IMG/VR virus record: IMGVR_UViG_3300046167_000888
Source: a virus
Direction: 5' to 3' (one strand)
DNA: 64,000 nt
Shown: piece after piece, positions 1 through 64,000 of the stretch
Layout: every line of letters begins with the position of its first letter
Position numbering within the stretch: the first letter of the stretch is position 1
Made by a program: the position numbers and the translations under genes
Notes under the pieces: model-generated
The model's database searches: none
Told to the model about the DNA's origin: nothing
The model's input: only the letters and a program-made list of their open reading frames with translations

Positions 1-1
1 T

Positions 2-308
2 GGGTGGGTAGGATTTTTTGACTCATTTAAAGATAGATTTGCTAGATATTTTAAAAACGAAGATAATAAAGTTTTTTATACTAGTGGAGGTGAATTAAAA
101 ATTAAAGATACTGATATTGAATATATTGGGATATTACCATGTACATCCAACTAAAGGTGTAATAATGGAAGGAAGAGTGCATGTTGACACTCCTCATAAT
201 ATATTAGTGTTAATTGAAGAAGGAGATATTTTAACAAAACAAAAAATATCAACAGAAGGAGAAGTAGGTACTTCAAGAAGAAGAAATATACCCCGTGGCC
301 TATACTAA
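2..308 (+). CDS. 3' end of a conserved phage hypothetical protein (starts upstream of window; apparent 1-nt frameshift near 128-130)
   Basis: Frame 2 is open from base 2 (..YTSGGELKIKDTDIEYIG) and continues in the 117..308 frame (YYHVHPTKG..) after a GGG run. Confidence 0.5.
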
Positions 309-323
309 TTTAGGTCGTATATT
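294..323 (+). promoter_or_regulatory. Repeated promoter motif (T/A)GG-N16-TCGTATATT
   Basis: CGTGG..TCGTATATT upstream of family A polymerase. Confidence 0.7.
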
Positions 324-343
324 ATAGGGTAAAATGGTTATAA

Positions 344-1612
344 ATGTATTGGTTAGTAGAAGACGAGGAACAATTAGAGGTTTTAATAAATAGTGGTTAT
401 AAAGAAGCGTTCATTGAGGTAATACCTTATAATGATAAAATTCACCCGATTCTTAATAATATTTCACTAGTGTATATTCGCCCGATAAACGCAAGTAAAG
501 GATTTATTGTATGCGTTCATCATAGTGAATGTTTAAGTGTATTAAATACGCGTATAGACGCATTAATCTCAAAGTTTGACACGCTATATTGTAGAGATAA
601 AAAGGAATTATTACATTATTTTCCAAGCAAAGCTCTTTATGACATAAACTCAACATCTAATACGTATATACCAACTAGAACAACAACTCATGATTTTTAT
701 TACTACAAGTATCCTAAAGTAAAAGATATAAACTTAATTATTCCAGTAGTAAAACATTATGAATATTGTGAAAACTTATATAATGAATTAAAAGCAAATA
801 TTAACATTCCAAAAACTAAATATGATGAATTCTTTAACAATAAAGTATCCTTGGTGTTCAACTACATCGAGAGAAGTGGAATACGAATACACAAACCAAC
901 CTTCGAAGAATACTTCCATGAAATTGATGGTGAACGAGCATACACTCAATACAACCTTAGGACAACCACAACACGTCCATCAAACAAATTTAAAGGAGTA
1001 AATTATGCAGCACTTAATCAAAAAAACGGATGTAGAAAATCTTTTATTCCTCGTAATAGTAAATTTGTCGAGATGGATATTAGCGCTTTTCATCCTAGTT
1101 TGTCTTGTCGCCTCGTTGATTATAATTTCCCCACTAGTGATATTCACTCTCATTTACAACAGCTCTATGGAGTAAGTTATAAAGAGTCAAAAGAGCTGAC
1201 ATTTAAGCAACTATACGGAGGAGTATTCAAACAGTATGAACATCTGGAATTCTTTAAAAAAATTAGTATATACGTAAAAGAATTGTGGGAAAAATTTGAA
1301 AGCGAAGGTGAGATAACGTGTCCGATTTCTAATTATGTGTACAAAAAAGATAACTTGGAAAACATGAATCCGCAAAAGTTATTTAATTATTTGTTACAAA
1401 ACTTGGAAACGTCAATGAACGTTCGTATACTGTGGGACATCATACAGGTGTTGAGAGGTAAAAAAACAAAATTAATACTATACACATATGATAGTTTTAC
1501 TTTTGATTGGGATGAAGAAGAAACAGGAGTAATAGAAGATATAGAAAATATATTCAAAAAATATAAATTAAATATAAAAACAAAACAAGGTTATGATTAC
1601 GACTTTAAATAA
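344..1612 (+). CDS. Compact, divergent family A DNA polymerase
   Basis: TTTTRPSN (TGRLSS-like), motif A VEMDISAFHP, motif B KESKELTFKQLYG, NYLLQ, motif C LYTYDS. Confidence 0.75.
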   Translation: MYWLVEDEEQLEVLINSGYKEAFIEVIPYNDKIHPILNNISLVYIRPINASKGFIVCVHHSECLSVLNTRIDALISKFDTLYCRDKKELLHYFPSKALYDINSTSNTYIPTRTTTHDFYYYKYPKVKDINLIIPVVKHYEYCENLYNELKANINIPKTKYDEFFNNKVSLVFNYIERSGIRIHKPTFEEYFHEIDGERAYTQYNLRTTTTRPSNKFKGVNYAALNQKNGCRKSFIPRNSKFVEMDISAFHPSLSCRLVDYNFPTSDIHSHLQQLYGVSYKESKELTFKQLYGGVFKQYEHLEFFKKISIYVKELWEKFESEGEITCPISNYVYKKDNLENMNPQKLFNYLLQNLETSMNVRILWDIIQVLRGKKTKLILYTYDSFTFDWDEEETGVIEDIENIFKKYKLNIKTKQGYDYDFK

Positions 1613-2057
1613 GGAACCAAATACGTATAACATGAATTATGATGTTATCACATCGGTAAAAGAAATAGATTTGAACAATAAGTTATTTTGTACATTTACA
1701 ACCCTAGAAAATTTAGATGGTCTTCTAGAGGATATACAAAGCAAGTATACAATTATTTACAATAAAGTGTTTGTTTTAGAAATAGCAGAGACTAATGAAT
1801 ATGTTGTCACTTACAATGTAGAGCAAGGTAACGTACATTCAATACCAGAACATACAATTTTAGTACATAGAAAAAAGGAATCTAATACCTTATACACTAT
1901 TAATGCTCTTAATGAACTTATTAAGAAATTAAACGGTGGTGTTGTAGATACCAAATATCAGGTAGATTGGCAACACTATAGAAATTGTATTCTCTTGACT
2001 CAACATAATGAGTTAAAACAGCTAAATACAAAAATATTTAAAATAATTGAAATATAG
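1593..2057 (+). CDS. Conserved phage hypothetical protein (true start may be 1632 or later)
   Basis: Intact ORF between polymerase and SSB. Confidence 0.6.
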   Translation: MITTLNKEPNTYNMNYDVITSVKEIDLNNKLFCTFTTLENLDGLLEDIQSKYTIIYNKVFVLEIAETNEYVVTYNVEQGNVHSIPEHTILVHRKKESNTLYTINALNELIKKLNGGVVDTKYQVDWQHYRNCILLTQHNELKQLNTKIFKIIEI

Positions 2058-2087
2058 CGTGGCTCCCCAAATTGGGCTTCGTATATT
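2058..2087 (+). promoter_or_regulatory. Repeated promoter motif
   Basis: CGTGG..TCGTATATT upstream of SSB. Confidence 0.75.
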
Positions 2088-2124
2088 GGGATTACATTAA
2101 CAGTTTTAAAATAAAAGTTATCTT

Positions 2125-2944
2125 ATGGATTTAAATGCAATTAAACAGAAGTTGGATGGTCTCCAACAAAAAACACAGACCGGACCGAAGAAAGATTACA
2201 GTTTAATTTTCTGGAGACCTACAGTAGGTAAACAACAAATTAGGATTGTACCATCGAAATTCAATGAAAACAACCCATTTACAGAATTAAAATTCTATTA
2301 TGGTATTACTAACAAAGTGATGCTTTCACCCCTTAATTATGGTGAGAAAGATCCTATTGCTTTGTTTGCTTCAAAACTTAGAGAAGAATATACTAAAGAA
2401 AATTATGTTCTAGCTAAGAAATTAGACCCTAAAAACAGGATTTTTGTACCTGTAGTGGTTAGAGGAGAGGAGGACAAAGGTGTTCGACTATGGCAATTTG
2501 GTAAAACCGTATATGAAGAATTACTTTCATTAGCAGTAGATGAGGAAATTGGAGATTACACTGATATAGTTTCAGGTAGAGATCTTACAATTGAAACAGT
2601 AGGACCTGAATCAACAGGAACTCCTTACAACAAATCATCAGTTAGAGTTAGACTTAAATCTACTCCATTAAGTGAAGACGCTTCACAAGTAGAAAAAGTG
2701 GTGTAATGAACAGCCTGATCCTAACAATGAATTTAAGAAATTCACATTTGATGAAATGAAAGTTGCTCTAGAAAAATGGTTATCACCAGAAGGAGAAGAA
2801 GATGAAGTTGTAACAACAGCTCCAACTCCTAAGAGCAATTTTAGTTTAGATACATCAGCTCCAGCAGTTAAGAAAAGTAAAGACGATGCGTTCGATTCTA
2901 TTTTTGATAGTAACGAAGAAAAAGTTGATGATCTACCCTTCTAA
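2125..2944 (+). CDS. Single-stranded DNA-binding protein (T4 gp32-like); 1-nt frameshift in A-run at ~2693-2697
   Basis: FWRPTVGKQQIRIVP, VRLWQFGKTVY, GRDLTI motifs; removing one A joins ORFs 2125..2706 and 2756..2944; acidic tail DDLPF. Confidence 0.8.
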
Positions 2945-2946
2945 AT

Positions 2947-4020
2947 ATGGCAAAAAAAGTATCAAAGTCTCTCTCGGCAGCGGTGTCTGCCGAGATTAAG
3001 GCGAAATTTGACTTAAATAAATTTAAATCATCTAAAGGTTTAAATAAAAACGTTAAATTTAAGGACCAACAATGGATACCACTTTCAGAGGCGTTCCAAA
3101 AAGTATCAGGTGTACCTGGTATTCCTATGGGACACATTTCATTACTTAGAGGTCATTCTGACACAGGTAAAACAACTGCTTTACTTGAAGCAGCAGTATC
3201 AGCTCAAAATATGGGAATTTTACCTGTATTTATTATTACTGAGATGAAATGGAATTGGGAACATGCAGCTCAAATGGGGCTAGAAGTGAACCTAATTAAA
3301 GATGAAGATGGTGAAGTTATAGATTATGAAGGTAATTTTATCTATGTTGATAGAGAAACGTTACATACTATTGAAGACGTAGCAGCATTTATTATGGATC
3401 TACAGAATGAACAGAAAAAAGGTAATTTACCTTATGATTTAGCATTTTTCTGGGATTCAATTGGATCAATTCCTTGTGCAATGTCAGTTGAAAAACTGAA
3501 AAACAACAATGAATGGAATGCAGGAGCAATGTCAACTCAATTTGGTAATACAGTAAACCAAAGTATTGTAATGTCTCGTAAAGAATCATCACCGTATACT
3601 AATACATTAATAGCAGTTAATAAAGTTTGGACAGCAAAAGCAGAATCACCTATGGGTCAACCTAAAATGATGAACAAAGGTGGAATGGCTATGTGGTATG
3701 ATGCTACATTTGTAGTTACATTTGGTAATATTTCAAATGCTGGAACATCTAAAATTAAAGCAATTAAAGGTGGTATGCAAGTAGAATGGGGTAAAAGAAC
3801 AAATTTACAAATTGATAAAAACCATGTTAACGGTATGCAATCAAGAGGTAAAATTGTTATGACAAACCACGGCTTTATTCAAGACACTGACAAGGATAAG
3901 AATGCTTATAAAAAGGAGCATGCTGATGAATGGTCTAAAATCTTAGGAGGAGGACAATTCAAAATTGTAGAGGATGAAGAAGACGTAACACCTGTACTTT
4001 ACGATACACAGGACTTATAA
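2947..4020 (+). CDS. uvsX: RecA/UvsX-like recombinase
   Basis: GIPMGHISLLRGHSDTGKTT Walker A, FFWDSIGS Walker B, KGGMAMWY. Confidence 0.9.
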   Translation: MAKKVSKSLSAAVSAEIKAKFDLNKFKSSKGLNKNVKFKDQQWIPLSEAFQKVSGVPGIPMGHISLLRGHSDTGKTTALLEAAVSAQNMGILPVFIITEMKWNWEHAAQMGLEVNLIKDEDGEVIDYEGNFIYVDRETLHTIEDVAAFIMDLQNEQKKGNLPYDLAFFWDSIGSIPCAMSVEKLKNNNEWNAGAMSTQFGNTVNQSIVMSRKESSPYTNTLIAVNKVWTAKAESPMGQPKMMNKGGMAMWYDATFVVTFGNISNAGTSKIKAIKGGMQVEWGKRTNLQIDKNHVNGMQSRGKIVMTNHGFIQDTDKDKNAYKKEHADEWSKILGGGQFKIVEDEEDVTPVLYDTQDL

Positions 4021-4028
4021 ACTAAAAC

Positions 4029-5069
4029 ATGAAGCATAAAGAATTATTTAAGCTATTGGACGAAGTTCAAGAGCATGGGGAGGAACCTCAATTAAAAAGA
4101 CATGATAAAGTACTGATTTTAGATGGATTAAATCTATTTTTTAGAAACTTTGCAATGATGAATATGGTAAATCCTGACGGAGTTCATATTGGAGGATTAG
4201 GTGGTTTCTTTCGTTCTTTAGGCGCCATGATTAGACAAACAAATCCAACATCTGTTTATGTAGTATTCGACGGAGCAGGTTCAACAACTAACCGTAAGAA
4301 CCTGCTCTCCGAATACAAAGGAACAAGAAATTTACAACGAATTACAAATTGGGAAGCATTTGATAGTTTAGAAGATGAGCATGACTCAAAAGTAGACCAA
4401 ATAGTGCGTATAATCCAGTATTTAAAGCTATTACCTGTTAAAACCACTATATTGGATAAAGTAGAAGCGGACGACATTATAGCAGTGTTAGCTGAAAAAT
4501 TAGTTGAAAAACATAATTCAACTTGTTTTATTGTATCTAGTGATAAAGACTTTTTACAATTGGTAACTGATAAAATTATTTTATACAGACCAATGGAAAA
4601 GGAATATTATACACCTAAAGTAGTAGAAGAAAAATTAGGTTTATTACCTGAAAATTTTATTTTATATAAAACATTATTAGGTGACAATTCAGATAATATT
4701 CCAGGAATTAAAGGATTAGGTGCTAAAGGTATATTTAAAAAGTTTCCTGAATTAAAAACTAAAAGTTTAACTTTAGATGATATTTTTGAAATATCTACTA
4801 GGAAGTTTAAAGACCACGTTGTATATTCACGCATAATTCAGGATCAAGCCCGAATTGAAACAAGTTATAAAGTTATGGATTTAAGCATTCCAATGATTGA
4901 TGATAGAGGTAAGGCTCATATTGATGAATTAATTAATGAAGACATTCCAGAATTAAGATCTGATTTATTTATTCAACTTTATAATGAAGATAAATTAGGG
5001 GGAATGATTAGAAATTTAGAGAATTGGATTAGAGATATTTTTGAACAATTTAAAGGTTATAAAGATTAA
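4029..5069 (+). CDS. 5'-3' exonuclease / flap endonuclease (T4 RNase H / Pol I 5' nuclease family)
   Basis: LILDGLNLFFR, VFDG, EADDIIA, SSDKDFLQL, LLGDNSDNIPGIKGLG. Confidence 0.92.
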   Translation: MKHKELFKLLDEVQEHGEEPQLKRHDKVLILDGLNLFFRNFAMMNMVNPDGVHIGGLGGFFRSLGAMIRQTNPTSVYVVFDGAGSTTNRKNLLSEYKGTRNLQRITNWEAFDSLEDEHDSKVDQIVRIIQYLKLLPVKTTILDKVEADDIIAVLAEKLVEKHNSTCFIVSSDKDFLQLVTDKIILYRPMEKEYYTPKVVEEKLGLLPENFILYKTLLGDNSDNIPGIKGLGAKGIFKKFPELKTKSLTLDDIFEISTRKFKDHVVYSRIIQDQARIETSYKVMDLSIPMIDDRGKAHIDELINEDIPELRSDLFIQLYNEDKLGGMIRNLENWIRDIFEQFKGYKD

Positions 5070-6469
5070 TGACATTACAAACATTAAACCAATACGGAGC
5101 TGACTTTCAAATAAAAGTTTTATCATCACTATTAACCCATAAAGATTTTTTAGTTAATATACATGATATTATTAGTGATGAATATTTTGAAAACCCAGCA
5201 CATAAATGGGCTATTAAAGAAATACTTAGGTATTATGATAAGTATCATACAACACCTGAATTAGAAACATTAAAAATTGAACTACAAAAAGTTGATAATG
5301 ATGTTTTACAAATATCAATTAAAGAACAACTTAAAAAAGCATTTGTAGCTTCTGATGATGATTTACAATATGTACAAGAAGAATTTACTAATTTTTGTAA
5401 AAACCAACAATTAAAAAGAGCATTAATGACTTCTGTTGATATGTTAAAAGCAGGAGATTTTGAGTCAATTCGAATGTTAGTTGATAATGCTTTAAAAGCA
5501 GGTCAAGATAAAAATATAGGACATGAATATATTAAAGACATTGAAGAACGTTATAGAGAAAATTCAAGGGAAGTTGTACAAACACCTTGGACCCAAATTA
5601 ATGAAATACTACAAGGTGGATTGGGAAATGGAGATTTTGGTCTCATATTTGGTAATCCAGGAGGTGGTAAGTCTTGGAGCTTAGTTGCTTTAGGAGGGTA
5701 TGCAGTTAGAACAGGTAAAACTGTTCTTCATTATACACTTGAATTAGGAGAGGATTATGTTGGAAGAAGATATGATGCTTTTTTCTGTAATACTGATGTA
5801 AGTAAAATTGGTTTTTATAAAGATAAAGTAGAAGAAACTATACCTCAGTTGCCAGGTAAACTAATAATTAAAGAATATCCCACAGGTAGGGCAACAATCT
5901 CAACAATTGAAGCTCATATTGCGAAATGTACAACTATGGGAAATAAACCAGACTTAATAATCATTGATTATGTAGATCTTCTTTCAGGAAGACGTAAAAG
6001 TAGGGAGCGTAAGGACGAAATTGATGATATTTATACTAGCACAAAAGGTCTTGCAAAACAATTAGATATACCAATCTGGTCTGTTTCACAAGTAAACCGT
6101 GCAGGAGCACAAGACGACATAATTGAAGGAGACAAGGCAGCAGGGTCATATGATAAAATGATGATTTCTGATTTTGCAATGTCTTTATCAAGAAAAAAAG
6201 AAGATAAGCAGAGAGGAACCGGACGTCTACATATTATGAAAAATAGATATGGTATGGATGGTCAATCCTTTTCTTTGTTAGCTAACACATCTACAGGACA
6301 CTTCGAAGTATTTCCTTACAATACTGACCTAGATGATGTAGAAGCAGCCTCTCTTAAACCTTCAGCTAAGTCTAATGCTTATGATACGGATGTGGACAGA
6401 AGAGAGAAGGCAGCAATGTTTGCAAAATTAAAAACGTCAGATGGCAATTTTACTTTTGAGCAGAAATAA
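5069..6469 (+). CDS. dnaB: Replicative DnaB/gp41-like helicase
   Basis: GNPGGGKS Walker A, IIIDYVDLL, SQVNR, MKNRYG. Confidence 0.9.
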   Translation: MTLQTLNQYGADFQIKVLSSLLTHKDFLVNIHDIISDEYFENPAHKWAIKEILRYYDKYHTTPELETLKIELQKVDNDVLQISIKEQLKKAFVASDDDLQYVQEEFTNFCKNQQLKRALMTSVDMLKAGDFESIRMLVDNALKAGQDKNIGHEYIKDIEERYRENSREVVQTPWTQINEILQGGLGNGDFGLIFGNPGGGKSWSLVALGGYAVRTGKTVLHYTLELGEDYVGRRYDAFFCNTDVSKIGFYKDKVEETIPQLPGKLIIKEYPTGRATISTIEAHIAKCTTMGNKPDLIIIDYVDLLSGRRKSRERKDEIDDIYTSTKGLAKQLDIPIWSVSQVNRAGAQDDIIEGDKAAGSYDKMMISDFAMSLSRKKEDKQRGTGRLHIMKNRYGMDGQSFSLLANTSTGHFEVFPYNTDLDDVEAASLKPSAKSNAYDTDVDRREKAAMFAKLKTSDGNFTFEQK

Positions 6470-6493
6470 TTATAACTTTATAAAATAAATACA

Positions 6494-7480
6494 ATGGCAA
6501 AAAAATCATTATTACAAGAGCGTATCGTTTATAAACCATTCGAATACCCAGAAGCACACGATTATTGGATGAAACAACAACAAGCACATTGGCTACACAC
6601 TGAAGTACCTATGATGTCAGATGTTAACGATTGGAAACAAAATTTAACTGAAGTTGAAAAAAATATTATTGGTTCTATTTTAAAAGGGTTTGCTCAAACA
6701 GAAACTGTAGTAAATGATTATTGGTCATCATTAGTAACAAAATGGTTTAGAAAACCAGAAGTAATTAAAATGGCAGTTACATTTGGAGCATTTGAAACTA
6801 TTCACGCTGAAGCTTATTCTTTGTTAAATGAAGAATTAGGATTAGATGATTTTAGTGAATTTTTAGAAGATGAATCAACAATGGCTAAAATTGAAGCATT
6901 AACTGAAGTAAGAGATTCTCATGATGGAACACCTAATTGGCATGAAAGAGCTAAATCATTAGCAATCTTTTCTGCATTTACAGAAGGTGTAAATTTATTT
7001 TCTTCTTTTGCAGTATTACTTTCTTTTAAATTAGATAATAAACTTAAAGGAGTAGGACAAATTGTAGAATGGAGTATTAGAGATGAATCATTACATTCAG
7101 AAGCAGGATGTTGGTTATTTAGAACACTATTAAAAGAACACCCAGAATTTGATACCCCAGAATTAAAAGCTGATATTGAAGAGGCAGCTAAATTATCTTT
7201 AAAATTAGAATTAGATTTTATTGATACAGTTTATGAAATGGGAGATTTAAAAGGGTGTCCAAAATATGATTTAGTATCATTTATCAAACATAGAGTAAAT
7301 ACTAAAATGGGTGATCTAGGATATGGACCAATTGTAAATGGTATAGATAAAGAGGCAGTACAAAGAATGAAATGGTTTGATAGCTTATCAGCTGGAAAAC
7401 AACATACAGACTTTTTTGCAAATAGAGTAACAAATTATTCAAAAGGTGTTCAAAATTGGGACGCCGCAGCATTATTTTAA
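6494..7480 (+). CDS. nrdB: Ribonucleotide reductase class Ia beta subunit
   Basis: ETIHAEAYS, EGVNLFSSF, DESLH di-iron motifs, DFFANRVTNY tail. Confidence 0.95.
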   Translation: MAKKSLLQERIVYKPFEYPEAHDYWMKQQQAHWLHTEVPMMSDVNDWKQNLTEVEKNIIGSILKGFAQTETVVNDYWSSLVTKWFRKPEVIKMAVTFGAFETIHAEAYSLLNEELGLDDFSEFLEDESTMAKIEALTEVRDSHDGTPNWHERAKSLAIFSAFTEGVNLFSSFAVLLSFKLDNKLKGVGQIVEWSIRDESLHSEAGCWLFRTLLKEHPEFDTPELKADIEEAAKLSLKLELDFIDTVYEMGDLKGCPKYDLVSFIKHRVNTKMGDLGYGPIVNGIDKEAVQRMKWFDSLSAGKQHTDFFANRVTNYSKGVQNWDAAALF

Positions 7481-7483
7481 AAT

Positions 7484-9199
7484 ATGGAAAACAACGCACT
7501 ACAAGTAGATTATAGTAACTGGGAATCAGGTAAACAATATCCTGAGTGGATGGATGAAATTTCTTTAGCTACTATTTCAAAGGGATACTTACTCCCAGGT
7601 GAAACAGTAAGAACAGCATATAAAAGAGTAGCAAACGCCGCTGCTTCAAGATTAAAAAAACCAGAATTAGCTAATAAGTTTTTTAAACTATTTTGGAATG
7701 GTTGGGTAGGATTAGCATCACCTGTTTTATCAAATATGGGAACAGATCGTGGACTACCAATTTCATGTTTTGGTATTGATACACCAGATTCTATACGTGG
7801 AATCGGTTTAACTAACGCAGAACTAATGAAATTAACCGCATCTGGCGGAGGTGTAGGTATTTCATTATCTCGTATTAGAAAACGTGGAGAATATATCTCA
7901 GGTAATGGTAAGAGTGAAGGTGTAGTGCCTTGGGCTAAAATTTATGATTCAGCGATTATTGCTACAAATCAAGGAAATGTACGTAGAGGAGCAGCTTCTG
8001 TTAATTTAGATATTAATCATGGAGATATAGACGAGTTTCTACAAATTCGTAGACCGAAGGGTGATCCAAATAGACAGTGTTTAAATTTACACCAATGTGT
8101 AGTTGTAGATGATACTTTTATGCGTAGGTTAGAAGCAAGAGATCCTGATGCATTAAATAGATGGGCTACTATTCTAAAAGCTAGAATGGAAACAGGTGAA
8201 CCTTATATCATGTATAAAGATAATGTTAATAAAGATAATCCTATTGCCTATAGATTAAATAATTTAGAAGTAACAATGACTAATATATGTTCAGAAATTA
8301 CTTTATTTACAGATGAAGAACATAGTTTTATTTGTTGTTTATCTTCTATGAACTTAGCAAAATATGATGAATGGAAAGATACAGATGCGGTTGAGTTAGC
8401 AACTTGGTTCTTAGATGGTGTAATGCAAGAATTTATTGATAAATCCTCTGGTAGAGAATCATTAAAAAGAACTAATAATCATGCTAGAAAAGGTAGAGCA
8501 TTAGGTTTAGGTGTAATGGGATGGCACACTTTCTTACAACAAAAGGGATTACCATTTAATTCAATTGCTTCTACAGCCCATACTCATAATATTTTTAATG
8601 ATATTAGAGGTAAAGCTGAAAAAGCATCTATGAATCTAGCATCTGAATATGGAGAACCAGTTTGGTGTAGAGGAACAGGAATGAGAAATACTCACTTACT
8701 AGCTATTGCACCTACAGTTTCTAATTCAGTAATAGTAGGAGGTATTAGTGCGGGTATTGAACCTCAACCAGCTAACATTTATACTTTTAATGGTGCTAAA
8801 GGTACTTTTATTAGAAAAAATAAAGTATTACAATCTATTTTAGCTGAAAAGGGAGAAGATAAAGACAAATGGTGGGATCAAATGTTACAAGATGGAGGAT
8901 CAGCTCAAAACCTACCTGATAATGTATTAACACCAGATGAAAAAGAATTATTTTTAACTTTCCCAGAAATAAATCAATTAGAATTAGTAAGACAAGCTGC
9001 TATTAGACAAACATATGTGGATCAAACACAATCATTGAATTTAAGTTTTGATCCTAATGATTCACCAAAATGGATAAATCAAGTACATATGGAAGCATGG
9101 AAATTAGGAATTAAAACCTTATATTACCTACGAACTGACTCAGTAATTAAAGGTGATTTAGGATCTAGAATGGCAGATTGTATTAGCTGTGATGGATAA
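7484..9199 (+). CDS. nrdA: Ribonucleotide reductase class Ia alpha subunit (short, no ATP cone)
   Basis: ISCFG, TNICSEI, AIAPTVSNS, KTLYYLR, C-terminal CISCDG. Confidence 0.95.
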   Translation: MENNALQVDYSNWESGKQYPEWMDEISLATISKGYLLPGETVRTAYKRVANAAASRLKKPELANKFFKLFWNGWVGLASPVLSNMGTDRGLPISCFGIDTPDSIRGIGLTNAELMKLTASGGGVGISLSRIRKRGEYISGNGKSEGVVPWAKIYDSAIIATNQGNVRRGAASVNLDINHGDIDEFLQIRRPKGDPNRQCLNLHQCVVVDDTFMRRLEARDPDALNRWATILKARMETGEPYIMYKDNVNKDNPIAYRLNNLEVTMTNICSEITLFTDEEHSFICCLSSMNLAKYDEWKDTDAVELATWFLDGVMQEFIDKSSGRESLKRTNNHARKGRALGLGVMGWHTFLQQKGLPFNSIASTAHTHNIFNDIRGKAEKASMNLASEYGEPVWCRGTGMRNTHLLAIAPTVSNSVIVGGISAGIEPQPANIYTFNGAKGTFIRKNKVLQSILAEKGEDKDKWWDQMLQDGGSAQNLPDNVLTPDEKELFLTFPEINQLELVRQAAIRQTYVDQTQSLNLSFDPNDSPKWINQVHMEAWKLGIKTLYYLRTDSVIKGDLGSRMADCISCDG

Positions 9200-9204
9200 A
9201 CAAT

Positions 9205-10383
9205 ATGAAAACCAGAATATTTTGTTTTTTTCTTTTAATTAGTGGGTTTGTAAATGCACAAACTACTGTAAACATAAGGTCACTTAAGACTCATTATGGT
9301 GGTAGTCAATCAGGTCAGTATTATACAGGTAATGCTAACTCTCACTCAGAATTTGACGCTATGGTTAATCTTGCCGATGGCGGTACTACACTCTATACAG
9401 AAGGAACTGTAGATATAACAAGTTATCAAGGCCCAAGAGGTGGTAATCATACTCCTTATCAACTATGGAATCCACCAAGATGGGGTACTCAAAGATATGC
9501 AATTATCTATTCTGGTTGGTTTAAACCCAATAAATCAGGCGTATATTCATTTAGAACATTTACTGATGACTCACATGAGTTTATGATTAAAGGTATTGGT
9601 AAGACTAATGATATAGTTACTAAACATTATGGTTGGAATGTATGGGCTTATGGTACGGCAACCCTAGATAAAAATACATGGTATGAGTTTGAATATAGAA
9701 TTCAAAATTTTGGTGGTATAGGTGCTGCAAATTTCCAATATAAAATACCGAATGGTAGTAGCTATAATCAACTCAGTCCCGGTCATCCATTTGCAGAATG
9801 GTCTACTACTGAACCTATTGACCCTATAACTCATACTGGATATGTTTATGGAGCAGAAGAAGAAGCTTTAGCCGGAGTTACAGTACAGTTAAAAACTCAA
9901 AATAAAAATCAAGTTGGTTTCTCATATACAACACAAGCTACTACAACCACAAATTCAAATGGTTATTACTCCTTTAACACTACTTTAGATTATAATAGCT
10001 ATGACTATACTATTAATATAGTACAACCGGCATTATCAATACCTACTCTAAATGATATTAGTTACTTTACTAGTAAATTAATTAGTGGGGTTTATAATTC
10101 TAAAGATTATTGGAGAATGGATGTTAATAATGACGGGAAATTTAGTGTTGCAGATTTATATTCTATGTTAGCTTATATGAATGGTATATTTACACAATAT
10201 GCTAATACTACTCCTTCAACAAAAGTTTTTCATTACCAACAAACCCCATTTTATTGGGATCCTTTAGATACAGATACTGATGACAAATCTGAAAGCTTTG
10301 GATATGGGAGTTATAGTTTATTTGATCGAAATAACGGCGATTCTACTATATTTTACTTAATAAGAGCGGGACATAGGAATTAG
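9205..10383 (+). CDS. Secreted protein: PA14-like carbohydrate-binding domain + beta-sandwich + dockerin-like domain
   Basis: Signal peptide ending VNA|Q; YAIIYSGWFKPNKSGVYSFRTFTDD (PA14); GVTVQL..TTTNSNGYYSF; DVNNDGKFSVADL Ca-binding loop. Confidence 0.7.
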   Translation: MKTRIFCFFLLISGFVNAQTTVNIRSLKTHYGGSQSGQYYTGNANSHSEFDAMVNLADGGTTLYTEGTVDITSYQGPRGGNHTPYQLWNPPRWGTQRYAIIYSGWFKPNKSGVYSFRTFTDDSHEFMIKGIGKTNDIVTKHYGWNVWAYGTATLDKNTWYEFEYRIQNFGGIGAANFQYKIPNGSSYNQLSPGHPFAEWSTTEPIDPITHTGYVYGAEEEALAGVTVQLKTQNKNQVGFSYTTQATTTTNSNGYYSFNTTLDYNSYDYTINIVQPALSIPTLNDISYFTSKLISGVYNSKDYWRMDVNNDGKFSVADLYSMLAYMNGIFTQYANTTPSTKVFHYQQTPFYWDPLDTDTDDKSESFGYGSYSLFDRNNGDSTIFYLIRAGHRN

Positions 10384-10418
10384 TCCCACATATTTATAAT
10401 AATAAAATATTTAAACGG

Positions 10419-11507
10419 ATGAAAAAATTACTCTTTATGTTAGCGGGGTTAATGCTAACGACAACAGTTTATGCCCAAACTACATCACCTGATGCCAATA
10501 AGCCTTATGTGATTCTTGATTCTAATTATACTTTAGAATCAATTAGTTCTTCAAATAATACAATAGTAGATATTTATTATGACAATACTACAGGCAACAA
10601 AGTAAAAGGTGTTCAATTTTCTTTTAATTATGATAAAGATGTATTTGATTCTCCAACTGTAACTTACAACAATACTTCAGGTACTGATGGTTATTTATCT
10701 ACAAGTGTAGATGCAACAAATGGTATCGTAAAAGTTGTATGGGCTTATAATGGTGCTACTTCTACTTTTGATATTACTTCTGGTAATATGTTTGATGTTT
10801 CGTTACCATTTAAAGATGCTTATACTAATGGTACAGTTGATGGAATTGACTTTACTAGTACCTTAACTGCTTATTATGCAAAATCTGATGGAACAGATGC
10901 TTCATTAGGTACATCAGATAATGGTGGTAATTTTATAGAACCAGTATTTAATTACATAGCTACTATTTTAAATAGCCCTTCAAATCCAACTGAATCGATT
11001 CCTGTAATTTTACAAAAATCTGCAGATGGTAGTTCTTGGGCAAATGTATCTACAATAACAACTGGAGCAGATGGAAAAGCAACATTCGTAGCAAACCTAG
11101 ACCAAGGTTATTGGCAATTAAGACTTAAAATTGCAAGTGGATTAAATGCTAGTACAGCACTAACAACAGCTGATGCTAATATGATTGCTCAAATAGCAGC
11201 AGGGGCACAAGCAACATCAGGTATACAATTTTATACTGCTAACCCAAATCAAGCAAATGGAGTTACAGTATCAGATTCTTATTTATTGTTTGCTAGATTA
11301 GCAACTAATGGTACAAGTTACGCTAATAATCCAGATGTATTATTCTTTACAGAATCACAGTATAATACTATTAACAGTGCAACATCAGACCAGTCTAGTT
11401 CAATACCAGGTCTAGCAGAATTCTTATCACCAAATATAAATGGAACTACAACTGGTAATTTCTATATATTAGTATTAGGTGATGCCAACGGAACAGGATT
11501 AAATTAA
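10419..11507 (+). CDS. Secreted protein: cohesin-like domain + beta-sandwich + dockerin-like domain
   Basis: Signal peptide ending VYA|Q; VKGVQFSFNYDKDVF..GIVKVVW (cohesin); LTTADANMIAQ..ANPNQANGVTVSDSYLL..LGDANG (dockerin-like). Confidence 0.65.
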   Translation: MKKLLFMLAGLMLTTTVYAQTTSPDANKPYVILDSNYTLESISSSNNTIVDIYYDNTTGNKVKGVQFSFNYDKDVFDSPTVTYNNTSGTDGYLSTSVDATNGIVKVVWAYNGATSTFDITSGNMFDVSLPFKDAYTNGTVDGIDFTSTLTAYYAKSDGTDASLGTSDNGGNFIEPVFNYIATILNSPSNPTESIPVILQKSADGSSWANVSTITTGADGKATFVANLDQGYWQLRLKIASGLNASTALTTADANMIAQIAAGAQATSGIQFYTANPNQANGVTVSDSYLLFARLATNGTSYANNPDVLFFTESQYNTINSATSDQSSSIPGLAEFLSPNINGTTTGNFYILVLGDANGTGLN

Positions 11508-11510
11508 TAA

Positions 11511-12245
11511 ATGAGATTATTATTAATACTATTACTAACAATAACAACAGTAGCTCATTCTCAGGTCGTATTTAAAGTACCTGAGATTGAGGTTCCTGTT
11601 AGTGAGTATATTAATTTACCTGTAGAGATTGAAACCTCAGGAGAAACAGTTGGAAGTTTAGAATTTGCTTTAAATTTTGATTCACAGTATTTAGAATTTG
11701 AAAATATTACTGTAACAGCTAAGGCACAAGAATGGCTGACATACACACAGGATTGGGAAGGTGAAAAAGTAAGATGGGGAGGTTATGATGCCTCTTTTGG
11801 TGACTTTACTATAAGTAATACAACTGAATTATTTACAGTAAGATTTAAGGTTATTGATCAAAATTGGACTGAAATACCAATTACTATAGGGAGAAAAACA
11901 GCAGGCACAGATTTAGGATGGGATATTGATGTTGATAATACAGATGGATATGTTAATAGAATGTCACTTCCATTTGATACACAACCAATAGATGGTATTT
12001 ACGGTATAGTATATCCTGTCCCAGTAAAAGGTCCATTAACATTTGAATTAACAGTTCCTGATAATGACTTTTATACAATTAGAGTAATTACGTATAACGG
12101 AACATTAATGAAATCAATTAGAAAGAAATTTTTTAGTGGTTATGTTTCATTTCAAATGGATTTATCAAATTTAGCATCTGCAATTTATTTACTACAAGTA
12201 ACTAATGGTAGATTTATTAAAACATTTAAAATTATTAAAAAATGA
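11511..12245 (+). CDS. Secreted cohesin-domain protein with T9SS type A C-terminal sorting domain
   Basis: Signal peptide; LPVEIE..VGSLEFALNFDSQYLEF..ELFTVRFKV (cohesin); IVYPVPV..DLSNLASAIYLLQV..TFKIIKK (Por secretion tail). Confidence 0.8.
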   Translation: MRLLLILLLTITTVAHSQVVFKVPEIEVPVSEYINLPVEIETSGETVGSLEFALNFDSQYLEFENITVTAKAQEWLTYTQDWEGEKVRWGGYDASFGDFTISNTTELFTVRFKVIDQNWTEIPITIGRKTAGTDLGWDIDVDNTDGYVNRMSLPFDTQPIDGIYGIVYPVPVKGPLTFELTVPDNDFYTIRVITYNGTLMKSIRKKFFSGYVSFQMDLSNLASAIYLLQVTNGRFIKTFKIIKK

Positions 12246-12499
12246 GTAAAAATAAAGGATTTTTTTCGGAAATTAAAAACCAAGTAAAGACAGGTATAGG
12301 ATTAGTTATAACAGCAGGTTTCGGATTATTAATTGCTAATATGCAATCAATATTTGAACCTAAAGAAGATGTTATAGAACCACCTGTAATGGAACAAAAG
12401 ATTAACCCACCAGCAGCTTCTAAAGATACTATTGTAATTTCTAAAACAATAATTATACCTCCTAAGAAAGAAAAAAAAGAAGAAGAAATAACATGGTAA
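12242..12499 (+). CDS. Small single-pass membrane protein
   Basis: One hydrophobic helix, Pro-rich linker; overlaps both neighbours. Confidence 0.6.
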   Translation: MSKNKGFFSEIKNQVKTGIGLVITAGFGLLIANMQSIFEPKEDVIEPPVMEQKINPPAASKDTIVISKTIIIPPKKEKKEEEITW

Positions 12500-13197
12500 G
12501 AATATTTTTAGTCATATCGTTACTCCTAAGTCTTACAGCTAATGCTCAATTAGGTAAAACTGAAACAGAAAATTATAAAGGTAAATTTGAACAAGATGCA
12601 GATATAGATGAAGTATCTGATTATATGTTAGATTATCAATTACCAATTCAAGTCTTAAATATTGGCTTCACACCAGAATTATATGAGTTTTATCCTGAAT
12701 TAAGAGAAAATAGAGTAGGATTAGGTGTTAGTAATATTACTTTATCTTATCTAGAATGGACTGATAGATTTTTATTTACAGAAGATAAAGAAGATATTAA
12801 ACAAAGAATGGTTAAGCAACATAAAGCTGCAGCAAAAGGTATATCGGCAAACGATATTAAAGTTGTAGGCAATGTTGTGTTAGCAGAATATTTTGTATAT
12901 GTAGAAATCTATGATTACTCGGTATCAGAAGAAGAAGAAGTTACAGTTAATGGGGTTAAAACTGTATTAAAAACAATTATTGGTATGCAAGTTAGATTTG
13001 TGAATGCTGAAACTGGAACTATTTTTACAGGAAGTGGTAGTGGTGAAGCAGTTACAATTAAACGATCTCAAATTGGAGAAGATAATGAAGTTAAATTTAA
13101 TAAATCTACAATAGGGATTGCTACTAAAAAAGCTTTAGAATCTGGAACTGCTCGTATCGTAAAAAGGATGATAAAACGTGGAATATTTAAAGAATAA
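12493..13197 (+). CDS. CsgG/HfaB-like periplasmic/outer-membrane assembly protein
   Basis: Signal peptide; GLGVSNITLSYL..RF, AEYFVYVEIYDY, IGMQVRFVNAETGTI pattern. Confidence 0.65.
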   Translation: MVRIFLVISLLLSLTANAQLGKTETENYKGKFEQDADIDEVSDYMLDYQLPIQVLNIGFTPELYEFYPELRENRVGLGVSNITLSYLEWTDRFLFTEDKEDIKQRMVKQHKAAAKGISANDIKVVGNVVLAEYFVYVEIYDYSVSEEEEVTVNGVKTVLKTIIGMQVRFVNAETGTIFTGSGSGEAVTIKRSQIGEDNEVKFNKSTIGIATKKALESGTARIVKRMIKRGIFKE

Positions 13198-14344
13198 AAT
13201 ATTATTAATTTTATTTCTCTTACCATTAGTAAGTTACGGCCAGTGGTCTTATACATTTACAGACCCTTGTACTTTAACTCAACAAACAATTCAAATAGGA
13301 GGCAGCAACTCTGTTGCTTTAAATTATTTTGGTAATGTCCAAACATTTACTCAAGATGATTTTTCAAATGGAGCTTTTGATTCTTGGTTAGATTTAGTTA
13401 CTCAAGCTAATACTTCAAGCCCTTGTCAAAGTGTAACTCAAGTAATATTAAATACTACTAATTCAGTAGCAGTACAAAATACAGTTACAGTTGTTACAAA
13501 TATAATGTCTATATTAGGAGGAGATATGATACCTCAAGCAGCTTCATCTACAGCAGCCCCAGTTGCTGAAGCAATAGATAACTCTGCAGGTGAAGATGAA
13601 GATGAAGGATCAGGTAATGAAGAAGAAGAAGCCGAAGGTGCTGTTGCTACCTCACTTGCTAATTCTCTTTCAAATGCTGCAGATGGAGGAAGTGCAGAAG
13701 CTAATAAAAATGCTGGTTCATTAATTGCATCTGGAGATCTTGTAATTATAGACAATCAAGATAATTCAAACGGAAGACAACTAAAAGTAGTTAGCTCAAT
13801 TACACACGCCAATACAGAACAAACTAGAATTAAAGGAGCCTTATTTACATATACATCTGTTACTAATGATTTTAGTTTAACCCTTTATAAATCATGGATT
13901 AATCCTAAAAGAACATTTAATTTAGTAGGTGCAAACACTACTATGACAGATTGGAATTTGAACCATTTAAATACAACTACTATTTTAGAGTCATTTAAAT
14001 TTGGTAAAAAGAAATATACAGGTATGGCTGGTCTTAATTTTACAATCGGAAAATTAGGTAAACGAGATCTACAAAATATATCTTCAGTAGCTGGAATACA
14101 TAGAAATTTTAAAATAAGTGATAAAGTAACTACATCAACTTTACTATTAGGTGTCTATTCTCCATTTACACAATATTATGAAGGCAAATGGTGGGATCCA
14201 GGTATGCTAATAGTACCTTTTAGTTCATGGGATATAAAAATAACAAAAACATTTAAATATAATATCAGTTTTACTGGAGTTTGGCATTCACAAGGAAATG
14301 CATTAAATTTTCAGGTATTAACTGGTGGTAAAATAAGATTTTAA
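13178..14344 (+). CDS. Secreted protein with acidic low-complexity linker and probable C-terminal outer-membrane beta-barrel
   Basis: Signal peptide, Cys pair, EDEDEGSGNEEEE linker, amphipathic strands, terminal GGKIRF. Confidence 0.6.
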   Translation: MEYLKNKILLILFLLPLVSYGQWSYTFTDPCTLTQQTIQIGGSNSVALNYFGNVQTFTQDDFSNGAFDSWLDLVTQANTSSPCQSVTQVILNTTNSVAVQNTVTVVTNIMSILGGDMIPQAASSTAAPVAEAIDNSAGEDEDEGSGNEEEEAEGAVATSLANSLSNAADGGSAEANKNAGSLIASGDLVIIDNQDNSNGRQLKVVSSITHANTEQTRIKGALFTYTSVTNDFSLTLYKSWINPKRTFNLVGANTTMTDWNLNHLNTTTILESFKFGKKKYTGMAGLNFTIGKLGKRDLQNISSVAGIHRNFKISDKVTTSTLLLGVYSPFTQYYEGKWWDPGMLIVPFSSWDIKITKTFKYNISFTGVWHSQGNALNFQVLTGGKIRF

Positions 14345-14345
14345 T

Positions 14346-14786
14346 ATGAAAAAAATAATTATAACATTAATGCTTTTACCTATACTTTCATTCTCACAGG
14401 AATGTTATACTGTAACTGAAGTAAGTACACAGGTTGAAATGGAAGAAATTAGTAAAAACCGTATAATATTTGGTATAAAACAAATAATGGAAGATGTAAT
14501 CTCAGACAAATATGAATTATGTATGGATGGGAAACCTATAACAATAATAGTAAAATCTATAGAAGCACCTACAACAAGTATTGAATTTGGAGTCTGGAGT
14601 AAAGCCGCAAAAAAAACAATTGTTAAAATGCTAGTTTACATAGATGGTAAAGAAATTGAAGTAACTGGTAAAGCTAAATCTACAGTAGAATCGACTTTTA
14701 TTGATTTAAATAATGAAAAATTACCATTTAGCAAAACAACATTTTCTTCTGCAATAAAAAAGGCAATTGATCGAATAAAATTTTAA
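14346..14786 (+). CDS. Secreted hypothetical protein, possibly a CsgG-partner alpha/beta domain
   Basis: Signal peptide; KTTFSSAIKKA resembles the KSTIGIATKKA tail of the CsgG-like ORF. Confidence 0.55.
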   Translation: MKKIIITLMLLPILSFSQECYTVTEVSTQVEMEEISKNRIIFGIKQIMEDVISDKYELCMDGKPITIIVKSIEAPTTSIEFGVWSKAAKKTIVKMLVYIDGKEIEVTGKAKSTVESTFIDLNNEKLPFSKTTFSSAIKKAIDRIKF

Positions 14787-14846
14787 ATTTCTTCGAATAT
14801 AATTAAATTTTCATATATTTATTGATAAACATAAAACGATAATAAT

Positions 14847-16043
14847 ATGAGGATATTAGTATTAATTGTTTCGTTTATTTTATTTTCACCAACCGTTTTA
14901 CAAGCCCAAATTTTTCAAGAAATCTATAAAGATTTTTTAAAATATGGTACTGTTTATGGAGCAGGTGATATTTCAAACTCAATAGAGGCTGCAGAGCCAA
15001 CTTACTTTTTAAGAACAAACCCAGATGGGAGTTTATATTCAATTCCTGATGTGGTTGATAATACTCCAAAATATCCATTTGATTACAGATATGGATTTGG
15101 AATAAGAAAATTAGCTAGATTTGATTACGAGAGAAAACCAAAGAATTTTTATGATGGTACAGAAGAACAATTAGTATTTTCTGCCCCAACATCAGCAGTA
15201 CAAGGATTAGAATACCAATTCCATTATGAAAAAGAAAGATGGAGAGGAGAAAATTTTACAAATTATAATTACTTTTTAAAACACACAGGTAAATATCATA
15301 TTGTAAAACTTCAAGCTAGAGAAGTAGGTAAAATTAATCTTAAATATAATTCAGCCGAAGTAAGAGGTAGATTACCAATAGGAAAAAAGTTTAGCTTTTC
15401 AGCTGGAGCAATATTAAGAGGACATGAAAGAGCTTACGGTTATAACCCAGTCGAAATATGGTTAAATGAAATTGATGAGAATGGGAACCCAGTAAATCAA
15501 TGGTATGAATTAGGAAGAAATTATGGTTATAATGATATTTTCTATACACAAACAAGCATAGACCCAATTACAGGAGAAGAAACAACAATGCAAGATTGGT
15601 GTTGGGTAGATGCAGATGGAAACCAAGTAGCACACTCAGATTTAGATTTTAGAGAAACTGTAATGCCTATGTTAATGAATAGGTTTAACGGTGAAGCTTG
15701 GGATTTATTAGATCCATGGTTAGATTTAGCACCAATAGTAGGTGTAGATTTTTACCACTACAAAAAAGATTTTTGGCTACACGGATATGCTAATTATATT
15801 TTACCATACCACAGGTATATTAGAGGAAATGAAGATTTTAGTTACTTACACAGAAATAGTTGGGGACTTGGAGGTCACAATAACAATTTAAAAGGTGAAC
15901 AATGGCACGATTATTCTTTTGGTGTTAATTTAGGAACTAAAATTGGTAAAAACTTAGGGATATTCATAGAAGGAGAATATTCAAAAATGTGGGATAGCAA
16001 ATTATATCAAACAACCTTCGGATTAAATTATACATTTAAATAA
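14847..16043 (+). CDS. Probable outer-membrane beta-barrel protein
   Basis: Signal peptide, aromatic-rich alternating strands, C-terminal TFGLNYTFK beta-signal. Confidence 0.65.
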   Translation: MRILVLIVSFILFSPTVLQAQIFQEIYKDFLKYGTVYGAGDISNSIEAAEPTYFLRTNPDGSLYSIPDVVDNTPKYPFDYRYGFGIRKLARFDYERKPKNFYDGTEEQLVFSAPTSAVQGLEYQFHYEKERWRGENFTNYNYFLKHTGKYHIVKLQAREVGKINLKYNSAEVRGRLPIGKKFSFSAGAILRGHERAYGYNPVEIWLNEIDENGNPVNQWYELGRNYGYNDIFYTQTSIDPITGEETTMQDWCWVDADGNQVAHSDLDFRETVMPMLMNRFNGEAWDLLDPWLDLAPIVGVDFYHYKKDFWLHGYANYILPYHRYIRGNEDFSYLHRNSWGLGGHNNNLKGEQWHDYSFGVNLGTKIGKNLGIFIEGEYSKMWDSKLYQTTFGLNYTFK

Positions 16044-16327
16044 TGGCAAAGCAAATAGGAGAAGATACTAAGGTAACTTTGGATTTAAAAACTATTGGGA
16101 TGATAGTAGCTTTTACTGTCTCTCTAGCAGGTATGTATTTTACACTAAAAGCAGATATAGCTTACGCAGCTACACAACCTGAACCAGTTATTGAAAGGGT
16201 AGAATATGACTTAAAGGATGAGTTAATTCGCCAAACCATAATGGATACCCAAGAAGACGTTGAAATGATACTGGAGAAAATGGAAAAGCTAGAAGAGCGT
16301 CTTTATGAGTTATCTAAAAATAGATAA
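16043..16327 (+). CDS. Small membrane-anchored coiled-coil protein
   Basis: TM helix followed by heptad-rich tail. Confidence 0.55.
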   Translation: MAKQIGEDTKVTLDLKTIGMIVAFTVSLAGMYFTLKADIAYAATQPEPVIERVEYDLKDELIRQTIMDTQEDVEMILEKMEKLEERLYELSKNR

Positions 16328-16329
16328 AC

Positions 16330-16755
16330 ATGAAAAAACTTTTAATATTATTTTATATTTTTCCTTCAATGCTTTTAGCACAACAGGAAGTTCCTGAAAA
16401 ATATTGGTTAGATGATTCAAATTACGAAGAAATTGTAAATGGCAATTCAGCATTTGGTGATGATGATAGCAAAATTGTAGTAGTAGAATATTGGGCCAAA
16501 TTTAATGAAATAAATTGTTACGAACACTGGCAAGAGCTAGCAAATAGACCAGACATAGAATATTATAGAGTAGATATTTCTAAAGCTCCACTAGCAAAGA
16601 AAAAATATAGAGTTAGAATGGCTCCCACCATGTTTATTATAACTCAAGATGGAATACAATCTAAATTTAAAGCAGGATTAGATCTATTATTCCCCTCTTC
16701 TAAAGAAGAAGTTGAAGAAGCTATTGAAGAAGCTAAAAATTCCAATAGATTTTAA
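16330..16755 (+). CDS. Secreted thioredoxin-fold protein lacking CxxC
   Basis: Signal peptide; IVVVEYWAKFN, YYRVDI, KKYRVRMAPTM. Confidence 0.65.
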   Translation: MKKLLILFYIFPSMLLAQQEVPEKYWLDDSNYEEIVNGNSAFGDDDSKIVVVEYWAKFNEINCYEHWQELANRPDIEYYRVDISKAPLAKKKYRVRMAPTMFIITQDGIQSKFKAGLDLLFPSSKEEVEEAIEEAKNSNRF

Positions 16756-16817
16756 TATTTATAACCACACCAATAAGGTTCCGCTAATAGTTTTACTAAT
16801 TTTTAAAAACTAGAAGT

Positions 16818-17057
16818 ATGGCATTTAAAGATTTGTTTAAAGACGACAATAACATTAACGAAAAATCAGTAGTAGGATTTGCATCCTTCCTGGTAATGGT
16901 CATTTTCGCAGTAGTAGATATTATTACTGGGGTATTTGGTCAAGAACTTCAAATTCAAGATTACATTTATAACTCTTTTGTAATCATAACTCTCGGTTCA
17001 TTCGGAATCGCTGAGGTAGGCAAAATCTTCGGTAAGAAAAAAGACGAAGACAACTAG
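16818..17057 (+). CDS. Two-TM membrane protein (holin candidate)
   Basis: Two hydrophobic helices, charged C-terminus. Confidence 0.5.
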   Translation: MAFKDLFKDDNNINEKSVVGFASFLVMVIFAVVDIITGVFGQELQIQDYIYNSFVIITLGSFGIAEVGKIFGKKKDEDN

Positions 17058-17070
17058 TTGCTAGTTACGT

Positions 17071-17325
17071 TTGTTTAACTTAAAACCCAATTTTATGGAA
17101 ATTCTAAACAAGATCGGCTCTTGGGCTGACAAACTGACTCACATAGGTGTGTCATTAATCGCTTTAGGAGTAGTACTTGAAGTACTATTCAATGGAGCAG
17201 GAATCCCCTTTTGGCCTGAAATATCAGTGGTAGGTAATATCATGAATATTTTAGGATCATTAAACGCAGAAGGACTACTAGGTTTAGTAGGTGCTTTTGT
17301 ATTATATCATATAGTTAAAAAATAA
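17071..17325 (+). CDS. Small membrane protein
   Basis: Two hydrophobic segments; likely start ATG 17095. Confidence 0.55.
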   Translation: MFNLKPNFMEILNKIGSWADKLTHIGVSLIALGVVLEVLFNGAGIPFWPEISVVGNIMNILGSLNAEGLLGLVGAFVLYHIVKK

Positions 17326-17340
17326 GGAGGTGTTCAATAT

Positions 17341-17371
17341 TTATTCCCGTGCCCTAGTGGTACGGGGGTAA
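17341..17371. terminator. GC-rich hairpin, possible terminator
   Basis: TTATTCCCGTGCC-CTAGT-GGTACGGGGGTAA inverted repeat with G-U pairs; no clear U-tract. Confidence 0.45.
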
Positions 17372-17383
17372 TATATTATAGTT

Positions 17384-17986
17384 ATGAAAGTTGAAGTAAA
17401 AGTTATATCATTAAAGAAAAGACAAGATAGGAGAGATTATACCAATAATCATTTAAAAAACAGGTATGATTTTTCTTTTTTTGATGCTATTGATGGTAAA
17501 ACTCATCAATTTACTCCCGAAGAAAATCAATTATTTAAAAATTCTGAATTTCATACTTATAATGTATATCCTGAAGCATGTAAAGGTATATGTTTAAGTA
17601 ATTATTATTTATGGAAATACGCTGTTGATAATAATACTAATTTAGTTATATTTGAAGATGATGTTATAATTACATCCCCAGAATGGTTTAATTGGGAAGA
17701 GATGTTTAAAGATGATTTTGATTTACATTTTTTAACTAATCAAAAAGAATTTGCTAATTGTTATGCTTATTTAGTTTCAGTTAAAGGAGCAAAAAAATTA
17801 ATTAAACATTTTAACGAAGTAGGATTTATAGATCAATTAGATAATGACTTAAGACATTTACCAAAAGATAAATTTAATGCAAGAAATGAACTATTTAACC
17901 ATTTTGGTACATTTTCTCCTTATGGTAAGTGGAATTTTGGATCCGATATATTATTAGAAGGTCATAAATCTCATGTAAAGTTCTAA
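17384..17986 (+). CDS. Glycosyltransferase family 25
   Basis: VISLKKRQDRR, FDAIDG, GICLSN, IFEDD, AYLVSVKGAKKL. Confidence 0.85.
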   Translation: MKVEVKVISLKKRQDRRDYTNNHLKNRYDFSFFDAIDGKTHQFTPEENQLFKNSEFHTYNVYPEACKGICLSNYYLWKYAVDNNTNLVIFEDDVIITSPEWFNWEEMFKDDFDLHFLTNQKEFANCYAYLVSVKGAKKLIKHFNEVGFIDQLDNDLRHLPKDKFNARNELFNHFGTFSPYGKWNFGSDILLEGHKSHVKF

Positions 17987-18009
17987 TATTTATAATAAAT
18001 TATTAAGAT

Positions 18010-18477
18010 ATGAAACTAGAAGTATTAAGAGTAAGTTCACAAAAAGATAGTACTAATGGGCTTTTATTTGATATAACAGATAAAAGAAAATTTCTTTGTT
18101 ACACTTTAGAAGATGAAAAGAGAGAAGATAAAGTAATGCATGAAACAAGAATACCAGCTGGCACTTATAAAATTAAATTAAGAACAGTAGGTGGATTTCA
18201 TGGTAGGTATGAAAAAAAATATGGTTCAATGCATAAAGGAATGCTTCATGTACAAGATGTACCTGGGTTTGAATACATTTTAATTCATACAGGAAATACT
18301 GATGAACATACTTCGGGATGTTTATTAGTAGGAGATACTCAACAACAAAATGTAACCAAATCTAAAAGTGGATTTATTGGAGCTTCAGTTGATGCTTATA
18401 AAAGAATTTACCCACCAATAGCAGAAGCAATACTGCGTGGAGATGAGGTAGAAATTTCGTATGTTGACTTCGACTAA
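18010..18477 (+). CDS. DUF5675-family protein (L,D-transpeptidase-like, possible cell-wall enzyme)
   Basis: CYTLED, IPAGTY, ILIHTGNTDEHTSGCLLVG. Confidence 0.75.
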   Translation: MKLEVLRVSSQKDSTNGLLFDITDKRKFLCYTLEDEKREDKVMHETRIPAGTYKIKLRTVGGFHGRYEKKYGSMHKGMLHVQDVPGFEYILIHTGNTDEHTSGCLLVGDTQQQNVTKSKSGFIGASVDAYKRIYPPIAEAILRGDEVEISYVDFD

Positions 18478-18492
18478 TTAAAAGTTTAAATT

Positions 18493-19710
18493 ATGTTTAA
18501 AAACATTAAAAAGGGAATGTTTCCATTTCTTATTGCATTTTCTGCCTTATCAGTAAGTGCATCGGCAGCATTCTATTCAGTTTATGGATTAAGTAAGTTA
18601 TTTGCAGGAGCACAATTCCAAGTTATTATAATGGCTGGTTCATTAGAATTTGCTAAATTGGTAACTGCTTCTTTATTATACCAATATTGGGATTCAATTA
18701 ATAAAGCATTAAGAACATATTTATCTGTAGCAACCTTTATATTAGTATTAATTACTAGTATGGGTATTTATGGATTCCTAAGTGCAGCATATCAGGATAC
18801 TTATAGTAAATTAACAATAGCTGAAAATCAAAAAGGTTTTATACAACAAAAAGTTGAATTTTATCAAGCAGATGTAAATAGATACGATGAAGAAATTAAA
18901 AGAATATCTAGTAATATTAGTACTTTATCTAATGCCAAAGCCTCATCAATCCAAGTACGAGACACCTCGGTGGCTGGGGGTGTTCGAACAACGATCTCCA
19001 CAACTGAACTTAGAATGGCGCAGAATCGTATTAACATTGAGGAGGAGAATCGTAAATTGGCGCAAGGAAAGAGAGAAATAGCAGCTGATTCACTTCAAAA
19101 ATTTCAGTTACAAGTGCTAGAACTAGATAGCAACAACGAAGTTGCTGGAGAATTAGGACCACTGCAGTATTTATCGGGTTTAACGGGTACTCCTATGGAT
19201 AAAATCATAAATGTACTACTACTTATTATAATTTTTGTATTTGATCCTTTAGCTATTTCATTAGTTGTGGCTGCCAACTTTGCTTTTGATAAAGCATATC
19301 CTAAAAGAAAATATAGAGAAAATCTATATGGAGAAGATGTTGAAGTTAAACCTTTAACTTTTGAAGAACAAAAAGAACAATATATCAAAGATCATGGTAA
19401 ACATTGGGATGATAAAGAAAATATAAAAATTACTGAAGAAGAAATAAATAATGAGTTATTTAGTAGAAATGACAATGATTTAGAATATACTGAAGCAGAT
19501 GAAAAAAGAATGGATATTATTGGTCAAAATGGTAATGATGGAGAACATTATTCAGAAATAGATGAAAAAATCACTACCGAAATGGAAGAAGATGGTGTTT
19601 ATCTAACTAAAAAAGATGGTAGAGAAGTAGATAAAAAAACTTATTTTGAAAAACTTATGAATAAGGTATCTTTTTCAAAAAGAGACGACGATAATACGAA
19701 GACTTATTAA
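18493..19710 (+). CDS. Multi-pass membrane protein with coiled coil
   Basis: N-terminal TMs, SMGIYGFLS, ELGPLQYL, IIFVFDPLAI. Confidence 0.7.
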   Translation: MFKNIKKGMFPFLIAFSALSVSASAAFYSVYGLSKLFAGAQFQVIIMAGSLEFAKLVTASLLYQYWDSINKALRTYLSVATFILVLITSMGIYGFLSAAYQDTYSKLTIAENQKGFIQQKVEFYQADVNRYDEEIKRISSNISTLSNAKASSIQVRDTSVAGGVRTTISTTELRMAQNRINIEEENRKLAQGKREIAADSLQKFQLQVLELDSNNEVAGELGPLQYLSGLTGTPMDKIINVLLLIIIFVFDPLAISLVVAANFAFDKAYPKRKYRENLYGEDVEVKPLTFEEQKEQYIKDHGKHWDDKENIKITEEEINNELFSRNDNDLEYTEADEKRMDIIGQNGNDGEHYSEIDEKITTEMEEDGVYLTKKDGREVDKKTYFEKLMNKVSFSKRDDDNTKTY

Positions 19711-19716
19711 GAAATA

Positions 19717-19748
19717 TTTGGCTTCCCGAGATAGCAGTCGTATATTTA
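19717..19748 (+). promoter_or_regulatory. Repeated promoter motif
   Basis: TTTGG..TCGTATATTTA. Confidence 0.75.
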
Positions 19749-19769
19749 TGTAATAGAAAAATAAAGGTC

Positions 19770-20417
19770 ATGAACAATTTAGCACAAAAGTCGTTATTTA
19801 TTGGAATTTTCATATTAGCAATGATATTTATTCCACTATTAATCAAAGCATTATTTTGGGTGTTATTACAAATGTTTAATTTCCCATTACATGCGTTATT
19901 AATTTCAATTATAGTTATATGTTTGATATCCCTCTTACCAGAAGGACAAGTAAATAATCAACTGAAACAATATCAGAAGATAAACTACAATCAGTTTAGA
20001 TGGTGGAGAAGTTATCAACCTAAAAACAAACCACTTGATAATCGCAAACCACTTCGTGATCGTATATTCAATGGTGACTTTGATTATTCATGCTATAAAG
20101 CCCAACAATATCAAGTTGAATATCAACTGAATGATATATTAGAAGAGTGTGATATGGATTATGGGAAATATCTAGAAAAAACATCAGTTATCAGGGCTCG
20201 AAGAAAACGTTTGATTGAAGATTTTGAAAAAGATGAAGCTGAACGTTTACGTTCGCTGACAGTTGAATTCACAAAATATTTCAAATGCGATAGAGAACAA
20301 GTTGAGAAAGAAATGTTAGAATGCAGTGGCACCCTGATAGATCTTTATTATATTATCGAAGAAAAATATAAAATAGTCCATGCCCCATATCCATTAAGAC
20401 GTAGAGGGACGACCTAA
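19770..20417 (+). CDS. Hypothetical protein (TM N-terminus + soluble domain; possibly chimeric)
   Basis: Follows promoter motif and AATAAAGGTCATG start. Confidence 0.55.
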   Translation: MNNLAQKSLFIGIFILAMIFIPLLIKALFWVLLQMFNFPLHALLISIIVICLISLLPEGQVNNQLKQYQKINYNQFRWWRSYQPKNKPLDNRKPLRDRIFNGDFDYSCYKAQQYQVEYQLNDILEECDMDYGKYLEKTSVIRARRKRLIEDFEKDEAERLRSLTVEFTKYFKCDREQVEKEMLECSGTLIDLYYIIEEKYKIVHAPYPLRRRGTT

Positions 20418-20429
20418 AAAATTAAGTAT

Positions 20430-21233
20430 ATGAAAGTAAGCCATGAAGTACCTAGATGTCTTTTAACAGCATCTCCCGAATTTAATGATTATGATTATTG
20501 TTTACCTCACTTGTTAGATCAAGATGAAGAATATAAACAATATTTTATTGATGCTCGAGATAAAGGTAGATATGTTATTATGGATAATTCACTTCATGAA
20601 TTAGGAGAAGCATATGATTATGATAGATTACGTCATTGGGTAACAGAATTACGACCAAATGAATTTATAGTCCCAGATGTATGGATGAATTGTGCTCAAA
20701 CAGCAGCTCAAGCTAAATATTGGTTACAATTTAAATATCATAAAAACACAAAAATAACAGCTGTAATTCAAGGTGAAAACAAAAATCAAGCATACTTATG
20801 TGCTAATTTATTAGCAAATTTAGGATATAAAAAATTATGTGTATCATACGGTGCTACTTGGTATAACGATTTTTTCCCACACAACAATGTAGATATGGGA
20901 AAAGCATTGGGTAGAGTACGATTTGTACAAGGTTTATTAAAATTACCTCAATTAAAAGATATAAAATTTCATTTATTAGGTTGTGCTATACCACAAGAAT
21001 TTGGTTGGTATGATAATGACCCAAGAATAGAAACAATAGATACTTCAAATCCAGTAATGGCTGGGTTAGAAGATACTTTATATAAAGAACATGGTTTAAA
21101 TACTAAACCAAAAGCAAATATGAATGATTATTTTGATATTGACTATGAAAAAGTTGATTATTTAAATATAATTCATAATACAACAGTTTTTAGAGAAATA
21201 AATAATATAGAGAAAATTAAACATTATGGCTAA
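20430..21233 (+). CDS. Divergent TGT/DpdA-like 7-deazaguanine transglycosylase
   Basis: VIMDNS, IVPDV, AVIQG, FHLLG, TIDTS motifs in TGT order; adjacent to queC. Confidence 0.7.
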   Translation: MKVSHEVPRCLLTASPEFNDYDYCLPHLLDQDEEYKQYFIDARDKGRYVIMDNSLHELGEAYDYDRLRHWVTELRPNEFIVPDVWMNCAQTAAQAKYWLQFKYHKNTKITAVIQGENKNQAYLCANLLANLGYKKLCVSYGATWYNDFFPHNNVDMGKALGRVRFVQGLLKLPQLKDIKFHLLGCAIPQEFGWYDNDPRIETIDTSNPVMAGLEDTLYKEHGLNTKPKANMNDYFDIDYEKVDYLNIIHNTTVFREINNIEKIKHYG

Positions 21234-21423
21234 ATTAACAAGAACAGTAAATTATGCTAACTTCAGATGGGAAGAATATATCTTAACAGAAGAAGAAGTT
21301 GCAAAGTGGAAAACAGGTGATGAAGACCTTCAACAAGAAATTATAGATGATGCAGATTGGGACCTGGTAAGAGATAAACCGATTGATGATTATGGTGACG
21401 TAGAATTTGTAGAAAACGATTAA
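21226..21423 (+). CDS. Hypothetical acidic protein
   Basis: Coupled ORF. Confidence 0.5.
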   Translation: MAKLTRTVNYANFRWEEYILTEEEVAKWKTGDEDLQQEIIDDADWDLVRDKPIDDYGDVEFVEND

Positions 21424-21424
21424 T

Positions 21425-21610
21425 ATGGCAGAAGTAATAAAACACGCATTAGGGCTTTGTGGAGAGCACTTTCATCCAAATATTTGGACACTTCTTTTAG
21501 GAGGAGTTGGATTATCTACTATATTTTCGTATGTTCGATTATATATAAAATGTAAATTTAAACAAGCGTTAGCCTATACGCAAAATACCTGGCAAAAAAT
21601 TAAATTTTAA
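21425..21610 (+). CDS. Small membrane protein
   Basis: HALGLCGEHFHP + TM helix. Confidence 0.5.
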   Translation: MAEVIKHALGLCGEHFHPNIWTLLLGGVGLSTIFSYVRLYIKCKFKQALAYTQNTWQKIKF

Positions 21611-21613
21611 ATT

Positions 21614-22405
21614 ATGGCAAAACACGTAGTAGTTTCGTTAAGTGGTGGAATGGATAGTAGCACCCTATTGTTAAGAGCTATCAATGAATATGATACTGTA
21701 ACAGGTATCTCTTTTGACTATGGTCAAAAACACAGAGTAGAGCTAGAAAGAGCTCAATCGTTAATTAATTATCTAGCAGATAATGGTCACAAAGTAAATT
21801 ATAGACAAATTAAACTAGATGGATTAGTAGATTTACTAGATTCAGCTTTAGTTCAAGGTGGAGATGATGTACCAGAAGGACATTATGAGCAAGATAATAT
21901 GAAAGAAACAGTTGTACCTAATAGAAATAAAATGTTTGCTTCTATTACTCAAGCTGTTGCTTTATCTATTGCAAATAAAACAGAAGAAACTTGTGATATC
22001 GCTTTAGGTATTCATGCAGGTGATCATGCTGTTTATCCTGATTGTAGACAAGAATTTAGAGATGCAGATGATGCTGCCTTTAGAATTGGTAATTGGGAAG
22101 CTGATAGAGTAGGTTATTTTACTCCTTATTTAGATACTGATAAATTTGGTATTCTACAAAATGGAGAAATTTTATGTGCAAAACTAAAAATTGATTTTGA
22201 TGAAGTCTATTCTAGAACTAATACTAGTTATAAGCCTTTTCCTAGTGGGAACAGTGATTATAAATCTGCTTCGTCTGTTGAGCGAATTGAGGCATTTATT
22301 GCTTTGGGTAGGAAAGACCCTGTTCAATATGAAGACGAAACTGGTGAAGTTGATTACGAAGTAGCAAAAAAGCATGTTGAAAAAGTCCTTGCTGAATACG
22401 TATAG
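21614..22405 (+). CDS. queC: 7-cyano-7-deazaguanine synthase
   Basis: SLSGGMDSST, FDYGQKH, VPNRN, YPDCR. Confidence 0.93.
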   Translation: MAKHVVVSLSGGMDSSTLLLRAINEYDTVTGISFDYGQKHRVELERAQSLINYLADNGHKVNYRQIKLDGLVDLLDSALVQGGDDVPEGHYEQDNMKETVVPNRNKMFASITQAVALSIANKTEETCDIALGIHAGDHAVYPDCRQEFRDADDAAFRIGNWEADRVGYFTPYLDTDKFGILQNGEILCAKLKIDFDEVYSRTNTSYKPFPSGNSDYKSASSVERIEAFIALGRKDPVQYEDETGEVDYEVAKKHVEKVLAEYV

Positions 22406-22432
22406 GAATATATAAATTAATAAACTATAGTA

Positions 22433-22579
22433 ATGACAACAAATCAACAATCAAATAACGGTAACGAGCAGTTGAATACTGCTCGTAACACGTTTAATCA
22501 CAAGGTAGCTAAACTAAGTATGCTAGGTAATAGCAAAAAGGTTTATTGGGATGGTCGAAGACGAAACCGATCAATCTAA
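22433..22579 (+). CDS. Small basic hypothetical protein (48 aa; not in ORF track)
   Basis: MTTNQQSNNG..WDGRRRNRSI fills the gap between queC and tRNA. Confidence 0.4.
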   Translation: MTTNQQSNNGNEQLNTARNTFNHKVAKLSMLGNSKKVYWDGRRRNRSI

Positions 22580-22584
22580 AAGGA

Positions 22585-22659
22585 GGGGGATTAGCTCAGA
22601 CTGGCTAGAGCGCTTGCCTTGCACGCAAGAGGTCATCGGTTCGACTCCGATATTCTCCA
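22585..22659 (+). tRNA. tRNA-Ala(TGC)
   Basis: GGGGGAT/ATTCTCC acceptor, GCTC/GAGC D arm, CTTGC-CTTGCAC-GCAAG anticodon arm, TTCGA T loop; no encoded CCA. Confidence 0.93.
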
Positions 22660-22662
22660 CAA

Positions 22663-22735
22663 TATCCCGTGGTGTAATTGGTAACACGTCTGGTTTTGGT
22701 CCAGAAGAGTATAGGTTCGAGACCTGTCGGGATAA
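22663..22735 (+). tRNA. tRNA-Gln(TTG)
   Basis: TATCCCG/CGGGATA acceptor, TCTGG-TTTTGGT-CCAGA anticodon arm, GGTTCGAGACC T arm. Confidence 0.9.
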
Positions 22736-22749
22736 CAAAGAGTTATGAT

Positions 22750-22935
22750 ATGAAAAAGTTTTTAACATTCGCTTTAATTTGGTACAGCCAACAAATGGCT
22801 ATTCCATTTTGGGTAGTAGGTCATGTTCACTTAAGCATTAGCACATACCAGGATATTCACGAAATAATTGCTAGCATAGGATTAAACGTCTTAGTAGCAA
22901 TAGGATTTATAATTGATTATAAAAAAAATGGATGA
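22750..22935 (+). CDS. Small membrane protein
   Basis: MKKFLTFALIW..; start moved downstream of the tRNA. Confidence 0.5.
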   Translation: MKKFLTFALIWYSQQMAIPFWVVGHVHLSISTYQDIHEIIASIGLNVLVAIGFIIDYKKNG

Positions 22936-23590
22936 TATACTAATCTTTGATGATTTTCTTTCTATAGAACAACAAGATAAAATTGAAAAAGAAATTATTG
23001 TCAATACTTTTTTTAAGTGGAGATCTTCTTATGGGGGTGTTTTTGAAAAACCTAATTTATCTGACTTAGGAGATTCTAGACCTTTAGCTTTTGATGCTCC
23101 TAAAGATGGTAAAATAAAAATTAAAGATAATAAATTTTGGAATCAGAGTAGACCTGGTTTGATGTGTGGAGAATGTTATGAAGTTTATAGTGGTTGGGTT
23201 TGGTGGAGTAAAAACCCAAATTTTCAAAAAACAATGTGTACACCTTTAAGTGCATTAAATTCTCCATATGATATTCAAAGAATTAAAACAAACTTTAATC
23301 TTCAAGAAGTAATTGAAAATAAAGGATCTTGTTATGTACCTCATGTTGATATAGAAAAAGGTGGAGGATGGACAGGAATTTATTTTGTTAATGAAAGTGA
23401 TGGTGATACAGTTATTTTTAATGAAAAGGGAAATGAACCTATTAGAAATAATGAAGAGATAAGTGTTAAAAAAGTTATAAAAAATAAAAGGGGGCGTTTA
23501 GTTTTATTTAAACAAAATTTACTACATGCTGGATGTCCTCCTATTAATTCAAAAAAACGAATAGTAGTAAATTATAATATTACACCATGA
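22913..23590 (+). CDS. 2OG-Fe(II) oxygenase superfamily protein
   Basis: PHVD, IYFVNESDGDT, GRLVLF..LHAG, RIVVNYN. Confidence 0.8.
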   Translation: MIIKKMDDILIFDDFLSIEQQDKIEKEIIVNTFFKWRSSYGGVFEKPNLSDLGDSRPLAFDAPKDGKIKIKDNKFWNQSRPGLMCGECYEVYSGWVWWSKNPNFQKTMCTPLSALNSPYDIQRIKTNFNLQEVIENKGSCYVPHVDIEKGGGWTGIYFVNESDGDTVIFNEKGNEPIRNNEEISVKKVIKNKRGRLVLFKQNLLHAGCPPINSKKRIVVNYNITP

Positions 23591-23773
23591 AAGAAAAACA
23601 AGAACTCCCAGATGCTTATATGCATCAAAAAATAAGTTTTATTAAATCCGCGATACGTATAGCAGGTTACGCTTTTCTTCCATTTAGCTTGGAGATTGCA
23701 ACTATTGTTCTTATATTATCGGAGATAATTGGAATAGTAGAAGAATTAGTATAAATAAAAAAAACAATAAATT

Positions 23774-24013
23774 ATGAAATTATATTATTTTAGTGCACCT
23801 TGGTGCGGACCTTGTAAGGTATTAGGACCACAAATGGAAAAAAGTGGATTGCCTTATACAAAAGTAAATGTTGATAGTGATACTGAATTATCAACTAAGT
23901 ATGGAATTAGAAACGTTCCGACTTTATTAAAAGCAGATTCTCAAGGAAATGAGATATCTAGAATTGTAGGTGTAAAACCTATACAAGACATTAAAAATTG
24001 GTACAATGGGTAA
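23774..24013 (+). CDS. trxA: Thioredoxin
   Basis: WCGPC, IRNVPT. Confidence 0.9.
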   Translation: MKLYYFSAPWCGPCKVLGPQMEKSGLPYTKVNVDSDTELSTKYGIRNVPTLLKADSQGNEISRIVGVKPIQDIKNWYNG

Positions 24014-24470
24014 ATTTCAATCAAGTAAAGTTTTTGACGGGTTTAGTACAGTGTTTCGTCAATGGAAAGCAACTACAACACACTGTAGATTTGTTCATGG
24101 TTATGGTATTTCATTTAAAGTTTACTTTGAAGGTGATCTAGATGAAAGAAATTGGGTTTGGGATTTTGGTGGAATGAAAAGAGCTAAAACTCAAATTGAT
24201 GGCATGTCTCCTAAAGCATGGATGGATTATATGTTTGATCATACTTTAATAGTAGCAGAAGATGATCCAGAATTAAGAGCATTTCAACAAATGGATACTG
24301 CAGGTGTAGCTCAAGTAAGAGTAATTCCAGCTACTGGCGCAGAGAAATTTGCTGAATATATTTATCATAAATTAAATGATTTTGTTAAGACTGAAACTGA
24401 TGGTAGAGTAAAAGTTACTAAAGTTAAGTTTGCAGAACATGGAAAAAACGCTGCTTATTACAGCGAGTAA
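24006..24470 (+). CDS. queD: 6-carboxy-5,6,7,8-tetrahydropterin synthase-like protein
   Basis: HCRFVHGY, WVWDFGG, FDH, AEKFA; Que-cluster context. Confidence 0.8.
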   Translation: MGKFQSSKVFDGFSTVFRQWKATTTHCRFVHGYGISFKVYFEGDLDERNWVWDFGGMKRAKTQIDGMSPKAWMDYMFDHTLIVAEDDPELRAFQQMDTAGVAQVRVIPATGAEKFAEYIYHKLNDFVKTETDGRVKVTKVKFAEHGKNAAYYSE

Positions 24471-24479
24471 GTTATAATA

Positions 24480-25298
24480 GTGAATGAAAAACCACTTAAA
24501 AAAATTAACAATATGCACAAACAATTGAAACGTATTGAGGATTACGATAAAAACCTCCCGATTGTAGAAGTTTATACTGCAGTCCAATCTGAAGGCTCTA
24601 GAGCAGGATACCCCACAGTAGTAATTAGAACAACAGGATGCACTCACAGATGTTATTTCGGTGAAGGTGGTTGGTGTGATAGTTGGTACACAAGTATTCA
24701 TCCAGAAAAAGGCCAATATTCGTTTAATGATATTATTAAAGCATATGAGGATAATCCCCATATAAAAGAAATGATGCTTACAGGAGGATCTCCTACTATG
24801 CATCCGGCTTTAGTAAATGAACTAACACACTTTGCACATGAAAATGATATATTCATTACTATCGAAACTGAGGGTAGTCACTTTTTACCCACTGATTATC
24901 CGATCAATTTATTATCTATATCTCCTAAATTCTCGAATTCGATCCCTGTGGTCGGAGTCAAAACTCCTCAAGGTGGAATCACGGACGAAAGAATGGTAAA
25001 ACGTCATAATAAGCTTAGACTTAATTATGAATCCATAAAACAATCAATTGCTTACCACTCAGATTATCATATTAAACCAGTATGGGATGGTAAAGATGAA
25101 GGAGCTTTAGCAGAAATTATGGAATGTATTTCTATATTAGATGTTAAACCTGAAAAAGTTTGGTTTATGCCTGCTGGAGATTCCAGAGAAGCATTATTTA
25201 AATCTTATCCTGTATTATTTGATTGGGTTAGAGATAATGGTTATAGAATGACATGGAGACCCCATATCATTGCATTTGAAGATAAAAGAGAAGTATAA
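24480..25298 (+). CDS. queE: 7-carboxy-7-deazaguanine synthase (radical SAM)
   Basis: VQSEG, GCTHRC..WCDS, LTGGSP, IETEG, ISPK. Confidence 0.9.
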   Translation: MNEKPLKKINNMHKQLKRIEDYDKNLPIVEVYTAVQSEGSRAGYPTVVIRTTGCTHRCYFGEGGWCDSWYTSIHPEKGQYSFNDIIKAYEDNPHIKEMMLTGGSPTMHPALVNELTHFAHENDIFITIETEGSHFLPTDYPINLLSISPKFSNSIPVVGVKTPQGGITDERMVKRHNKLRLNYESIKQSIAYHSDYHIKPVWDGKDEGALAEIMECISILDVKPEKVWFMPAGDSREALFKSYPVLFDWVRDNGYRMTWRPHIIAFEDKREV

Positions 25299-25301
25299 AA
25301 T

Positions 25302-25920
25302 ATGAAATTAAAAGACACAATAGGAGTTTATAATAATGCCTTTAGTAAAGAAGAATGTGCATTATTAATCCAACAATTTGAAAACGCGATAGTAGAAGGT
25401 ACTACATATACAGGAAAAAGTGGTGATGGAGAATCTGAGTATAAAAAAAGTAATGATTTTAATTTATTAGAATCTAACCATCAAAGCAATAAAGACCTTT
25501 CTAATCTAGTAATGGATAGATTTAATGATTATTTAAGTAACCATTATTTGGAAAATTTCCCACATAGTAATGAATTCAATCATCATAGAATAGTAAATGG
25601 TAAAACATTTTATCCATTACTTCAAATTCAAAAATATGACCAAAATTCAGGTCATTACAACACATGGCATACTGAAAAAGAAGATTTAAATACTACAAAT
25701 AGAATGTTTGTTTTTATTTTCTATTTAAATGATGTTGAAGAAGGAGGGAGAAACAGGATTTTTATTTAAAGATGAAGATACAAATGATTTCTTTAAAGTT
25801 AAACCTGAAGCTGGAAAATTGATTATCCATCCTGCTAGTTGGCCTTATATTCATAAAGGATACATGCCAAAATCTGATGATAAGTATATTTTAACAACCT
25901 GGTTACAATTCCAAAGTTAA
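25302..25920 (+). CDS. 2OG-Fe(II) oxygenase; 1-nt frameshift near 25746-25749
   Basis: WHTE, FYLNDVEEGG|ETGF, GKLIIHPASWPYIHKG; ORFs 25302..25769 and 25729..25920 join. Confidence 0.75.
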
Positions 25921-25921
25921 A

Positions 25922-25951
25922 CGTGGATAAGCAAGAAGCTCTTCGTATATT
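25922..25951 (+). promoter_or_regulatory. Repeated promoter motif
   Basis: CGTGG..TCGTATATT upstream of folE. Confidence 0.7.
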
Positions 25952-26046
25952 AGAAGATATAGAAGAAAATGTAAATACATGCTGTGCTATTACTATGGAG
26001 CCAGATGAAGTATTAGTATTAATAGATAAATTAAAAAGTTATATAA

Positions 26047-26739
26047 ATGAGCAATAGAAGAAAAAACCACACCGATTTAGAAGTAGTACAAGAAGGGTTT
26101 GCAAATGGTGTTGCACCTGGTTTCCCTTTAAATGACAAAGAAAAACAAAAAATGATAGATAAGGCTACTAAAGCCTATGCTAAATTCTTAGAAGCATTAA
26201 AATGTGATTGGCAAAACGATCCCAATTCAGCTGACACACCTAGACGTGTAGCTAAAGCTTATGTAAATGATTTATGGGCAGGTAGATATACTGAAATGTC
26301 TCCTATTACATCTTTCCCCTCAGATGGTTACGATGGAATTATTATTGAAAGAAATATTCCTCTAACATCAATGTGTTCTCACCATCACCAAACAATTGGA
26401 GGTGTAGTTCATATTGGTTATATAGCTGGTGCAGGTGGAGATGTAATTGGATTATCAAAATTAAATAGAATTGTAGAATTATTTGGTCGTAGAGGAGCAA
26501 TACAAGAACAATTAACATCAGCTATTCATAATGCTGTAAATAAAATTACTGAAGGTAATAAAGGTGTAATTGTTACTATAGTTGGAACACATAATTGTGT
26601 TAGCTGTAGAGGAGTTAAACATCAAGGAGCAGCAATGGTTACTACTAAGGCATCAGGTGTATTTAGAGAAAATGATAATCTAGCTAGAAAAGAATTTTTT
26701 GATAGTTTAAAAATAAATAACGGAGGACATAATATATAA
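26047..26739 (+). CDS. folE: GTP cyclohydrolase I
   Basis: DTPRRVAK, SMCSHH, IGLSKLNR, QEQLT, HNCVSCRGV. Confidence 0.95.
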   Translation: MSNRRKNHTDLEVVQEGFANGVAPGFPLNDKEKQKMIDKATKAYAKFLEALKCDWQNDPNSADTPRRVAKAYVNDLWAGRYTEMSPITSFPSDGYDGIIIERNIPLTSMCSHHHQTIGGVVHIGYIAGAGGDVIGLSKLNRIVELFGRRGAIQEQLTSAIHNAVNKITEGNKGVIVTIVGTHNCVSCRGVKHQGAAMVTTKASGVFRENDNLARKEFFDSLKINNGGHNI

Positions 26740-26744
26740 GAAAA

Positions 26745-27287
26745 ATGGCACTACTAAACGAAGAAGAAAATAAATTATTTTTAAGTTGGGATGACATAAA
26801 TACATCAATAAAAATATTGTGTGAAAAAATTATAACTGAATATCCAAATATTGACTCAGTAATGGGGTTACCTAGAGGAGGTCTAATTCCAGCAGTTTTA
26901 ATTTCACATAAATTAGATATCCCTTTTGTTATTCACCCAGGTAAAAATACTTTAGTAGTAGATGACATTAATGATACAGGAGAAACTTTAAGTAAAGCAC
27001 CTGGTGCTTACTGGGCTGTATTACATCATAAACCAACATCTAAATTTAAACCTAATTTTTATGCTAAAGAAGTTGGTGATGAATGGATAGTTTATCCTTG
27101 GGAAAGAGCAGACTCAGCCCCAGTTCAGGATTATCTTCAATCAGATGAATTTTTAGAATTTGCAGAAAGAGAAGACAATTCCGAGGTATGGCCAGAAGAA
27201 GATCGTAAATTATATACGATAGGAGGTTTAAGTAATGATAAAGAAGGATCATTTATGAAATTTGTAAATAAACAGAAAGATGAGTAA
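26745..27287 (+). CDS. Purine phosphoribosyltransferase (xanthine/guanine PRT-like)
   Basis: GLPRGGLIPA, LVVDDINDTGET PRPP loop, WIVYPWE. Confidence 0.85.
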   Translation: MALLNEEENKLFLSWDDINTSIKILCEKIITEYPNIDSVMGLPRGGLIPAVLISHKLDIPFVIHPGKNTLVVDDINDTGETLSKAPGAYWAVLHHKPTSKFKPNFYAKEVGDEWIVYPWERADSAPVQDYLQSDEFLEFAEREDNSEVWPEEDRKLYTIGGLSNDKEGSFMKFVNKQKDE

Positions 27288-27825
27288 ACAATTAAAATTA
27301 GAGTTTGATGTTCCATTTGTGAACGAGGTAGAAGAATTTAATGCCACATTTGGCAAACCAAATAATTATGAACCAACAATACCAGAAAAAAAAGAATGGC
27401 AATTTGTATACGACTTCATACTTGAAGAGCTCGAAGAATATAAAGAAGCTTGCGAACGAGGCGACATTGTGGAAGTTTTGGACGCTTTGTGCGACATTGC
27501 TTATGTTTCCATTGGGAACGGTACTATGTTACATGGCCTTAAGAGCAAGATATGGCCTGCATATCAAGAGGTACAAGGAAGTAATATGTCAAAAGCTTGT
27601 AAAACTGAAGAAGAGGCCATACTCACCGTCAGCCAAAGAAGTAAGGAACAAGGTGAGACCTGTCATTTTGAGAAACTTGAGGAAGGACGGTACATTGTCT
27701 ATAGATCAAGGGATAAGAAAGTAATGAAATCAATTAATTACTATAGACCAGATCTAACACAATTCTTTTCTCAAAAAGAAATTGAAAAATGTCTTCCAAA
27801 TTCTAACCCATCAACTATAATTTAA
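27280..27825 (+). CDS. MazG-like / PRA-PH family nucleotide pyrophosphohydrolase
   Basis: ILEELEEY..EVLDALCDIAYV, EVQGSNMSK. Confidence 0.85.
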   Translation: MSKQLKLEFDVPFVNEVEEFNATFGKPNNYEPTIPEKKEWQFVYDFILEELEEYKEACERGDIVEVLDALCDIAYVSIGNGTMLHGLKSKIWPAYQEVQGSNMSKACKTEEEAILTVSQRSKEQGETCHFEKLEEGRYIVYRSRDKKVMKSINYYRPDLTQFFSQKEIEKCLPNSNPSTII

Positions 27826-29586
27826 GTGTATAAAAAATGTTATCAAGGTAGAAAGTTAGGAACGAATATGTGGGAAATGCATCTATGGGAATCAGATGAT
27901 GTACATCAAAAAATCCCATTTGAAAATTTTGCATATGTTGAGGACGATGAAAACTTTACACATAAAGGATTAAATGGTGAAAATTTAAAACCAACACTAG
28001 ATTGGTTCTATACTAAAGGTAAAAATAAACATAAAAATACTCCAAGACTTCATTTCCATGATATGAAGTATCCTCAAAAATTTCTTATTGAGCGATATGG
28101 AACTAATGATGAACCATCTACAGGTCATAAAGAAATATTTTTTGATATTGAGTGTGAGATGTTAGACTCATTTGAAGTAGAAGAAATTGAAAAAGCAAAT
28201 AAAACTATTACTTCAATAGCATTTTGGGATAAGAAAAGTGATTTCTGGGCTTGTTTAGTTTTAGATCCTAAAGGTGAAGTTGAACAAACTAAAAAAGTAA
28301 TTCCATTCGATACTGAAGAAAAATTACTTATGGCATGGGTTGAAGTTATAATGAAAATTCGACCTGACATTTTAATAGGTTATAATAGTGACAGTTTTGA
28401 TATGCCTTACCTTTACTATAGAATTTGTAATGTTTGTGGTAAAGATGTAGCTGATATGATGTCTCCACTTTATGGTTATGTAGAGGAACCAGTTAAATCT
28501 AAAAAATATAGTGATTTCTTTTATGCTAATGGGATGTTTATTAGTATAGAAGGTATCGAGTCTTTAGATTATATGCGTTTACATAAAAAATATAGTTGGG
28601 CTGATGAACCTAGTTGGAAATTAGATGCGATTGGAGAAAAATATGTTGGTGTAAAAAAGATTGAATATGATGGTAATCTAAATGATTTATATAAAGATGA
28701 TATTCAGAAATTTGTTGAATATAACTTTCGTGATGTTGAAATATTGAAATTATTAGATGAAAAATTAGATTATATAGCATTAACTAGAAACATTGCTCAT
28801 AAAGGTAAACACAATTATAGTGAAGTTTATGCAAACACCACTACACAAGACGGAGCAATTTCAGCTTATCTATTAGGCCAAGGTATTGTACCTAGTAATA
28901 AAGAAGTTAATCCTCAGAAAAAACAAGGATATGCTGGTGGTTGGTTATTTTGTCCTGAAGCTGGATTATATGAAAATATGTTTGATTTAGATTTAACATC
29001 ACTATATCCTGCAATTATAAGGACAATTAATATTGGGAGAGAAACTTATGTAGGGAGAATATTAGATGCTGATGATAGAAATAATCGTTTAGGATTAAAT
29101 GATTTAAAAGCTATGGATCCAAAAACTTCAGTTATATTTGAAACACCTAAAATGTTACAAGAAAAATGGGAAGTGGGAAAAATTGTTAAAGCTGTTGAAA
29201 AAGGTAAATATAGAGTTGCTGCTAATGGGTCATTTTTCTCAAGTAAGAAAAAATCAACATTATCTGTTATTCTAGAAAAATGGTTTAATGAACGTGTTGA
29301 ATATAAAAACAAAATGAAAGCTGCTTATAAAGCAAAAGATACTGAAAAAGGTAAATACTATTACTTAATGCAGTATACAATGAAAATTTTGCTTAATAGT
29401 TTATATGGAGCTACTGCAGTACCTAATTTTAGATATGGTATGAATTATTCTATTTTAAGTGAAGCAATTACATTATCAGGACACAGAATTATTCAAGAGA
29501 GTGCTTTATGTGCTAACAAATATTATAATAAAATTATTGAAGGTGAAATACCTAAAGAAGAATTTATCTCAAAACTAAAACTATGA
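27826..29586 (+). CDS. Family B DNA polymerase, N-terminal subunit (3'-5' exonuclease, motifs A and B)
   Basis: FFDIE, GYNSDSFDMPY, YNFRDV, DLTSLYP, KILLNSLYG. Confidence 0.92.
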   Translation: MYKKCYQGRKLGTNMWEMHLWESDDVHQKIPFENFAYVEDDENFTHKGLNGENLKPTLDWFYTKGKNKHKNTPRLHFHDMKYPQKFLIERYGTNDEPSTGHKEIFFDIECEMLDSFEVEEIEKANKTITSIAFWDKKSDFWACLVLDPKGEVEQTKKVIPFDTEEKLLMAWVEVIMKIRPDILIGYNSDSFDMPYLYYRICNVCGKDVADMMSPLYGYVEEPVKSKKYSDFFYANGMFISIEGIESLDYMRLHKKYSWADEPSWKLDAIGEKYVGVKKIEYDGNLNDLYKDDIQKFVEYNFRDVEILKLLDEKLDYIALTRNIAHKGKHNYSEVYANTTTQDGAISAYLLGQGIVPSNKEVNPQKKQGYAGGWLFCPEAGLYENMFDLDLTSLYPAIIRTINIGRETYVGRILDADDRNNRLGLNDLKAMDPKTSVIFETPKMLQEKWEVGKIVKAVEKGKYRVAANGSFFSSKKKSTLSVILEKWFNERVEYKNKMKAAYKAKDTEKGKYYYLMQYTMKILLNSLYGATAVPNFRYGMNYSILSEAITLSGHRIIQESALCANKYYNKIIEGEIPKEEFISKLKL

Positions 29587-29852
29587 CACTAAAAAAACAA
29601 TCAATTAGGAGTAACCAAACAATTTATCTTGGTAATAGTAAAAAAGAATTGACTAAAGATGAAGTAATTAAAATGAGTGAAGATTGGAATGAAACTCAAA
29701 CCAAATTTTTTAAGAAAATGCTTAAACAAGGAGGTAAATTTAAAGTTAATGGTACTTCATTCAGGGTTGTAGTAGAACAAAGAACAGATATAGATTCAAA
29801 AGGAAATAAACCAGTAACTGTACCACCATTACCAGGTGAAAGAGCATTTTAA
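29583..29852 (+). CDS. Hypothetical protein
   Basis: ATGA-coupled to the polB N-part. Confidence 0.6.
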   Translation: MTLKKQSIRSNQTIYLGNSKKELTKDEVIKMSEDWNETQTKFFKKMLKQGGKFKVNGTSFRVVVEQRTDIDSKGNKPVTVPPLPGERAF

Positions 29853-30225
29853 AATGGAAATAAAAATATCAAATGGAGAATTAATGGATAGAATATCCAT
29901 TTTAGAATTAAAAAAACTAAAAATGGAAGATCCTGCTAATTTAGCTATAGTAGAAAAAGAGTTTTTAGAATTGAATAAATTAGTTGTTGATTTATTTACT
30001 AAAAACGATTCAACACTACAAGTACTTTATTTAGAGTTAGCTAGTATAAATGGGCAGTTATGGGATTTAGAAAATTTAGTTAGAACTAAAGGAATTACAG
30101 ATAGAACCTTTATTACATCTTCAAGAAAGATATTTAAATTAAATGAAGATAGAAATGCAATAAAAAATGATATTAATTTAATAACTGGAAGTGAAGGATT
30201 TGAAGCAAAAGAATATGATACCTAA
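29836..30225 (+). CDS. DUF6165-like protein
   Basis: ISNGELMDRISILELK, NGQLWDLE, RNAIKNDIN; likely start 29854. Confidence 0.7.
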   Translation: MKEHFKMEIKISNGELMDRISILELKKLKMEDPANLAIVEKEFLELNKLVVDLFTKNDSTLQVLYLELASINGQLWDLENLVRTKGITDRTFITSSRKIFKLNEDRNAIKNDINLITGSEGFEAKEYDT

Positions 30226-31729
30226 AAGAATATTTCAAACATTTGAGCATGGGGATTTTAATCCTGAATTTCAAAAACTTGTTGATGATTGGTGTCTAGA
30301 AAACCCAGATTATGATTATCAATTTTTTGATGCTAACGATAGGGAAATTTTTATGAGGCACTTCTTTAAAGGAGAAGTATATAACGCTTATATGAGATTA
30401 TTACCTGGAGCGTTTCAGTCAGATTTATGGAGATATTGTATATTATATACTTATGGAGGTTTTTATATTGATATAGATTCAATATGTTTAGGATCTTTAG
30501 ATATGTTTATGAATGAAGATACTGAATTTGTAGCTGGTGTAGATTTAAATTTAGGTGATTTAGAATACCATAATGTAGCAAATGCTTTTATAGGTAGTAC
30601 TCAAGGACATCCTATTTTAAAAAATTGTATTGATCATATAGTTGAAATTATAAAAAAAGAAGAATTACCTGCTGAAAATATAATGAATTTTTGTGGTCCT
30701 GGATGTTTAGGAATTAATATAAATAGATATTTAGGTAGAAAAGATAAAGCTTCAATGGTTGGTTATGCTGGAAAGTATGATAAAGTTGATTTAATTACAT
30801 TTGAACATCCTAGTGAATTTTTTAGAGGGTTAGATGGTAGAAAAATAATGCAAAATAAAAATAGCAGTCCTTTACTTAAAAGAACATATGCAGAGGAATG
30901 TGCTAAAGTAGAAGATTATTTTGATTGGGGTAAATTTGGATTTAAGAACATTCCATTTAATTGGCTTGTTAAAGTAGATCCACTTACTAAAGACGATACA
31001 ATTTATACTATTGAAAATTATCATAATGGCGAAGATGCTCATTTCCAATTATTTAAATATTGTGGAGTATCAGATTGCATTAGAAGGGGAGTAAAATGGG
31101 AAGAACATAACCATAGACTTATAGATCAATATGTTAATAAAGATTCAATTGCTATTGAAGTAGGTGCACATATAGGAACTATAACAACTAAATTATCTAA
31201 AGTAGCAAATGAAGTACATGCTTTTGAACCTATAGAAACCACATTTGATATGTTAAGAACAAATTTAAATTTAAATAACTGTTCTAATACTACTATATAT
31301 CAAGCCGGATGTGGAGATAGAATTAAAAAAACTAAAGTAAAATGGATATCAGATAATAATGCTGGTGGTACTGGTTTAGAAGGTGGTGTATTAACGAAAG
31401 ATTCAAACATCGATGAAGATATTATAGTAGATGTAGTTACGTTAGATTCCATGCAATTTGACCGTGTAGATTACATAAAAATTGATGCTGAGGGGTATGA
31501 AGAATTAGTAATTAAAGGTGCAGAAAATATTATTATTAAAAATAAACCTTTAATTGTGATGGAATTATTTAATAAAGATACTTTCAATAACCATAAAATA
31601 GATGCTGGGAGAGCAACTGATGAAGAAATTAAAGAAAGATTTGGATTCCTGATAAATTTAGGTTATATTTACGAACACGTATATTTCGAAGATTTTGTAT
31701 TTATACCACCAAAATTACAAGTAAGATGA
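30191..31729 (+). CDS. GT32 (DxD) glycosyltransferase fused to FkbM-family methyltransferase
   Basis: IPKRIFQT, SDLWRYCILYTYGGFYIDID; EVGAHIG, FEP, IKIDAEGYE. Confidence 0.85.
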   Translation: MKDLKQKNMIPKRIFQTFEHGDFNPEFQKLVDDWCLENPDYDYQFFDANDREIFMRHFFKGEVYNAYMRLLPGAFQSDLWRYCILYTYGGFYIDIDSICLGSLDMFMNEDTEFVAGVDLNLGDLEYHNVANAFIGSTQGHPILKNCIDHIVEIIKKEELPAENIMNFCGPGCLGININRYLGRKDKASMVGYAGKYDKVDLITFEHPSEFFRGLDGRKIMQNKNSSPLLKRTYAEECAKVEDYFDWGKFGFKNIPFNWLVKVDPLTKDDTIYTIENYHNGEDAHFQLFKYCGVSDCIRRGVKWEEHNHRLIDQYVNKDSIAIEVGAHIGTITTKLSKVANEVHAFEPIETTFDMLRTNLNLNNCSNTTIYQAGCGDRIKKTKVKWISDNNAGGTGLEGGVLTKDSNIDEDIIVDVVTLDSMQFDRVDYIKIDAEGYEELVIKGAENIIIKNKPLIVMELFNKDTFNNHKIDAGRATDEEIKERFGFLINLGYIYEHVYFEDFVFIPPKLQVR

Positions 31730-32670
31730 AGCATTTAGAACCAACACCAGATTTTATTTGTGAGCCAGGAAAAACAAACTACTGTGCTTATGTTGATACA
31801 GATTCTAATTATATTAATGCTAGTCCATTATTAAGATTTTTATGGGAAGATTTTGATAATTTATCTGATGAAGTACGAGATAATAATGCTGAACAAGTAG
31901 CATTTCAATTTGAAGAAAAAATTAATGATTATTATTCAGATTTAGCTGTAAATTGTTTTAATGTACCTGAAGATCAAGAGCATTTCTTAGAAATGAAAAC
32001 TGAATGTGTAATTAGATCTGCTTACTTTAGAGCAACAAGACGATATGCTCAGTGGATTACTAAACAAGAAGGTATTGAAAAAGATATTTTAGATGTAAAA
32101 GGATTAGAATTTAAGAAAGCTAATTTCCCTCCTGTATTAGGTGAGTTTTTTAGTGGTATTCTAACTCAAATATTAAAAGGTGCTAAACGAGAAGATATTA
32201 TAGATCAAATACAATCATTTAAAAAATCAATACTAGATGGAAGTATCCCTATTGTTAAATTAGGTAACCCTACATCAGTTAAAAAATATGATGATTATAT
32301 TGGTTTAAAAGCTAGAGCAGGGTCTATGTTTAGTGAAATTAAAAAAGGTGCTCCTGCAGCTGTAAAAGCAGCTATTAGATATAATGATTTACTTAGGTTT
32401 TGGAAATTAGATAGAAATTATAATGCCATTACTAAAGTAGATAAAGTTAAATGGATTTATTTAAAAGATAATCCTTATAAAATAGAGGCATTAGCATTTT
32501 TAGATTATGATATGCCTCCTAAAATTGCAGATTTTTTAGAAATGTTTGCAGATAGAAAAAACGTATTTGAATCTATTCTATTAAATAAATTACAAGGATT
32601 TTTTAGTGATTTAGAATGGGATTTAGATTTAAATCCATACAGTTTAAGTTTTAAAACCGAGTTATTATGA
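31726..32670 (+). CDS. Family B DNA polymerase, C-terminal subunit (motif C and thumb)
   Basis: AYVDTDSNY, RRYA, VKGLE, KVKWIYLK. Confidence 0.9.
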   Translation: MKHLEPTPDFICEPGKTNYCAYVDTDSNYINASPLLRFLWEDFDNLSDEVRDNNAEQVAFQFEEKINDYYSDLAVNCFNVPEDQEHFLEMKTECVIRSAYFRATRRYAQWITKQEGIEKDILDVKGLEFKKANFPPVLGEFFSGILTQILKGAKREDIIDQIQSFKKSILDGSIPIVKLGNPTSVKKYDDYIGLKARAGSMFSEIKKGAPAAVKAAIRYNDLLRFWKLDRNYNAITKVDKVKWIYLKDNPYKIEALAFLDYDMPPKIADFLEMFADRKNVFESILLNKLQGFFSDLEWDLDLNPYSLSFKTELL

Positions 32671-33410
32671 TAAGTAAAAACACATTACAATCATTCATAT
32701 CAAAGTATAATCTATCAGATATGATGAACCAAACAAGATGGAAAATTAAAGATAATACTATGCAAGTGCATGTTGGTAATTCCCAATTTGCGGCTAATGT
32801 ATTATTAAATAGCTTTCCACTTGATGATGGTGAATTAGGAATATATGATAGTAATAAATTAGCTAAATTAATTGGTATTACTAGTAATGAATTATTATTA
32901 TCTACTGAATCACATGGTTCATTATCTAATAAATTAAATATTAGTGATTCTAATTTTGAATTAAGTTATTCATTAGCGGACCCGTTAGTTATTCCAAAAA
33001 TTAATTATCCTACAAATGAAGAATGGCATTTAGAAATTGATTTAGAAAGAGAAGATATAGATAACTTAATTAAAGCTAAAAACGCATTATCAGATTCAGA
33101 TTTATTTTCACTTAAAGGTGTTACTAATTTAGATGGTGATACTGTTTTAGAATTTGTGTTTGGTGATGATTCTAATTTTGCTAGTAAAGTTAATTACCAA
33201 ATTACAACTCCAATTGATAATAAATTTGCTGGTATGGATATTCAATTTAGTGCTAATAACTTAAAAGAAGTACTAAATTCAAATAAAGATAGTGATGCAA
33301 CTAAATTTTCATTACATTATGGTGATTTTGCGTCAATGATTAAAATAAAATTCGATACTGAGGAAATTACCAGTATTTATAAAATGTCACAAAAAGAAAA
33401 AATTATTTAA
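32667..33410 (+). CDS. DNA sliding clamp (gp45/PCNA-like)
   Basis: ~247 aa, GIYD..KL pattern, position directly after polB. Confidence 0.7.
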   Translation: MISKNTLQSFISKYNLSDMMNQTRWKIKDNTMQVHVGNSQFAANVLLNSFPLDDGELGIYDSNKLAKLIGITSNELLLSTESHGSLSNKLNISDSNFELSYSLADPLVIPKINYPTNEEWHLEIDLEREDIDNLIKAKNALSDSDLFSLKGVTNLDGDTVLEFVFGDDSNFASKVNYQITTPIDNKFAGMDIQFSANNLKEVLNSNKDSDATKFSLHYGDFASMIKIKFDTEEITSIYKMSQKEKII

Positions 33411-33414
33411 AATT

Positions 33415-34059
33415 ATGTATAAAGATTCAGATCCAACAGGCGATTGGGGAGTAGTACACACAGATGATTTTGCTGTATCCCCAGAACACAAACACAGAAT
33501 ATTTGTAATAGATGATTTCTATACAAACCCACACGAATTAAGAAAATTTGCAGTTAATCAATGGTATTATGATGATGAAGGTTTTGAAGGATTAAGAACT
33601 AGAAAACAATTCTTTTTTAAAGGTGTAAAAGAAAAGTTTGAACAAACATTAGGTGAAAAAATTACAGTATGGGAAGAGCATGCTATGTGTGCTCGATTCC
33701 AAAACCATAAAGCTGATTTTAGACCAGTATATCATTGTGATAGTCAAGCTTGGGCTGCTGCTATTTATCTAAACCCTGATGCACCATATGAAGCAGGAAC
33801 TTCATTTTATGCTCACAAAGAAACAGGATTAAGAGGTGGTGAACCTAATATTGGAGAAGCATTTAACAATCAAACTTGGGTTGACCCAACTAAATATGTT
33901 AAAATTGATACTACAGCAAATATATTTAATAGATGTGTTATTTGGGATGCTAAATTAATTCACGCTGCACCTACTTATTTTGGATGGGACATTGATTCAG
34001 CTAGATTAACTCAAGTATTCTTCTTTGACACAGCAGGAAAAGAAACAGAAATTTACTAG
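33415..34059 (+). CDS. DUF6445-like 2OG-Fe(II) oxygenase
   Basis: VIDDFY, YHCD, AIYLNPDAP..GT, FNR..IHAA, RLTQVFFFD. Confidence 0.8.
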   Translation: MYKDSDPTGDWGVVHTDDFAVSPEHKHRIFVIDDFYTNPHELRKFAVNQWYYDDEGFEGLRTRKQFFFKGVKEKFEQTLGEKITVWEEHAMCARFQNHKADFRPVYHCDSQAWAAAIYLNPDAPYEAGTSFYAHKETGLRGGEPNIGEAFNNQTWVDPTKYVKIDTTANIFNRCVIWDAKLIHAAPTYFGWDIDSARLTQVFFFDTAGKETEIY

Positions 34060-34176
34060 GAAATGTAATTTTTCCTTCGTATTATATATGTATAACCGAA
34101 CATAAGATGTAGCTAGGGCACGTGTTATGTTTAAAATAAATTAACCGGGAGCTTCGGCCCCACAAAACTAAATGAT

Positions 34177-34596
34177 ATGAGTACATTAGAACTATTTGAA
34201 AGGCATGTAAGTCCTTTCGACATCCTTTTTAGGAATCACTTTAAATCTGACAGCACATTTCAACCTGTTGGAAATTTCAAACAACCACATCCACTTAATA
34301 TTTTCTTTGACGATGACGGACTTCATTTTGAAGTTGCCTGTACTGGTCTAACTAAAGAAGATGTAGTCTTAGATATTCAAGGGGATACTTTAAAAATAAG
34401 TTATAACAAACCAGAAGATGACTTCCCTGATGGAATGATTCATAATGGTTTATCTAAAAAATCATTTGATTTAAGGTATAAAATAGCACCTAAATTTGAT
34501 TTAGGAAAAATTGATGCCACCTTAGAAAATGGTTTATTAGAAATTTTTATACCATTAGCTGAAGAAGCTAAACCAAAGTCAATCAAAATAAAATAA
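34177..34596 (+). CDS. Hsp20/alpha-crystallin small heat-shock protein
   Basis: EVACTGLTKED, ATLENGLLEIFIP. Confidence 0.9.
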   Translation: MSTLELFERHVSPFDILFRNHFKSDSTFQPVGNFKQPHPLNIFFDDDGLHFEVACTGLTKEDVVLDIQGDTLKISYNKPEDDFPDGMIHNGLSKKSFDLRYKIAPKFDLGKIDATLENGLLEIFIPLAEEAKPKSIKIK

Positions 34597-34613
34597 AGTT
34601 ATATTAAAAAAAG

Positions 34614-34645
34614 CGTGTCCTAGCGCATCCTATTTCGTATATTTA
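34614..34645 (+). promoter_or_regulatory. Repeated promoter motif
   Basis: CGTGT..TCGTATATTTA upstream of the groES/EL block. Confidence 0.7.
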
Positions 34646-34669
34646 GGTCAACGAAAAATAATAAGTTAT

Positions 34670-34993
34670 ATGGCTAGAAAAGCAAAATCCCACACTATGA
34701 TCAAGGATCCTTTATTGGAACCGTATTTTGTAACAATTGATGATAATTGTTGCACCGTTAACCAAACTATACAAAAAGATTCTAATCACTTTAGAAGTAA
34801 AGGTAATGGTAGCAAATCTTATGAAAAAGCTATTTCATTTCATGCTAATTTAGGTACAGCTTTATTTGCTATATCTAAAGCCCTTCAACATGATAAAGAG
34901 ACTAGAAACTTAGATGAAGTATTAGAACAATTTAAAACAATAGAATTAAACCTTAAACAATTTATAAATGAGCAAGTTAGTCGCACTGTATAA
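34670..34993 (+). CDS. Hypothetical protein
   Basis: ORF after promoter motif. Confidence 0.55.
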   Translation: MARKAKSHTMIKDPLLEPYFVTIDDNCCTVNQTIQKDSNHFRSKGNGSKSYEKAISFHANLGTALFAISKALQHDKETRNLDEVLEQFKTIELNLKQFINEQVSRTV

Positions 34994-35333
34994 CGCAGTG
35001 ATAGTTAAGCCTATAGAGGCTGAAGAAGAAACATATGGGAACATTATTGTTCCAGATATGGGTAAAGAAACAAATACTTTTGGTGAAGTAGTTTCTGTTG
35101 GAGATGGTAATTTTACCTTAACAGGTGATAAAATCCCAACACAACTAAAAGTAGGTGATAGAGTAGTTCTACCAACTCAAGGATTCACAAAATTACCATT
35201 TAATGGTGAAGATTATCTTGTAGGACCTGAAAATAATGTCCTTGCAAGAATGGATCGAGAAGTGAGTATAGAAGATGCTTTAGAATCAACAGAAATAAGT
35301 GAACAAGATAAAGAAAATTTAACAGATATTTAA
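34968..35333 (+). CDS. groES: Co-chaperonin GroES
   Basis: GNIIVPD, GEVVSVGDG, LKVGDRV. Confidence 0.9.
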   Translation: MSKLVALYNAVIVKPIEAEEETYGNIIVPDMGKETNTFGEVVSVGDGNFTLTGDKIPTQLKVGDRVVLPTQGFTKLPFNGEDYLVGPENNVLARMDREVSIEDALESTEISEQDKENLTDI

Positions 35334-36980
35334 TGGAAAATCAAGTAAAGTACGGTAAAGAAGCTAGACAAGGCTTATTAAAAGGAATTAATAAACTAGC
35401 AGATGCAGTTGTATCAACATTAGGACCAAATGGTAGAAACGTTGTTATATTTAGAGGACATGCTGAACCACCACAATCAACAAAAGATGGTGTTACAGTT
35501 GCTAAATCATTTTTAACATCTGATCCTGAAGAACATTTAGGCCAATTATTAATTAGACAAGCAGCAATGAGAACAGCTGATAAAGCAGGTGATGGTACAA
35601 CAACATCAACATTACTAGCTAGAGAAATGATTCAGAATGGTTTACAAGCATTAGATAATGGAGAAAATGCTGTTCAAATTAAAAGAGATATTGATGCCAA
35701 TGTAAAAAAGGTTATTGATAATTTAAATAATAATATAGCTGAAGATATATCAGGTGAAAACCAATTAGAACAAATAGCAACAATTTCATCTAATAATGAT
35801 GTAGAAACAGGAAAATTAATTGCTAAAGCAATTGAAAAAGTTGGTTTAGAAGGTGTAGTACACGTTGAAGAATCTAAAACAGGAGATACTTATCTTGAAA
35901 CAGTAGAAGGTATGCAGTTTGATAGAGGTTTTAAATCACCTTATTTTGTTACTGATAATAGTTCAATGCAAAGCATATTAGACAACCCAGCAATTCTAAT
36001 TATGGATCATAGATTAAGTTCAGTAAAAGAATTACTACCAATATTAGAAGCAGTTTCAGCTCAAGGTAAATCATTATTAATTATAGCAGAAGATATTGAT
36101 AACGAAGCATTAGCTACTTTGATTGTAAATAAAATGAGAGGTACAATTAATGTGTGTGCTGTAAAAGCACCTGATTTTGGTGATAGACGTAAATTAGTTT
36201 TAGAAGATATTGCAATCACAACTGGTGGTAAAGTATTTGATAAACAAAAAGGAATGAAACTAGACAAATTCTCTTGGGAATGGTTTGGTGAAGCAAGAAA
36301 AGCAACAGTAACTAAAGAACAAACAACAATAGTAGATGGAAAAGGAGAAGCTGAATCAATTGAAGCACGTGTTGAAGAGCTACAATCGCAAATCGAAAAA
36401 AGCAAGAACGCCGTATGAGACGGAACAGCTCCAAAACAGGTTGGCGAAATTCGTCGGAGGAGTAGCAATTGTACACGTAGGTGGGAAAATACCGAAACAG
36501 AAATGTTAGAGAAAAAGATAGAGTAGATGATGCATTACATGCTACAAAAGCCAGCACTTGATGAAGGTATTGTACCTGGAGGTGGATGTTCTCTATTATA
36601 TGCTTCTAGTGGTATTAAAGCAGATTCAATTGGAGCTCAAATCGTAGTAGAATCATGTGCTAAACCATTTAGCCAAAATATTAATTAATGCAGGATATGA
36701 TGATGTTAAAACAAAAATTCTTGCAGATCAATTAGTTAATTCAGGAAATGATCATTGGGCAGGTATTGATGTTAACACAGGAGATACAGTTAATTTTAGA
36801 GAAAAGGCGTGATTGATCCAACAAAAGTTAGTAGATTAGCGTTGTTAAATGCGGCATCAGTTGCAGGAACAGTATTGTTAACTGAATGTACATTGACCTC
36901 AAGATAAACAGTCAATTGAAGAAAAATTAAGAGTATTACAAGATTCAGCTACAAATGCAGCTGGATTAGCAATGAGTTAA
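35333..36980 (+). CDS. groEL: Chaperonin GroEL (several frameshifts after ~36400, probably sequence errors)
   Basis: TLGPNGRNV, AGDGTTT, EGMQFDRG; RLAK..GGVA, EGIVPGGG, VIDPTKV, NAASVAG continue in shifting frames to TAA at 36980. Confidence 0.9.
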
Positions 36981-36989
36981 TTTATTAAT

Positions 36990-37265
36990 ATGAACGATAA
37001 AATAGAAATAAAAGAAAATAACGTGCTTATTGCCAGGAGAGTTCCTCCTGGTGATAAATGGCGTTTGGTTGCAAATGAACCTAATGGACCTGTACATAAA
37101 ACATTGACAGATACATTAGAAGCTTATATGGTTAAAACTGGATTTAAAGGTAATTATAGATTAGAACCATTACAAAGTAGTTTATATGCTATCAATGCTG
37201 AAGAAGTAGTAATTGAAGCACCTAAAGAAAAATTATTCTCAATATATGGCGAATACGGACAATAG
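36990..37265 (+). CDS. Hypothetical protein
   Basis: Intact ORF. Confidence 0.6.
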
Positions 37266-38160
37266 TTTATTAAACGAGAAATATAGACCAGTAACTTTAG
37301 ATACGTATGTTGGTAATGCTAAATTAAAAGCATCCATCTCTAAGCAGTTAGAAAACAACGATATTCAAAATTATTTATTTTATGGACCCGCTGGTACAGG
37401 AAAGACAACTTTGGCTAAACTTTGTATTAAAAATCTCGATTGCGATCATCTTTATATCAACGCCTCTGATGAAAGAGGGATTGAGACGATTAGGGATAAA
37501 GTACAGGGATTTGCGAGCACAATGTCTTTTAAACCACTTAAAGTGGTCATTTTGGATGAAGCTGATTTTCTTACTATTCAAGCGCAAGCTTCACTCCGTA
37601 ATATTATTGAAACTTTCTCACGTACGACGCGTTTTATTTTAACTTGTAATTACGTAGAGAGAATAATCGACCCCTTACAATCAAGGTGTCAAGTTTTAAA
37701 AGTAGTTCCCCCCACTAAAAAGGAAGTAGCTGTTCATTTAGCTAGCATTTGTGAAAAGGAGGGCATCAAATTCGAGCCTATTGCCATTGGTAAGGTAGTT
37801 AACCAGTACTACCCTGATTTAAGAAAGATGCTCAACACAATTCAATCTAGTAGTAAAGATGGAAGTCTAGATTTAGACGATTCATTACTAGTATCTTCTA
37901 GTTATTTAGCTACTATCCTTGGGGAATTGCAAAAACAAAAACCAAGTTTTGTTAGCATTAGACAAACAATAGCCGATTCTAATATAGATGATTTTGATGA
38001 GTTATTTAAATTTTTATACGACAATGCAGATAAAATATTACCTAATAAAATAGGTACAGTAGCTGTATTAGTAAATGACCACCAATATAAAGCCAATTTT
38101 AGAATAGATAAAGAAATTAATGCAATGAGTTTAATTAATCAAATAATCAATAATAAGTAA
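37246..38160 (+). CDS. Clamp loader ATPase (RFC/gp44-like)
   Basis: [30 protein letters not shown]. Confidence 0.93.
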
Positions 38161-38161
38161 T

Positions 38162-38407
38162 ATGAAAAATCAAGGAAATCCTCAACTAAACGTTGACTTA
38201 AAAACTACTGAAGGTATTAAAAATTCTGAAGGTAAATCAGTCTTTCAATCAGGAGTTATTTTAAGAAAAATCTCTAAATTTGTAGCAGGAACAGATTCAG
38301 ATGCAATTATGCCTATTCCTGTATTCTATGATCCAACTAATGGTAAAATATTAGGTGAAGGAATACCAGTAGAATTAAGAGAAGAATTAAAAGACGAGCT
38401 TACATAG
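38162..38407 (+). CDS. Hypothetical protein
   Basis: Intact ORF. Confidence 0.6.
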   Translation: MKNQGNPQLNVDLKTTEGIKNSEGKSVFQSGVILRKISKFVAGTDSDAIMPIPVFYDPTNGKILGEGIPVELREELKDELT

Positions 38408-38820
38408 TGAAGAACATATTTGATTGGTTAAAACAAATCAACTACCAAAAAGCACCAGTTGAGTCATTTTCAGATAAAGACTGGGAGCTTTTTAATAGTT
38501 ATATGATCCACAGATTTATGAGTATGAATCGTGATTTTATTGAAGTGGTAAATTATGTTCAAGAACTACCACCTCAAGAAAAAAGGATGATTTATAATGT
38601 TTATAAAGAATTTATACCTAAAAATAATAAATGGAATAAATATATTAAATCAAAAAATAAGCAACCAAATATCGAATTATTAAAACTATTATCTGAGTAT
38701 TGGGAATGTTCACAACAAGAAGCAAAACAATATAAAAATTTGTTGGATAATGATCAAATACTTAGTATATTATCTCAAATAGGGGTACAGCCCAAAGAAA
38801 TTAAAGAATTAACAAAATAA
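38407..38820 (+). CDS. Clamp loader small subunit (gp62-like)
   Basis: IFDWLKQI, YMIHRFMSM, KWNKYIK; near gp44-like gene. Confidence 0.65.
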   Translation: MKNIFDWLKQINYQKAPVESFSDKDWELFNSYMIHRFMSMNRDFIEVVNYVQELPPQEKRMIYNVYKEFIPKNNKWNKYIKSKNKQPNIELLKLLSEYWECSQQEAKQYKNLLDNDQILSILSQIGVQPKEIKELTK

Positions 38821-38822
38821 AT

Positions 38823-39047
38823 ATGAGCAAATTAGTAAAAATGTTACGTACATCTGCTGAAGCAGATAAAGCCAAAGCACTTTTGTCCCTTGAACTATTA
38901 GGCGATAAAGCAGTTGGTATTGGAGACCATTCAACAGAAGACTTTTATAAGAATGCTGAAGAAGCACTTGTTAAATTAGTTGATGCTGATGACAGATTGG
39001 AAGCCTTAGATAAGTACTTCAATTCTAAGGGACAGATCAATGGGTGA
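38823..39047 (+). CDS. Hypothetical protein
   Basis: VGIGDHS motif, helical. Confidence 0.6.
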   Translation: MSKLVKMLRTSAEADKAKALLSLELLGDKAVGIGDHSTEDFYKNAEEALVKLVDADDRLEALDKYFNSKGQING

Positions 39048-39513
39048 TACAGTTAAAAAATACATGGAGAGTTTAGAAAGTAAAATTAACAGCGGAGGAC
39101 ATTTTAGTTCCAATGCTATCCAATTAGAAAAAGTTATGAGTGATAGAGAAATTATGAATGCAAAATCAGGATCAAAATTAGATGTAAAGGTATTTGAAAA
39201 AGAATACCCTGAATTATCTAAAGAATTTAAACAAATTCAAAAAGAAATGTATGAAATGTTTGCTCGTAAACATATGGATTATGGGCTAAACAACATTGCA
39301 TTAGGTGGAGATATTATCAATAATAAAGATGATAAACAATTTTCATTAACTGGATTATGTATTAGATTAACTGATAAAATATCACGTTTAAAAAATCTAT
39401 TAATTAATGGTAGATCCTTTGTTGAAGGTGAAGGTATACAAGATACATTTATTGATATTGCCAATTATGGAATAATCGGTCTTTTAGTAGGTCGCGATAA
39501 ATGGAAAAAATAG
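39040..39513 (+). CDS. DUF1599 / nucleotide-modification-associated domain 1 (Nmad1) protein
   Basis: KHMDYG, IRLTDKISRLKNL, EGIQDTFIDIANYGII. Confidence 0.8.
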   Translation: MGDTVKKYMESLESKINSGGHFSSNAIQLEKVMSDREIMNAKSGSKLDVKVFEKEYPELSKEFKQIQKEMYEMFARKHMDYGLNNIALGGDIINNKDDKQFSLTGLCIRLTDKISRLKNLLINGRSFVEGEGIQDTFIDIANYGIIGLLVGRDKWKK

Positions 39514-39514
39514 T

Positions 39515-40489
39515 TTGGCTAAAAAAATACCTAATATTGTAAAGAGGATTAAATCAAATCCTCCTGAGAAAGTTAACTTCGCTTACCAAAAGAATGTATC
39601 TTATTCTCAAATGTCCATCTATAGGCAATGTGCTCATAGATGGAAGTTACAATATAAGGATAAAATCAAAAGATTTAATTCATCAATTCATACTGTATTT
39701 GGAACAGCAATACATGAAGTGATGCAACACTATTTAGACGTAGCATTTGAAAAATCATTTGCTGCCGCAGATAGAGAAATTGATATTGAAGATCATTTTC
39801 AAAATACATTTATAAACGAGTATCAAACTCAGTATAAAAAGAATAATAACGAACATTTCTCTGAAGCAACTGAAATGAGAGAATTTTTTGAGGATGGGGT
39901 TGCTATATTAAATTGGTTTAAGAAAAATCGTAGTCAATACTTTAGTAAACGAGGATGGTTTTTAGTTGGTTGTGAAATACCAATTGTAATTGCGCCAAAT
40001 AGAATGTTAAATAACGTGTTATATACAGGGTATTTAGATGTTGTCATGTATAATGAAAACACAGATACATTTAAAGTAATCGATATTAAAACCAGTACAA
40101 ATGGCTGGAACAAATACGCTAAAGAAGATAAAGAAAAACAAAATCAGTTATTATTATATAAACAGTTTTTTGCTGAACAATATGATATTCCAATTGAAAA
40201 AATTGAAACTGAATTTTTTATAGTTAAAAGAAAAGTACTTGATATTGATGATGAGAGATGCTTATCACCTTATCAAGCCAAACGAGTACAACAGTACTCT
40301 AACTTTGCTGATGGTAAAACTAGTTTAAATAGAGCTAGAAAAGCTATTAGTGATTTTATTAGTGAATGTTTTAATTCACAAGGCAAAATCAAAGAAAGGG
40401 ATTATCCTGCTTCTCCATCTAAATGGAATTGTAATTTCTGTCCTTATAAAGAAGATAGAGATTTATGTGATAAAGGGTTAATCTACTGA
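39515..40489 (+). CDS. PD-(D/E)XK exonuclease (Cas4/AddB-like)
   Basis: SYSQ..C, GTAIH, GYLD, IDIKT, QLLLY, CNFCPY..C. Confidence 0.85.
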   Translation: MAKKIPNIVKRIKSNPPEKVNFAYQKNVSYSQMSIYRQCAHRWKLQYKDKIKRFNSSIHTVFGTAIHEVMQHYLDVAFEKSFAAADREIDIEDHFQNTFINEYQTQYKKNNNEHFSEATEMREFFEDGVAILNWFKKNRSQYFSKRGWFLVGCEIPIVIAPNRMLNNVLYTGYLDVVMYNENTDTFKVIDIKTSTNGWNKYAKEDKEKQNQLLLYKQFFAEQYDIPIEKIETEFFIVKRKVLDIDDERCLSPYQAKRVQQYSNFADGKTSLNRARKAISDFISECFNSQGKIKERDYPASPSKWNCNFCPYKEDRDLCDKGLIY

Positions 40490-40533
40490 TATTTTGATAT
40501 ATGTATAATAAACGTTATTAAAAAATAAAAATT

Positions 40534-40725
40534 ATGGCAAATCCAAAAAAACCAATGACATTAACAAGTGTCAAAGTTCAAAGTGATTTATTTGAAAATT
40601 TCAAAATTGAATGTGTAAGACGAAAATTCTCATTTCAAAAGCTTGCCGATCGGGCAATTTATTTGTATCTTACAGACGATGATTTTAAAAAACAAATTAC
40701 AAATCAAACTAATATTGAACTATAA
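40534..40725 (+). CDS. Ribbon-helix-helix-like small regulator
   Basis: LTSVKV strand followed by two helices. Confidence 0.5.
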   Translation: MANPKKPMTLTSVKVQSDLFENFKIECVRRKFSFQKLADRAIYLYLTDDDFKKQITNQTNIEL

Positions 40726-40738
40726 ATAAATTAAACAA

Positions 40739-42193
40739 ATGAATAAAAGTTTTAAATATCTTCCTAAAGATCAAAGGAAGAAAATCTTACTAGTCTGTGA
40801 TGATATTAGAGTACATTCCGGTGTAGCTACAGTAGCCAAGGAAATTGTGATGCATACGTGCCAACACTTTAATTGGGTAAATGTTGGTGGTGCTATTAAA
40901 CACCCTGAAGCAGGTAAAAGGTTAGATCTTAGTTCTGATACTCAAAAAATGACTGGAGTAGAAGATGCATCAGTTTTTATGTATGCAGTTAATGGTTATG
41001 GTAATACACAAGAAATCCATAATATTATTAATATTGAAAAACCAGATGCTGTTATGTTGTTTACAGATCCAAGATATTTCTTACATATATTTAATATGGA
41101 AGATCAAATTAGAAAAATATGCCCAATTGCATATTTGAATATTTGGGATGATTATCCAGCACCTAGATACAACCAACCATTTTATGAAGCATGTGATTTA
41201 TTAATGGGTATTTCTAAACAAACAGTTAATATTAATAAATTAGTTTTAGCTGACTGTGATAATAGTAAACGAGTATTTAAGTATATTCCTCATGGTTTAG
41301 ATCATACTCATTATTTTCCAATTAATGAAGATCATGAGTTATATGATGAGTTTAAAAAATTCCAAAAAGAAACTTTATTCAAAAATAAAGAAGTAAACTT
41401 CTCTATGTTCTTTAATTCAAGAAACATTCGTAGAAAACAAATTCCAGATACAATGATGGCGTTTAGATGTTTCTTAGATACTTTACCACTTGAAGAAGCA
41501 TTAAAATGTAGATTTGTTTTACATACTGAATTATCAACAGATCATGGTACAGATTTAGATGCAGTAAGAGAATATTTGTTTGAAGAAAAATATAGAGAAT
41601 GTATTATATTTTCACATCAAAAACTAGATAGAAAACACTTAAATTTCTTATACAATTCAGCTGATGTTCAAATCTTATGTACTTCAAATGAAGGATGGGG
41701 GTTAACATTAACAGAAGGAATGTTAACTGGAACACCAATTATAGCTAATGTAACAGGTGGAATGCAAGATCAAATGAGATTTGTTGATGAAAATGGAGAA
41801 TGGTTTACACCAAGTCCTGATGTACCTTCTAATCATAGAGGTACCTATAAAGAACATGGTGAATGGGCATTTCCAGTATATCCAACTAGTAGATCAATTC
41901 AAGGTTCTCCATTAACACCTTACATCTATGATGACCGAGCTAAATTTGAAGATATAACAGAACAAATTAAAACAGTTTATAATCTATCAGATGAAGAAAG
42001 AAAACAAAGAGGTATTAAAGGTAGAGAATGGTGTTTGAGCGATGAAGCAGGATTTAATGCTGAAAAACAAGGTGAAAGAGTAATTGAAGCATTTGATGAG
42101 TTATTTAAAGTATGGGAACCAAGAGAAGACTTTGAAATAATAGACATAAATGAAGTAAAAGGTAAATATTTAAACCACAAAATTTTATATTAA
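40739..42193 (+). CDS. GT-B (GT4-like) glycosyltransferase
   Basis: SGVATV, IPHG, RNIRRK, EGWGLTLTEGM. Confidence 0.85.
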   Translation: MNKSFKYLPKDQRKKILLVCDDIRVHSGVATVAKEIVMHTCQHFNWVNVGGAIKHPEAGKRLDLSSDTQKMTGVEDASVFMYAVNGYGNTQEIHNIINIEKPDAVMLFTDPRYFLHIFNMEDQIRKICPIAYLNIWDDYPAPRYNQPFYEACDLLMGISKQTVNINKLVLADCDNSKRVFKYIPHGLDHTHYFPINEDHELYDEFKKFQKETLFKNKEVNFSMFFNSRNIRRKQIPDTMMAFRCFLDTLPLEEALKCRFVLHTELSTDHGTDLDAVREYLFEEKYRECIIFSHQKLDRKHLNFLYNSADVQILCTSNEGWGLTLTEGMLTGTPIIANVTGGMQDQMRFVDENGEWFTPSPDVPSNHRGTYKEHGEWAFPVYPTSRSIQGSPLTPYIYDDRAKFEDITEQIKTVYNLSDEERKQRGIKGREWCLSDEAGFNAEKQGERVIEAFDELFKVWEPREDFEIIDINEVKGKYLNHKILY

Positions 42194-43467
42194 TGAGCAA
42201 ACCAGTTTTTATAATAAGTTGTCCTGTAGACACATATAGTGGATATGGAGCACGTTCAAGAGATATAGTTAAATCTATTATTGAATCAGATAAATATGAT
42301 GTTAAAGTACTACCTCAAAGATGGGGTGATACACCAGGTGGTTTTTTAAATGACCATAAAGAATGGCAATTCCTAAATCAACATATTATTCCTAATATCC
42401 AATCTAAACCAGATATTTGGATGCAAATTACTATTCCAAATGAATTTCAACCAGTAGGAAAATATAATATTGGATGTACAGCTGGAATTGAAAGTACAGG
42501 TTGTGATGTTACTTGGATCGAAGGTATAAATAGAATGGATATGACATGGACGTCTTCTAAACATAGTAAAGGCGTATTTGAAGATCTTAAATTTGAAAGA
42601 CGTAATAAGCAAACTAATCAGATTGAAGGTACAGTAAAATGTGAAAAACCTATTCATGTTGTATTTGAAGGTGTAAATTTAGATTTATATAAACATATTC
42701 CAAACAGCAGTAATACACTTGATTTAAGCAGTATTAAACCTGGATTTAACTTTTTATTTGTAGGACATTGGATGCAAGGTGATATTGGTCATGATAGAAA
42801 AAATGTTGGTTTAATGATTAAATATTTTATTGATCTATATAAAAATAAAAATTCAGCACCTGGATTAATCTTAAAAGCATCTTCTGGTAGAAATAGTTAT
42901 TATGGGAGAGAAACATTACTTAGAAAACTTAAGAAAATAAAATCAACTTATCCTCTAGATACTATTTTTCCACCTATTTATTTAATAAATGGAAATTTAA
43001 CAGATGAACAAATGAATGAGTTATATAATCATCCTAAAGTAAAATGTATGGTTAGTATGACTAAAGGTGAAGGTTATGGTAGACCGTTAGCTGAATTTGG
43101 TTTAAGTAAAAAACCTATTATTGCTTCGGGATGGTCAGGGCAAATTGATTTCTTAAATCCTATGCATACTACTTTACTACCAGGTAATTTAGAAAATGTT
43201 CACCCAAGTGCTGCTAATAATTGGTTAAAGAAAGATTACCAATGGTTCCAAGTTAGCCCTAAACATTTTCAAAATGCTTTAAAATCGGTACACCAAAAAT
43301 ATAAAAAGTTTGTAGTGCCTGCTAAAAAACAAGGACACCATATTAAAACTAATTTTAGTTATGAGGCAATGAGAGATCTAGTTAATAATATTTTAGATGC
43401 TAATATTCCTGAATTTCCTAAACAAGTAGAATTATCATTACCAACTTTAGAAACACCTAAATTATAA
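42193..43467 (+). CDS. GT-B (GT4-like) glycosyltransferase
   Basis: SGYG, RKNVG, GEGYGRPLAE, PIIASGWSG. Confidence 0.85.
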   Translation: MSKPVFIISCPVDTYSGYGARSRDIVKSIIESDKYDVKVLPQRWGDTPGGFLNDHKEWQFLNQHIIPNIQSKPDIWMQITIPNEFQPVGKYNIGCTAGIESTGCDVTWIEGINRMDMTWTSSKHSKGVFEDLKFERRNKQTNQIEGTVKCEKPIHVVFEGVNLDLYKHIPNSSNTLDLSSIKPGFNFLFVGHWMQGDIGHDRKNVGLMIKYFIDLYKNKNSAPGLILKASSGRNSYYGRETLLRKLKKIKSTYPLDTIFPPIYLINGNLTDEQMNELYNHPKVKCMVSMTKGEGYGRPLAEFGLSKKPIIASGWSGQIDFLNPMHTTLLPGNLENVHPSAANNWLKKDYQWFQVSPKHFQNALKSVHQKYKKFVVPAKKQGHHIKTNFSYEAMRDLVNNILDANIPEFPKQVELSLPTLETPKL

Positions 43468-43470
43468 ATT

Positions 43471-43908
43471 ATGCAATACGATGAAATTATAGATTGTCCT
43501 AGATCAGGTGGTGATTTATGCTATAAAACTGAAGTGACTCCTGAAGTAACTAATTATTATAGTTTATCTTGTGGGTTTTGGACTAATAGTTTAATGACCC
43601 CAGATCAAGATTTTTATAAACAACAAATGGAGGTATTACCTGAATTATATAAAGATTTAGCTTGGTTAGATCCAAAAACTGAATTAATATGGTTACCTCA
43701 TTCAATTAATGATCCTAAATTAGGAATGGTTTATGCTGCTGGTGCTAGTGCCGATGATTGGAGATGGGCTGCAGTTAAAGCTAAAGAAATTAAAAAAGAA
43801 GAACAAGAAAAATTTGGTTCAACACATAAAGCTGATATGACTACAATAGCATATTTTAATGAACGTGATTATATGGATGCTTTGTCGTATATTGGATTGT
43901 TACCATAA
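43471..43908 (+). CDS. Hypothetical protein
   Basis: Intact ORF. Confidence 0.6.
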   Translation: MQYDEIIDCPRSGGDLCYKTEVTPEVTNYYSLSCGFWTNSLMTPDQDFYKQQMEVLPELYKDLAWLDPKTELIWLPHSINDPKLGMVYAAGASADDWRWAAVKAKEIKKEEQEKFGSTHKADMTTIAYFNERDYMDALSYIGLLP

Positions 43909-43914
43909 TATAAT

Positions 43915-44539
43915 ATGAAAATAAGTTACGCTATAACGGTTTGTAATGAATTAAAAGAAATAACATTGTTATTAAATTTTCTTTTAAAGGCAAAACGAGA
44001 AGAAGATGAAATAGTTATTTTATTTGATAAGAAAAATGGTTCACCTGAAGTATGGAATTTACTTGCAGAGTTAAAAGGAGAATCAAATGTTACTTATACA
44101 TCAGCTACATTCAAAAACCATTTTGCTGATTGGAAAAATTATTTAACTAGTTTATGTTCTGGTGATTATATATTTCAAATTGATGCTGATGAAATGCCAC
44201 ATGGTACTTTAATACAAAATTTACCTTCAATATTAGAAATGAATAAAGGTAATGAAGTATTTTTAGTTCCTAGAGTTAACACAGTTAAAGGGACTAACTA
44301 AAGAACATATTCAGAAATGGCAATGGAGAGTTGATGATAAAGGTTGGGTTAATTGGCCTGATTATCAATGGCGTATTTGGAAAAATTTACCTGAAATTAA
44401 ATGGGTAAATAAAGTACATGAAAAACTAGAAGGGTTTAAGACATATTCTCTATTACCTGAAATGGAAGAAGTATGTTTATATCATAATAAACATATTAAA
44501 CGACAAGTTAAACAAAACGATTATTACGATACATTATGA
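43915..44539 (+). CDS. GT2 glycosyltransferase; 1-nt frameshift near 44288-44292
   Basis: ISYAITVCNE, QIDADE; continues GLTKEH..WPDYQWR..KVHE in the next frame. Confidence 0.8.
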
Positions 44540-45111
44540 AAACACTAGAAGAAATTTATTCAAATCATAATAATGGAAATAGTGGAGCTGGACATGGAGA
44601 TAAAGGTACAGTACATTCTTACATCCCAGAATATGAAAAGTTATTTGCACCTTATAGAGATAAAAAAATTAATATTTTAGAAATTGGTATTGCTTATGGT
44701 GAGTCTTTAGAATTATGGGATAAATATTTTACTAATGCAAATGTATTTGGGGCTGATATTCATGATATAGAAATATTTAGTGATAAATTTAAACCTGGAG
44801 GTTATAAAGATGATGAAAGGTTTACAATATGGATTTCGGATGCTACTAAACCTGAATTTTTAGATGTAATAGGTGATACTAAATTTGATATTATTATTGA
44901 TGACGGTTCACATAGATTAAATGATCAAATAGCAACATATGAATTATTAAAAGATAGAATGAATCCTGGTGGTTTGTTTATAATTGAAGATGTAGCTAAT
45001 ATTACAATTGATGCTATTGAATTTGAAGAAAGACATGATGATGTTGAAATATATGATGGTAGAGAAAAGAAAAATCGTTACGACGATGCTTTAATAATTT
45101 TAAAATTTTAA
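44536..45111 (+). CDS. Class I SAM-dependent (sugar O-)methyltransferase
   Basis: LEIGI, GADI, FDIIIDDGSH, GGLFIIED. Confidence 0.85.
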   Translation: MKTLEEIYSNHNNGNSGAGHGDKGTVHSYIPEYEKLFAPYRDKKINILEIGIAYGESLELWDKYFTNANVFGADIHDIEIFSDKFKPGGYKDDERFTIWISDATKPEFLDVIGDTKFDIIIDDGSHRLNDQIATYELLKDRMNPGGLFIIEDVANITIDAIEFEERHDDVEIYDGREKKNRYDDALIILKF

Positions 45112-45114
45112 ATT

Positions 45115-45912
45115 ATGATTAGTATAATAATCCCAACTTATAGAAACCCAGAGTATTTAGACATATGTTTAAAATCTTGTATTGAACAACAACATAATAA
45201 AAACCAAATTATAGTTGCGGTAGATGGGTTTATTAATGAAAGTAAAGAAGTATTAGATAAATATAAAGACGATATTAACATTCTTGATTTAAGAGAAAAT
45301 CAAGGTATGCAAACAGCACTTAATTTAGGTGTAATGAATGCCGTTAATGAAATAATATTTGTTGTAAATGATGATAATGTTTTTAGTAAGGATTTTGATT
45401 TAGAAATTGAATCACAATTAAAAGAAAAAAACGTATTAACATTAAATCAAATTGAACCTGAAGGCCCTGGTATATTCAATTTCCCAGTTAAAGACTTTGG
45501 ACGTAATCCAAGTGAATTTAAATACGAAGAATTTATTGAATATGAACAATCAATTAGAAAAAATGAATTAACTATTGATGGTGGTATTTTTCCATTTGCA
45601 ATGTATAAAAAATATTATATGGCAGTAGGTGGATTTGATGTAATGTATAAATCACCGTTTATTTGTGATTGGGATTTCTTCTTAAAATTAGATTTAATTG
45701 GGTTAGGATTTACAAGATCACATAATGCTCATTTATATCACTTTGGAAGTACAGCTACTAAAAATGGTAAAGAAGGAGATAGATTTAAGGCGTCTGAAAA
45801 CCCGGCTGCACAGGTATTTATGTATAAATGGGGTATTCCACCTCAATTATTTGAAAATCATAGTCATAATCCTAAAAATGGTTTAGTTATAAAAGGTATT
45901 AAATTCGAATGA
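45115..45912 (+). CDS. GT2 glycosyltransferase
   Basis: ISIIIPTY, VNDDN, GGFD, DWDF. Confidence 0.85.
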   Translation: MISIIIPTYRNPEYLDICLKSCIEQQHNKNQIIVAVDGFINESKEVLDKYKDDINILDLRENQGMQTALNLGVMNAVNEIIFVVNDDNVFSKDFDLEIESQLKEKNVLTLNQIEPEGPGIFNFPVKDFGRNPSEFKYEEFIEYEQSIRKNELTIDGGIFPFAMYKKYYMAVGGFDVMYKSPFICDWDFFLKLDLIGLGFTRSHNAHLYHFGSTATKNGKEGDRFKASENPAAQVFMYKWGIPPQLFENHSHNPKNGLVIKGIKFE

Positions 45913-46598
45913 AAGTAATATACAGGATATCAGATTCAGGTTATAATAAAGTTAAACCTGATTACATTACAAATGAAGCATGTTTAGCAAATGCAGTTAA
46001 AGTATTTGATGATTGTGAATGGTCTATTATAGCAGATAACGTTTCTAAGGAAACTAGTGATATGATTGAAAAATATAAATCTAAAGATCATATTTTATAT
46101 GTTAATAAAGGAAATGGTGCTGCTACATTTAATATAGCTTTAGATGAAGCACTACAAATGTCAGATAGTGATACTGTTTATTTTTTAGAAAATGATTATT
46201 TACACAAACCAGATTCTAGAGTTATTATTGAAGAAGGATTATCATTAGGAGCTAAATTTGTTTCATTATATGATCATCCAGATAAGTATTTATCACCTGA
46301 AAAAGGTGGTAACCCATATTGTGAAGGAGGAGCTGAAGATACTAGGGTATACTTAACTGATTCCGTACATTGGAAGATAACAAATAGTACAACAATGACA
46401 TTTGCAGCACAAGTTAGTACATTAAGAAAAAATGAAAAAATACTTAGACATCATACTTCAGGTACACATCCAAATGACTTTCAAATGTTTTTAGAATTAA
46501 GATACGCAAAAGAATTATTAGTAACCCCGATACCAGGTTATGCTACTCATGGAGAGACAGCTTGGTTATCACCATTAACAGATTGGTCTAAAATATGA
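45909..46598 (+). CDS. GT-A-fold glycosyltransferase-like protein
   Basis: VYFLENDYLH, STTMTFA. Confidence 0.65.
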   Translation: MKVIYRISDSGYNKVKPDYITNEACLANAVKVFDDCEWSIIADNVSKETSDMIEKYKSKDHILYVNKGNGAATFNIALDEALQMSDSDTVYFLENDYLHKPDSRVIIEEGLSLGAKFVSLYDHPDKYLSPEKGGNPYCEGGAEDTRVYLTDSVHWKITNSTTMTFAAQVSTLRKNEKILRHHTSGTHPNDFQMFLELRYAKELLVTPIPGYATHGETAWLSPLTDWSKI

Positions 46599-47611
46599 AA
46601 AAAAATATATTAATAACAGGTGTAGCAGGTCTATTAGGTAGTAGATTAGCTGATTGGATAATTGAAAACAAAGGTGATGAATATCAAGTAATTGGTGTTG
46701 ATGATTTAAGTGGTGGATTTGAAGAAAACATACATCCAGATGTTAAATTTTGGCAAATGGATTTAGTAAACCATCCAATTGAAAATATATTTGAAGCACA
46801 TAAAATTGACTATGTATATCATTTTGCGGCTTATGCTGCTGAAGGATTATCGCCTTTTATACGTGGATACAACTATGATAACAACTTAAAATCAACAGCA
46901 CGCCTAGTTAATGAATGTATAAAGGCTGACGTTAAAAGATTGGTATTTACGTCTACATTAGCTGTGTACGGTCATGGTTATGGTGGCATTTTTGATGAAA
47001 AACAACAACAAGCACCAATAGATCCTTATGGAGTAGCAAAATATGCTTGTGAAATGGATATTCAAATTGCTGGTGAGCAACATGGATTAGATTATTGTAT
47101 AATTAGACCTCATAATGTTTATGGTATTAAACAAAATATCTGGGACAAATATAGAAATGTACTTGGTATTTGGATGTTCCAACACTTAAATAAACAACCA
47201 TTTACTATATTTGGAGATGGACAACAAACAAGAGCATTTAGTTATATAGACGATTCATTAGAACCCTTATGGAATGCAGCTATTAAACCAGAAGCAAGTA
47301 AAGAGATAATTAATTTAGGTGGTATAGAAGAATATTCAATTTTAGATGCGAGTATTGCTTTAAAAAATGTTATAGGATTAGATACAGGTAAAAGACCAGA
47401 AACGGTATTTATGGAAGCTAGACATGAAGTAAAACATTCAATACCAACATACCAGAAATCAATTGACATATTAGGTTTTAAACATAAAACTGACTTGGAA
47501 GCTGGATTAACTGAAATGTGGAAATGGGCTAAACAACAACCTATGAGAGATAGATTTGTATGGCCAAGTTATGAATTAGATAAAGGTATTTATTCGTTTT
47601 GGAAAAACTAG
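46595..47611 (+). CDS. NAD-dependent nucleotide-sugar epimerase/dehydratase
   Basis: GVAGLLG, YGVAK, RPHNVYG, GDGQQTRAF. Confidence 0.9.
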   Translation: MKKNILITGVAGLLGSRLADWIIENKGDEYQVIGVDDLSGGFEENIHPDVKFWQMDLVNHPIENIFEAHKIDYVYHFAAYAAEGLSPFIRGYNYDNNLKSTARLVNECIKADVKRLVFTSTLAVYGHGYGGIFDEKQQQAPIDPYGVAKYACEMDIQIAGEQHGLDYCIIRPHNVYGIKQNIWDKYRNVLGIWMFQHLNKQPFTIFGDGQQTRAFSYIDDSLEPLWNAAIKPEASKEIINLGGIEEYSILDASIALKNVIGLDTGKRPETVFMEARHEVKHSIPTYQKSIDILGFKHKTDLEAGLTEMWKWAKQQPMRDRFVWPSYELDKGIYSFWKN

Positions 47612-48174
47612 AGTTTATAATCCCTACTTACAATGACGGAAATAATTTAATGGGTATGTTATACTCATTAATTAATCAAACTAATAAAAATTGGACTGCT
47701 CATGTTGTAGCAGATGGTAGTTATGATGGGTTTGAAGGTATAGCTGAACATTTTTGTATATGTGATAATATTAAATTTTCTAAAATTGATGGTCCTCATA
47801 AAGATTGGGGTCATACAGCTAGAAATTATGGTTTAGAACATGCTAGTGAAGATTGGGTGGTAATGACAGGTGCTGATAATTACTATATGCCCGATTTCGT
47901 AAGTGAATTTTTAAAAAATACTCTAGATAATAATTTTTTATTTTGTAATATGGTTCATAACGAAGCACATTATAAACATTATCAGGAATTAAAAGCATCA
48001 TTAACTGAAGGTAATATTGATATGGGTTGTTTTGCTACTAAAACAGAATATGCTAAACAATTAAGATTAAAACCAAAAAGATACATAGCAGACTGGATTT
48101 TTGTAGAAAACTTTATTACATTGTTCCCTGGTAATATTAAACACATAGATAAAATTTTATACGTACATAATTAA
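47599..48174 (+). CDS. GT2 glycosyltransferase
   Basis: IIPTYN, ARNYGL, GADNYY. Confidence 0.8.
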   Translation: MEKLEFIIPTYNDGNNLMGMLYSLINQTNKNWTAHVVADGSYDGFEGIAEHFCICDNIKFSKIDGPHKDWGHTARNYGLEHASEDWVVMTGADNYYMPDFVSEFLKNTLDNNFLFCNMVHNEAHYKHYQELKASLTEGNIDMGCFATKTEYAKQLRLKPKRYIADWIFVENFITLFPGNIKHIDKILYVHN

Positions 48175-48181
48175 AAATAAC

Positions 48182-49006
48182 ATGGATATAGGAATTATAG
48201 GACAAGGCTTCGTTGGTAATGCTATTTATCAAAAATTTAAACATTATTATAATGTAAAAACATATGATATAAAAGGTACTATTCATTGTAATAGTAAGGA
48301 AGAGGAAACAATGTCATGTGAGATTGTATTTGTTTGTTTACCAACTCCAATGAACCATGATGGAAGTTGCCATACAGATATAGTTGAAAATGCTGTTGAT
48401 CATATAAATGAATTAAATAAAGCTAAAATTGTAGTAATTAAATCTACTATAACACCAGGTACTGTAGCAAAATGGAATAAACAATATAAAAATGTAAGTA
48501 TTGTATTTAATCCTGAATTTTTAACTGAAGCAAATGCAGTAAATGATTTTGAAAATCAAACAAGAGTAATACTAGGTGGTCCTAGAAAAGGAACTACTAA
48601 ACTAAAAACAGTTTATTCTAAAGTATTCCCTAAAGCAACTATAGTTAAAACTGATTCAACATATGCTGAAATGGTTAAGTATGTTACTAATAGCTTCCTG
48701 GCGACTAAAGTATCATTTGCAAATGAAATGTATCAAATATGTGAAGGATTAGATGTTGATTATGATAAAGTAATTGAATATGCTATGTATGACGAGAGGT
48801 TAGGTTCATCACATTGGAATGTACCAGGACCAGATGGTGATTTTGGATATGGTGGACATTGTTTTCCTAAAGATGTTCAAGCATTATTAATTAAAGCTGA
48901 AGAATTAGGAGTAGCACCACTAATGTTAGAAGCAACTCATTCGAAAAATTTACAAGTAAGAAACAATAAAGACTGGTTAGGAATGAAAGGTCGAGCAATT
49001 ATATAA
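48182..49006 (+). CDS. UDP-glucose/GDP-mannose 6-dehydrogenase family protein
   Basis: GQGFVG, KSTITPG, NPEFL, KVSFANE, GYGGHCFPKD. Confidence 0.9.
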   Translation: MDIGIIGQGFVGNAIYQKFKHYYNVKTYDIKGTIHCNSKEEETMSCEIVFVCLPTPMNHDGSCHTDIVENAVDHINELNKAKIVVIKSTITPGTVAKWNKQYKNVSIVFNPEFLTEANAVNDFENQTRVILGGPRKGTTKLKTVYSKVFPKATIVKTDSTYAEMVKYVTNSFLATKVSFANEMYQICEGLDVDYDKVIEYAMYDERLGSSHWNVPGPDGDFGYGGHCFPKDVQALLIKAEELGVAPLMLEATHSKNLQVRNNKDWLGMKGRAII

Positions 49007-49007
49007 T

Positions 49008-49595
49008 ATGGCAGAAAAATCAATTATAGTATTAGACAATTTTTATAGTGATCCCCATCACATTAGACAAAGAGCATTTGGAATGGAATGGTTAGACAAA
49101 TATGGTAACCATCCAGGTAAAAGAACTTATGCAGATAGACACCCAAGCGTTAAAATAGCATTAGAAGATGCTATTGGTAAAAAAATTACTAATTGGGATG
49201 AAGATTGGAATACACATAATGGGGCTTATAATTTATGTAAACAAACAGACAGATGTTGGATTCATTCTGATTGGGGTACAAGTTGGGCTTGTGTAGTATA
49301 TTTAACTCCAGATGCTCCATTATCATCAGGTACAGGTTTATATCAACATAAAAAAACTGGATTTAGATCACCTCATGATGCTAAAACACCAGAAGAAAAA
49401 GCATTAGCTAAAGAATTTGAAAAGAATGATTCATTAGATTTTACTGCTTGGGAATTAACTGATTATGTTGGTAATGTATTTAACAGAGCAGTTTTATACG
49501 CTGGACATTATTATCATTCTGCGGTACAATATTTTGGTCATAGCGATGAATATTGCAGAATGCACCAAACTTTCTTCTTTTCCACAGAAAATTAA
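49008..49595 (+). CDS. DUF6445-like 2OG-Fe(II) oxygenase
   Basis: LDNFY, WIHSD, VYLTPDAP..GT, FNR..YHS, RMHQTFFF; paralog of 33415..34059. Confidence 0.8.
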   Translation: MAEKSIIVLDNFYSDPHHIRQRAFGMEWLDKYGNHPGKRTYADRHPSVKIALEDAIGKKITNWDEDWNTHNGAYNLCKQTDRCWIHSDWGTSWACVVYLTPDAPLSSGTGLYQHKKTGFRSPHDAKTPEEKALAKEFEKNDSLDFTAWELTDYVGNVFNRAVLYAGHYYHSAVQYFGHSDEYCRMHQTFFFSTEN

Positions 49596-49622
49596 CATTT
49601 CTTGAAGACTTCCGCGGAAAAA

Positions 49623-49654
49623 CTAGGTTACCCGAGATAGGAGTCGTATATTTA
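49623..49654 (+). promoter_or_regulatory. Repeated promoter motif
   Basis: CTAGG..TCGTATATTTA. Confidence 0.75.
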
Positions 49655-49698
49655 CAGGGTAAATAAGAATAATAATAAAAATTAAAACAATAAAGGTT

Positions 49699-50445
49699 AT
49701 GTCAAATTTAGAAAATCAATTAGATTTATTTCACGGAGTAGTATTAACTAAAGATCAAGAAAACGAAGTTAATAGTTGGGTAGAGCGTCAAGCTAAAAAT
49801 GCTGCTGATAATCAAGATAATGTTAATAGAATCATGTTAATGTTAGATGAAGCAGGTTTTGTTCAAGGTAAAGATTACGAATGTGATTTTGAAGTAAATG
49901 AAGTTACTAGAGAAGAACAATTTGGTTATTCATATAATAATACTAATTATGATTATGAAGTTACTTATTTAAGTTTTTGTGGTGGTGTTCGATTATTAGT
50001 AAATTCTATCCATGAAGGTAAAATGAAAGTTTATAAGTCTAGTGTTAGTAGAGAAGGTGATAAATTAATGTGTACTAGTGTTACTTCACAATACAGATAT
50101 TATAAGCCAAGTTCATTATTAGTTAAATATAATGAGCATAATTCATTACAGAATAGAAAATTAAATAGACAAAATGCTGAAGCAGTAGCAATAAAAAATG
50201 TAGTTGCTAAATTTCGTAAGCAATATCCTAACGCTACTGTATGGGGTTCTACTGATTACTATAGAAGATCATATGAATCATTTCCAGTAGTAAAAGTTAA
50301 ATTCCAATCAGGTAGTGAAGTTAGTTTTTCTTTAGGTTATGGTAATGATTTAGAAAATGTAAGATTCCATAAAAAATATGATGCTGTAAGTGAAAGTACT
50401 GAAGCATTAATGGAAAGATTTAATAATCAACCAGCAAAACAATAA
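49699..50445 (+). CDS. Hypothetical (early-type) protein
   Basis: Own promoter motif and AATAAAGGTTATG start. Confidence 0.65.
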   Translation: MSNLENQLDLFHGVVLTKDQENEVNSWVERQAKNAADNQDNVNRIMLMLDEAGFVQGKDYECDFEVNEVTREEQFGYSYNNTNYDYEVTYLSFCGGVRLLVNSIHEGKMKVYKSSVSREGDKLMCTSVTSQYRYYKPSSLLVKYNEHNSLQNRKLNRQNAEAVAIKNVVAKFRKQYPNATVWGSTDYYRRSYESFPVVKVKFQSGSEVSFSLGYGNDLENVRFHKKYDAVSESTEALMERFNNQPAKQ

Positions 50446-50460
50446 AAAAATTATATATTT

Positions 50461-50823
50461 ATGTTACAGACTATAAAAAAACCAAATACACGTATGAAAT
50501 TAAAAATGATAAAATGTAAGTGCTGTGGTGCTGATATGCCAGAATTAAGATTAACTAAGTATGGTTATAACTTTTGTGTTACATGCTCTGAAAATGGTAA
50601 AGGTGAAGGTATGAAACATGGTATCCCTGTTTTAATGGGTGAAGGCGATCATACTTGGGTTGAAACAGTTATAATGAATGATGATCAATATAGAGCTTAT
50701 CAGCATAATGAAAAGGCGTTTAAGAATATGGATAAAACGGGCAAGGCTGAAATGTTAAATATGGATAAAGAAGATAGAAACTTAATTGGCCCTCTTACAA
50801 TTAAGGACGAAGATGGCAAATAA
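50461..50823 (+). CDS. Zinc-finger (CxxC..CxxC) protein
   Basis: CKCCG..RL..FCVTCS. Confidence 0.6.
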   Translation: MLQTIKKPNTRMKLKMIKCKCCGADMPELRLTKYGYNFCVTCSENGKGEGMKHGIPVLMGEGDHTWVETVIMNDDQYRAYQHNEKAFKNMDKTGKAEMLNMDKEDRNLIGPLTIKDEDGK

Positions 50824-51433
50824 GAAAAAATTTCTAAGTAAGGAACAAATAGTTGCAGCTCAAGGTAAAACATTATCTAATATGGCTGCAGCTAGGTACC
50901 TTCATGTTTCATATCAGCACTATAAGAAGTACGCTAAAATGTATAACTTGTTTGAGCAACATAAGAACCAAGCAGGTAAGGGTATACCTAAATATTTAAA
51001 GGGACCTAAAAAAATGCCTCATATGAAGGAAATAATTGAAGGTAGAATAGCTGCTTCTTCATTTAATCCTAATAAACTTAAATACGCTTTAATAGAGCAA
51101 GGATATTTATCCGAGGAATGTGCTGTATGTAAATTTAAAGAAAGACGAGTATTAGATTATAAAATACCACTTTTGTTACACTTCAAAGATAATAATAGCA
51201 ATAATTACAGCTTAGATAACGTTCAGCTATTATGTTATAATCATTATTTTTTAACTGTAGGAGATATATTCAATAAACAAGATGAAAAACAAATTGAATC
51301 AAAACAAGAACACTATGGTACAAGTGAAAAAGTAGAATGGGAAGTAGATGATTATCATTTGCAACGTCTAAAAGAATTAGGTTTAGATGACGCTGATGAT
51401 GATGATCCTAATCAATACATAAGTAGAATATGA
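50814..51433 (+). CDS. HNH-like nuclease-domain protein with N-terminal HTH
   Basis: AAARYLHVSY; CAVC..LLLHFKDNNSNNYSLDNVQLLCYNH. Confidence 0.7.
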
Positions 51434-51668
51434 AAAAATTAAAACAAATATTTTGGGAATACTGGATTAAACCCTGGGCACCCTGCTTAAATTATGGCTA
51501 GAAAAATTAAATCATTAAATAAAAAGCATCATAAAATCACTCGTGATTATGATAAGCAAAAAAGTAAGCATTTAGAACGATTAACAGATCAAATGCTTAA
51601 AAACGATGAAAAAGCTCAACAATTAAAGTCTAAGACTATGAAGGGTGATTTTCTCAAAAATTTTTAAT

Positions 51669-52265
51669 ATGAAAAAGAAATTAAATAGTATTACAATATT
51701 TTTATTATTTGCACTAGCATTATTTTCATTAATGGCGTTTACATCAGTGTATAAAGCTGTAGTAAATCCAATTGTTAATTTACCCTCTAAAGGTATAGTT
51801 ACTATACCAATTGAACCGATAACGGTAGATGAAATAAAATTAGTAGTGCCTTCACATCAAGCATTTTTAGATGCTATTGGTTTTAGAGAATCAGGTAATA
51901 GATATGATATTGTAAATAGTTTTGGTTACATGGGTAAATATCAGTTTGGTAAATCAACACTTAAAGGGTTAGGGTTTAAAGTAACTCAAGAAGAATTTTT
52001 AAATAATCCTGCGTTACAAGAACAAGCAATGTATGAGTTACTAAAACATAATAAAAAGAAATTAAGACGTTTTATTAAAAAATATGATGGTAAAGTAGTA
52101 CATGGAGTATTAATTACAGAATCAGGAATATTAGCAGCGGCTCATTTAGCAGGTCAAGGTAATGTTCGTAAATTTTTTAGAAACGGGTATGAATTTAAAG
52201 ATGGTTATGGTACTAAAATGACTTCATACATGGAACAATTTGGAGGATATGATTTAAATGTTTAA
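51669..52265 (+). CDS. Lysozyme-like / lytic transglycosylase with N-terminal TM anchor
   Basis: IGFRESG, GKYQFG, LAAAHLAG. Confidence 0.75.
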   Translation: MKKKLNSITIFLLFALALFSLMAFTSVYKAVVNPIVNLPSKGIVTIPIEPITVDEIKLVVPSHQAFLDAIGFRESGNRYDIVNSFGYMGKYQFGKSTLKGLGFKVTQEEFLNNPALQEQAMYELLKHNKKKLRRFIKKYDGKVVHGVLITESGILAAAHLAGQGNVRKFFRNGYEFKDGYGTKMTSYMEQFGGYDLNV

Positions 52266-52291
52266 TTACATATTTATGCCTAAAATATACA

Positions 52292-52417
52292 ATGGCAAAA
52301 ATTCAATTAAGCAATTATATCTCAAAAGCTGGTAAGAAAAGACCAGGTGTGCATTCAAAAAATGCTTCAAGAGGACAAAATGGATATAAAAAAGCTTACA
52401 GAGGACAAGGTAGATAA
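52292..52417 (+). CDS. 41-aa basic peptide ending YRGQGR (not in ORF track)
   Basis: MAKIQLSNYISKAGKKRPGVHSKNASRGQNGYKKAYRGQGR after an ATATTTAT motif. Confidence 0.55.
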   Translation: MAKIQLSNYISKAGKKRPGVHSKNASRGQNGYKKAYRGQGR

Positions 52418-53072
52418 ATTTAAAAGACAGGGTTACATTCATTTAGAAAATGTTATAGAATCTTCTCTATTAGCTCATACTCGTAATCGAGCTATAAAAC
52501 TTAAATTAAAATACCAAAGTAAATTAGGTGAACAAAGACATAATGGTTCAGGTACATTTTGGGGTGGGCTTGAATTGGCTAGTACTTTAGATCCATCGTT
52601 ATGGAAAAGTTATACATCAGTTACGATGTATAGACTATCTAAAACACTATTAGGTACAGAACCTTATTTATTTAATGATCAAGTTGTAGTTAAATCTCCT
52701 AATGAAGATTTTAAATTTGATCCTCATACTGATAATATGTTAGGACCTGATCCTGCTGGTGCATTAGAAGGTAAATTTCAAACAATTAATTTTTGTCAAA
52801 TATTAACTAACATGACTGATTTAGATGTTGGTCCATTATCTGTTTTAAATGCTGAAACTAATAATTACGATACAATATTAGCATCTGCTGGTGATATAGT
52901 TGCTATAGATGGAAATACTTTACATGCATCTACTGCTAACGTTTCCAATAAAATGAGAGCATTATACGCTTGTGTTTATTCTTCTCATGCAATAGGTGAT
53001 TTTCAAAAGGGATTTTATAATGAAGCATTTGCAGAATTGCTTGGCTACCCGAAGTACTGTTCGTATATTTAG
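52380..53072 (+). CDS. Phytanoyl-CoA dioxygenase-like 2OG-Fe(II) oxygenase
   Basis: FKRQGYIHL, DQVVVK, PHTDN, AGD..DGNTLHAS. Confidence 0.8.
   Translation: MDIKKLTEDKVDKFKRQGYIHLENVIESSLLAHTRNRAIKLKLKYQSKLGEQRHNGSGTFWGGLELASTLDPSLWKSYTSVTMYRLSKTLLGTEPYLFNDQVVVKSPNEDFKFDPHTDNMLGPDPAGALEGKFQTINFCQILTNMTDLDVGPLSVLNAETNNYDTILASAGDIVAIDGNTLHASTANVSNKMRALYACVYSSHAIGDFQKGFYNEAFAELLGYPKYCSYI
53040..53071 (+). promoter_or_regulatory. Repeated promoter motif
   Basis: CTTGG..TCGTATATTTA. Confidence 0.75.
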
Positions 53073-53099
53073 GGTATAGTAATAAAATAAATAAAGGTT

Positions 53100-53333
53100 A
53101 TGTCAGAAAAAAGATATGTAGCAACAATTGAAATGTACGTTTATGCCGAAAATGATTATATGGCTAAGAAACGAGCACATGATTTGAAATTGTCAATTGA
53201 AAATAGACGTCATTCAGATCAAGTTAAAGTAACTGAAATTGGAGAACAACCATTTGGTAGTTTTGATTACCGTAAATTAGAAGATCCAACGTTTACACCT
53301 AAAGATATGTCTAACAAACCATTACCATTTTAA
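53100..53333 (+). CDS. Hypothetical (early-type) protein
   Basis: Promoter + AATAAAGGTTATG. Confidence 0.6.
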   Translation: MSEKRYVATIEMYVYAENDYMAKKRAHDLKLSIENRRHSDQVKVTEIGEQPFGSFDYRKLEDPTFTPKDMSNKPLPF

Positions 53334-53334
53334 T

Positions 53335-53586
53335 ATGCAAGAATTAGAATTATTAGATAAAGCAATGAATGTTGGTTATAATATGCTAATGGGTAAAGAT
53401 AAACCATTTGAACCAACTGATAGTGATGAAATAGAAGATATGATCTTCATCCCAGATCCAGAAATTACTGAGTTAGAAATGGCAAATGATTTACTTGAGT
53501 ATTTTGAATCAACAGAAGAATATGAAAAGTGTGCTAATATAAGAGATGCAATCAAAAGTATAAATGTTATAAATAAATTGATATGA
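53335..53586 (+). CDS. Protein with UVR-like C-terminal motif
   Basis: EEYEKCANIRD. Confidence 0.55.
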   Translation: MQELELLDKAMNVGYNMLMGKDKPFEPTDSDEIEDMIFIPDPEITELEMANDLLEYFESTEEYEKCANIRDAIKSINVINKLI

Positions 53587-53857
53587 TAAAAGCAGGGGAT
53601 TGGATAATAGTAGATGAAGATAAACGTAAAAAATGTTTTGGTAAAACAGACAGTGGTAATTACTTAATTAAAATGTATAATAAATTAATGCAAGTACCAC
53701 CTAATAGAGTAATAAAATCAGATTATGGCAAATAGAGGATGTGAATGGGATAGTCCCATTTTTAGACAAATAATGGCAGAAAAACAGGCCAATCGTGGAT
53801 TACATTCCACAACGAGCATGCCAATTAATGAATATAAAACTAAAAGAGGTAAATATA

Positions 53858-54241
53858 ATGGTAGAAAGACGAGGTAGACCAAGCGAACAACCCGCTGTAG
53901 CATTAGACAAGTGGGTATTAGAAACAGAAGACCAAACATGGTATTTTGATAGATCAAAATCACCTAATGGCTGTTACAAAGTAGTAAATAAATTTGAACC
54001 AGGTCGTAGTGCAAAACCAAAAATCGATCAACGAATGTATGGTAAAAATCCTGTAGTTGTAGTATTTAAAACATCAAACCGTTCAAATGCTAAAACAAAG
54101 ATGAAAGTAATTAATAAAAATATTGATTATGTTTTAGGCTCTAAAAAAATACCAGGCATACCTGCTATTGCTGAATGGTTAGAAGTAGGTGTAGGTAAGT
54201 CATTTATTAACAAATATAAACAAAAATATAATTTAGCTTAG
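53858..54241 (+). CDS. Hypothetical protein
   Basis: MVERRGRPS.. start within ORF 53795..54241. Confidence 0.55.
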   Translation: MVERRGRPSEQPAVALDKWVLETEDQTWYFDRSKSPNGCYKVVNKFEPGRSAKPKIDQRMYGKNPVVVVFKTSNRSNAKTKMKVINKNIDYVLGSKKIPGIPAIAEWLEVGVGKSFINKYKQKYNLA

Positions 54242-54280
54242 TCTTTATATATTTATGATAAACATTTAAAAATTAATATT

Positions 54281-54574
54281 ATGATCACATTTTGGATTAT
54301 TATTGCAGTTATTTTAGTAGCATTTGGTGCATATGCCTGGTACTACAAACAAGGAAAGATCAATGACAGAGACAAAGATTACATTCCTGATGAAATAGAA
54401 GATGCAGTAGAGGACGTTAAAGTTGTAGCTAAAGAAGTAAAGCGTAGAGCTAAAAACGTAAAAGAAGAATTAAAAGACGTTGTTGACGCAGCTAAAGAAT
54501 TAGGTAACCAAACAGGAGACGTAATTCAAGCAGCTAAAGGAAAAAAAAGACAAGGACGTAAACCTAAAAATTAA
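54281..54574 (+). CDS. Membrane-anchored helical protein
   Basis: N-terminal TM, amphipathic repeats, basic tail. Confidence 0.6.
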   Translation: MITFWIIIAVILVAFGAYAWYYKQGKINDRDKDYIPDEIEDAVEDVKVVAKEVKRRAKNVKEELKDVVDAAKELGNQTGDVIQAAKGKKRQGRKPKN

Positions 54575-54577
54575 AAC

Positions 54578-55348
54578 ATGAATTTATCACCAGAAGAAAA
54601 AGACAGATTCGATAACCTATCTACTAGCGACCAGCTTAAGTTGGAAAAAATATTTAGTATGATGCAAGCTGAAAAAAATAAAGCTAATGATCCTAAATCA
54701 GCAGTAGTAGATAGAGCAGGTAACACATCTAAATTTGCTAAAGGGGAAATGGCTGAAAATGGAGAGCCTAAAGATTATACAGAAGAGATAGCTGAGGGTG
54801 CTACAGATTTTATCTCATTAGATAATGAAACAGCTAGTCATATTGAAAGTTTATTAAGTATACCATTAAAGAAAAAATTCTTAGATAACGCTTTAGATTT
54901 AATTCAAGATCTATGGGAAGATACTCCGTTTGATGCTGAAGATGTTGTTACTCACCTAGCAAATGAAATTATGAATATGTTAGATGGTTGGCAAGAACAA
55001 GGTGATAGATTAGCTGGTTTGGAAGAAAATCATGCTATGCAAGGTACTGAAGCTGAATTAGAAGCAGGTGAAATAGGTAATATGGATGCTTTAACAGAAG
55101 AAATAGGACCTACTGGAATTGCAATTACAGACAAACAACTTGATAGTCTTAAAAAACTTGGAGCTATCTCAGGATTAGAAGTTTACGTCCAAGATAAAGA
55201 TGGATCAAACGTAAGAAAAGTAGATTATACTTTAACTAATACAAACTTCGAAAAAGATCCAGATGACATAGATTATATAGATGAAAATGAAGGGCAAGAG
55301 GAATTAAAAGAACACTTTAACCGATTTATGTTTAAAAAATATCAATAA
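54578..55348 (+). CDS. Acidic hypothetical protein (possible head-internal protein)
   Basis: Very acidic; terminal LKEHFNRFM. Confidence 0.55.
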   Translation: MNLSPEEKDRFDNLSTSDQLKLEKIFSMMQAEKNKANDPKSAVVDRAGNTSKFAKGEMAENGEPKDYTEEIAEGATDFISLDNETASHIESLLSIPLKKKFLDNALDLIQDLWEDTPFDAEDVVTHLANEIMNMLDGWQEQGDRLAGLEENHAMQGTEAELEAGEIGNMDALTEEIGPTGIAITDKQLDSLKKLGAISGLEVYVQDKDGSNVRKVDYTLTNTNFEKDPDDIDYIDENEGQEELKEHFNRFMFKKYQ

Positions 55349-55372
55349 AACAGGCACACATTTTTTGAAGGT

Positions 55373-55404
55373 AATGCGGTATCCATTTGGCTACCGCATT
55401 TTTT
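55373..55404 (+). terminator. Rho-independent terminator overlapping the next promoter
   Basis: AATGCGGTA..TACCGCATT stem followed by T-run. Confidence 0.75.
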
Positions 55405-55415
55405 CTTCGTATATT
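55386..55415 (+). promoter_or_regulatory. Repeated promoter motif
   Basis: TTTGG..TCGTATATT. Confidence 0.75.
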
Positions 55416-55439
55416 CACGGGTAATTAAAAATAAAGGTT

Positions 55440-55887
55440 ATGCCCATAGTAGAATTTTCAAATTTAAATAAGTACGGAAATATTAGAACCCGTAGATTTT
55501 GGAAGGAAAAATCCAATTTAAGCATTAATCCAAGTGGATTTGGTCCCTTTATATCATATAGATTATTTAAATATGATTATGAAGGTATTTTACCTCCAAG
55601 TTTATTAAATATAGGTGGTAAAAGATATATTGTACCATCTTGGCAGGAAGTATTACCTGAAACTAGATTGGAAGATATCAATTGGAAAAAACCTAAAATT
55701 AAAAAGCAGGTTAAGCAAAAAACCAATAATAGAAACCAATGTTAGTGGAAGTGGTTTAGGTGAATACACAACTAAATACTATCCAGAAAGTGGTAAATTT
55801 CATTGTACATGCCCTGGATATTGGAGATCAGGAGGTAATTGTAAGCATGTAAAAGCAATGCGAGAAAAATTAGGAGAAGCAAAATAG
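55440..55887 (+). CDS. SWIM zinc-finger protein; 1-nt frameshift in A-run ~55717-55722
   Basis: CTCPGY..CKH; ORFs 55440..55745 and 55615..55887 join. Confidence 0.7.
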
Positions 55888-55899
55888 GAATCGTATATT
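55870..55899 (+). promoter_or_regulatory. Repeated promoter motif
   Basis: TTAGG..TCGTATATT. Confidence 0.75.
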
Positions 55900-55924
55900 C
55901 ACGTATATAAAAATAATAAAGGTC

Positions 55925-56212
55925 ATGAAAACATTTAAAGATTTAGAATTTAAGAAACATAAATTTAGTAAAGGAATTCAAGCATCACTTGAATTGAAAC
56001 CTAATGTATTTATCTCTGTAGTTGCAGGTGAAGGTATGTACAGTACATCTAAAGCAGGTGTTAGAGCTAAAGCTAGTAAACCAGAAGATGTTTCAACATT
56101 TGAGGTTGCTATTATAAATGAAAACTTAGAACCGGATCAACAACAATGGGATGTTTCAGGTTGGCAGTCAAGAGAAGATATTGATAAACTTATGTTGAAA
56201 TGGAGCAAGTAA
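55925..56212 (+). CDS. Hypothetical (early-type) protein
   Basis: Promoter + RBS-like motif. Confidence 0.6.
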   Translation: MKTFKDLEFKKHKFSKGIQASLELKPNVFISVVAGEGMYSTSKAGVRAKASKPEDVSTFEVAIINENLEPDQQQWDVSGWQSREDIDKLMLKWSK

Positions 56213-56308
56213 TAGACGGAATGGTTTACTGTAATGAAATTGAAAAATGGGTTACAGTAGAAGAGTATAATAATGAGTATAATACTAATTTAAAATAAAA
56301 TAAAGGTT

Positions 56309-56560
56309 ATGGTTAGAGTTAGAACAGGTTTAAAAAACATTAAAAACGGACAATTACACAGGCATTATCAAAAATGTAAAGATTATATTGCAGCTAAAGA
56401 TGATAGCAAAGCAAGAGATTACTGTGATATGGGAATAGCCCATTTAGCATATTTAAAAGAAGATGGTGCTAATGGTACAGATATAATTGAAGGTAGTACT
56501 ATTAATCTTTGGTTAGAAAGATTTTGGCAACAACTAGAAAATAATAACTTAATGCTTTAA
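56309..56560 (+). CDS. Hypothetical protein
   Basis: AATAAAGGTTATG start. Confidence 0.55.
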   Translation: MVRVRTGLKNIKNGQLHRHYQKCKDYIAAKDDSKARDYCDMGIAHLAYLKEDGANGTDIIEGSTINLWLERFWQQLENNNLML

Positions 56561-56828
56561 TTATGGATAAGGAATTATTATATCAAACATTAAATCATAT
56601 TTTAGAAGCTATTGAGGAAGAACAGCTGTCAGCAGCTAGAACCCAATTAGAGGGTTTAATTAAAGAAATTCAATACGGGATTTATGACAAATAAAAAAAC
56701 CAAAAAGAGGCAATATAGATCGAATCAAGGTAGATCACCTCATCAGCAAAGGAGTAATGAAATAGCAGCATTTGTTAGTGTTATAGGATTAATTGTGACT
56801 ATATTAGTCATCGCAGCAGTAGAAATGT

Positions 56829-57044
56829 ATGGCTAAAAAGAAAGGTAGTACCAGACTTAGAAATAATAAGGCAAGATTATTAAAGTTTTTAAGGTATACT
56901 AATAAGCTAACTGCTTATCAGAAATTTGCCTCAAGAGTAGGTTATATGGGAGCTGGATTTTTAATTGCAGCACAGTGGACAATTGAGCCCTACACTTTAT
57001 ATAATAGGATTTATTTGCGTTATGGTTCAAACATCATCTCGTAA
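56829..57044 (+). CDS. Small membrane protein (probably frameshifted, extending to ~57113)
   Basis: Hydrophobic frame continues downstream. Confidence 0.4.
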   Translation: MAKKKGSTRLRNNKARLLKFLRYTNKLTAYQKFASRVGYMGAGFLIAAQWTIEPYTLYNRIYLRYGSNIIS

Positions 57045-57116
57045 ACAATGGAATTTAGTTGCTCTAAATTTTAACGGTTTAGTAGCATGGATTAGTCCAC
57101 TTTTTAAAATAATAAT

Positions 57117-57326
57117 ATGGATAGTAAATGGTTTGGGTTGAAATTAAATTTTAAATGGCCCCACGAAGGTATATGTTTTGGTATTAGTATCGATTTTTTT
57201 GAGGAAGATGAAGCATTACCTTGGCAAAGTATAGTAGTAAGATGTTTATTCTTAACTGTAATTTATGATTATGGTTATGGAGAGTATAGTAAAGAACAGT
57301 ATAATAATCAAGATTATGATAATTAA
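57117..57326 (+). CDS. Hypothetical protein
   Basis: Intact ORF. Confidence 0.5.
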   Translation: MDSKWFGLKLNFKWPHEGICFGISIDFFEEDEALPWQSIVVRCLFLTVIYDYGYGEYSKEQYNNQDYDN

Positions 57327-57675
57327 AGATTTATTTATAGGTATTGGAGCATTTTTTGTTGCTCATGTACTTACATTTTATCAACTAAATGGTCAATTTC
57401 TAAAATCAACAGATTGGTTTAGAAATAATACATTTTGGGTTGCAGCAGCAGGTATTGTATTATCGTTTTTCTATATTTGGGGAACTAAATATGCAGTACA
57501 AGGAATGGGTGGTTTATTATGGCCTGCTCGTTTCATCGGTTTTGGAGTTGGTATGATTATTTATGCCATAATGGTTAATTACCATTTCAACGAAGGTATT
57601 AATAACAAAACATGGGTTAGTTTAGCACTAGCGTTAATATTAATTTGCATACAAGTATTATGGAAAACTAAATAA
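57316..57675 (+). CDS. Four-TM membrane protein (SMR/DMT-like)
   Basis: Four hydrophobic helices in ~119 aa. Confidence 0.55.
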   Translation: MIIKDLFIGIGAFFVAHVLTFYQLNGQFLKSTDWFRNNTFWVAAAGIVLSFFYIWGTKYAVQGMGGLLWPARFIGFGVGMIIYAIMVNYHFNEGINNKTWVSLALALILICIQVLWKTK

Positions 57676-57921
57676 ATGAAATTAGAAAGTATAGTAGACA
57701 ATATTTGGAAATGTGGATGTGGGTCATTAAATTCCCCATATAATAAAAAATGTGGTGGTTGTGGTATAGAAAATAGATTTAGAGTTATGGATGGAAACGA
57801 AATAATAGAAAGGTTAAAAGCAATAAGACAAGACGTAAGTGATGTTAATCTTAAAAATGCAATGCAAAAGATAGATTACTTATGTGATGATATATTTATG
57901 TATAAAAATAACAGTTTATGA
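57676..57921 (+). CDS. Small zinc-ribbon protein
   Basis: WKCGCG..N..CGGCG. Confidence 0.5.
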   Translation: MKLESIVDNIWKCGCGSLNSPYNKKCGGCGIENRFRVMDGNEIIERLKAIRQDVSDVNLKNAMQKIDYLCDDIFMYKNNSL

Positions 57922-58655
57922 TTAAAGGGGTTATAGCAGGAAATTTTGATGCAATGCATCCAGGATACATTAAAATGTTTAATGAAATGAAACAACATTG
58001 TGATGTATTAGTTGTATTACTCCATGTTGATCCTTCAATTGAACGACCTCATAAATTAAAACCTATATTATCAGCTGATGAACGTAAAGATATGTTAATG
58101 TCTTTAGAAGATGTTGATGATGTAATTAGATACACCTATGAAGAACAATTGCTTTGGTTATTAAAAAAAGGTGAATTTGATATTAGATTTTTAGGTGATG
58201 ATTATGTAGACAAACCATTCACAGGTGATAATCTAAAATTACCAATATATTACTTAAATAGAGATCATGGTTGGTCAACAACTAAATATAAAACGTTAAT
58301 AGCTAACAGTCTAAATGAAACAGATGAGCGACCTTGGGGTAAATATGAAGTATTACTTGATGCACCTGATGTTAAAATAAAACGAATTACTGTTAACCCA
58401 GGTCAAAGATTATCATATCAATATCATGAAAAGCGAGCTGAAGTATGGACAGTTGTAAGTGGTATACTTACAATTATTTTAGAAGACGATAAATTATTTA
58501 GAGGTAAAGGACAATCAGTTAGAATACCTCAAGGAGATAGACATAGAGCTTGGAATGAAACTGATACACCAGTAGTATTTATTGAAGTACAAACCGGTTC
58601 TTACTTTGGTGAGGACGATATAATAAGAATAGAAGATGACTATAAAAGAAATTAG
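57918..58655 (+). CDS. Cytidylyltransferase (TagD/RfaE-like) fused to type II phosphomannose-isomerase cupin
   Basis: GNFDAMHPGY..WSTT; RPWG, LSYQYHEKRAEVW, EVQTGSYFGEDDIIRIEDDY. Confidence 0.85.
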   Translation: MIKGVIAGNFDAMHPGYIKMFNEMKQHCDVLVVLLHVDPSIERPHKLKPILSADERKDMLMSLEDVDDVIRYTYEEQLLWLLKKGEFDIRFLGDDYVDKPFTGDNLKLPIYYLNRDHGWSTTKYKTLIANSLNETDERPWGKYEVLLDAPDVKIKRITVNPGQRLSYQYHEKRAEVWTVVSGILTIILEDDKLFRGKGQSVRIPQGDRHRAWNETDTPVVFIEVQTGSYFGEDDIIRIEDDYKRN

Positions 58656-58738
58656 TGCAGAAATTAGAAGATTAAAGTTAGTAAAACCCCAAACACAAGG
58701 TATTAAAATTAAAATTCAGAAATTACAACAACAGTTAT

Positions 58739-58957
58739 TTGAACGAGATGGAATATAATTTACTCCAACATGGTGATCAGCTACTTCAAATAAAAAGAGA
58801 TTTTAACCCATTATACTTTGTTACTGAACCCAATGGTAAGGAAATGAACAAAGAATTATTAGGTATGTGGGTAAAGCATCTAGAATGTGATGCTGTAGTT
58901 AGAAAGGATAATAGAATATTAATATGCCAAACAGTAGAAGAGGCACAAATAGTATAG
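58739..58957 (+). CDS. Hypothetical protein
   Basis: Intact ORF. Confidence 0.5.
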   Translation: MNEMEYNLLQHGDQLLQIKRDFNPLYFVTEPNGKEMNKELLGMWVKHLECDAVVRKDNRILICQTVEEAQIV

Positions 58958-58960
58958 TTT

Positions 58961-59722
58961 ATGATAAGTTATATTATACCCACTTTATGGAAATCCCCTA
59001 ATATCTATAAATTAATAGAAGGTTTTGAATCAATAGATGATGATAACGCCGAGTTAATTATCATTAATAATGATGTTCAAGTAATTGACTTTAAACCCAC
59101 TGATAAACGCATTAAAGTGTTTCAAATGGATGAAAACCAATTTGTAAACCCTTCTTGGCAAATAGGATTTGATTATTCAACACAAGATAAAATTGCAATA
59201 TTAAATGACGATATAATATTCAATGTTAAAAGATTCCATGAATTTATAATAGCATCAGATGCAAAAGCAATTTGTATGACTAATTGGAATCGAATTGATA
59301 AAGATTTAGATACATGGGAATTAGTTGATAATGGCTCTCCAAATGCTAGACCAGCTGGTGGAGGACAATTAATGATGGTTAATAGAGAGAATTGGCCAAC
59401 ATTACCTTACAATATGAAATTGTGGCACGGTGATGATGTTATTTATTATTATAATACATTAGTTAAAAACATTAAGTTTTGTTTTATTAGAGGAATGGCT
59501 GTTACAGGTGATCAAAGTGTGAGTGTAAATAGTAGTATTATACCAAAGAAAATGGGTGAAACATTTACTCAAGATACCTTGGAGTATTATAAAAAGATGC
59601 ATATATTGGGTCTATCATGTAGCACAGTGTTCCCTATGGAATTGAAAATGGCTTGGAAATATGGTGATTTAGAAACAAAGCTTAGATACGAACAAAAATT
59701 AGATAACATAATCAATGGCTAA
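58961..59722 (+). CDS. GT2-like glycosyltransferase
   Basis: ISYIIPT, VNPSW, ILNDDI. Confidence 0.75.
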   Translation: MISYIIPTLWKSPNIYKLIEGFESIDDDNAELIIINNDVQVIDFKPTDKRIKVFQMDENQFVNPSWQIGFDYSTQDKIAILNDDIIFNVKRFHEFIIASDAKAICMTNWNRIDKDLDTWELVDNGSPNARPAGGGQLMMVNRENWPTLPYNMKLWHGDDVIYYYNTLVKNIKFCFIRGMAVTGDQSVSVNSSIIPKKMGETFTQDTLEYYKKMHILGLSCSTVFPMELKMAWKYGDLETKLRYEQKLDNIING

Positions 59723-60053
59723 AACGTGTGCTTGGTGCTTTAAAAAAACAAACCTACCAGATGTGTTTGCTGCTGAGGCTCCACTAATGATATTTATGGA
59801 GGACCGTATTAATAAATGGTGTGAGGAACATAATATAACAAGAGATGAGTTATGGGGTGGAGAAAGCGATTGGAATAAAATTGACTTAGACCCAGCAATG
59901 GAAATGGAATTACTAGCATATGATGAATTAGTAGCTAGTGTGTCTAAAAAAACCATATGTAAAGAATGTTTGATTGAAGATGATAAGGTTTACAAGAAAT
60001 ATTATTTAGATTTTGAAAACGATATAACATTTACTTTAGACGATATAGAATGA
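59715..60053 (+). CDS. Hypothetical protein with split CxxC..CxxC
   Basis: CAWC..CKEC. Confidence 0.55.
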   Translation: MAKTCAWCFKKTNLPDVFAAEAPLMIFMEDRINKWCEEHNITRDELWGGESDWNKIDLDPAMEMELLAYDELVASVSKKTICKECLIEDDKVYKKYYLDFENDITFTLDDIE

Positions 60054-60198
60054 AATACTTAATAGAATACAATTGGGGGACAAACGATAAATACAATGAA
60101 TCAGTTACAATCGAAACTGATAATATTGAATATACCTGTGAGCAAATGGGTAGACATAGAAATAATATAGAATTTACTAAAATAAAGTTATTAGACGA

Positions 60199-61566
60199 AT
60201 GAAAATAGATCATATATTTGTAATTAATTTAAATACACCTGATGAAGAGATAATCAAACGATTAGGATCAATTCAATGGCCATATAAAATTCCTTACTAC
60301 ATACTACCAGCTACTAATGGTTGGGAGGCAGTAAACGATAAAAGTAAAGCACACCATGATTTTAAACTAGCAGATTGGTGGAAAATACAAGGTGAAACAT
60401 CATCTAAAAATGCTAGTTTTTATACTAGAGATGTAACACCAGGTGAAGCAGGTTGTATGCTATCCCATTATCAATGTATTTACAATGCATATAAAGACGG
60501 ATTAAATAACATATTAATATTTGAGGAAGATTTTTACTCATATGGTAAATTTCCTACACAAGCAGAATTTGATTCAATCCCAGTAGATGCTAGTTTAGTT
60601 TATTTAGATAGAAGCCAACAGTGTCCTGATTGGGATGAACACCGAGTTAATGATTACGTTACTAAAGTAGGATACACTTATAATAATCATGCTTATGTTA
60701 TGACTAGAAAGGGTATGAAAGAGGTACTCGATTCAGCTATATTAAATAATATTATAGTTAGTGATGAATTCTTCCCTGCTATAAATGGTACTAGTGATAG
60801 AAAAGATGCTGTTAGAATATTCCATAATGAAAGTTTCCAAGCATATGCTTTAAATGGAGGTTATTTTGGTCAAACATCCAATCCAAATATTAATGCATTA
60901 ACTGAATTTCCACCTGAATATGTTAATAATTTAAATAAACCTGTAGATAAAATACCTGAGATATTAGATGATAGTGATTGGGATGCTTATTGTAAAAAAT
61001 ATATTAACCCACAAATAATAAATCAGGAGTACGATTTAATTATAGATGAACCAGCACCTTGTGTTTATGAATTTCCATTCTTTAATAAACGTTTTTGTAA
61101 GCAACTAATACAATTAGGTGAAAAATTTGAATGGACAACAGGTAGACATAAATTCTACCCAACAACAGATAACGTACTTGAGGTATTAGGTATGGATAAA
61201 ATTTATAATAAATTAATAAATCAATTTGTAAGACCATTAGCAATAAACAGATATGGATTAGAAGGTAAAACATGGGATCATTTAGCTGATGAAACATTTA
61301 TTATTAAATATCCTCATGATGCACAGGCACATTTAAGTTTACATCATGATCATGCTAGTATAACTACATTAGTTAATTTAAATCCAGGTGAATTTGAAGG
61401 TGGGGGTACATATTTTCCAAGATGGAAAACATTAATTAATCCAGAAGAAATAGGTACAATGACACTACATCCAAGTAATATAACTCATAAACATGGAGCT
61501 AGACCAGTAACTAAGGGTACAAGATACGTTGTAGTATCATTTATTAAAAATACAGACTTACAATAA
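60199..61566 (+). CDS. Fusion of GT25 (COLGALT-like) glycosyltransferase and PLOD-like lysyl hydroxylase domain
   Basis: IFVINL, TPGEAGCMLSHY, LIFEEDF, AYVM..DEFFP; then VYEFPFF..FC, PTTD, FIIKY, LHHD, EGGGT, HPSNITHKHG, GTRYVVVSF. Confidence 0.8.
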   Translation: MKIDHIFVINLNTPDEEIIKRLGSIQWPYKIPYYILPATNGWEAVNDKSKAHHDFKLADWWKIQGETSSKNASFYTRDVTPGEAGCMLSHYQCIYNAYKDGLNNILIFEEDFYSYGKFPTQAEFDSIPVDASLVYLDRSQQCPDWDEHRVNDYVTKVGYTYNNHAYVMTRKGMKEVLDSAILNNIIVSDEFFPAINGTSDRKDAVRIFHNESFQAYALNGGYFGQTSNPNINALTEFPPEYVNNLNKPVDKIPEILDDSDWDAYCKKYINPQIINQEYDLIIDEPAPCVYEFPFFNKRFCKQLIQLGEKFEWTTGRHKFYPTTDNVLEVLGMDKIYNKLINQFVRPLAINRYGLEGKTWDHLADETFIIKYPHDAQAHLSLHHDHASITTLVNLNPGEFEGGGTYFPRWKTLINPEEIGTMTLHPSNITHKHGARPVTKGTRYVVVSFIKNTDLQ

Positions 61567-61576
61567 AAATAATATT

Positions 61577-62138
61577 ATGATAATAATAGATAATTTCGTA
61601 CAAGACCAAATATTAATGGATGAAATAATCCATGATAAAACATTCTTTGGACCCAATGGGAAACTTTATGTGGTGGGATGGATGGTGGAATAGTGGAGCA
61701 ACCACTGTTAAGAAAAGATTAATTGAATACCTATGGAGATATCATTCACCAGATAAATCATATGACATAAGTGGGTTTGAATATTGGACAGGTGTTTATG
61801 GTGATGGACATCCTAATACTGATTTGGGTTGGCATTTTGATAAAGATGAATTACATTGGAAACGAACAGATCAACAAGAAGTAATTACACCAGTAATTGG
61901 AACAGTATTCTATCCAAGGTCAACAGAGCATGATGGTGGTTATTTAGAAATTGAGAGAGCAAATGGTGAGGTAGAACGTATTGAACCTAAATTTAATCGT
62001 TTAGTTATATTTAATGCAGGTGAAGACAAACATAGAGTAACACGAGTAACTAATGGTGTGAGATATGCTATTGCAATTAACTTATGGTTAACAGTACCAG
62101 TTGCAGCACAAGAAGGTTTAATGACAATAGAAAAATAA
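61577..62138 (+). CDS. 2OG-Fe(II) (prolyl-hydroxylase-like) oxygenase; 1-nt frameshift near 61658-61660
   Basis: MIIIDNF start at 61577; WHFDKDE, GGYL, PKFNRLVIF, HRV, R.AIAINLW. Confidence 0.75.
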
Positions 62139-62142
62139 TAAT

Positions 62143-63243
62143 ATGAAAATAATGTTTTGGGTTGGTTACTCTAATCCTATTTGGGATAAAGGTGATTGGA
62201 TGAATAGTGGAATGGGTGGAAGTGAATATTGCGTTATTAAACTAGCGGATTACTTAGACTTAAAAGGGCATGATGTTACAATTAGTGGTGATGTAAAAAC
62301 AAAGAATTGGCATGGTGTAAAATATATTCATCATAACGAGTTGCTACAACATAGAGGACCAAGAGGCATTGTAAAACAAGATATTGAAGTATATGAACAT
62401 TATGATGTTGTTATTGCAATTAATTACTTACACTTCTTTAAACACTTAGAGGACGCACTTATAGATTATGACAAGGCTTACTTTTGGATGCATAACGAAG
62501 ACTTCTATAAATGGTATAGAGGAACTACATTACATGAGTGGGAACAATACATTACACATCCTAAATTAAATAAAATCGTTGGTGTATCTAAATATCATAT
62601 TGACGAACATTTAAAACCCAAATTCAAAGCTCTTGGCTACACACCTCAACAACTTACTACGTATATACATTCTATAGATAATGCTATTGATTTAAATGAT
62701 TATAAGAATCGGTCATTTCAAGGCAAAATTAAGAACCGAATAATATGGAGTTCAACACCCGATAGGGGATTAAATCTATTATTAGATAATTGGGTGCATT
62801 GGAAACAACAAGTACCAGATTTGTCATTGGAGATATGTTGTCCGCCTTATGGGGTAAATTGGATGAATAGGAATGTAGATGATTTGGAGGATGTAAATTG
62901 GCAAGGTGCTAGGTGTCCAAATGATTTAAAGAAGGAAATTGCTAAAGCGGAATATTGGATTTATGCCTCGGATTATACAGAGACATATTGTATAACAGCG
63001 CTTGAAATGATGATGGGTAGAGTTAAGTTAATACATAATGGAACAGGTAACTTGGGAGCGCTAATTGGAGATACTAGAGGCACGATGATTGAGGGGCTAG
63101 ATGCGGATAAGATAATCCAGACCATTGTGAATGATAATAATGATCCAAAACCAATGTCGGATAAAGCAGCGGTAGCTAATACGTTTGCTATGGAACAAAA
63201 TTGGAATACACGTGTGGATGAGTGGATTGAATTAATTAAGTAA
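62143..63243 (+). CDS. GT-B (GT4-like) glycosyltransferase
   Basis: GMGGSE, SSTPDRGL, ETYCITALE. Confidence 0.85.
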   Translation: MKIMFWVGYSNPIWDKGDWMNSGMGGSEYCVIKLADYLDLKGHDVTISGDVKTKNWHGVKYIHHNELLQHRGPRGIVKQDIEVYEHYDVVIAINYLHFFKHLEDALIDYDKAYFWMHNEDFYKWYRGTTLHEWEQYITHPKLNKIVGVSKYHIDEHLKPKFKALGYTPQQLTTYIHSIDNAIDLNDYKNRSFQGKIKNRIIWSSTPDRGLNLLLDNWVHWKQQVPDLSLEICCPPYGVNWMNRNVDDLEDVNWQGARCPNDLKKEIAKAEYWIYASDYTETYCITALEMMMGRVKLIHNGTGNLGALIGDTRGTMIEGLDADKIIQTIVNDNNDPKPMSDKAAVANTFAMEQNWNTRVDEWIELIK

Positions 63244-64000
63244 ACGCGGTTTAAACGCGCCAAAATCAATGGCGATAGATGTAATGACAAGCAATTGTAA
63301 CGCAAGTTAAACGCAATATAAACCGCAAATTTCGCCTGGAATAATATGCTATAGCGTTTGAAACGCAAAAGTGTGACAATATAAATCTACGTATGTCACA
63401 ATATCAACAACTAATTACATTTGGATATAAACATATGCTTACATATGACAAGTTTATCGTGTGGTATATAGGATAAATCAAGGTGGGTGTTAACCCCTAT
63501 GCATCGCAAGCCAACCCTCTTCGACTCGAACGATATATACTTGTGAACAATGCAGATCCTGCAATGTGCACCAATGAACATTAAATTAAACATGAATATA
63601 CGCAATATACTTGTGACACATGGGGATACTGCAAGGCCCGTGGGTTTCACAACGAAATACAAACGTAATTGGTAATAATTTGGCTGCCGTAATGTAATTT
63701 CGTATATTTAAGTGTGTGTTGATATGGAGGTGTATAGGCAATCCAGCGATAAACATAACCGTGTACAAATCTACTCATACGGTAAAACATATTTACACAT
63801 GAATTATTAATACGGTAGTAAACAAGGCATGATACCTTATGCCATGATATTTTACACCGTACACCTTATTACATCCATACTACATACTGGAATATTATTA
63901 TATACATTATTTATCCCCCGCCGGCGTACGTATGCATATATATGTTAATATCCCATGCGTATTGATGTCCATATATGCGTGGATATATGAGAAAAAGGTT
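63244..64000. other. Long non-coding region with short repeats
   Basis: No credible ORF; AAACGC repeats; TGTGACA/TGTCACA inverted pair. Confidence 0.55.
63679..63710 (+). promoter_or_regulatory. Repeated promoter motif with no downstream ORF in window
   Basis: TTTGG..TCGTATATTTA. Confidence 0.65.

Follow-up and report, generated by a model that had tools for sequence, protein, structure and literature searches.

The 64,000-nt stretch of DNA analyzed here (hereafter, the window; IMG/VR virus record IMGVR_UViG_3300046167_000888) comes from a large marine phage of Flavobacterium-type bacteria, and a trio of its genes, A, B, and C, encodes exported proteins made of cellulosome-style plug and socket modules that probably chain a sugar-binding head to a carrier exported through the host type IX secretion system (T9SS). 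The reading we favor, with moderate confidence, is that the three proteins are linked through two cohesin–dockerin pairs, that C is exported by the host T9SS, and that an exchangeable lectin is presented outside the infected cell. The trio forms the front of a conserved seven-gene cassette (A–G) of exported envelope proteins, which moves between unrelated phage backbones. The preliminary description of this DNA had recognized a real trio, but its three-gene frame was too narrow. The ORFs of the trio and their predicted modules are as follows.

9205..10383, + strand: gene A, ORF of 392 aa, predicted exported lectin “tip”
Residues 1-18 of A, + strand: signal peptide, Gln19 at +1, cleavage pattern VNA/Q
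9262-9804, + strand: PA14-like head of A (about residues 20-200)
9817-10029, + strand: Prealbumin/CarboxypepD_reg-like beta-sandwich of A (about residues 205-275), with a sub-threshold CarboxypepD_reg/SdrD_B match at 211-282
10042-10203, + strand: dockerin-like module of A (about residues 280-333)
Residues 334-392 of A, + strand: conserved tail
10419..11507, + strand: gene B, ORF of 362 aa, scaffoldin-like adaptor
Residues 1-19 of B, + strand: signal peptide, Gln20 at +1, cleavage pattern VYA/Q
10491-10949, + strand: cohesin fold of B (residues 25-177), from an AlphaFold2 model compared with solved cohesins
10950-11138, + strand: transthyretin-like beta-sandwich of B (residues 178-240)
11151-11318, + strand: dockerin-like three-helix module of B (residues 245-300)
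C-terminal tail of B, + strand: ends in LGDANGTGLN
11511..12245, + strand: gene C, ORF of 244 aa, cohesin carrier with a T9SS export tag
Residues 1-17 of C, + strand: signal peptide, Gln18 at +1, cleavage pattern AHS/Q
11568-11894, + strand: cohesin of C (residues 20-128)
12009-12242, + strand: type A T9SS C-terminal domain (CTD) of C (residues 167-244)

In the proposed mechanism, the three Sec-exported phage proteins would assemble into a short chain. A would carry a sugar-binding PA14-like head on a sandwich and a dockerin, and this dockerin would plug into the N-terminal cohesin of B. B, whose order of cohesin, sandwich, and dockerin resembles the C-terminal end of a cellulosomal scaffoldin, would in turn plug its dockerin into the cohesin of C. 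Given the type A C-terminal sorting domain of C, we propose that the host T9SS takes this protein across the outer membrane, beyond which it would be either attached to the cell surface or set free; in Flavobacterium, release rather than anchoring is the fate of many cargos with a type A CTD. A and B may exit as passengers on C, via the neighboring D–G envelope proteins, or only at lysis, and the end product would be an exchangeable lectin displayed outside the infected Flavobacterium-type cell. A is predicted in silico to bind B, and B presumably binds C. We infer T9SS export, surface location, glycan binding, and the purpose of the chain, which might be to hide surface glycan receptors, as a guard against superinfection or progeny loss on debris, or to make cells clump.

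All three proteins begin with a positively charged n-region and a hydrophobic core, followed by a small residue and Gln, the “Q-rule” pattern of Bacteroidetes signal peptides (PMC5837995). Among the 90 + strand ORFs of the window with a length of at least 70 aa, eight showed this pattern, and all eight lay side by side at 9205-16755. The three tandem genes with Sec signal peptides claimed earlier were thus recovered as ORFs with exactly the same coordinates, all with signal peptides of the Bacteroidota type. Lectin-like or Ig-like decoration domains are frequent in phages, and the proteins might be attached to phage particles, e.g., as a glycan-binding adhesin on the capsid or tail; we consider this extremely improbable. 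The cleavable signal peptides of A–C and the T9SS tag of C send the proteins out of the cytoplasm, where virions assemble, the cassette is located outside the structural gene block, and no further dockerin module that could mark a virion protein is present in the cultured phage immuto, whose genome is complete. We therefore rejected A–C as virion proteins.

C comprised a cohesin and a type A T9SS CTD, as first described, both scoring above curated cut-offs. Cohesin (PF00963) matched residues 20-128 with 34.5 bits (cut-off 24.1), Por_Secre_tail (PF18962) matched residues 167-241 with 30.5 bits (cut-off 27), and TIGR04183 matched residues 167-244 with 32.9 bits (cut-off 23). Nearly all full-length C relatives among the 120 listed carried both domains. 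Among A–C, only C has a CTD.

The cohesin that had been assigned to B was confirmed by its AlphaFold2 model (pLDDT 87.1, pTM 0.78), although Pfam gave no match to Cohesin PF00963 in this protein. Residues 25-177 of the model superposed on 6kgd_A with a VIA Z score of 15.4 and an rmsd of 2.6 Å over 141/146 residues, dozens of solved cohesins matched at Z 12-15, the Foldseek probability was 1.00, and the modeled domain has the nine-stranded jelly-roll of the cohesin fold. Foldseek ranked 3kcp_A and 4fl4 (CipA CohI9-X-DocII) on top, followed by cohesins, and the CipA chains 4fl4_I and 3kcp_A aligned to residues 25-294 and 28-300 of the model, respectively. Helices at residues 250-260, 270-273, and 284-295, with pLDDT of about 85-93, gave the three-helix dockerin topology. 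The calcium loop of B is degenerate (NPNQANGVTVSD), Asp being gone at positions 1 and 5; distant B relatives keep the canonical loop DVNGDNNITISD.

The window's own A had no Pfam match to PA14 (PF07691, cut-off 24 bits) at E up to 1, and the PA14-like assignment of its head was based on five A relatives that matched this family, including P0164 (24.7 bits; 78% identical to the window's A, alignment A5) and P0399 (40.8 bits). Compared with PDB sequences, a profile of the mixed A family returned only weak rows, to C-type lectin and to dockerin/X-Doc (E 0.03-0.96). Within the A family, the head on the constant module is swapped among PA14, a C-type lectin (Lectin_C), and Lectin_C plus Laminin_G_3 (LamG), while B and C are conserved, which is the pattern foreseen in the preliminary description for a synteny check. 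The second dockerin repeat of A is canonical (DVNNDGKFSVAD, D1/N3/D5/D12 pattern).

A and B share the C-terminal module. Residues 225-392 of A and 192-362 of B, corresponding to the C-terminal 168 columns of A, were homologous (hhalign 99.75%, E 2.6e-27), in agreement with the similar stalk and dockerin-like region reported for both, and the helix 3 pattern V-(A/S)-D-x-Y-x-x-(L/F)-A is common to their dockerin modules. Pairwise BLAST of A with B and of B with C reached only E 0.05-0.1, and the likeness between the C and B cohesins was weak in sequence (hhalign 35%, E 4e-4). In the first dockerin repeat of A and B, the helix is present and the canonical loop D-x-N-x-D-x(6)-D is absent. Dockerin_1 (PF00404, cut-off 22.9 bits) was found in neither A nor B of the window at E up to 1, and its cut-off was never reached in the two families, the best relatives scoring 18.8 and 17.6 bits; sub-threshold matches occurred in 9/25 A-family and 9/29 B-family members (18/54). 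Dockerin-like modules, as described earlier for A and B, were supported: A has the canonical loop and B the three-helix module, but the loop of B is degenerate and Dockerin_1 remains below its cut-off.

Complex prediction placed the A dockerin on the canonical face of the B cohesin and not on the cohesin of C, in support of the tip-to-shaft link suggested earlier. The ipSAE of A with B was 0.85 (0.83, 0.86, and 0.85 in individual runs), whereas the best control, a run in which the B cohesin was replaced and the C cohesin kept, gave 0.20. The ipSAE mark was calibrated on solved complexes, 58/80 of which reached it, and on mismatched pairs, of which 2/110 did. The A–B job differed from the calibration in that it relied on alignments of our own and had two calcium ions riding along. 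The pLDDT of the partners was 68 or higher, and contact agreement was 45% or more. The predicted interface comprised residues 285-294 and 308-333 of A (dockerin helices 1 and 3) and residues 63-66, 92-96, 105-115, and 149-160 of B, which correspond in the B model to cohesin strands 3, 5, 6, and 8, which we take to be the classical 8-3-6-5 dockerin-binding face. Since cohesin–dockerin complexes are well represented among solved structures, this prediction may reflect likeness rather than real binding. The predicted interface was no better conserved than the rest of the domains (0.78 vs 0.75 in the B cohesin, p 0.10; 0.62 vs 0.74 in the A dockerin).

Such background-level conservation, the degenerate loop of B, and the failure of Dockerin_1 to exceed its cut-off are what would be expected if the three were independent exported proteins, with the “dockerin-like” segment a calcium-binding structural insert of the sandwich and the cohesin folds acting as beta-sandwich spacers or glycan binders. 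Cohesin- and dockerin-like modules with no proven partners are also widespread outside cellulosomes. We nevertheless judge the absence of pairing very unlikely, given the strong and specific complex prediction with its controls, the adjacency and constant co-occurrence of A, B, and C across clades and backbones, the matching numbers of plugs and sockets, and a fusion of B with C.

This fusion was found in a sister clade, whose proteins of about 630 aa consist of B joined to a C-like cohesin and CTD in one polypeptide, and it lends indirect support, from sequence, to the presumed shaft-to-base link between B and C. The profile of the fused relatives matched solved T9SS CTDs (8glk_D, E 1.4e-5), and the sole match of the fused protein among GTDB species genomes was to the CTD, in an Ignavibacteriaceae MAG. 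The window contains only two dockerin modules and only two cohesins, and in the complete genome of immuto the count is exactly two dockerin modules and a single CTD. With two dockerin modules and two cohesins in each genome examined, a simple 1:1:1 chain fits as well as a filament, in which the B dockerin would also bind the B cohesin to give a head-to-tail shaft with A as the cap and C as the base. The homology and shared helix 3 pattern of the A and B dockerins speak for such a filament, as does the predicted seat of A on the B cohesin, where B's own dockerin might bind too. We regard it as quite unlikely, because two plugs and two sockets per genome are fully explained by the 1:1:1 chain, and because the B dockerin of the sister clade covalently adjoins a C-type cohesin, suggesting that this cohesin is its partner. 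The term “mini-cellulosome” used earlier was dropped, and a true cellulosome rejected, since dockerins occur only on A, with its lectin head, and on B, and no catalytic domain was found in A, B, C, or their relatives.

The remaining cassette genes follow directly after C.

12242..12499, + strand: gene D, 85 aa, membrane protein with a single pass and a C-terminal tail that is charged and rich in Pro, Lys, and Glu; the gene overlaps C and E
12493..13197, + strand: gene E, 234 aa, exported, the most conserved cassette member (51-58% identity across clades)
13178..14344, + strand: gene F, 388 aa, with a signal peptide (alignment A3)
14346..14786, + strand: gene G, 146 aa, small exported protein with two invariant Cys (alignment A7)

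No family match was found for D, whose position is taken by a counterpart of about 112 aa in the fused clade. E resembles CsgG/HfaB/LpoB by language-model features only (atlas score 0.94, 172-182 shared features); CsgG (PF03783) did not match E or its seven relatives at E up to 10, and the CsgG model found nothing in three genomes holding E homologues, whereas four control genomes did match. A structure model of E, built from an 8-row alignment, had a pLDDT of 43 and was not used. F begins, after its signal peptide, with a domain of about 110 aa that contains two invariant Cys (alignment A3). A linker, acidic or of low complexity and differing greatly in length, connects this domain to a beta-rich C-terminal domain of about 210 aa that ends in Phe. 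The C-terminal domain is probably an outer-membrane barrel, all of the nearest named atlas clusters to F being small outer-membrane barrels (scores 0.91-0.94). G may be distantly related to E (hhalign only 38.9%). Profiles of E, F, and G compared with PDB sequences returned nothing meaningful.

Relatives of the trio were found in aquatic metagenomes (159-269 for each of A, B, and C) on contigs of up to 210 kb. The block was present in many phage contigs and in the cultured phage immuto, and a chimeric host fragment was therefore rejected. At least the two long E matches in “bacterial” MAGs are binned phage contigs, one of 248 kb with terminase, portal, and major head genes and one of 112 kb with DNA polymerase and helicase genes. 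Searches that reached fairly close relatives only gave no bacterial home for the cassette, and the PolB of the window had no relative in the three assemblies with E matches in MAGs. Contigs from four RNA libraries of three studies cover the block, with mismatch-free pieces bridging B–C and C–D–E, which is a weak hint of expression. The “late” motif GATATATAG occurred once in the window (minus strand, 31293), no more often than by chance, and a sigma-70 promoter scan was uninformative (56 sites vs 65.9 expected).

The position of the cassette differs among backbones. An endolysin gene (PG_binding_1 with GH19 or amidase) directly adjoins it in the fused clade (L004-L016), a 248-kb phage (L017), L020, and L021, and this arrangement suggests that the cassette functions at lysis or later. 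The A–G proteins could then act in the periplasm or outer membrane instead of decorating the living infected cell, possibly by aiding outer-membrane breakdown or by binding wall and surface glycans of debris so that progeny are not lost; cohesin–dockerin contacts may form in the periplasm or only after release. The membrane protein D, an extra two-pass membrane protein within the cassette of L005, and the lack of an outer-membrane export tag on A and B are consistent with this lysis-linked role. In the window, L002, and immuto, however, the cassette comes after ribonucleotide reductase genes, A starting 5 nt after nrdA, and homologues of those endolysins are absent from the vicinity. D–G showed no match to known holins or spanins, and a T9SS sorting domain makes sense solely for export before lysis. 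A lysis-linked role is thus unlikely in our assessment, and the surface-displayed chain remains our preferred reading.

A more specific version of the surface-displayed chain can be envisaged, in which A, B, and C assemble in the periplasm and the folded, untagged A and B hitch-hike on C through the T9SS translocon. The lectin tip would bind surface glycans of the host type. Either uninfected sister cells would be drawn into clumps with the infected one before its lysis (“host capture”), or the glycan receptors of the infected cell would be masked, and head swaps would track host glycan types. This version is offered tentatively and with low confidence; we know of no demonstrated case of piggy-back export through the T9SS.

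If true, a viral plug-and-socket set with an exchangeable lectin and routing by the host T9SS would be a new way of rewriting the infected cell surface. It would also raise the question of whether a tagged T9SS carrier can take untagged partners out, and direct tests are possible in a cultured pair, phage vB_FspM_immuto and Flavobacterium sp. LMO8. Bacteroidota are key degraders of algal polysaccharides, and the role of an abundant cassette moving among their large phages, be it aggregation, particle attachment, superinfection exclusion, or progeny protection, could therefore bear on marine carbon turnover. Small orthogonal cohesin–dockerin pairs may in addition serve as parts for surface display in Bacteroidota.

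Cohesin–dockerin assemblies are known from bacteria and archaea, where they serve chiefly to degrade plant cell walls. Searches of the literature for cohesin or dockerin in phages returned nothing relevant, and no viral description of such a system was found. The closest architectural parallel to B is the anchoring end of the Clostridium thermocellum cellulosome (CipA CohI9-X-DocII with the type II cohesin of an anchoring scaffoldin; 3kcp, 4fl4), which has the same order of cohesin, beta-sandwich, and dockerin and whose chains were the best whole-model structural matches of B. The logic of a dockerin-bearing cargo, an adaptor with cohesin and dockerin, and a cohesin anchor with a cell-surface signal is also alike. 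By contrast, the phage system is encoded by a virus, its host is a Gram-negative member of Bacteroidota, a T9SS type A CTD takes the place of SLH domains as anchor signal, a predicted lectin replaces the enzyme as cargo, and there are only two cohesins. In the phage proteins, the sandwich resembles transthyretin/CarboxypepD_reg, the dockerin is followed by a further conserved stretch of about 60 residues as a tail, and the dockerins are too divergent for the Pfam model.

RemA of Flavobacterium johnsoniae is a T9SS-secreted lectin adhesin on the cell surface, and its overproduction clumps cells. It likewise shows a lectin on the Flavobacterium surface via the T9SS, and clumping is a phenotype that phage lectin display could give. 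RemA is, however, a single large host protein with its own CTD that moves with the gliding machinery; it has no cohesin–dockerin joint and is not viral.

Among phages, the pelagimyophages, which are large marine myophages, carry a csgG/csgF “curli” (type VIII secretion) cluster that encodes exported outer-membrane proteins and for which cell aggregation (“sibling capture”) was proposed (Zaragoza-Solas et al. 2020, PMC7029224). Gene E, near A–C, resembles the CsgG family by language-model features, but the pelagimyophage CsgG and CsgF are recognizable as such whereas E has no Pfam CsgG match, and cohesin, dockerin, lectin, and T9SS tag are all missing from the pelagimyophage cluster. T9SS type A sorting domains also occur on proteins encoded by the Bacteroidota phage “Cryophage”; one of these proteins contains PA14, and their genes differ among variants of the phage (Bellas et al. 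2020, PMC7468147). In Cryophage, each cargo bears its own CTD and no cohesin or dockerin was reported (PMC7468147), whereas in the cassette described here the CTD is found only on the carrier C and the variable lectin is placed on a separate, dockerin-bearing protein.

The window has a G + C content of ~30%, with almost every gene on the + strand. Gene order around A, B and C, three adjacent genes, agrees with that of Flavobacterium phage vB_FspM_immuto (Immutovirus, genome of 160,410 bp; host Flavobacterium sp. LMO8, Baltic Sea), the common series being RecA, exonuclease, DnaB, NrdB and NrdA, then a protein annotated "lectin C-type", a hypothetical one and a "cohesin domain-containing protein". 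The IMG/VR contig L002 was a close relative with identical gene order. Because of this synteny with immuto and L002, the window is assigned by gene order to a large virulent phage with a Flavobacterium-type host. The ORF calls agreed exactly with the three ORFs of the preliminary description, and two further genes with signal peptides lie downstream.

Genes A–C, H and I, which encode predicted exported proteins
Gene A: 9205-10383, + strand, 392-aa ORF (putative lectin tip)
Gene B: 10419-11507, + strand, 362-aa ORF (putative adaptor)
Gene C: 11511-12245, + strand, 244-aa ORF (cohesin carrier)
Gene H: 14847-16043, 398 aa, ending in ...YTFK; Q-rule signal peptide; only in the window and L002
Gene I: 16330-16755, 141 aa; Q-rule signal peptide; only in the window and L002

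As proposed, A, B and C each carry a typical signal peptide; a small residue closes it and Gln comes next, as in the Bacteroidetes "Q-rule" of signal peptidase I substrates (PMC5837995). Q-rule proteins of phage origin were noted earlier in Porphyromonas phages (PMC10367356). A simple scan found the pattern in 8 of the 90 + strand ORFs of the window, all eight contiguous (9205-16755), and the predicted secretome of the window is a single block. Neither H nor I gave a family match; both are confined to the window's own clade, with no counterparts in immuto or in the fused clade described below.

The domain assignment was firmest for C, which matched Cohesin (34.5 bits; curated cut-off 24.1) and the type A sorting domain of the T9SS (type IX secretion system; PF18962, 30.5 bits, cut-off 27; TIGR04183, 32.9 bits, cut-off 23). 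Of the 159 C relatives found, 120 were listed, and nearly all full-length ones among these combine Cohesin with the C-terminal sorting domain (CTD), so that the reading of C as a cohesin with a T9SS CTD stands above curated thresholds. B had no significant match in Pfam. Its AlphaFold2 model, built from a 29-row alignment (pLDDT 87.1, pTM 0.78), comprised a beta domain (25-177), a small sandwich (178-240), helices at 250-260, 270-273 and 284-295, and a tail of two strands and a helix. The best Foldseek matches were 3kcp_A and 4fl4 (CohI9-X-DocII of the C. thermocellum scaffoldin CipA), followed by many single cohesins. VIA-align gave Z 15.4 for the cohesin domain (rmsd 2.6 A over 141 residues), and the alignments to 4fl4_I and 3kcp_A reached residues 294-300. 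From the CipA matches and this Z score, B is, as modelled, a scaffoldin-like protein in the order cohesin, sandwich, dockerin, which bears out the cohesin, stalk and dockerin-like region proposed for it.

The C-terminal 168 positions of A were homologous to the sandwich-dockerin-tail part of B (hhalign 99.75%, E 2.6e-27), confirming that the two proteins have a stalk and dockerin-like part in common. In A, the calcium ligands of the loop DVNNDGKFSVAD follow the canonical pattern, two Asp are lost in the B loop NPNQANGVTVSD, and the loop DVNGDNNITISD is kept in distant B relatives. Pfam Dockerin_1 matched 18 of 54 A/B relatives, none at cut-off, and because all matches fall below it the module is called dockerin-like rather than dockerin. 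The head of A had been described as a PA14-like lectin. This holds at family level, where five relatives match PF07691, two reaching or exceeding its cut-off, whereas A alone gave only sub-threshold sandwich matches. In immuto and in a sister clade, the A-type head is instead a C-type lectin, or a C-type lectin with a LamG/ConA-like domain, on an unchanged dockerin-like module; a variable A beside constant B and C had been foreseen, and this is borne out. In immuto gp13 (L001:6461-7459) the C-type lectin apparently lies inside the sandwich, with the first-strand motif THSGYIYGS... before it and the sandwich remainder after it. Heads may therefore be exchanged by loop insertion rather than by N-terminal fusion.

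Binding of A was addressed by a complex prediction set up as a choice experiment with the B cohesin (22-178), the C cohesin (19-160), the sandwich-dockerin-tail of A (205-392; the scored partner) and two calcium ions. In the prediction, A docked with an ipSAE of 0.85 (three runs: 0.83, 0.86, 0.85), read against a calibration in which 58 of 80 solved complexes, and 2 of 110 mismatched pairs, passed the mark, and from which the custom alignments and riding calcium used here both depart. Partner pLDDT was at least 68, and contact agreement between runs at least 45%. The best of three controls reached 0.20; in this run the B cohesin was replaced and the C cohesin kept, and A is therefore predicted to sit on the B cohesin and not on that of C. 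On A the contacts fall at 285-294 and 308-333, in dockerin helices 1 and 3 and the loop; on B they fall at 63-66, 92-96, 105-115 and 149-160, in strands 3, 5, 6 and 8 of the model. Strands 3, 5, 6 and 8 of cohesins form the classical dockerin-binding face. Since such complexes are common among solved structures, the pass measures likeness rather than affinity. In an independent check, the predicted interface was not more conserved than the remaining residues and thus adds no support. That A, B and C do not pair with one another at all is distinctly improbable in our estimate.

When 1.8 billion representatives were searched without a profile, ~10 proteins of ~630 aa came up that combine a complete B-like part with, after it, a C-like cohesin plus T9SS CTD; they are encoded on viral contigs, the longest of 158 kb. 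Because B and C are fused in this clade and separate elsewhere, the fusion argues that they function jointly; it is no proof that the B dockerin-like module binds the C cohesin. The set of plugs and sockets is closed: the 64-kb window encodes only two dockerin-like modules, those of A and B, and only two cohesins, those of B and C, and the complete immuto genome exactly two such modules and one CTD. These counts are compatible with a simple chain of A on B and B on C; a filament of B proteins joined head-to-tail is regarded as improbable.

A comparison of 15 loci placed A–C in a larger cassette with four further genes, D–G. The window, L002 and immuto all have the order A-B-C-D-E-F-G, and the fused clade has BC, D, E, F, G, A-like lectin. 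D–G (window 12242-14786) are tightly packed, encode exported or membrane proteins and accompany A–C in every clade seen; A and B could be exported or anchored through them. D, a small membrane protein of the single-pass type, was recognized in L002 by sequence match, and a gene of similar size occupies its position in immuto. Conservation is highest in E (234 aa); among named clusters, CsgG/HfaB/LpoB proteins came nearest to it by language-model features (0.94), and it did not match the Pfam CsgG model. In F, a linker whose length varies widely separates an N-terminal domain containing two invariant Cys from a C-terminal domain that ends in Phe, resembles small outer-membrane barrels and is probably one. 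G is a small protein with two Cys. Between E and F, some members of the fused clade have an additional ORF of 122 aa (L005:11009-11377); it contains two hydrophobic segments and could encode a holin-like membrane protein.

Homologues of E turned up in "bacterial" MAGs, and at least the two long contigs among these proved to be binned phage DNA. One, a contig of 248,233 bp binned into a Flavobacteriaceae MAG (G001:C1), is the genome of a phage, whose terminase, portal and major head genes lie ~10-20 kb downstream of its cassette. Its A–G are 57-94% identical to those of the window and almost no other gene is common to the two; the cassette is therefore judged, from these comparisons, to move between phage backbones. 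Immediately past the cassette, this phage carries a ClpB-like ATPase gene on the opposite strand. On two contigs from Sediminibacterium and Flavobacterium MAGs, a ~590-aa protein (L020:4572-6341, L021:4406-6199) carries a C-type cohesin near its C-terminus, with E next, and matches neither the B-type cohesin nor the dockerin-like module; this looks like a third cassette architecture. The 112-kb Sediminibacterium contig is phage-like.

An endolysin gene adjoins the cassette in the fused clade, the 248-kb phage and these two further contigs.

Endolysin genes adjoining the cassette: four further genomic contexts
L004-L016: fused clade
L017:3804-4685: 248-kb phage
L020:3006-3875: further contig
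L021:9124-9954: further contig

The repeated presence of an endolysin gene at the cassette is the chief argument that the module has a lysis-linked or periplasmic role, which we consider unlikely; in the window and immuto the cassette instead follows nrdA, with 5 nt between the nrdA stop codon and the A start codon in the window. The endolysin of the 248-kb phage lies on the opposite side of the cassette and has an amidase domain in place of GH19, sharing with the GH19 endolysins only the N-terminal PG_binding_1 part (58.6% identity over 58 aa).

Sixteen studies yielded marine, seawater or viral metagenomes with near-identical DNA. RNA-library contigs (four libraries, three studies) span 5434-17151, and mismatch-free ones bridge B-C (10515-11884) and C-D-E (11679-12963). 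Their cover thins out ahead of a strong terminator-like hairpin (17341-17371; 13-bp stem, 6 G-C pairs), which is situated downstream of the genes for exported proteins. Since DNA may be carried over into RNA libraries, transcription of the block is only hinted at.

We favour, with moderate confidence, a chain that is exported. A would dock on B, as predicted in silico, and B on C; the host T9SS would carry C out, bringing the lectin to the cell exterior, where it may bind host or environmental glycans. Because A and B lack a CTD, they could leave as passengers on C, through D–G or at lysis. That the proteins decorate the virion has a next to negligible probability.

The phage module is real, widespread and undescribed, and of the cohesin-dockerin kind, with predicted binding and a putative export route and purpose. 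Literature searches found no publication on cohesin-dockerin sets in phages, and the immuto GenBank record gives domain labels only, on gp13 and gp15, the counterparts of A and C. Immuto and Flavobacterium sp. LMO8 provide a cultured phage-host pair in which the module can be studied. Phage-encoded T9SS cargo appears in one report, on "Cryophage", one cargo being a PA14 protein that has a CTD itself (PMC7468147). Pelagimyophages encode CsgG/CsgF clusters of unknown role, for which "sibling capture" by aggregation was proposed (PMC7029224). In working logic the phage set resembles the anchoring end of a cellulosome, with cargo-dockerin, adaptor scaffoldin and anchoring scaffoldin; the "mini-cellulosome" of the preliminary description nevertheless fails, because no enzyme of the phage set bears a dockerin.

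Follow-up and report, generated by a model that had tools for sequence, protein, structure and literature searches.

The locus considered here raises a simple question: what would a phage do with a gene that resembles two enzymes of animal collagen modification joined in one chain? Glycosylation of collagen through hydroxylysine is regarded as a feature of animals, mimivirus being the only viral exception, and reviews of prokaryotic collagens describe bacterial and phage collagens as mostly neither hydroxylated nor glycosylated (PMC8968730). The gene lies near the end of what we call the window, that is, the whole stretch of viral DNA that was analysed (64,000 nucleotides; IMG/VR record IMGVR_UViG_3300046167_000888).

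The open reading frame, P0001, runs from 60199 to 61566 on the plus strand, exactly as an earlier note on this DNA had called it; it begins with an ATG that overlaps the stop codon of a 50-aa upstream ORF (ATGA) and encodes 455 amino acids. The motifs from which that note recognized a collagen galactosyltransferase-like GT25 domain (GEAGCMLSHY at residues 82-91, IFEED at 107-111 and DEFFP at 189-193) and a procollagen lysyl hydroxylase domain (VYEFPFF at 289-295, PTTD at 321-324, FIIKY at 367-371, HHD at 382-384, HPSNITHKHG at 424-433 and GTRYVVVSF at 440-448) are all present in the translation. Pfam matches are to Glyco_transf_25 (PF01755; 41.7 bits, cut-off 24), to OGFOD2-like (39.6 bits, cut-off 31) and to 2OG-FeII_Oxy_3. 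At the level of sequence, an N-terminal GT25 domain and a C-terminal PLOD/L230-type lysyl hydroxylase (LH) domain in one chain are confirmed. P0001 has no signal peptide and no membrane or secretion signal in its sequence and is predicted to be cytoplasmic.

Against solved structures, the matches of both domains to the collagen enzymes are stronger than those to any other family by more than 20 orders of magnitude. A search of all PDB chains with the P0001 sequence alone matched residues 264-450 to human LH3 (PLOD3) and mimivirus L230 (E ~7e-22) and residues 73-195 to COLGALT1 (E 3e-8), and nothing else scored below 0.01. With a profile built from 17 family members, the LH half found LH3 at 4e-31 and L230 at 3e-30, with the next 2OG oxygenase at 0.034, and the GT25 half found COLGALT1 at 1.6e-25 over the whole GT25 domain, with a bacterial GT25 at 1.2e-3. 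An AlphaFold model of P0001 (pLDDT 81.9) gave similar results in Foldseek. Its LH half superimposes on the LH domain of L230 (6ax6) with a TM of 0.85, an rmsd of 2.4 A and 30% identity, and its GT half has COLGALT1 as the best fold match (E 1.7e-13) and mimivirus R655 as the second (E 1.8e-7); the model is weak (pLDDT <50) at loops 377-383 and 428-433, which adjoin the Fe ligands. Grouping with generic bacterial oxygenases would have told against the reading in the earlier note. As judged by the ranking of PDB entries in profile and fold searches rather than by a tree, the C-terminal domain groups with PLOD and L230 and not with generic oxygenases, and the N-terminal domain groups by profile, fold and alignment with COLGALT1 and not with the GT25 enzymes of bacterial LOS synthesis.

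The LH domain (60988 to 61548, plus strand; residues ~264-450 in the alignments to LH3 and L230) has a double-stranded beta-helix fold with the N-terminal helical extension that is specific to LHs, as indicated by Foldseek and Pfam. Its residues Y371, H382, D384, H432 and R442 align with Y814, H825, D827, H877 and R887 of L230, which are the Fe and 2OG ligands of that enzyme (PMC5802723), and all five are invariant in 17 homologues.

The GT25 domain, a COLGALT-like GT-A domain (60202 to 60858, plus strand; residues ~2-220), aligns through the family profile with COLGALT1 residues 310-529; the Pfam GT25 model spans just the first half of it. In the HMMER alignment E109-E110-D111 correspond to E435-D436-D437 of GLT25D1 and D189-E190 to D522 and E523. 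In GLT25D1 the first group forms the Mn/UDP site, D522 is the catalytic base and E523 anchors the epsilon-amino group of Hyl (PMC12987934). E109, D111, D189 and E190 are invariant in the 17 aligned homologues, which are 56-83% identical and share ~130 invariant columns. The acceptor cleft has changed: K470 of GLT25D1 is S139 in P0001 and Y494-W495 is Y161-N162, although W495 is essential in GLT25D1 (PMC12987934). Asn in place of W495 is nearly invariant in the phage family, the collagen-adjacent clades included. The N-terminal non-catalytic GT-A lobe of the animal enzyme, with its high-affinity UDP-Gal site, is absent, and GT25 begins at residue 2. Because W495 and K470 are replaced and the UDP-Gal-binding lobe is missing, acceptor and donor recognition presumably differ from those of GLT25D1. 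The full-length architecture of the animal PLODs is also absent from P0001, which has no GT_PLOD domain and no signal peptide and starts with GT25.

Several known systems can be compared with P0001. L230 of Acanthamoeba polyphaga mimivirus, a bifunctional collagen lysyl hydroxylase and hydroxylysyl glucosyltransferase, is likewise a viral protein in which one chain combines a glycosyltransferase at the N-terminus with an LH at the C-terminus, and the two LH domains have the same Fe/2OG ligands. However, L230 has 895 amino acids, a PLOD-type GT and an amoebal host, whereas P0001 is half the size, has a COLGALT-like GT25 and a bacterial host and is known from sequence. L230 modifies collagen-like proteins that mimivirus itself encodes, and co-expression in E. 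coli yields active enzyme (PMC9546862), and so, collagen-lysine chemistry can run in a bacterial cytoplasm. The animal enzymes LH3/PLOD3 and COLGALT1/GLT25D1 (6fxk, 8zgc, 9evj and 9u7h), which gave the best sequence and fold matches to the two halves, convert Lys to Hyl and then to hexosyl-Hyl, the same order as we propose for P0001, and their catalytic D-E and Mn-binding acidic motifs are kept. Unlike P0001, LH3 and COLGALT1 reside in the ER lumen as individual proteins that form a complex; COLGALT1 has the additional lobe and cleft residues described above, and PLOD includes a GT and accessory domains. In animals it is the GT-A domain of PLOD that attaches the second sugar, whereas the candidate in the window is a GT-B. 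Mimivirus also has a separate set consisting of R655 (GLT25D-like), R699 (a Gal-Hyl glucosyltransferase) and L593 (a prolyl hydroxylase), which parallels P0001, P0003 and P0002. However, the activity of R655 is putative, R699 is PLOD-GT-like and not a GT-B, and the genes are unlinked and belong to a virus of eukaryotes. Finally, the bacterial GT25 LOS beta-1,4-galactosyltransferases (e.g., 8xlz) belong to the same CAZy/Pfam family and have the GT-A fold, but the sequence alignment extends over only 40 residues, they transfer sugar to glycans and they lack a fused oxygenase.

P0001 is part of an operon that is predicted to be translationally coupled, in the order GT2, a 112-aa CxxC protein, the 50-aa ORF, the GT25-LH fusion, a 2OG oxygenase and a GT-B, all on the plus strand. 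The first gene, P0004 (58961 to 59722), encodes a GT2-family glycosyltransferase (Pfam Glycos_transf_2, 5.9e-7, 30 bits, cut-off 23.3). Its end is overlapped by the start of P0006 (59715 to 60053), a CxxC...CxxC protein with no Pfam or PHROG match. Homologues of P0006 lie immediately upstream of the fusion in 14 loci, all of them in the window's own clade, where P0006 always adjoins the fusion on that side. The 50-aa ORF (60050 to 60202) shares an ATGA overlap with P0006 on one side and with the fusion on the other; it has no Pfam match, and gene calling on the identical contig L309 also reports it. Matches to the T4-type late-promoter word TATAAATA show no enrichment (12 against 23 expected), and the operon has none nearby.

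The two genes that follow the fusion are of the kinds that the earlier note had described, a prolyl-hydroxylase-like gene and a GT-B. P0002 (61577 to 62138) encodes a small 2OG-Fe(II) oxygenase (Pfam 2OG-FeII_Oxy_3, 7e-12). At the sequence level, it has this generic Pfam match only, and its best PDB sequence match is PiuC (E 0.004). The model (pLDDT 82), however, folds most like protein prolyl 4-hydroxylases, the best folds being P. putida P4H, Dictyostelium PHD and PHD2 (TM ~0.55, E 2e-6), and H68, D70, H134 and R144 are invariant, as in the His-x-Asp...His...Arg pattern of the P4H type. The window's copy has one extra nucleotide (GG to GGG near 61659), which detaches the first 27 codons and leaves a 168-aa ORF that starts at the ATG at 61632. 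The identical contigs L309 and L310 have an intact 186-aa ORF, and the absence of the frameshift from them and its position within a G run are as expected for an assembly error. P0003 (62143 to 63243; 366 aa) is a GT-B glycosyltransferase by weak Pfam matches (Glyco_trans_1_4 and Glyco_transf_4); it has no PDB sequence match. Its sequence matches the N-terminal third of a GT-B + GT25 + LH fusion of 818 aa in locus L040 with 32% identity (E 2e-47).

The relatives of P0001 are numerous. They occur at 192 loci in IMG/VR, the architecture is represented by more than 200 clusters at 90% identity in marine metagenomes, and matches to the LH domain at E <1e-10 form 593 clusters at 50% identity. A P0003-type GT-B is in the same polypeptide as GT25 and LH in 27 of 84 loci (triple fusions) and is encoded by a neighbouring gene in 27 more, and so, a functional tie between the GT-B and the fusion is supported by Rosetta-stone evidence. 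P0003 is thus a candidate for the second-sugar transferase. Other metagenomic relatives combine GT25, a PLOD-GT and LH. These one-chain forms have the same LH and GT25 domains as P0001 (42-52% identity in LH), and the GT-B + GT25 + LH forms adjoin collagen-like tail fibres. Their second transferase is in the same polypeptide, unlike that of the window, which has a downstream gene of its own.

We think that P0001 is probably a bifunctional protein-lysine modifying enzyme that is made during infection, and that its likely substrates are the phage's own collagen-like tail fibres. In the mechanism that we infer, which covers both activities, the sugar, the order of the steps and the substrate in the window phage, the LH domain would use Fe(II), 2-oxoglutarate and O2 to convert X-Lys-Gly lysines of unfolded collagen-like chains to 5-hydroxylysine. 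The GT25 domain would then glycosylate the new hydroxyl with a hexose taken from a UDP-sugar, in an inverting, Mn-dependent reaction with D189 as the base. The co-transcribed GT-B P0003 would most likely add the next sugar, the P4H-like P0002 would hydroxylate another residue of the same substrates, probably proline, and the surrounding glycan island could supply or elaborate the sugars. The fibres would be long and capped by an S74 chaperone, and the product would be glycosylated virion fibres.

The choice of substrate comes from the relatives. Pfam Collagen matches are present in 22 of 24 LH-carrying IMG/VR contigs (>=56 kb) and in four of 12 LH-free controls (Fisher p = 6e-4), and the median content of Lys at the Y position is 10.4% in 36 LH-linked collagen loci vs 0.4% in 67 unlinked ones (Mann-Whitney p = 2e-7), with related contigs treated as independent in these statistics. 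The highest value, 57%, belongs to the sole fusion-bearing locus among the arbitrarily sampled ones, and in LH-free relatives of the window phage Y-position Lys is ~0%. In clades at <=41% identity, nearly every locus with enough flank has a collagen ORF on the same strand whose end lies 1.8-3.7 kb upstream, and this upstream fibre gene is collagen-like and S74-capped. For example, the gene order in L040 is a collagen fibre with an S74 chaperone, a 2OG oxygenase, the triple fusion and the tail sheath. These patterns suggest that the enzyme targets Lys-bearing collagen-like tail fibres. LH-free phages also encode collagen-like fibres, and so, the modification is not needed for folding.

The earlier note had proposed collagen-like or Lys-rich virion fibres as the substrate, and in relatives the enzyme is linked to genes for Lys-bearing collagen-like fibres, but the window itself has no Gly-X-Y gene. 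Runs of (Gly-X-Y) of at least four triplets are absent from the 64 kb, apart from a trivial 4-triplet match inside a dehydrogenase gene, and because of this, that wording is the right level of caution. Runs of at least five triplets are also absent from the 10 kb past the window end in L309. A relative with 72% identity has no Gly-X-Y gene on its 65-kb contig, which covers -8 to +57 kb of the fusion; the same contig has a baseplate module and a 2861-aa fibre-like ORF. Circular closure between the end of this contig and the window start was not found, and no protein from the window's contig was among the homologues obtained with the isolated GT25 domain or with the conserved N-terminal domain of the own-clade fibres.

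These results would fit a different substrate, namely lysines of a non-collagen protein: P0006, a host protein or some other component of the virion, for instance the fibre-like protein of 2861 aa from the baseplate module. The location of the own-clade gene, which follows P0006 and lies ~10 kb upstream of the baseplate module rather than beside a collagen, and the loss of the W495 and K470 cleft residues point the same way. However, P0006 and the 2861-aa protein have no or almost no Lys-Gly sites, and the LH domain of P0001 is 55% identical to stand-alone LHs located 3.4 kb from Lys-rich collagens. In addition, the own-clade contigs that reach far enough carry Lys-rich collagens: G001 and G012 encode, at 35-48 kb from the fusion, fibres (GDKGEKG... 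and GQKGQKG...) that have an S74 chaperone. We therefore regard a non-collagen substrate as rather unlikely, and collagen-like fibres remain the preferred one.

The genomic setting invites another interpretation. The operon ends a ~23-kb island of glycan genes with at least eight glycosyltransferases, a methyltransferase, sugar-nucleotide enzymes and further oxygenases. Just before the operon is a nucleotidyltransferase (RfaE domain II-like) fused to a mannose-6-P-isomerase-type cupin (57918 to 58655, plus strand; Pfam CTP_transf_like 5.8e-12, MannoseP_isomer 4e-30; PHROG heptose-1-P adenylyltransferase 3e-28), which is predicted to serve sugar-nucleotide supply. The upstream part (40739 to 49595, plus strand) contains, according to Pfam and PHROG scans, a GT1-type GT, a second GT, a methyltransferase, three GT2s, a NAD epimerase/dehydratase, a UDP-glucose dehydrogenase-like gene and a DUF6445 gene. 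The phage is large, marine and T4-like, and a survey of marine T4-like phages takes such islands as O-chain modification (PMC7029224). Its host is probably a marine member of the Bacteroidota; a pelagimyophage with a SAR11 host was dropped from consideration once a T9SS sorting domain had come to light. GenBank phages gave no megablast match to the 57-64 kb region, and tblastn found only distant stand-alone 2OG oxygenases of cyanophages and roseophages (~25% identity).

In such an island, the GT25 domain could be an LPS/LOS-type transferase that remodels the host surface against superinfection, with the oxygenase unrelated or accessory; GT25 is named 'LPS biosynthesis protein' in databases, and rfaE-like, UDP-glucose dehydrogenase-like and many GT genes are nearby. 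We consider this improbable. The match to COLGALT1 spans the whole domain, the bacterial beta-1,4-galactosyltransferase scores far worse (1.6e-25 vs 1.2e-3, as noted above) and the Pfam GT25 model fits only half of the domain. Moreover, hundreds of clusters show GT25 in permanent fusion with a protein-lysine hydroxylase, and the protein lacks a membrane or secretion signal.

Phages use pairs of 2OG oxygenases and glycosyltransferases for DNA hypermodification, and so, the pair might act on nucleic acid, hydroxylating a base and then glycosylating it as in the TET/JBP-plus-glucosyltransferase systems. This is very doubtful, as no TET/JBP or AlkB structure is among the sequence matches with E up to 10 or in the best 50 of 175 significant fold matches, and the fold and helical extension are those of LHs. 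It is equally hard to believe that the window phage carries P0001 along as a decaying gene that no longer functions, despite the frameshift in the adjoining oxygenase gene, because the ORF is intact and identical in independent contigs from other samples, the family is strongly conserved and the frameshift itself looks like an assembly error.

If the family is active as we propose for P0001, a large group of marine phages performs collagen-lysine chemistry in the bacterial cytoplasm, and the GT islands of marine T4-like phages would be re-read as serving the decoration of virion fibres and not the editing of host O-antigen. Under the same condition P0001, at 455 aa, would be a compact tool for producing recombinant collagens in E. 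coli that are hydroxylated and glycosylated. Our literature search found no paper on the GT25-LH family in phages and no description of the GT25 + PLOD-GT + LH or GT-B + GT25 + LH metagenomic forms.

More speculatively, hydroxylysine might be the anchor of a phage-built glycan, in which GT25 and GT-B make a core on Lys of very long collagen-like fibres and the island extends it to a complex coat, the counterpart of the glycosylated fibril layer of mimivirus. The prokaryotic and phage LH/GT25 proteins are far more numerous and diverse than those of animals, which would suggest that the animal collagen-Lys enzymes may descend from a microbial pool. We put forward this wider scheme, the coat and the descent together, only tentatively. 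The origin of PLOD and COLGALT becomes testable by phylogeny through the GT25-LH family, of which the metagenomic members with GT25, PLOD-GT and LH encode the full animal enzyme set.

The fusion protein P0001 is encoded by a single ORF of 455 aa at 60199-61566 on the + strand, as seen from the ORF listing and the translation. Every motif of the GT25 (collagen galactosyltransferase-like) and LH (lysyl hydroxylase) domains that the earlier note had quoted is present in this translation, in the order in which they were quoted. Pfam assigns Glyco_transf_25 to residues 5-123 (41.7 bits, above the cut-off), an OGFOD2-like domain to residues 272-349 (above the cut-off) and 2OG-FeII_Oxy_3 to residues 371-449. 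By phmmer against all PDB chains, P0001 matches only ten distinct sequences at E <0.01, and these are collagen enzymes without exception; residues 264-450 match human LH3/PLOD3 and mimivirus L230 (E ~7e-22) and residues 73-195 match COLGALT1 (E 3e-8). The gap between the collagen enzymes and other families is wider with a profile of 17 members of the P0001 family, searched against the PDB, than with the single sequence. With the profile, the LH domain matches LH3 at 4e-31 and L230 at 3e-30, the next family being Bacillus P4H at 0.034, and the GT25 domain matches COLGALT1 at 1.6e-25 over residues 2-220, followed by a bacterial GT25 galactosyltransferase at 1.2e-3. In the AlphaFold model (pLDDT 81.9), the LH half fits the L230 LH domain with a TM of 0.85 at 2.4 A, and the GT half has COLGALT1 as its best match (E 1.7e-13), with mimivirus R655 and bacterial GT25 enzymes ranking behind. 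Since both halves match collagen enzymes by sequence, profile and fold, the LH domain does not group, among solved structures, with generic bacterial oxygenases, and the kinship to PLOD/L230 suggested in the earlier note stands.

The catalytic residues are also conserved. In the L230 LH domain, Fe is bound by H825/D827/H877 and 2OG by Y814/R887 (PMC5802723); these correspond to H382/D384/H432 and Y371/R442 of P0001 in a sequence alignment. In the GLT25D1 ternary complex, E435-D436-D437 form the Mn/UDP site, and in the 'DE' motif D522 is the catalytic base and E523 anchors the Hyl epsilon-amino group (PMC12987934). The first three residues align with E109-E110-D111 of P0001 and the 'DE' motif aligns with D189-E190, a register that is validated by a residue count that recovers the published DxD at 461-463 (PMC12987934). 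All 17 aligned sequences share the mapped residues of both domains, apart from E110, which is nearly invariant. However, K470 and the essential W495 of GLT25D1 are replaced by Ser139 and Asn162, respectively, and P0001 does not have the N-terminal non-catalytic lobe of GLT25D1. From these alignments, the GT25 domain probably works like COLGALT, though it is not a full member of the COLGALT family.

The P0001 gene is the fourth member of a translationally coupled run of six ORFs. It is preceded by a GT2 (58961-59722), a CxxC protein of 112 aa (59715-60053) and a 50-aa ORF (60050-60202), and followed by a small oxygenase (P0002) and a GT-B glycosyltransferase (P0003). Within 61577-61663, the window's copy of the P0002 gene contains an additional G (GG to GGG near 61659), which cuts off its first 27 codons. 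This frameshift is probably a homopolymer assembly error because P0002 is intact as a 186-aa ORF in two contigs that are otherwise identical to the window; similar indels may be present in other genes of the assembly. The P0002 fold is closest to protein prolyl 4-hydroxylases and the His-x-Asp...His...Arg residues are kept.

P0001 matches 218 clusters (90% identity) at E <=1e-5 in an index of 5.8 billion proteins. The best 120 of the 218 come nearly all from marine metagenomes; 117 of them have the GT25 Pfam domain and most have the OGFOD2-like domain too. IMG/VR contains 192 P0001-type loci, of which 80 were fetched. Among the 84 loci scored for the position of the P0003-type GT-B, this gene is fused ahead of GT25-LH in 27, lies immediately upstream in 12 and lies immediately downstream, as in the window, in 15. 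For example, an 818-aa fusion in a related locus (L040) matches P0003 with an E of 2e-47. With the LH domain as query, an exhaustive HMMER search matched 2258 clusters at 50% identity (593 at E <1e-10), and the domain is C-terminal in almost all of them. The sampled architectures with GT25 are GT25 + PLOD-GT + LH, GT-B + GT25 + LH and GT25 + LH + TPR; those without it are Peptidase_C39 + LH, PLOD-GT ... LH and LH alone. The architectures of three metagenomic relatives (P0174, P0173 and P0021) are unusual: Peptidase_C39 + LH (607 aa), GT25 + LH + TPR (570 aa), and two GT25 domains ahead of the LH (737 aa). The combination with Peptidase_C39 suggests that lysines of exported peptides may be hydroxylated. 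The slot beside GT25-LH is occupied by the Gal-Hyl glucosyltransferase domain (PLOD-GT) in some lineages and by GT-B in the window's lineage, and so we predict that P0003 would add the second sugar.

The closest characterized system is the mimivirus set L230/R655/R699/L593. The chemistry and the domains of P0001 are already known; what is new is the compact architecture, the bacteriophage/bacterium as host domain, and the GT-B in place of a PLOD-type second transferase. According to a 2022 review (PMC8968730), prokaryotic collagen-like proteins are mostly unhydroxylated and unglycosylated, and mimivirus is the only virus named that does both. No description of phage-encoded LH or Hyl glycosylation was found in the PMC or bioRxiv literature.

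The family is associated with collagen-like genes. Pfam Collagen matches are present in 22 of 29 LH-carrying IMG/VR records, and in 22 of the 24 that are at least 56 kb. By comparison, the fusion is absent from 23 contigs selected for carrying a relative of the window's DNA polymerase (a positive control was found 5/5), and only four of these LH-free contigs have collagen (Fisher p = 6e-4 for contigs >=56 kb, indicative only because related contigs are counted as independent). Conversely, the full fusion is present in only one of 71 records searched from an arbitrary sample of IMG/VR collagen-repeat loci. Among 36 LH-linked loci (non-redundant), Lys makes up a median of 10.4% of Y positions, compared with 0.4% among 67 unlinked ones (Mann-Whitney p = 2e-7, indicative for the same reason); three of the former and 38 of the latter are below 2%. 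The highest value, 57%, belongs to the single fusion-bearing locus of the arbitrary sample, and LH-free relatives of the window's phage have collagens with essentially zero Y-position Lys. In clades <=41% identical to P0001, almost all loci whose upstream flank is ~2 kb or longer have a collagen-like ORF on the strand of the fusion, with its end 1.8-3.7 kb upstream. In L040 the order is a 1305-aa collagen fibre with a C-terminal S74-type chaperone, a 194-aa 2OG oxygenase and the triple fusion, followed by tail sheath, tube and tape measure.

Neither the 64-kb window nor the 10 kb past its end (contig L309) contains a Gly-X-Y run of any note. Likewise, loci of the window's own clade (>=51% identity to P0001) have no collagen gene 10 kb or less from the fusion, and a contig of 65 kb from a 72%-identical relative has none between -8 and +57 kb. 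Two own-clade contigs that extend further (G001, 56%; G012, 51%) encode long fibres rich in Lys, situated 35-48 kb downstream of the P0001-type gene, one of them with a Peptidase_S74 domain (E 4e-17). A non-collagen protein as substrate is the main alternative for this clade. We favor, with reasonable but not high confidence, an enzyme that hydroxylates and glycosylates lysines of its phage's collagen-like fibres; the weakest link is the substrate in the window's own phage. In the 72% relative, a baseplate module (gp25-like; L313:19045 onward / L315:10597-19182) begins ~10 kb downstream of the fusion and encodes a 2861-aa Ser/Asn/Thr-rich fibre-like protein with no Pfam match and no collagen repeats.

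The window, with tightly packed genes on one strand and ~30% GC, is from a large T4-like phage, as indicated by a DnaB-like helicase, RNR, T4-type PolB and two tRNAs. The polymerase ORF (27826-29586, 586 aa) covers 35-567 of the 856 positions of its PHROG profile, the first two thirds, which fits part of a split gene. The ORF at 11511-12245 has a cohesin domain (2.8e-8) and a type IX secretion C-terminal sorting domain (30.5 bits, above the Pfam cut-off), domains that would point to phage proteins exported by the T9SS of a Bacteroidota host; the two ORFs ahead of it (9205-11507) have prealbumin/CnaB-like domains. The only two GTDB genomes with fusion relatives are MAGs labelled Flavobacteriaceae. 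Together with the sorting domain, this makes the host probably a marine Bacteroidota.

The six-ORF run belongs to a glycan island of ~23 kb (40.7-63.2 kb) with at least eight glycosyltransferases, including GT1-type and GT2 enzymes, a methyltransferase, an epimerase/dehydratase, a UDP-glucose dehydrogenase-like protein, an rfaE-like nucleotidyltransferase-cupin fusion, an oxygenase-like DUF6445 protein (49008-49595) and a PhyH dioxygenase (52347-53072). The upstream part of the island spans 40739-49595. Comparable islands of marine T4-like phages have been interpreted as remodelling host LPS (PMC7029224), a role that matches the database annotation label. However, the similarity of P0001 is COLGALT-specific, its GT25 is obligatorily fused to a protein-lysine hydroxylase and the protein is cytoplasmic, all of which argue against LPS as its target. 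Modification of nucleic acids is less plausible still, as TET, JBP and AlkB are absent from the PDB sequence matches and the listed fold matches.

Downstream of the GT-B gene, 757 bp (63244-64000) have no ORF and a GC slightly above the rest, and their initial 120 bases contain repeats of the word AAACGC. Contig L309, which is identical to the window, has its next genes on the other strand, making this stretch a strand-switch region. Further on, 3.6-5.3 kb past the window end (L309:11548-13223), L309 encodes two stand-alone GT25 proteins in tandem (275 and 283 aa) plus a methyltransferase, and GT25 paralogues are present in G012 and another related contig, G019, too.
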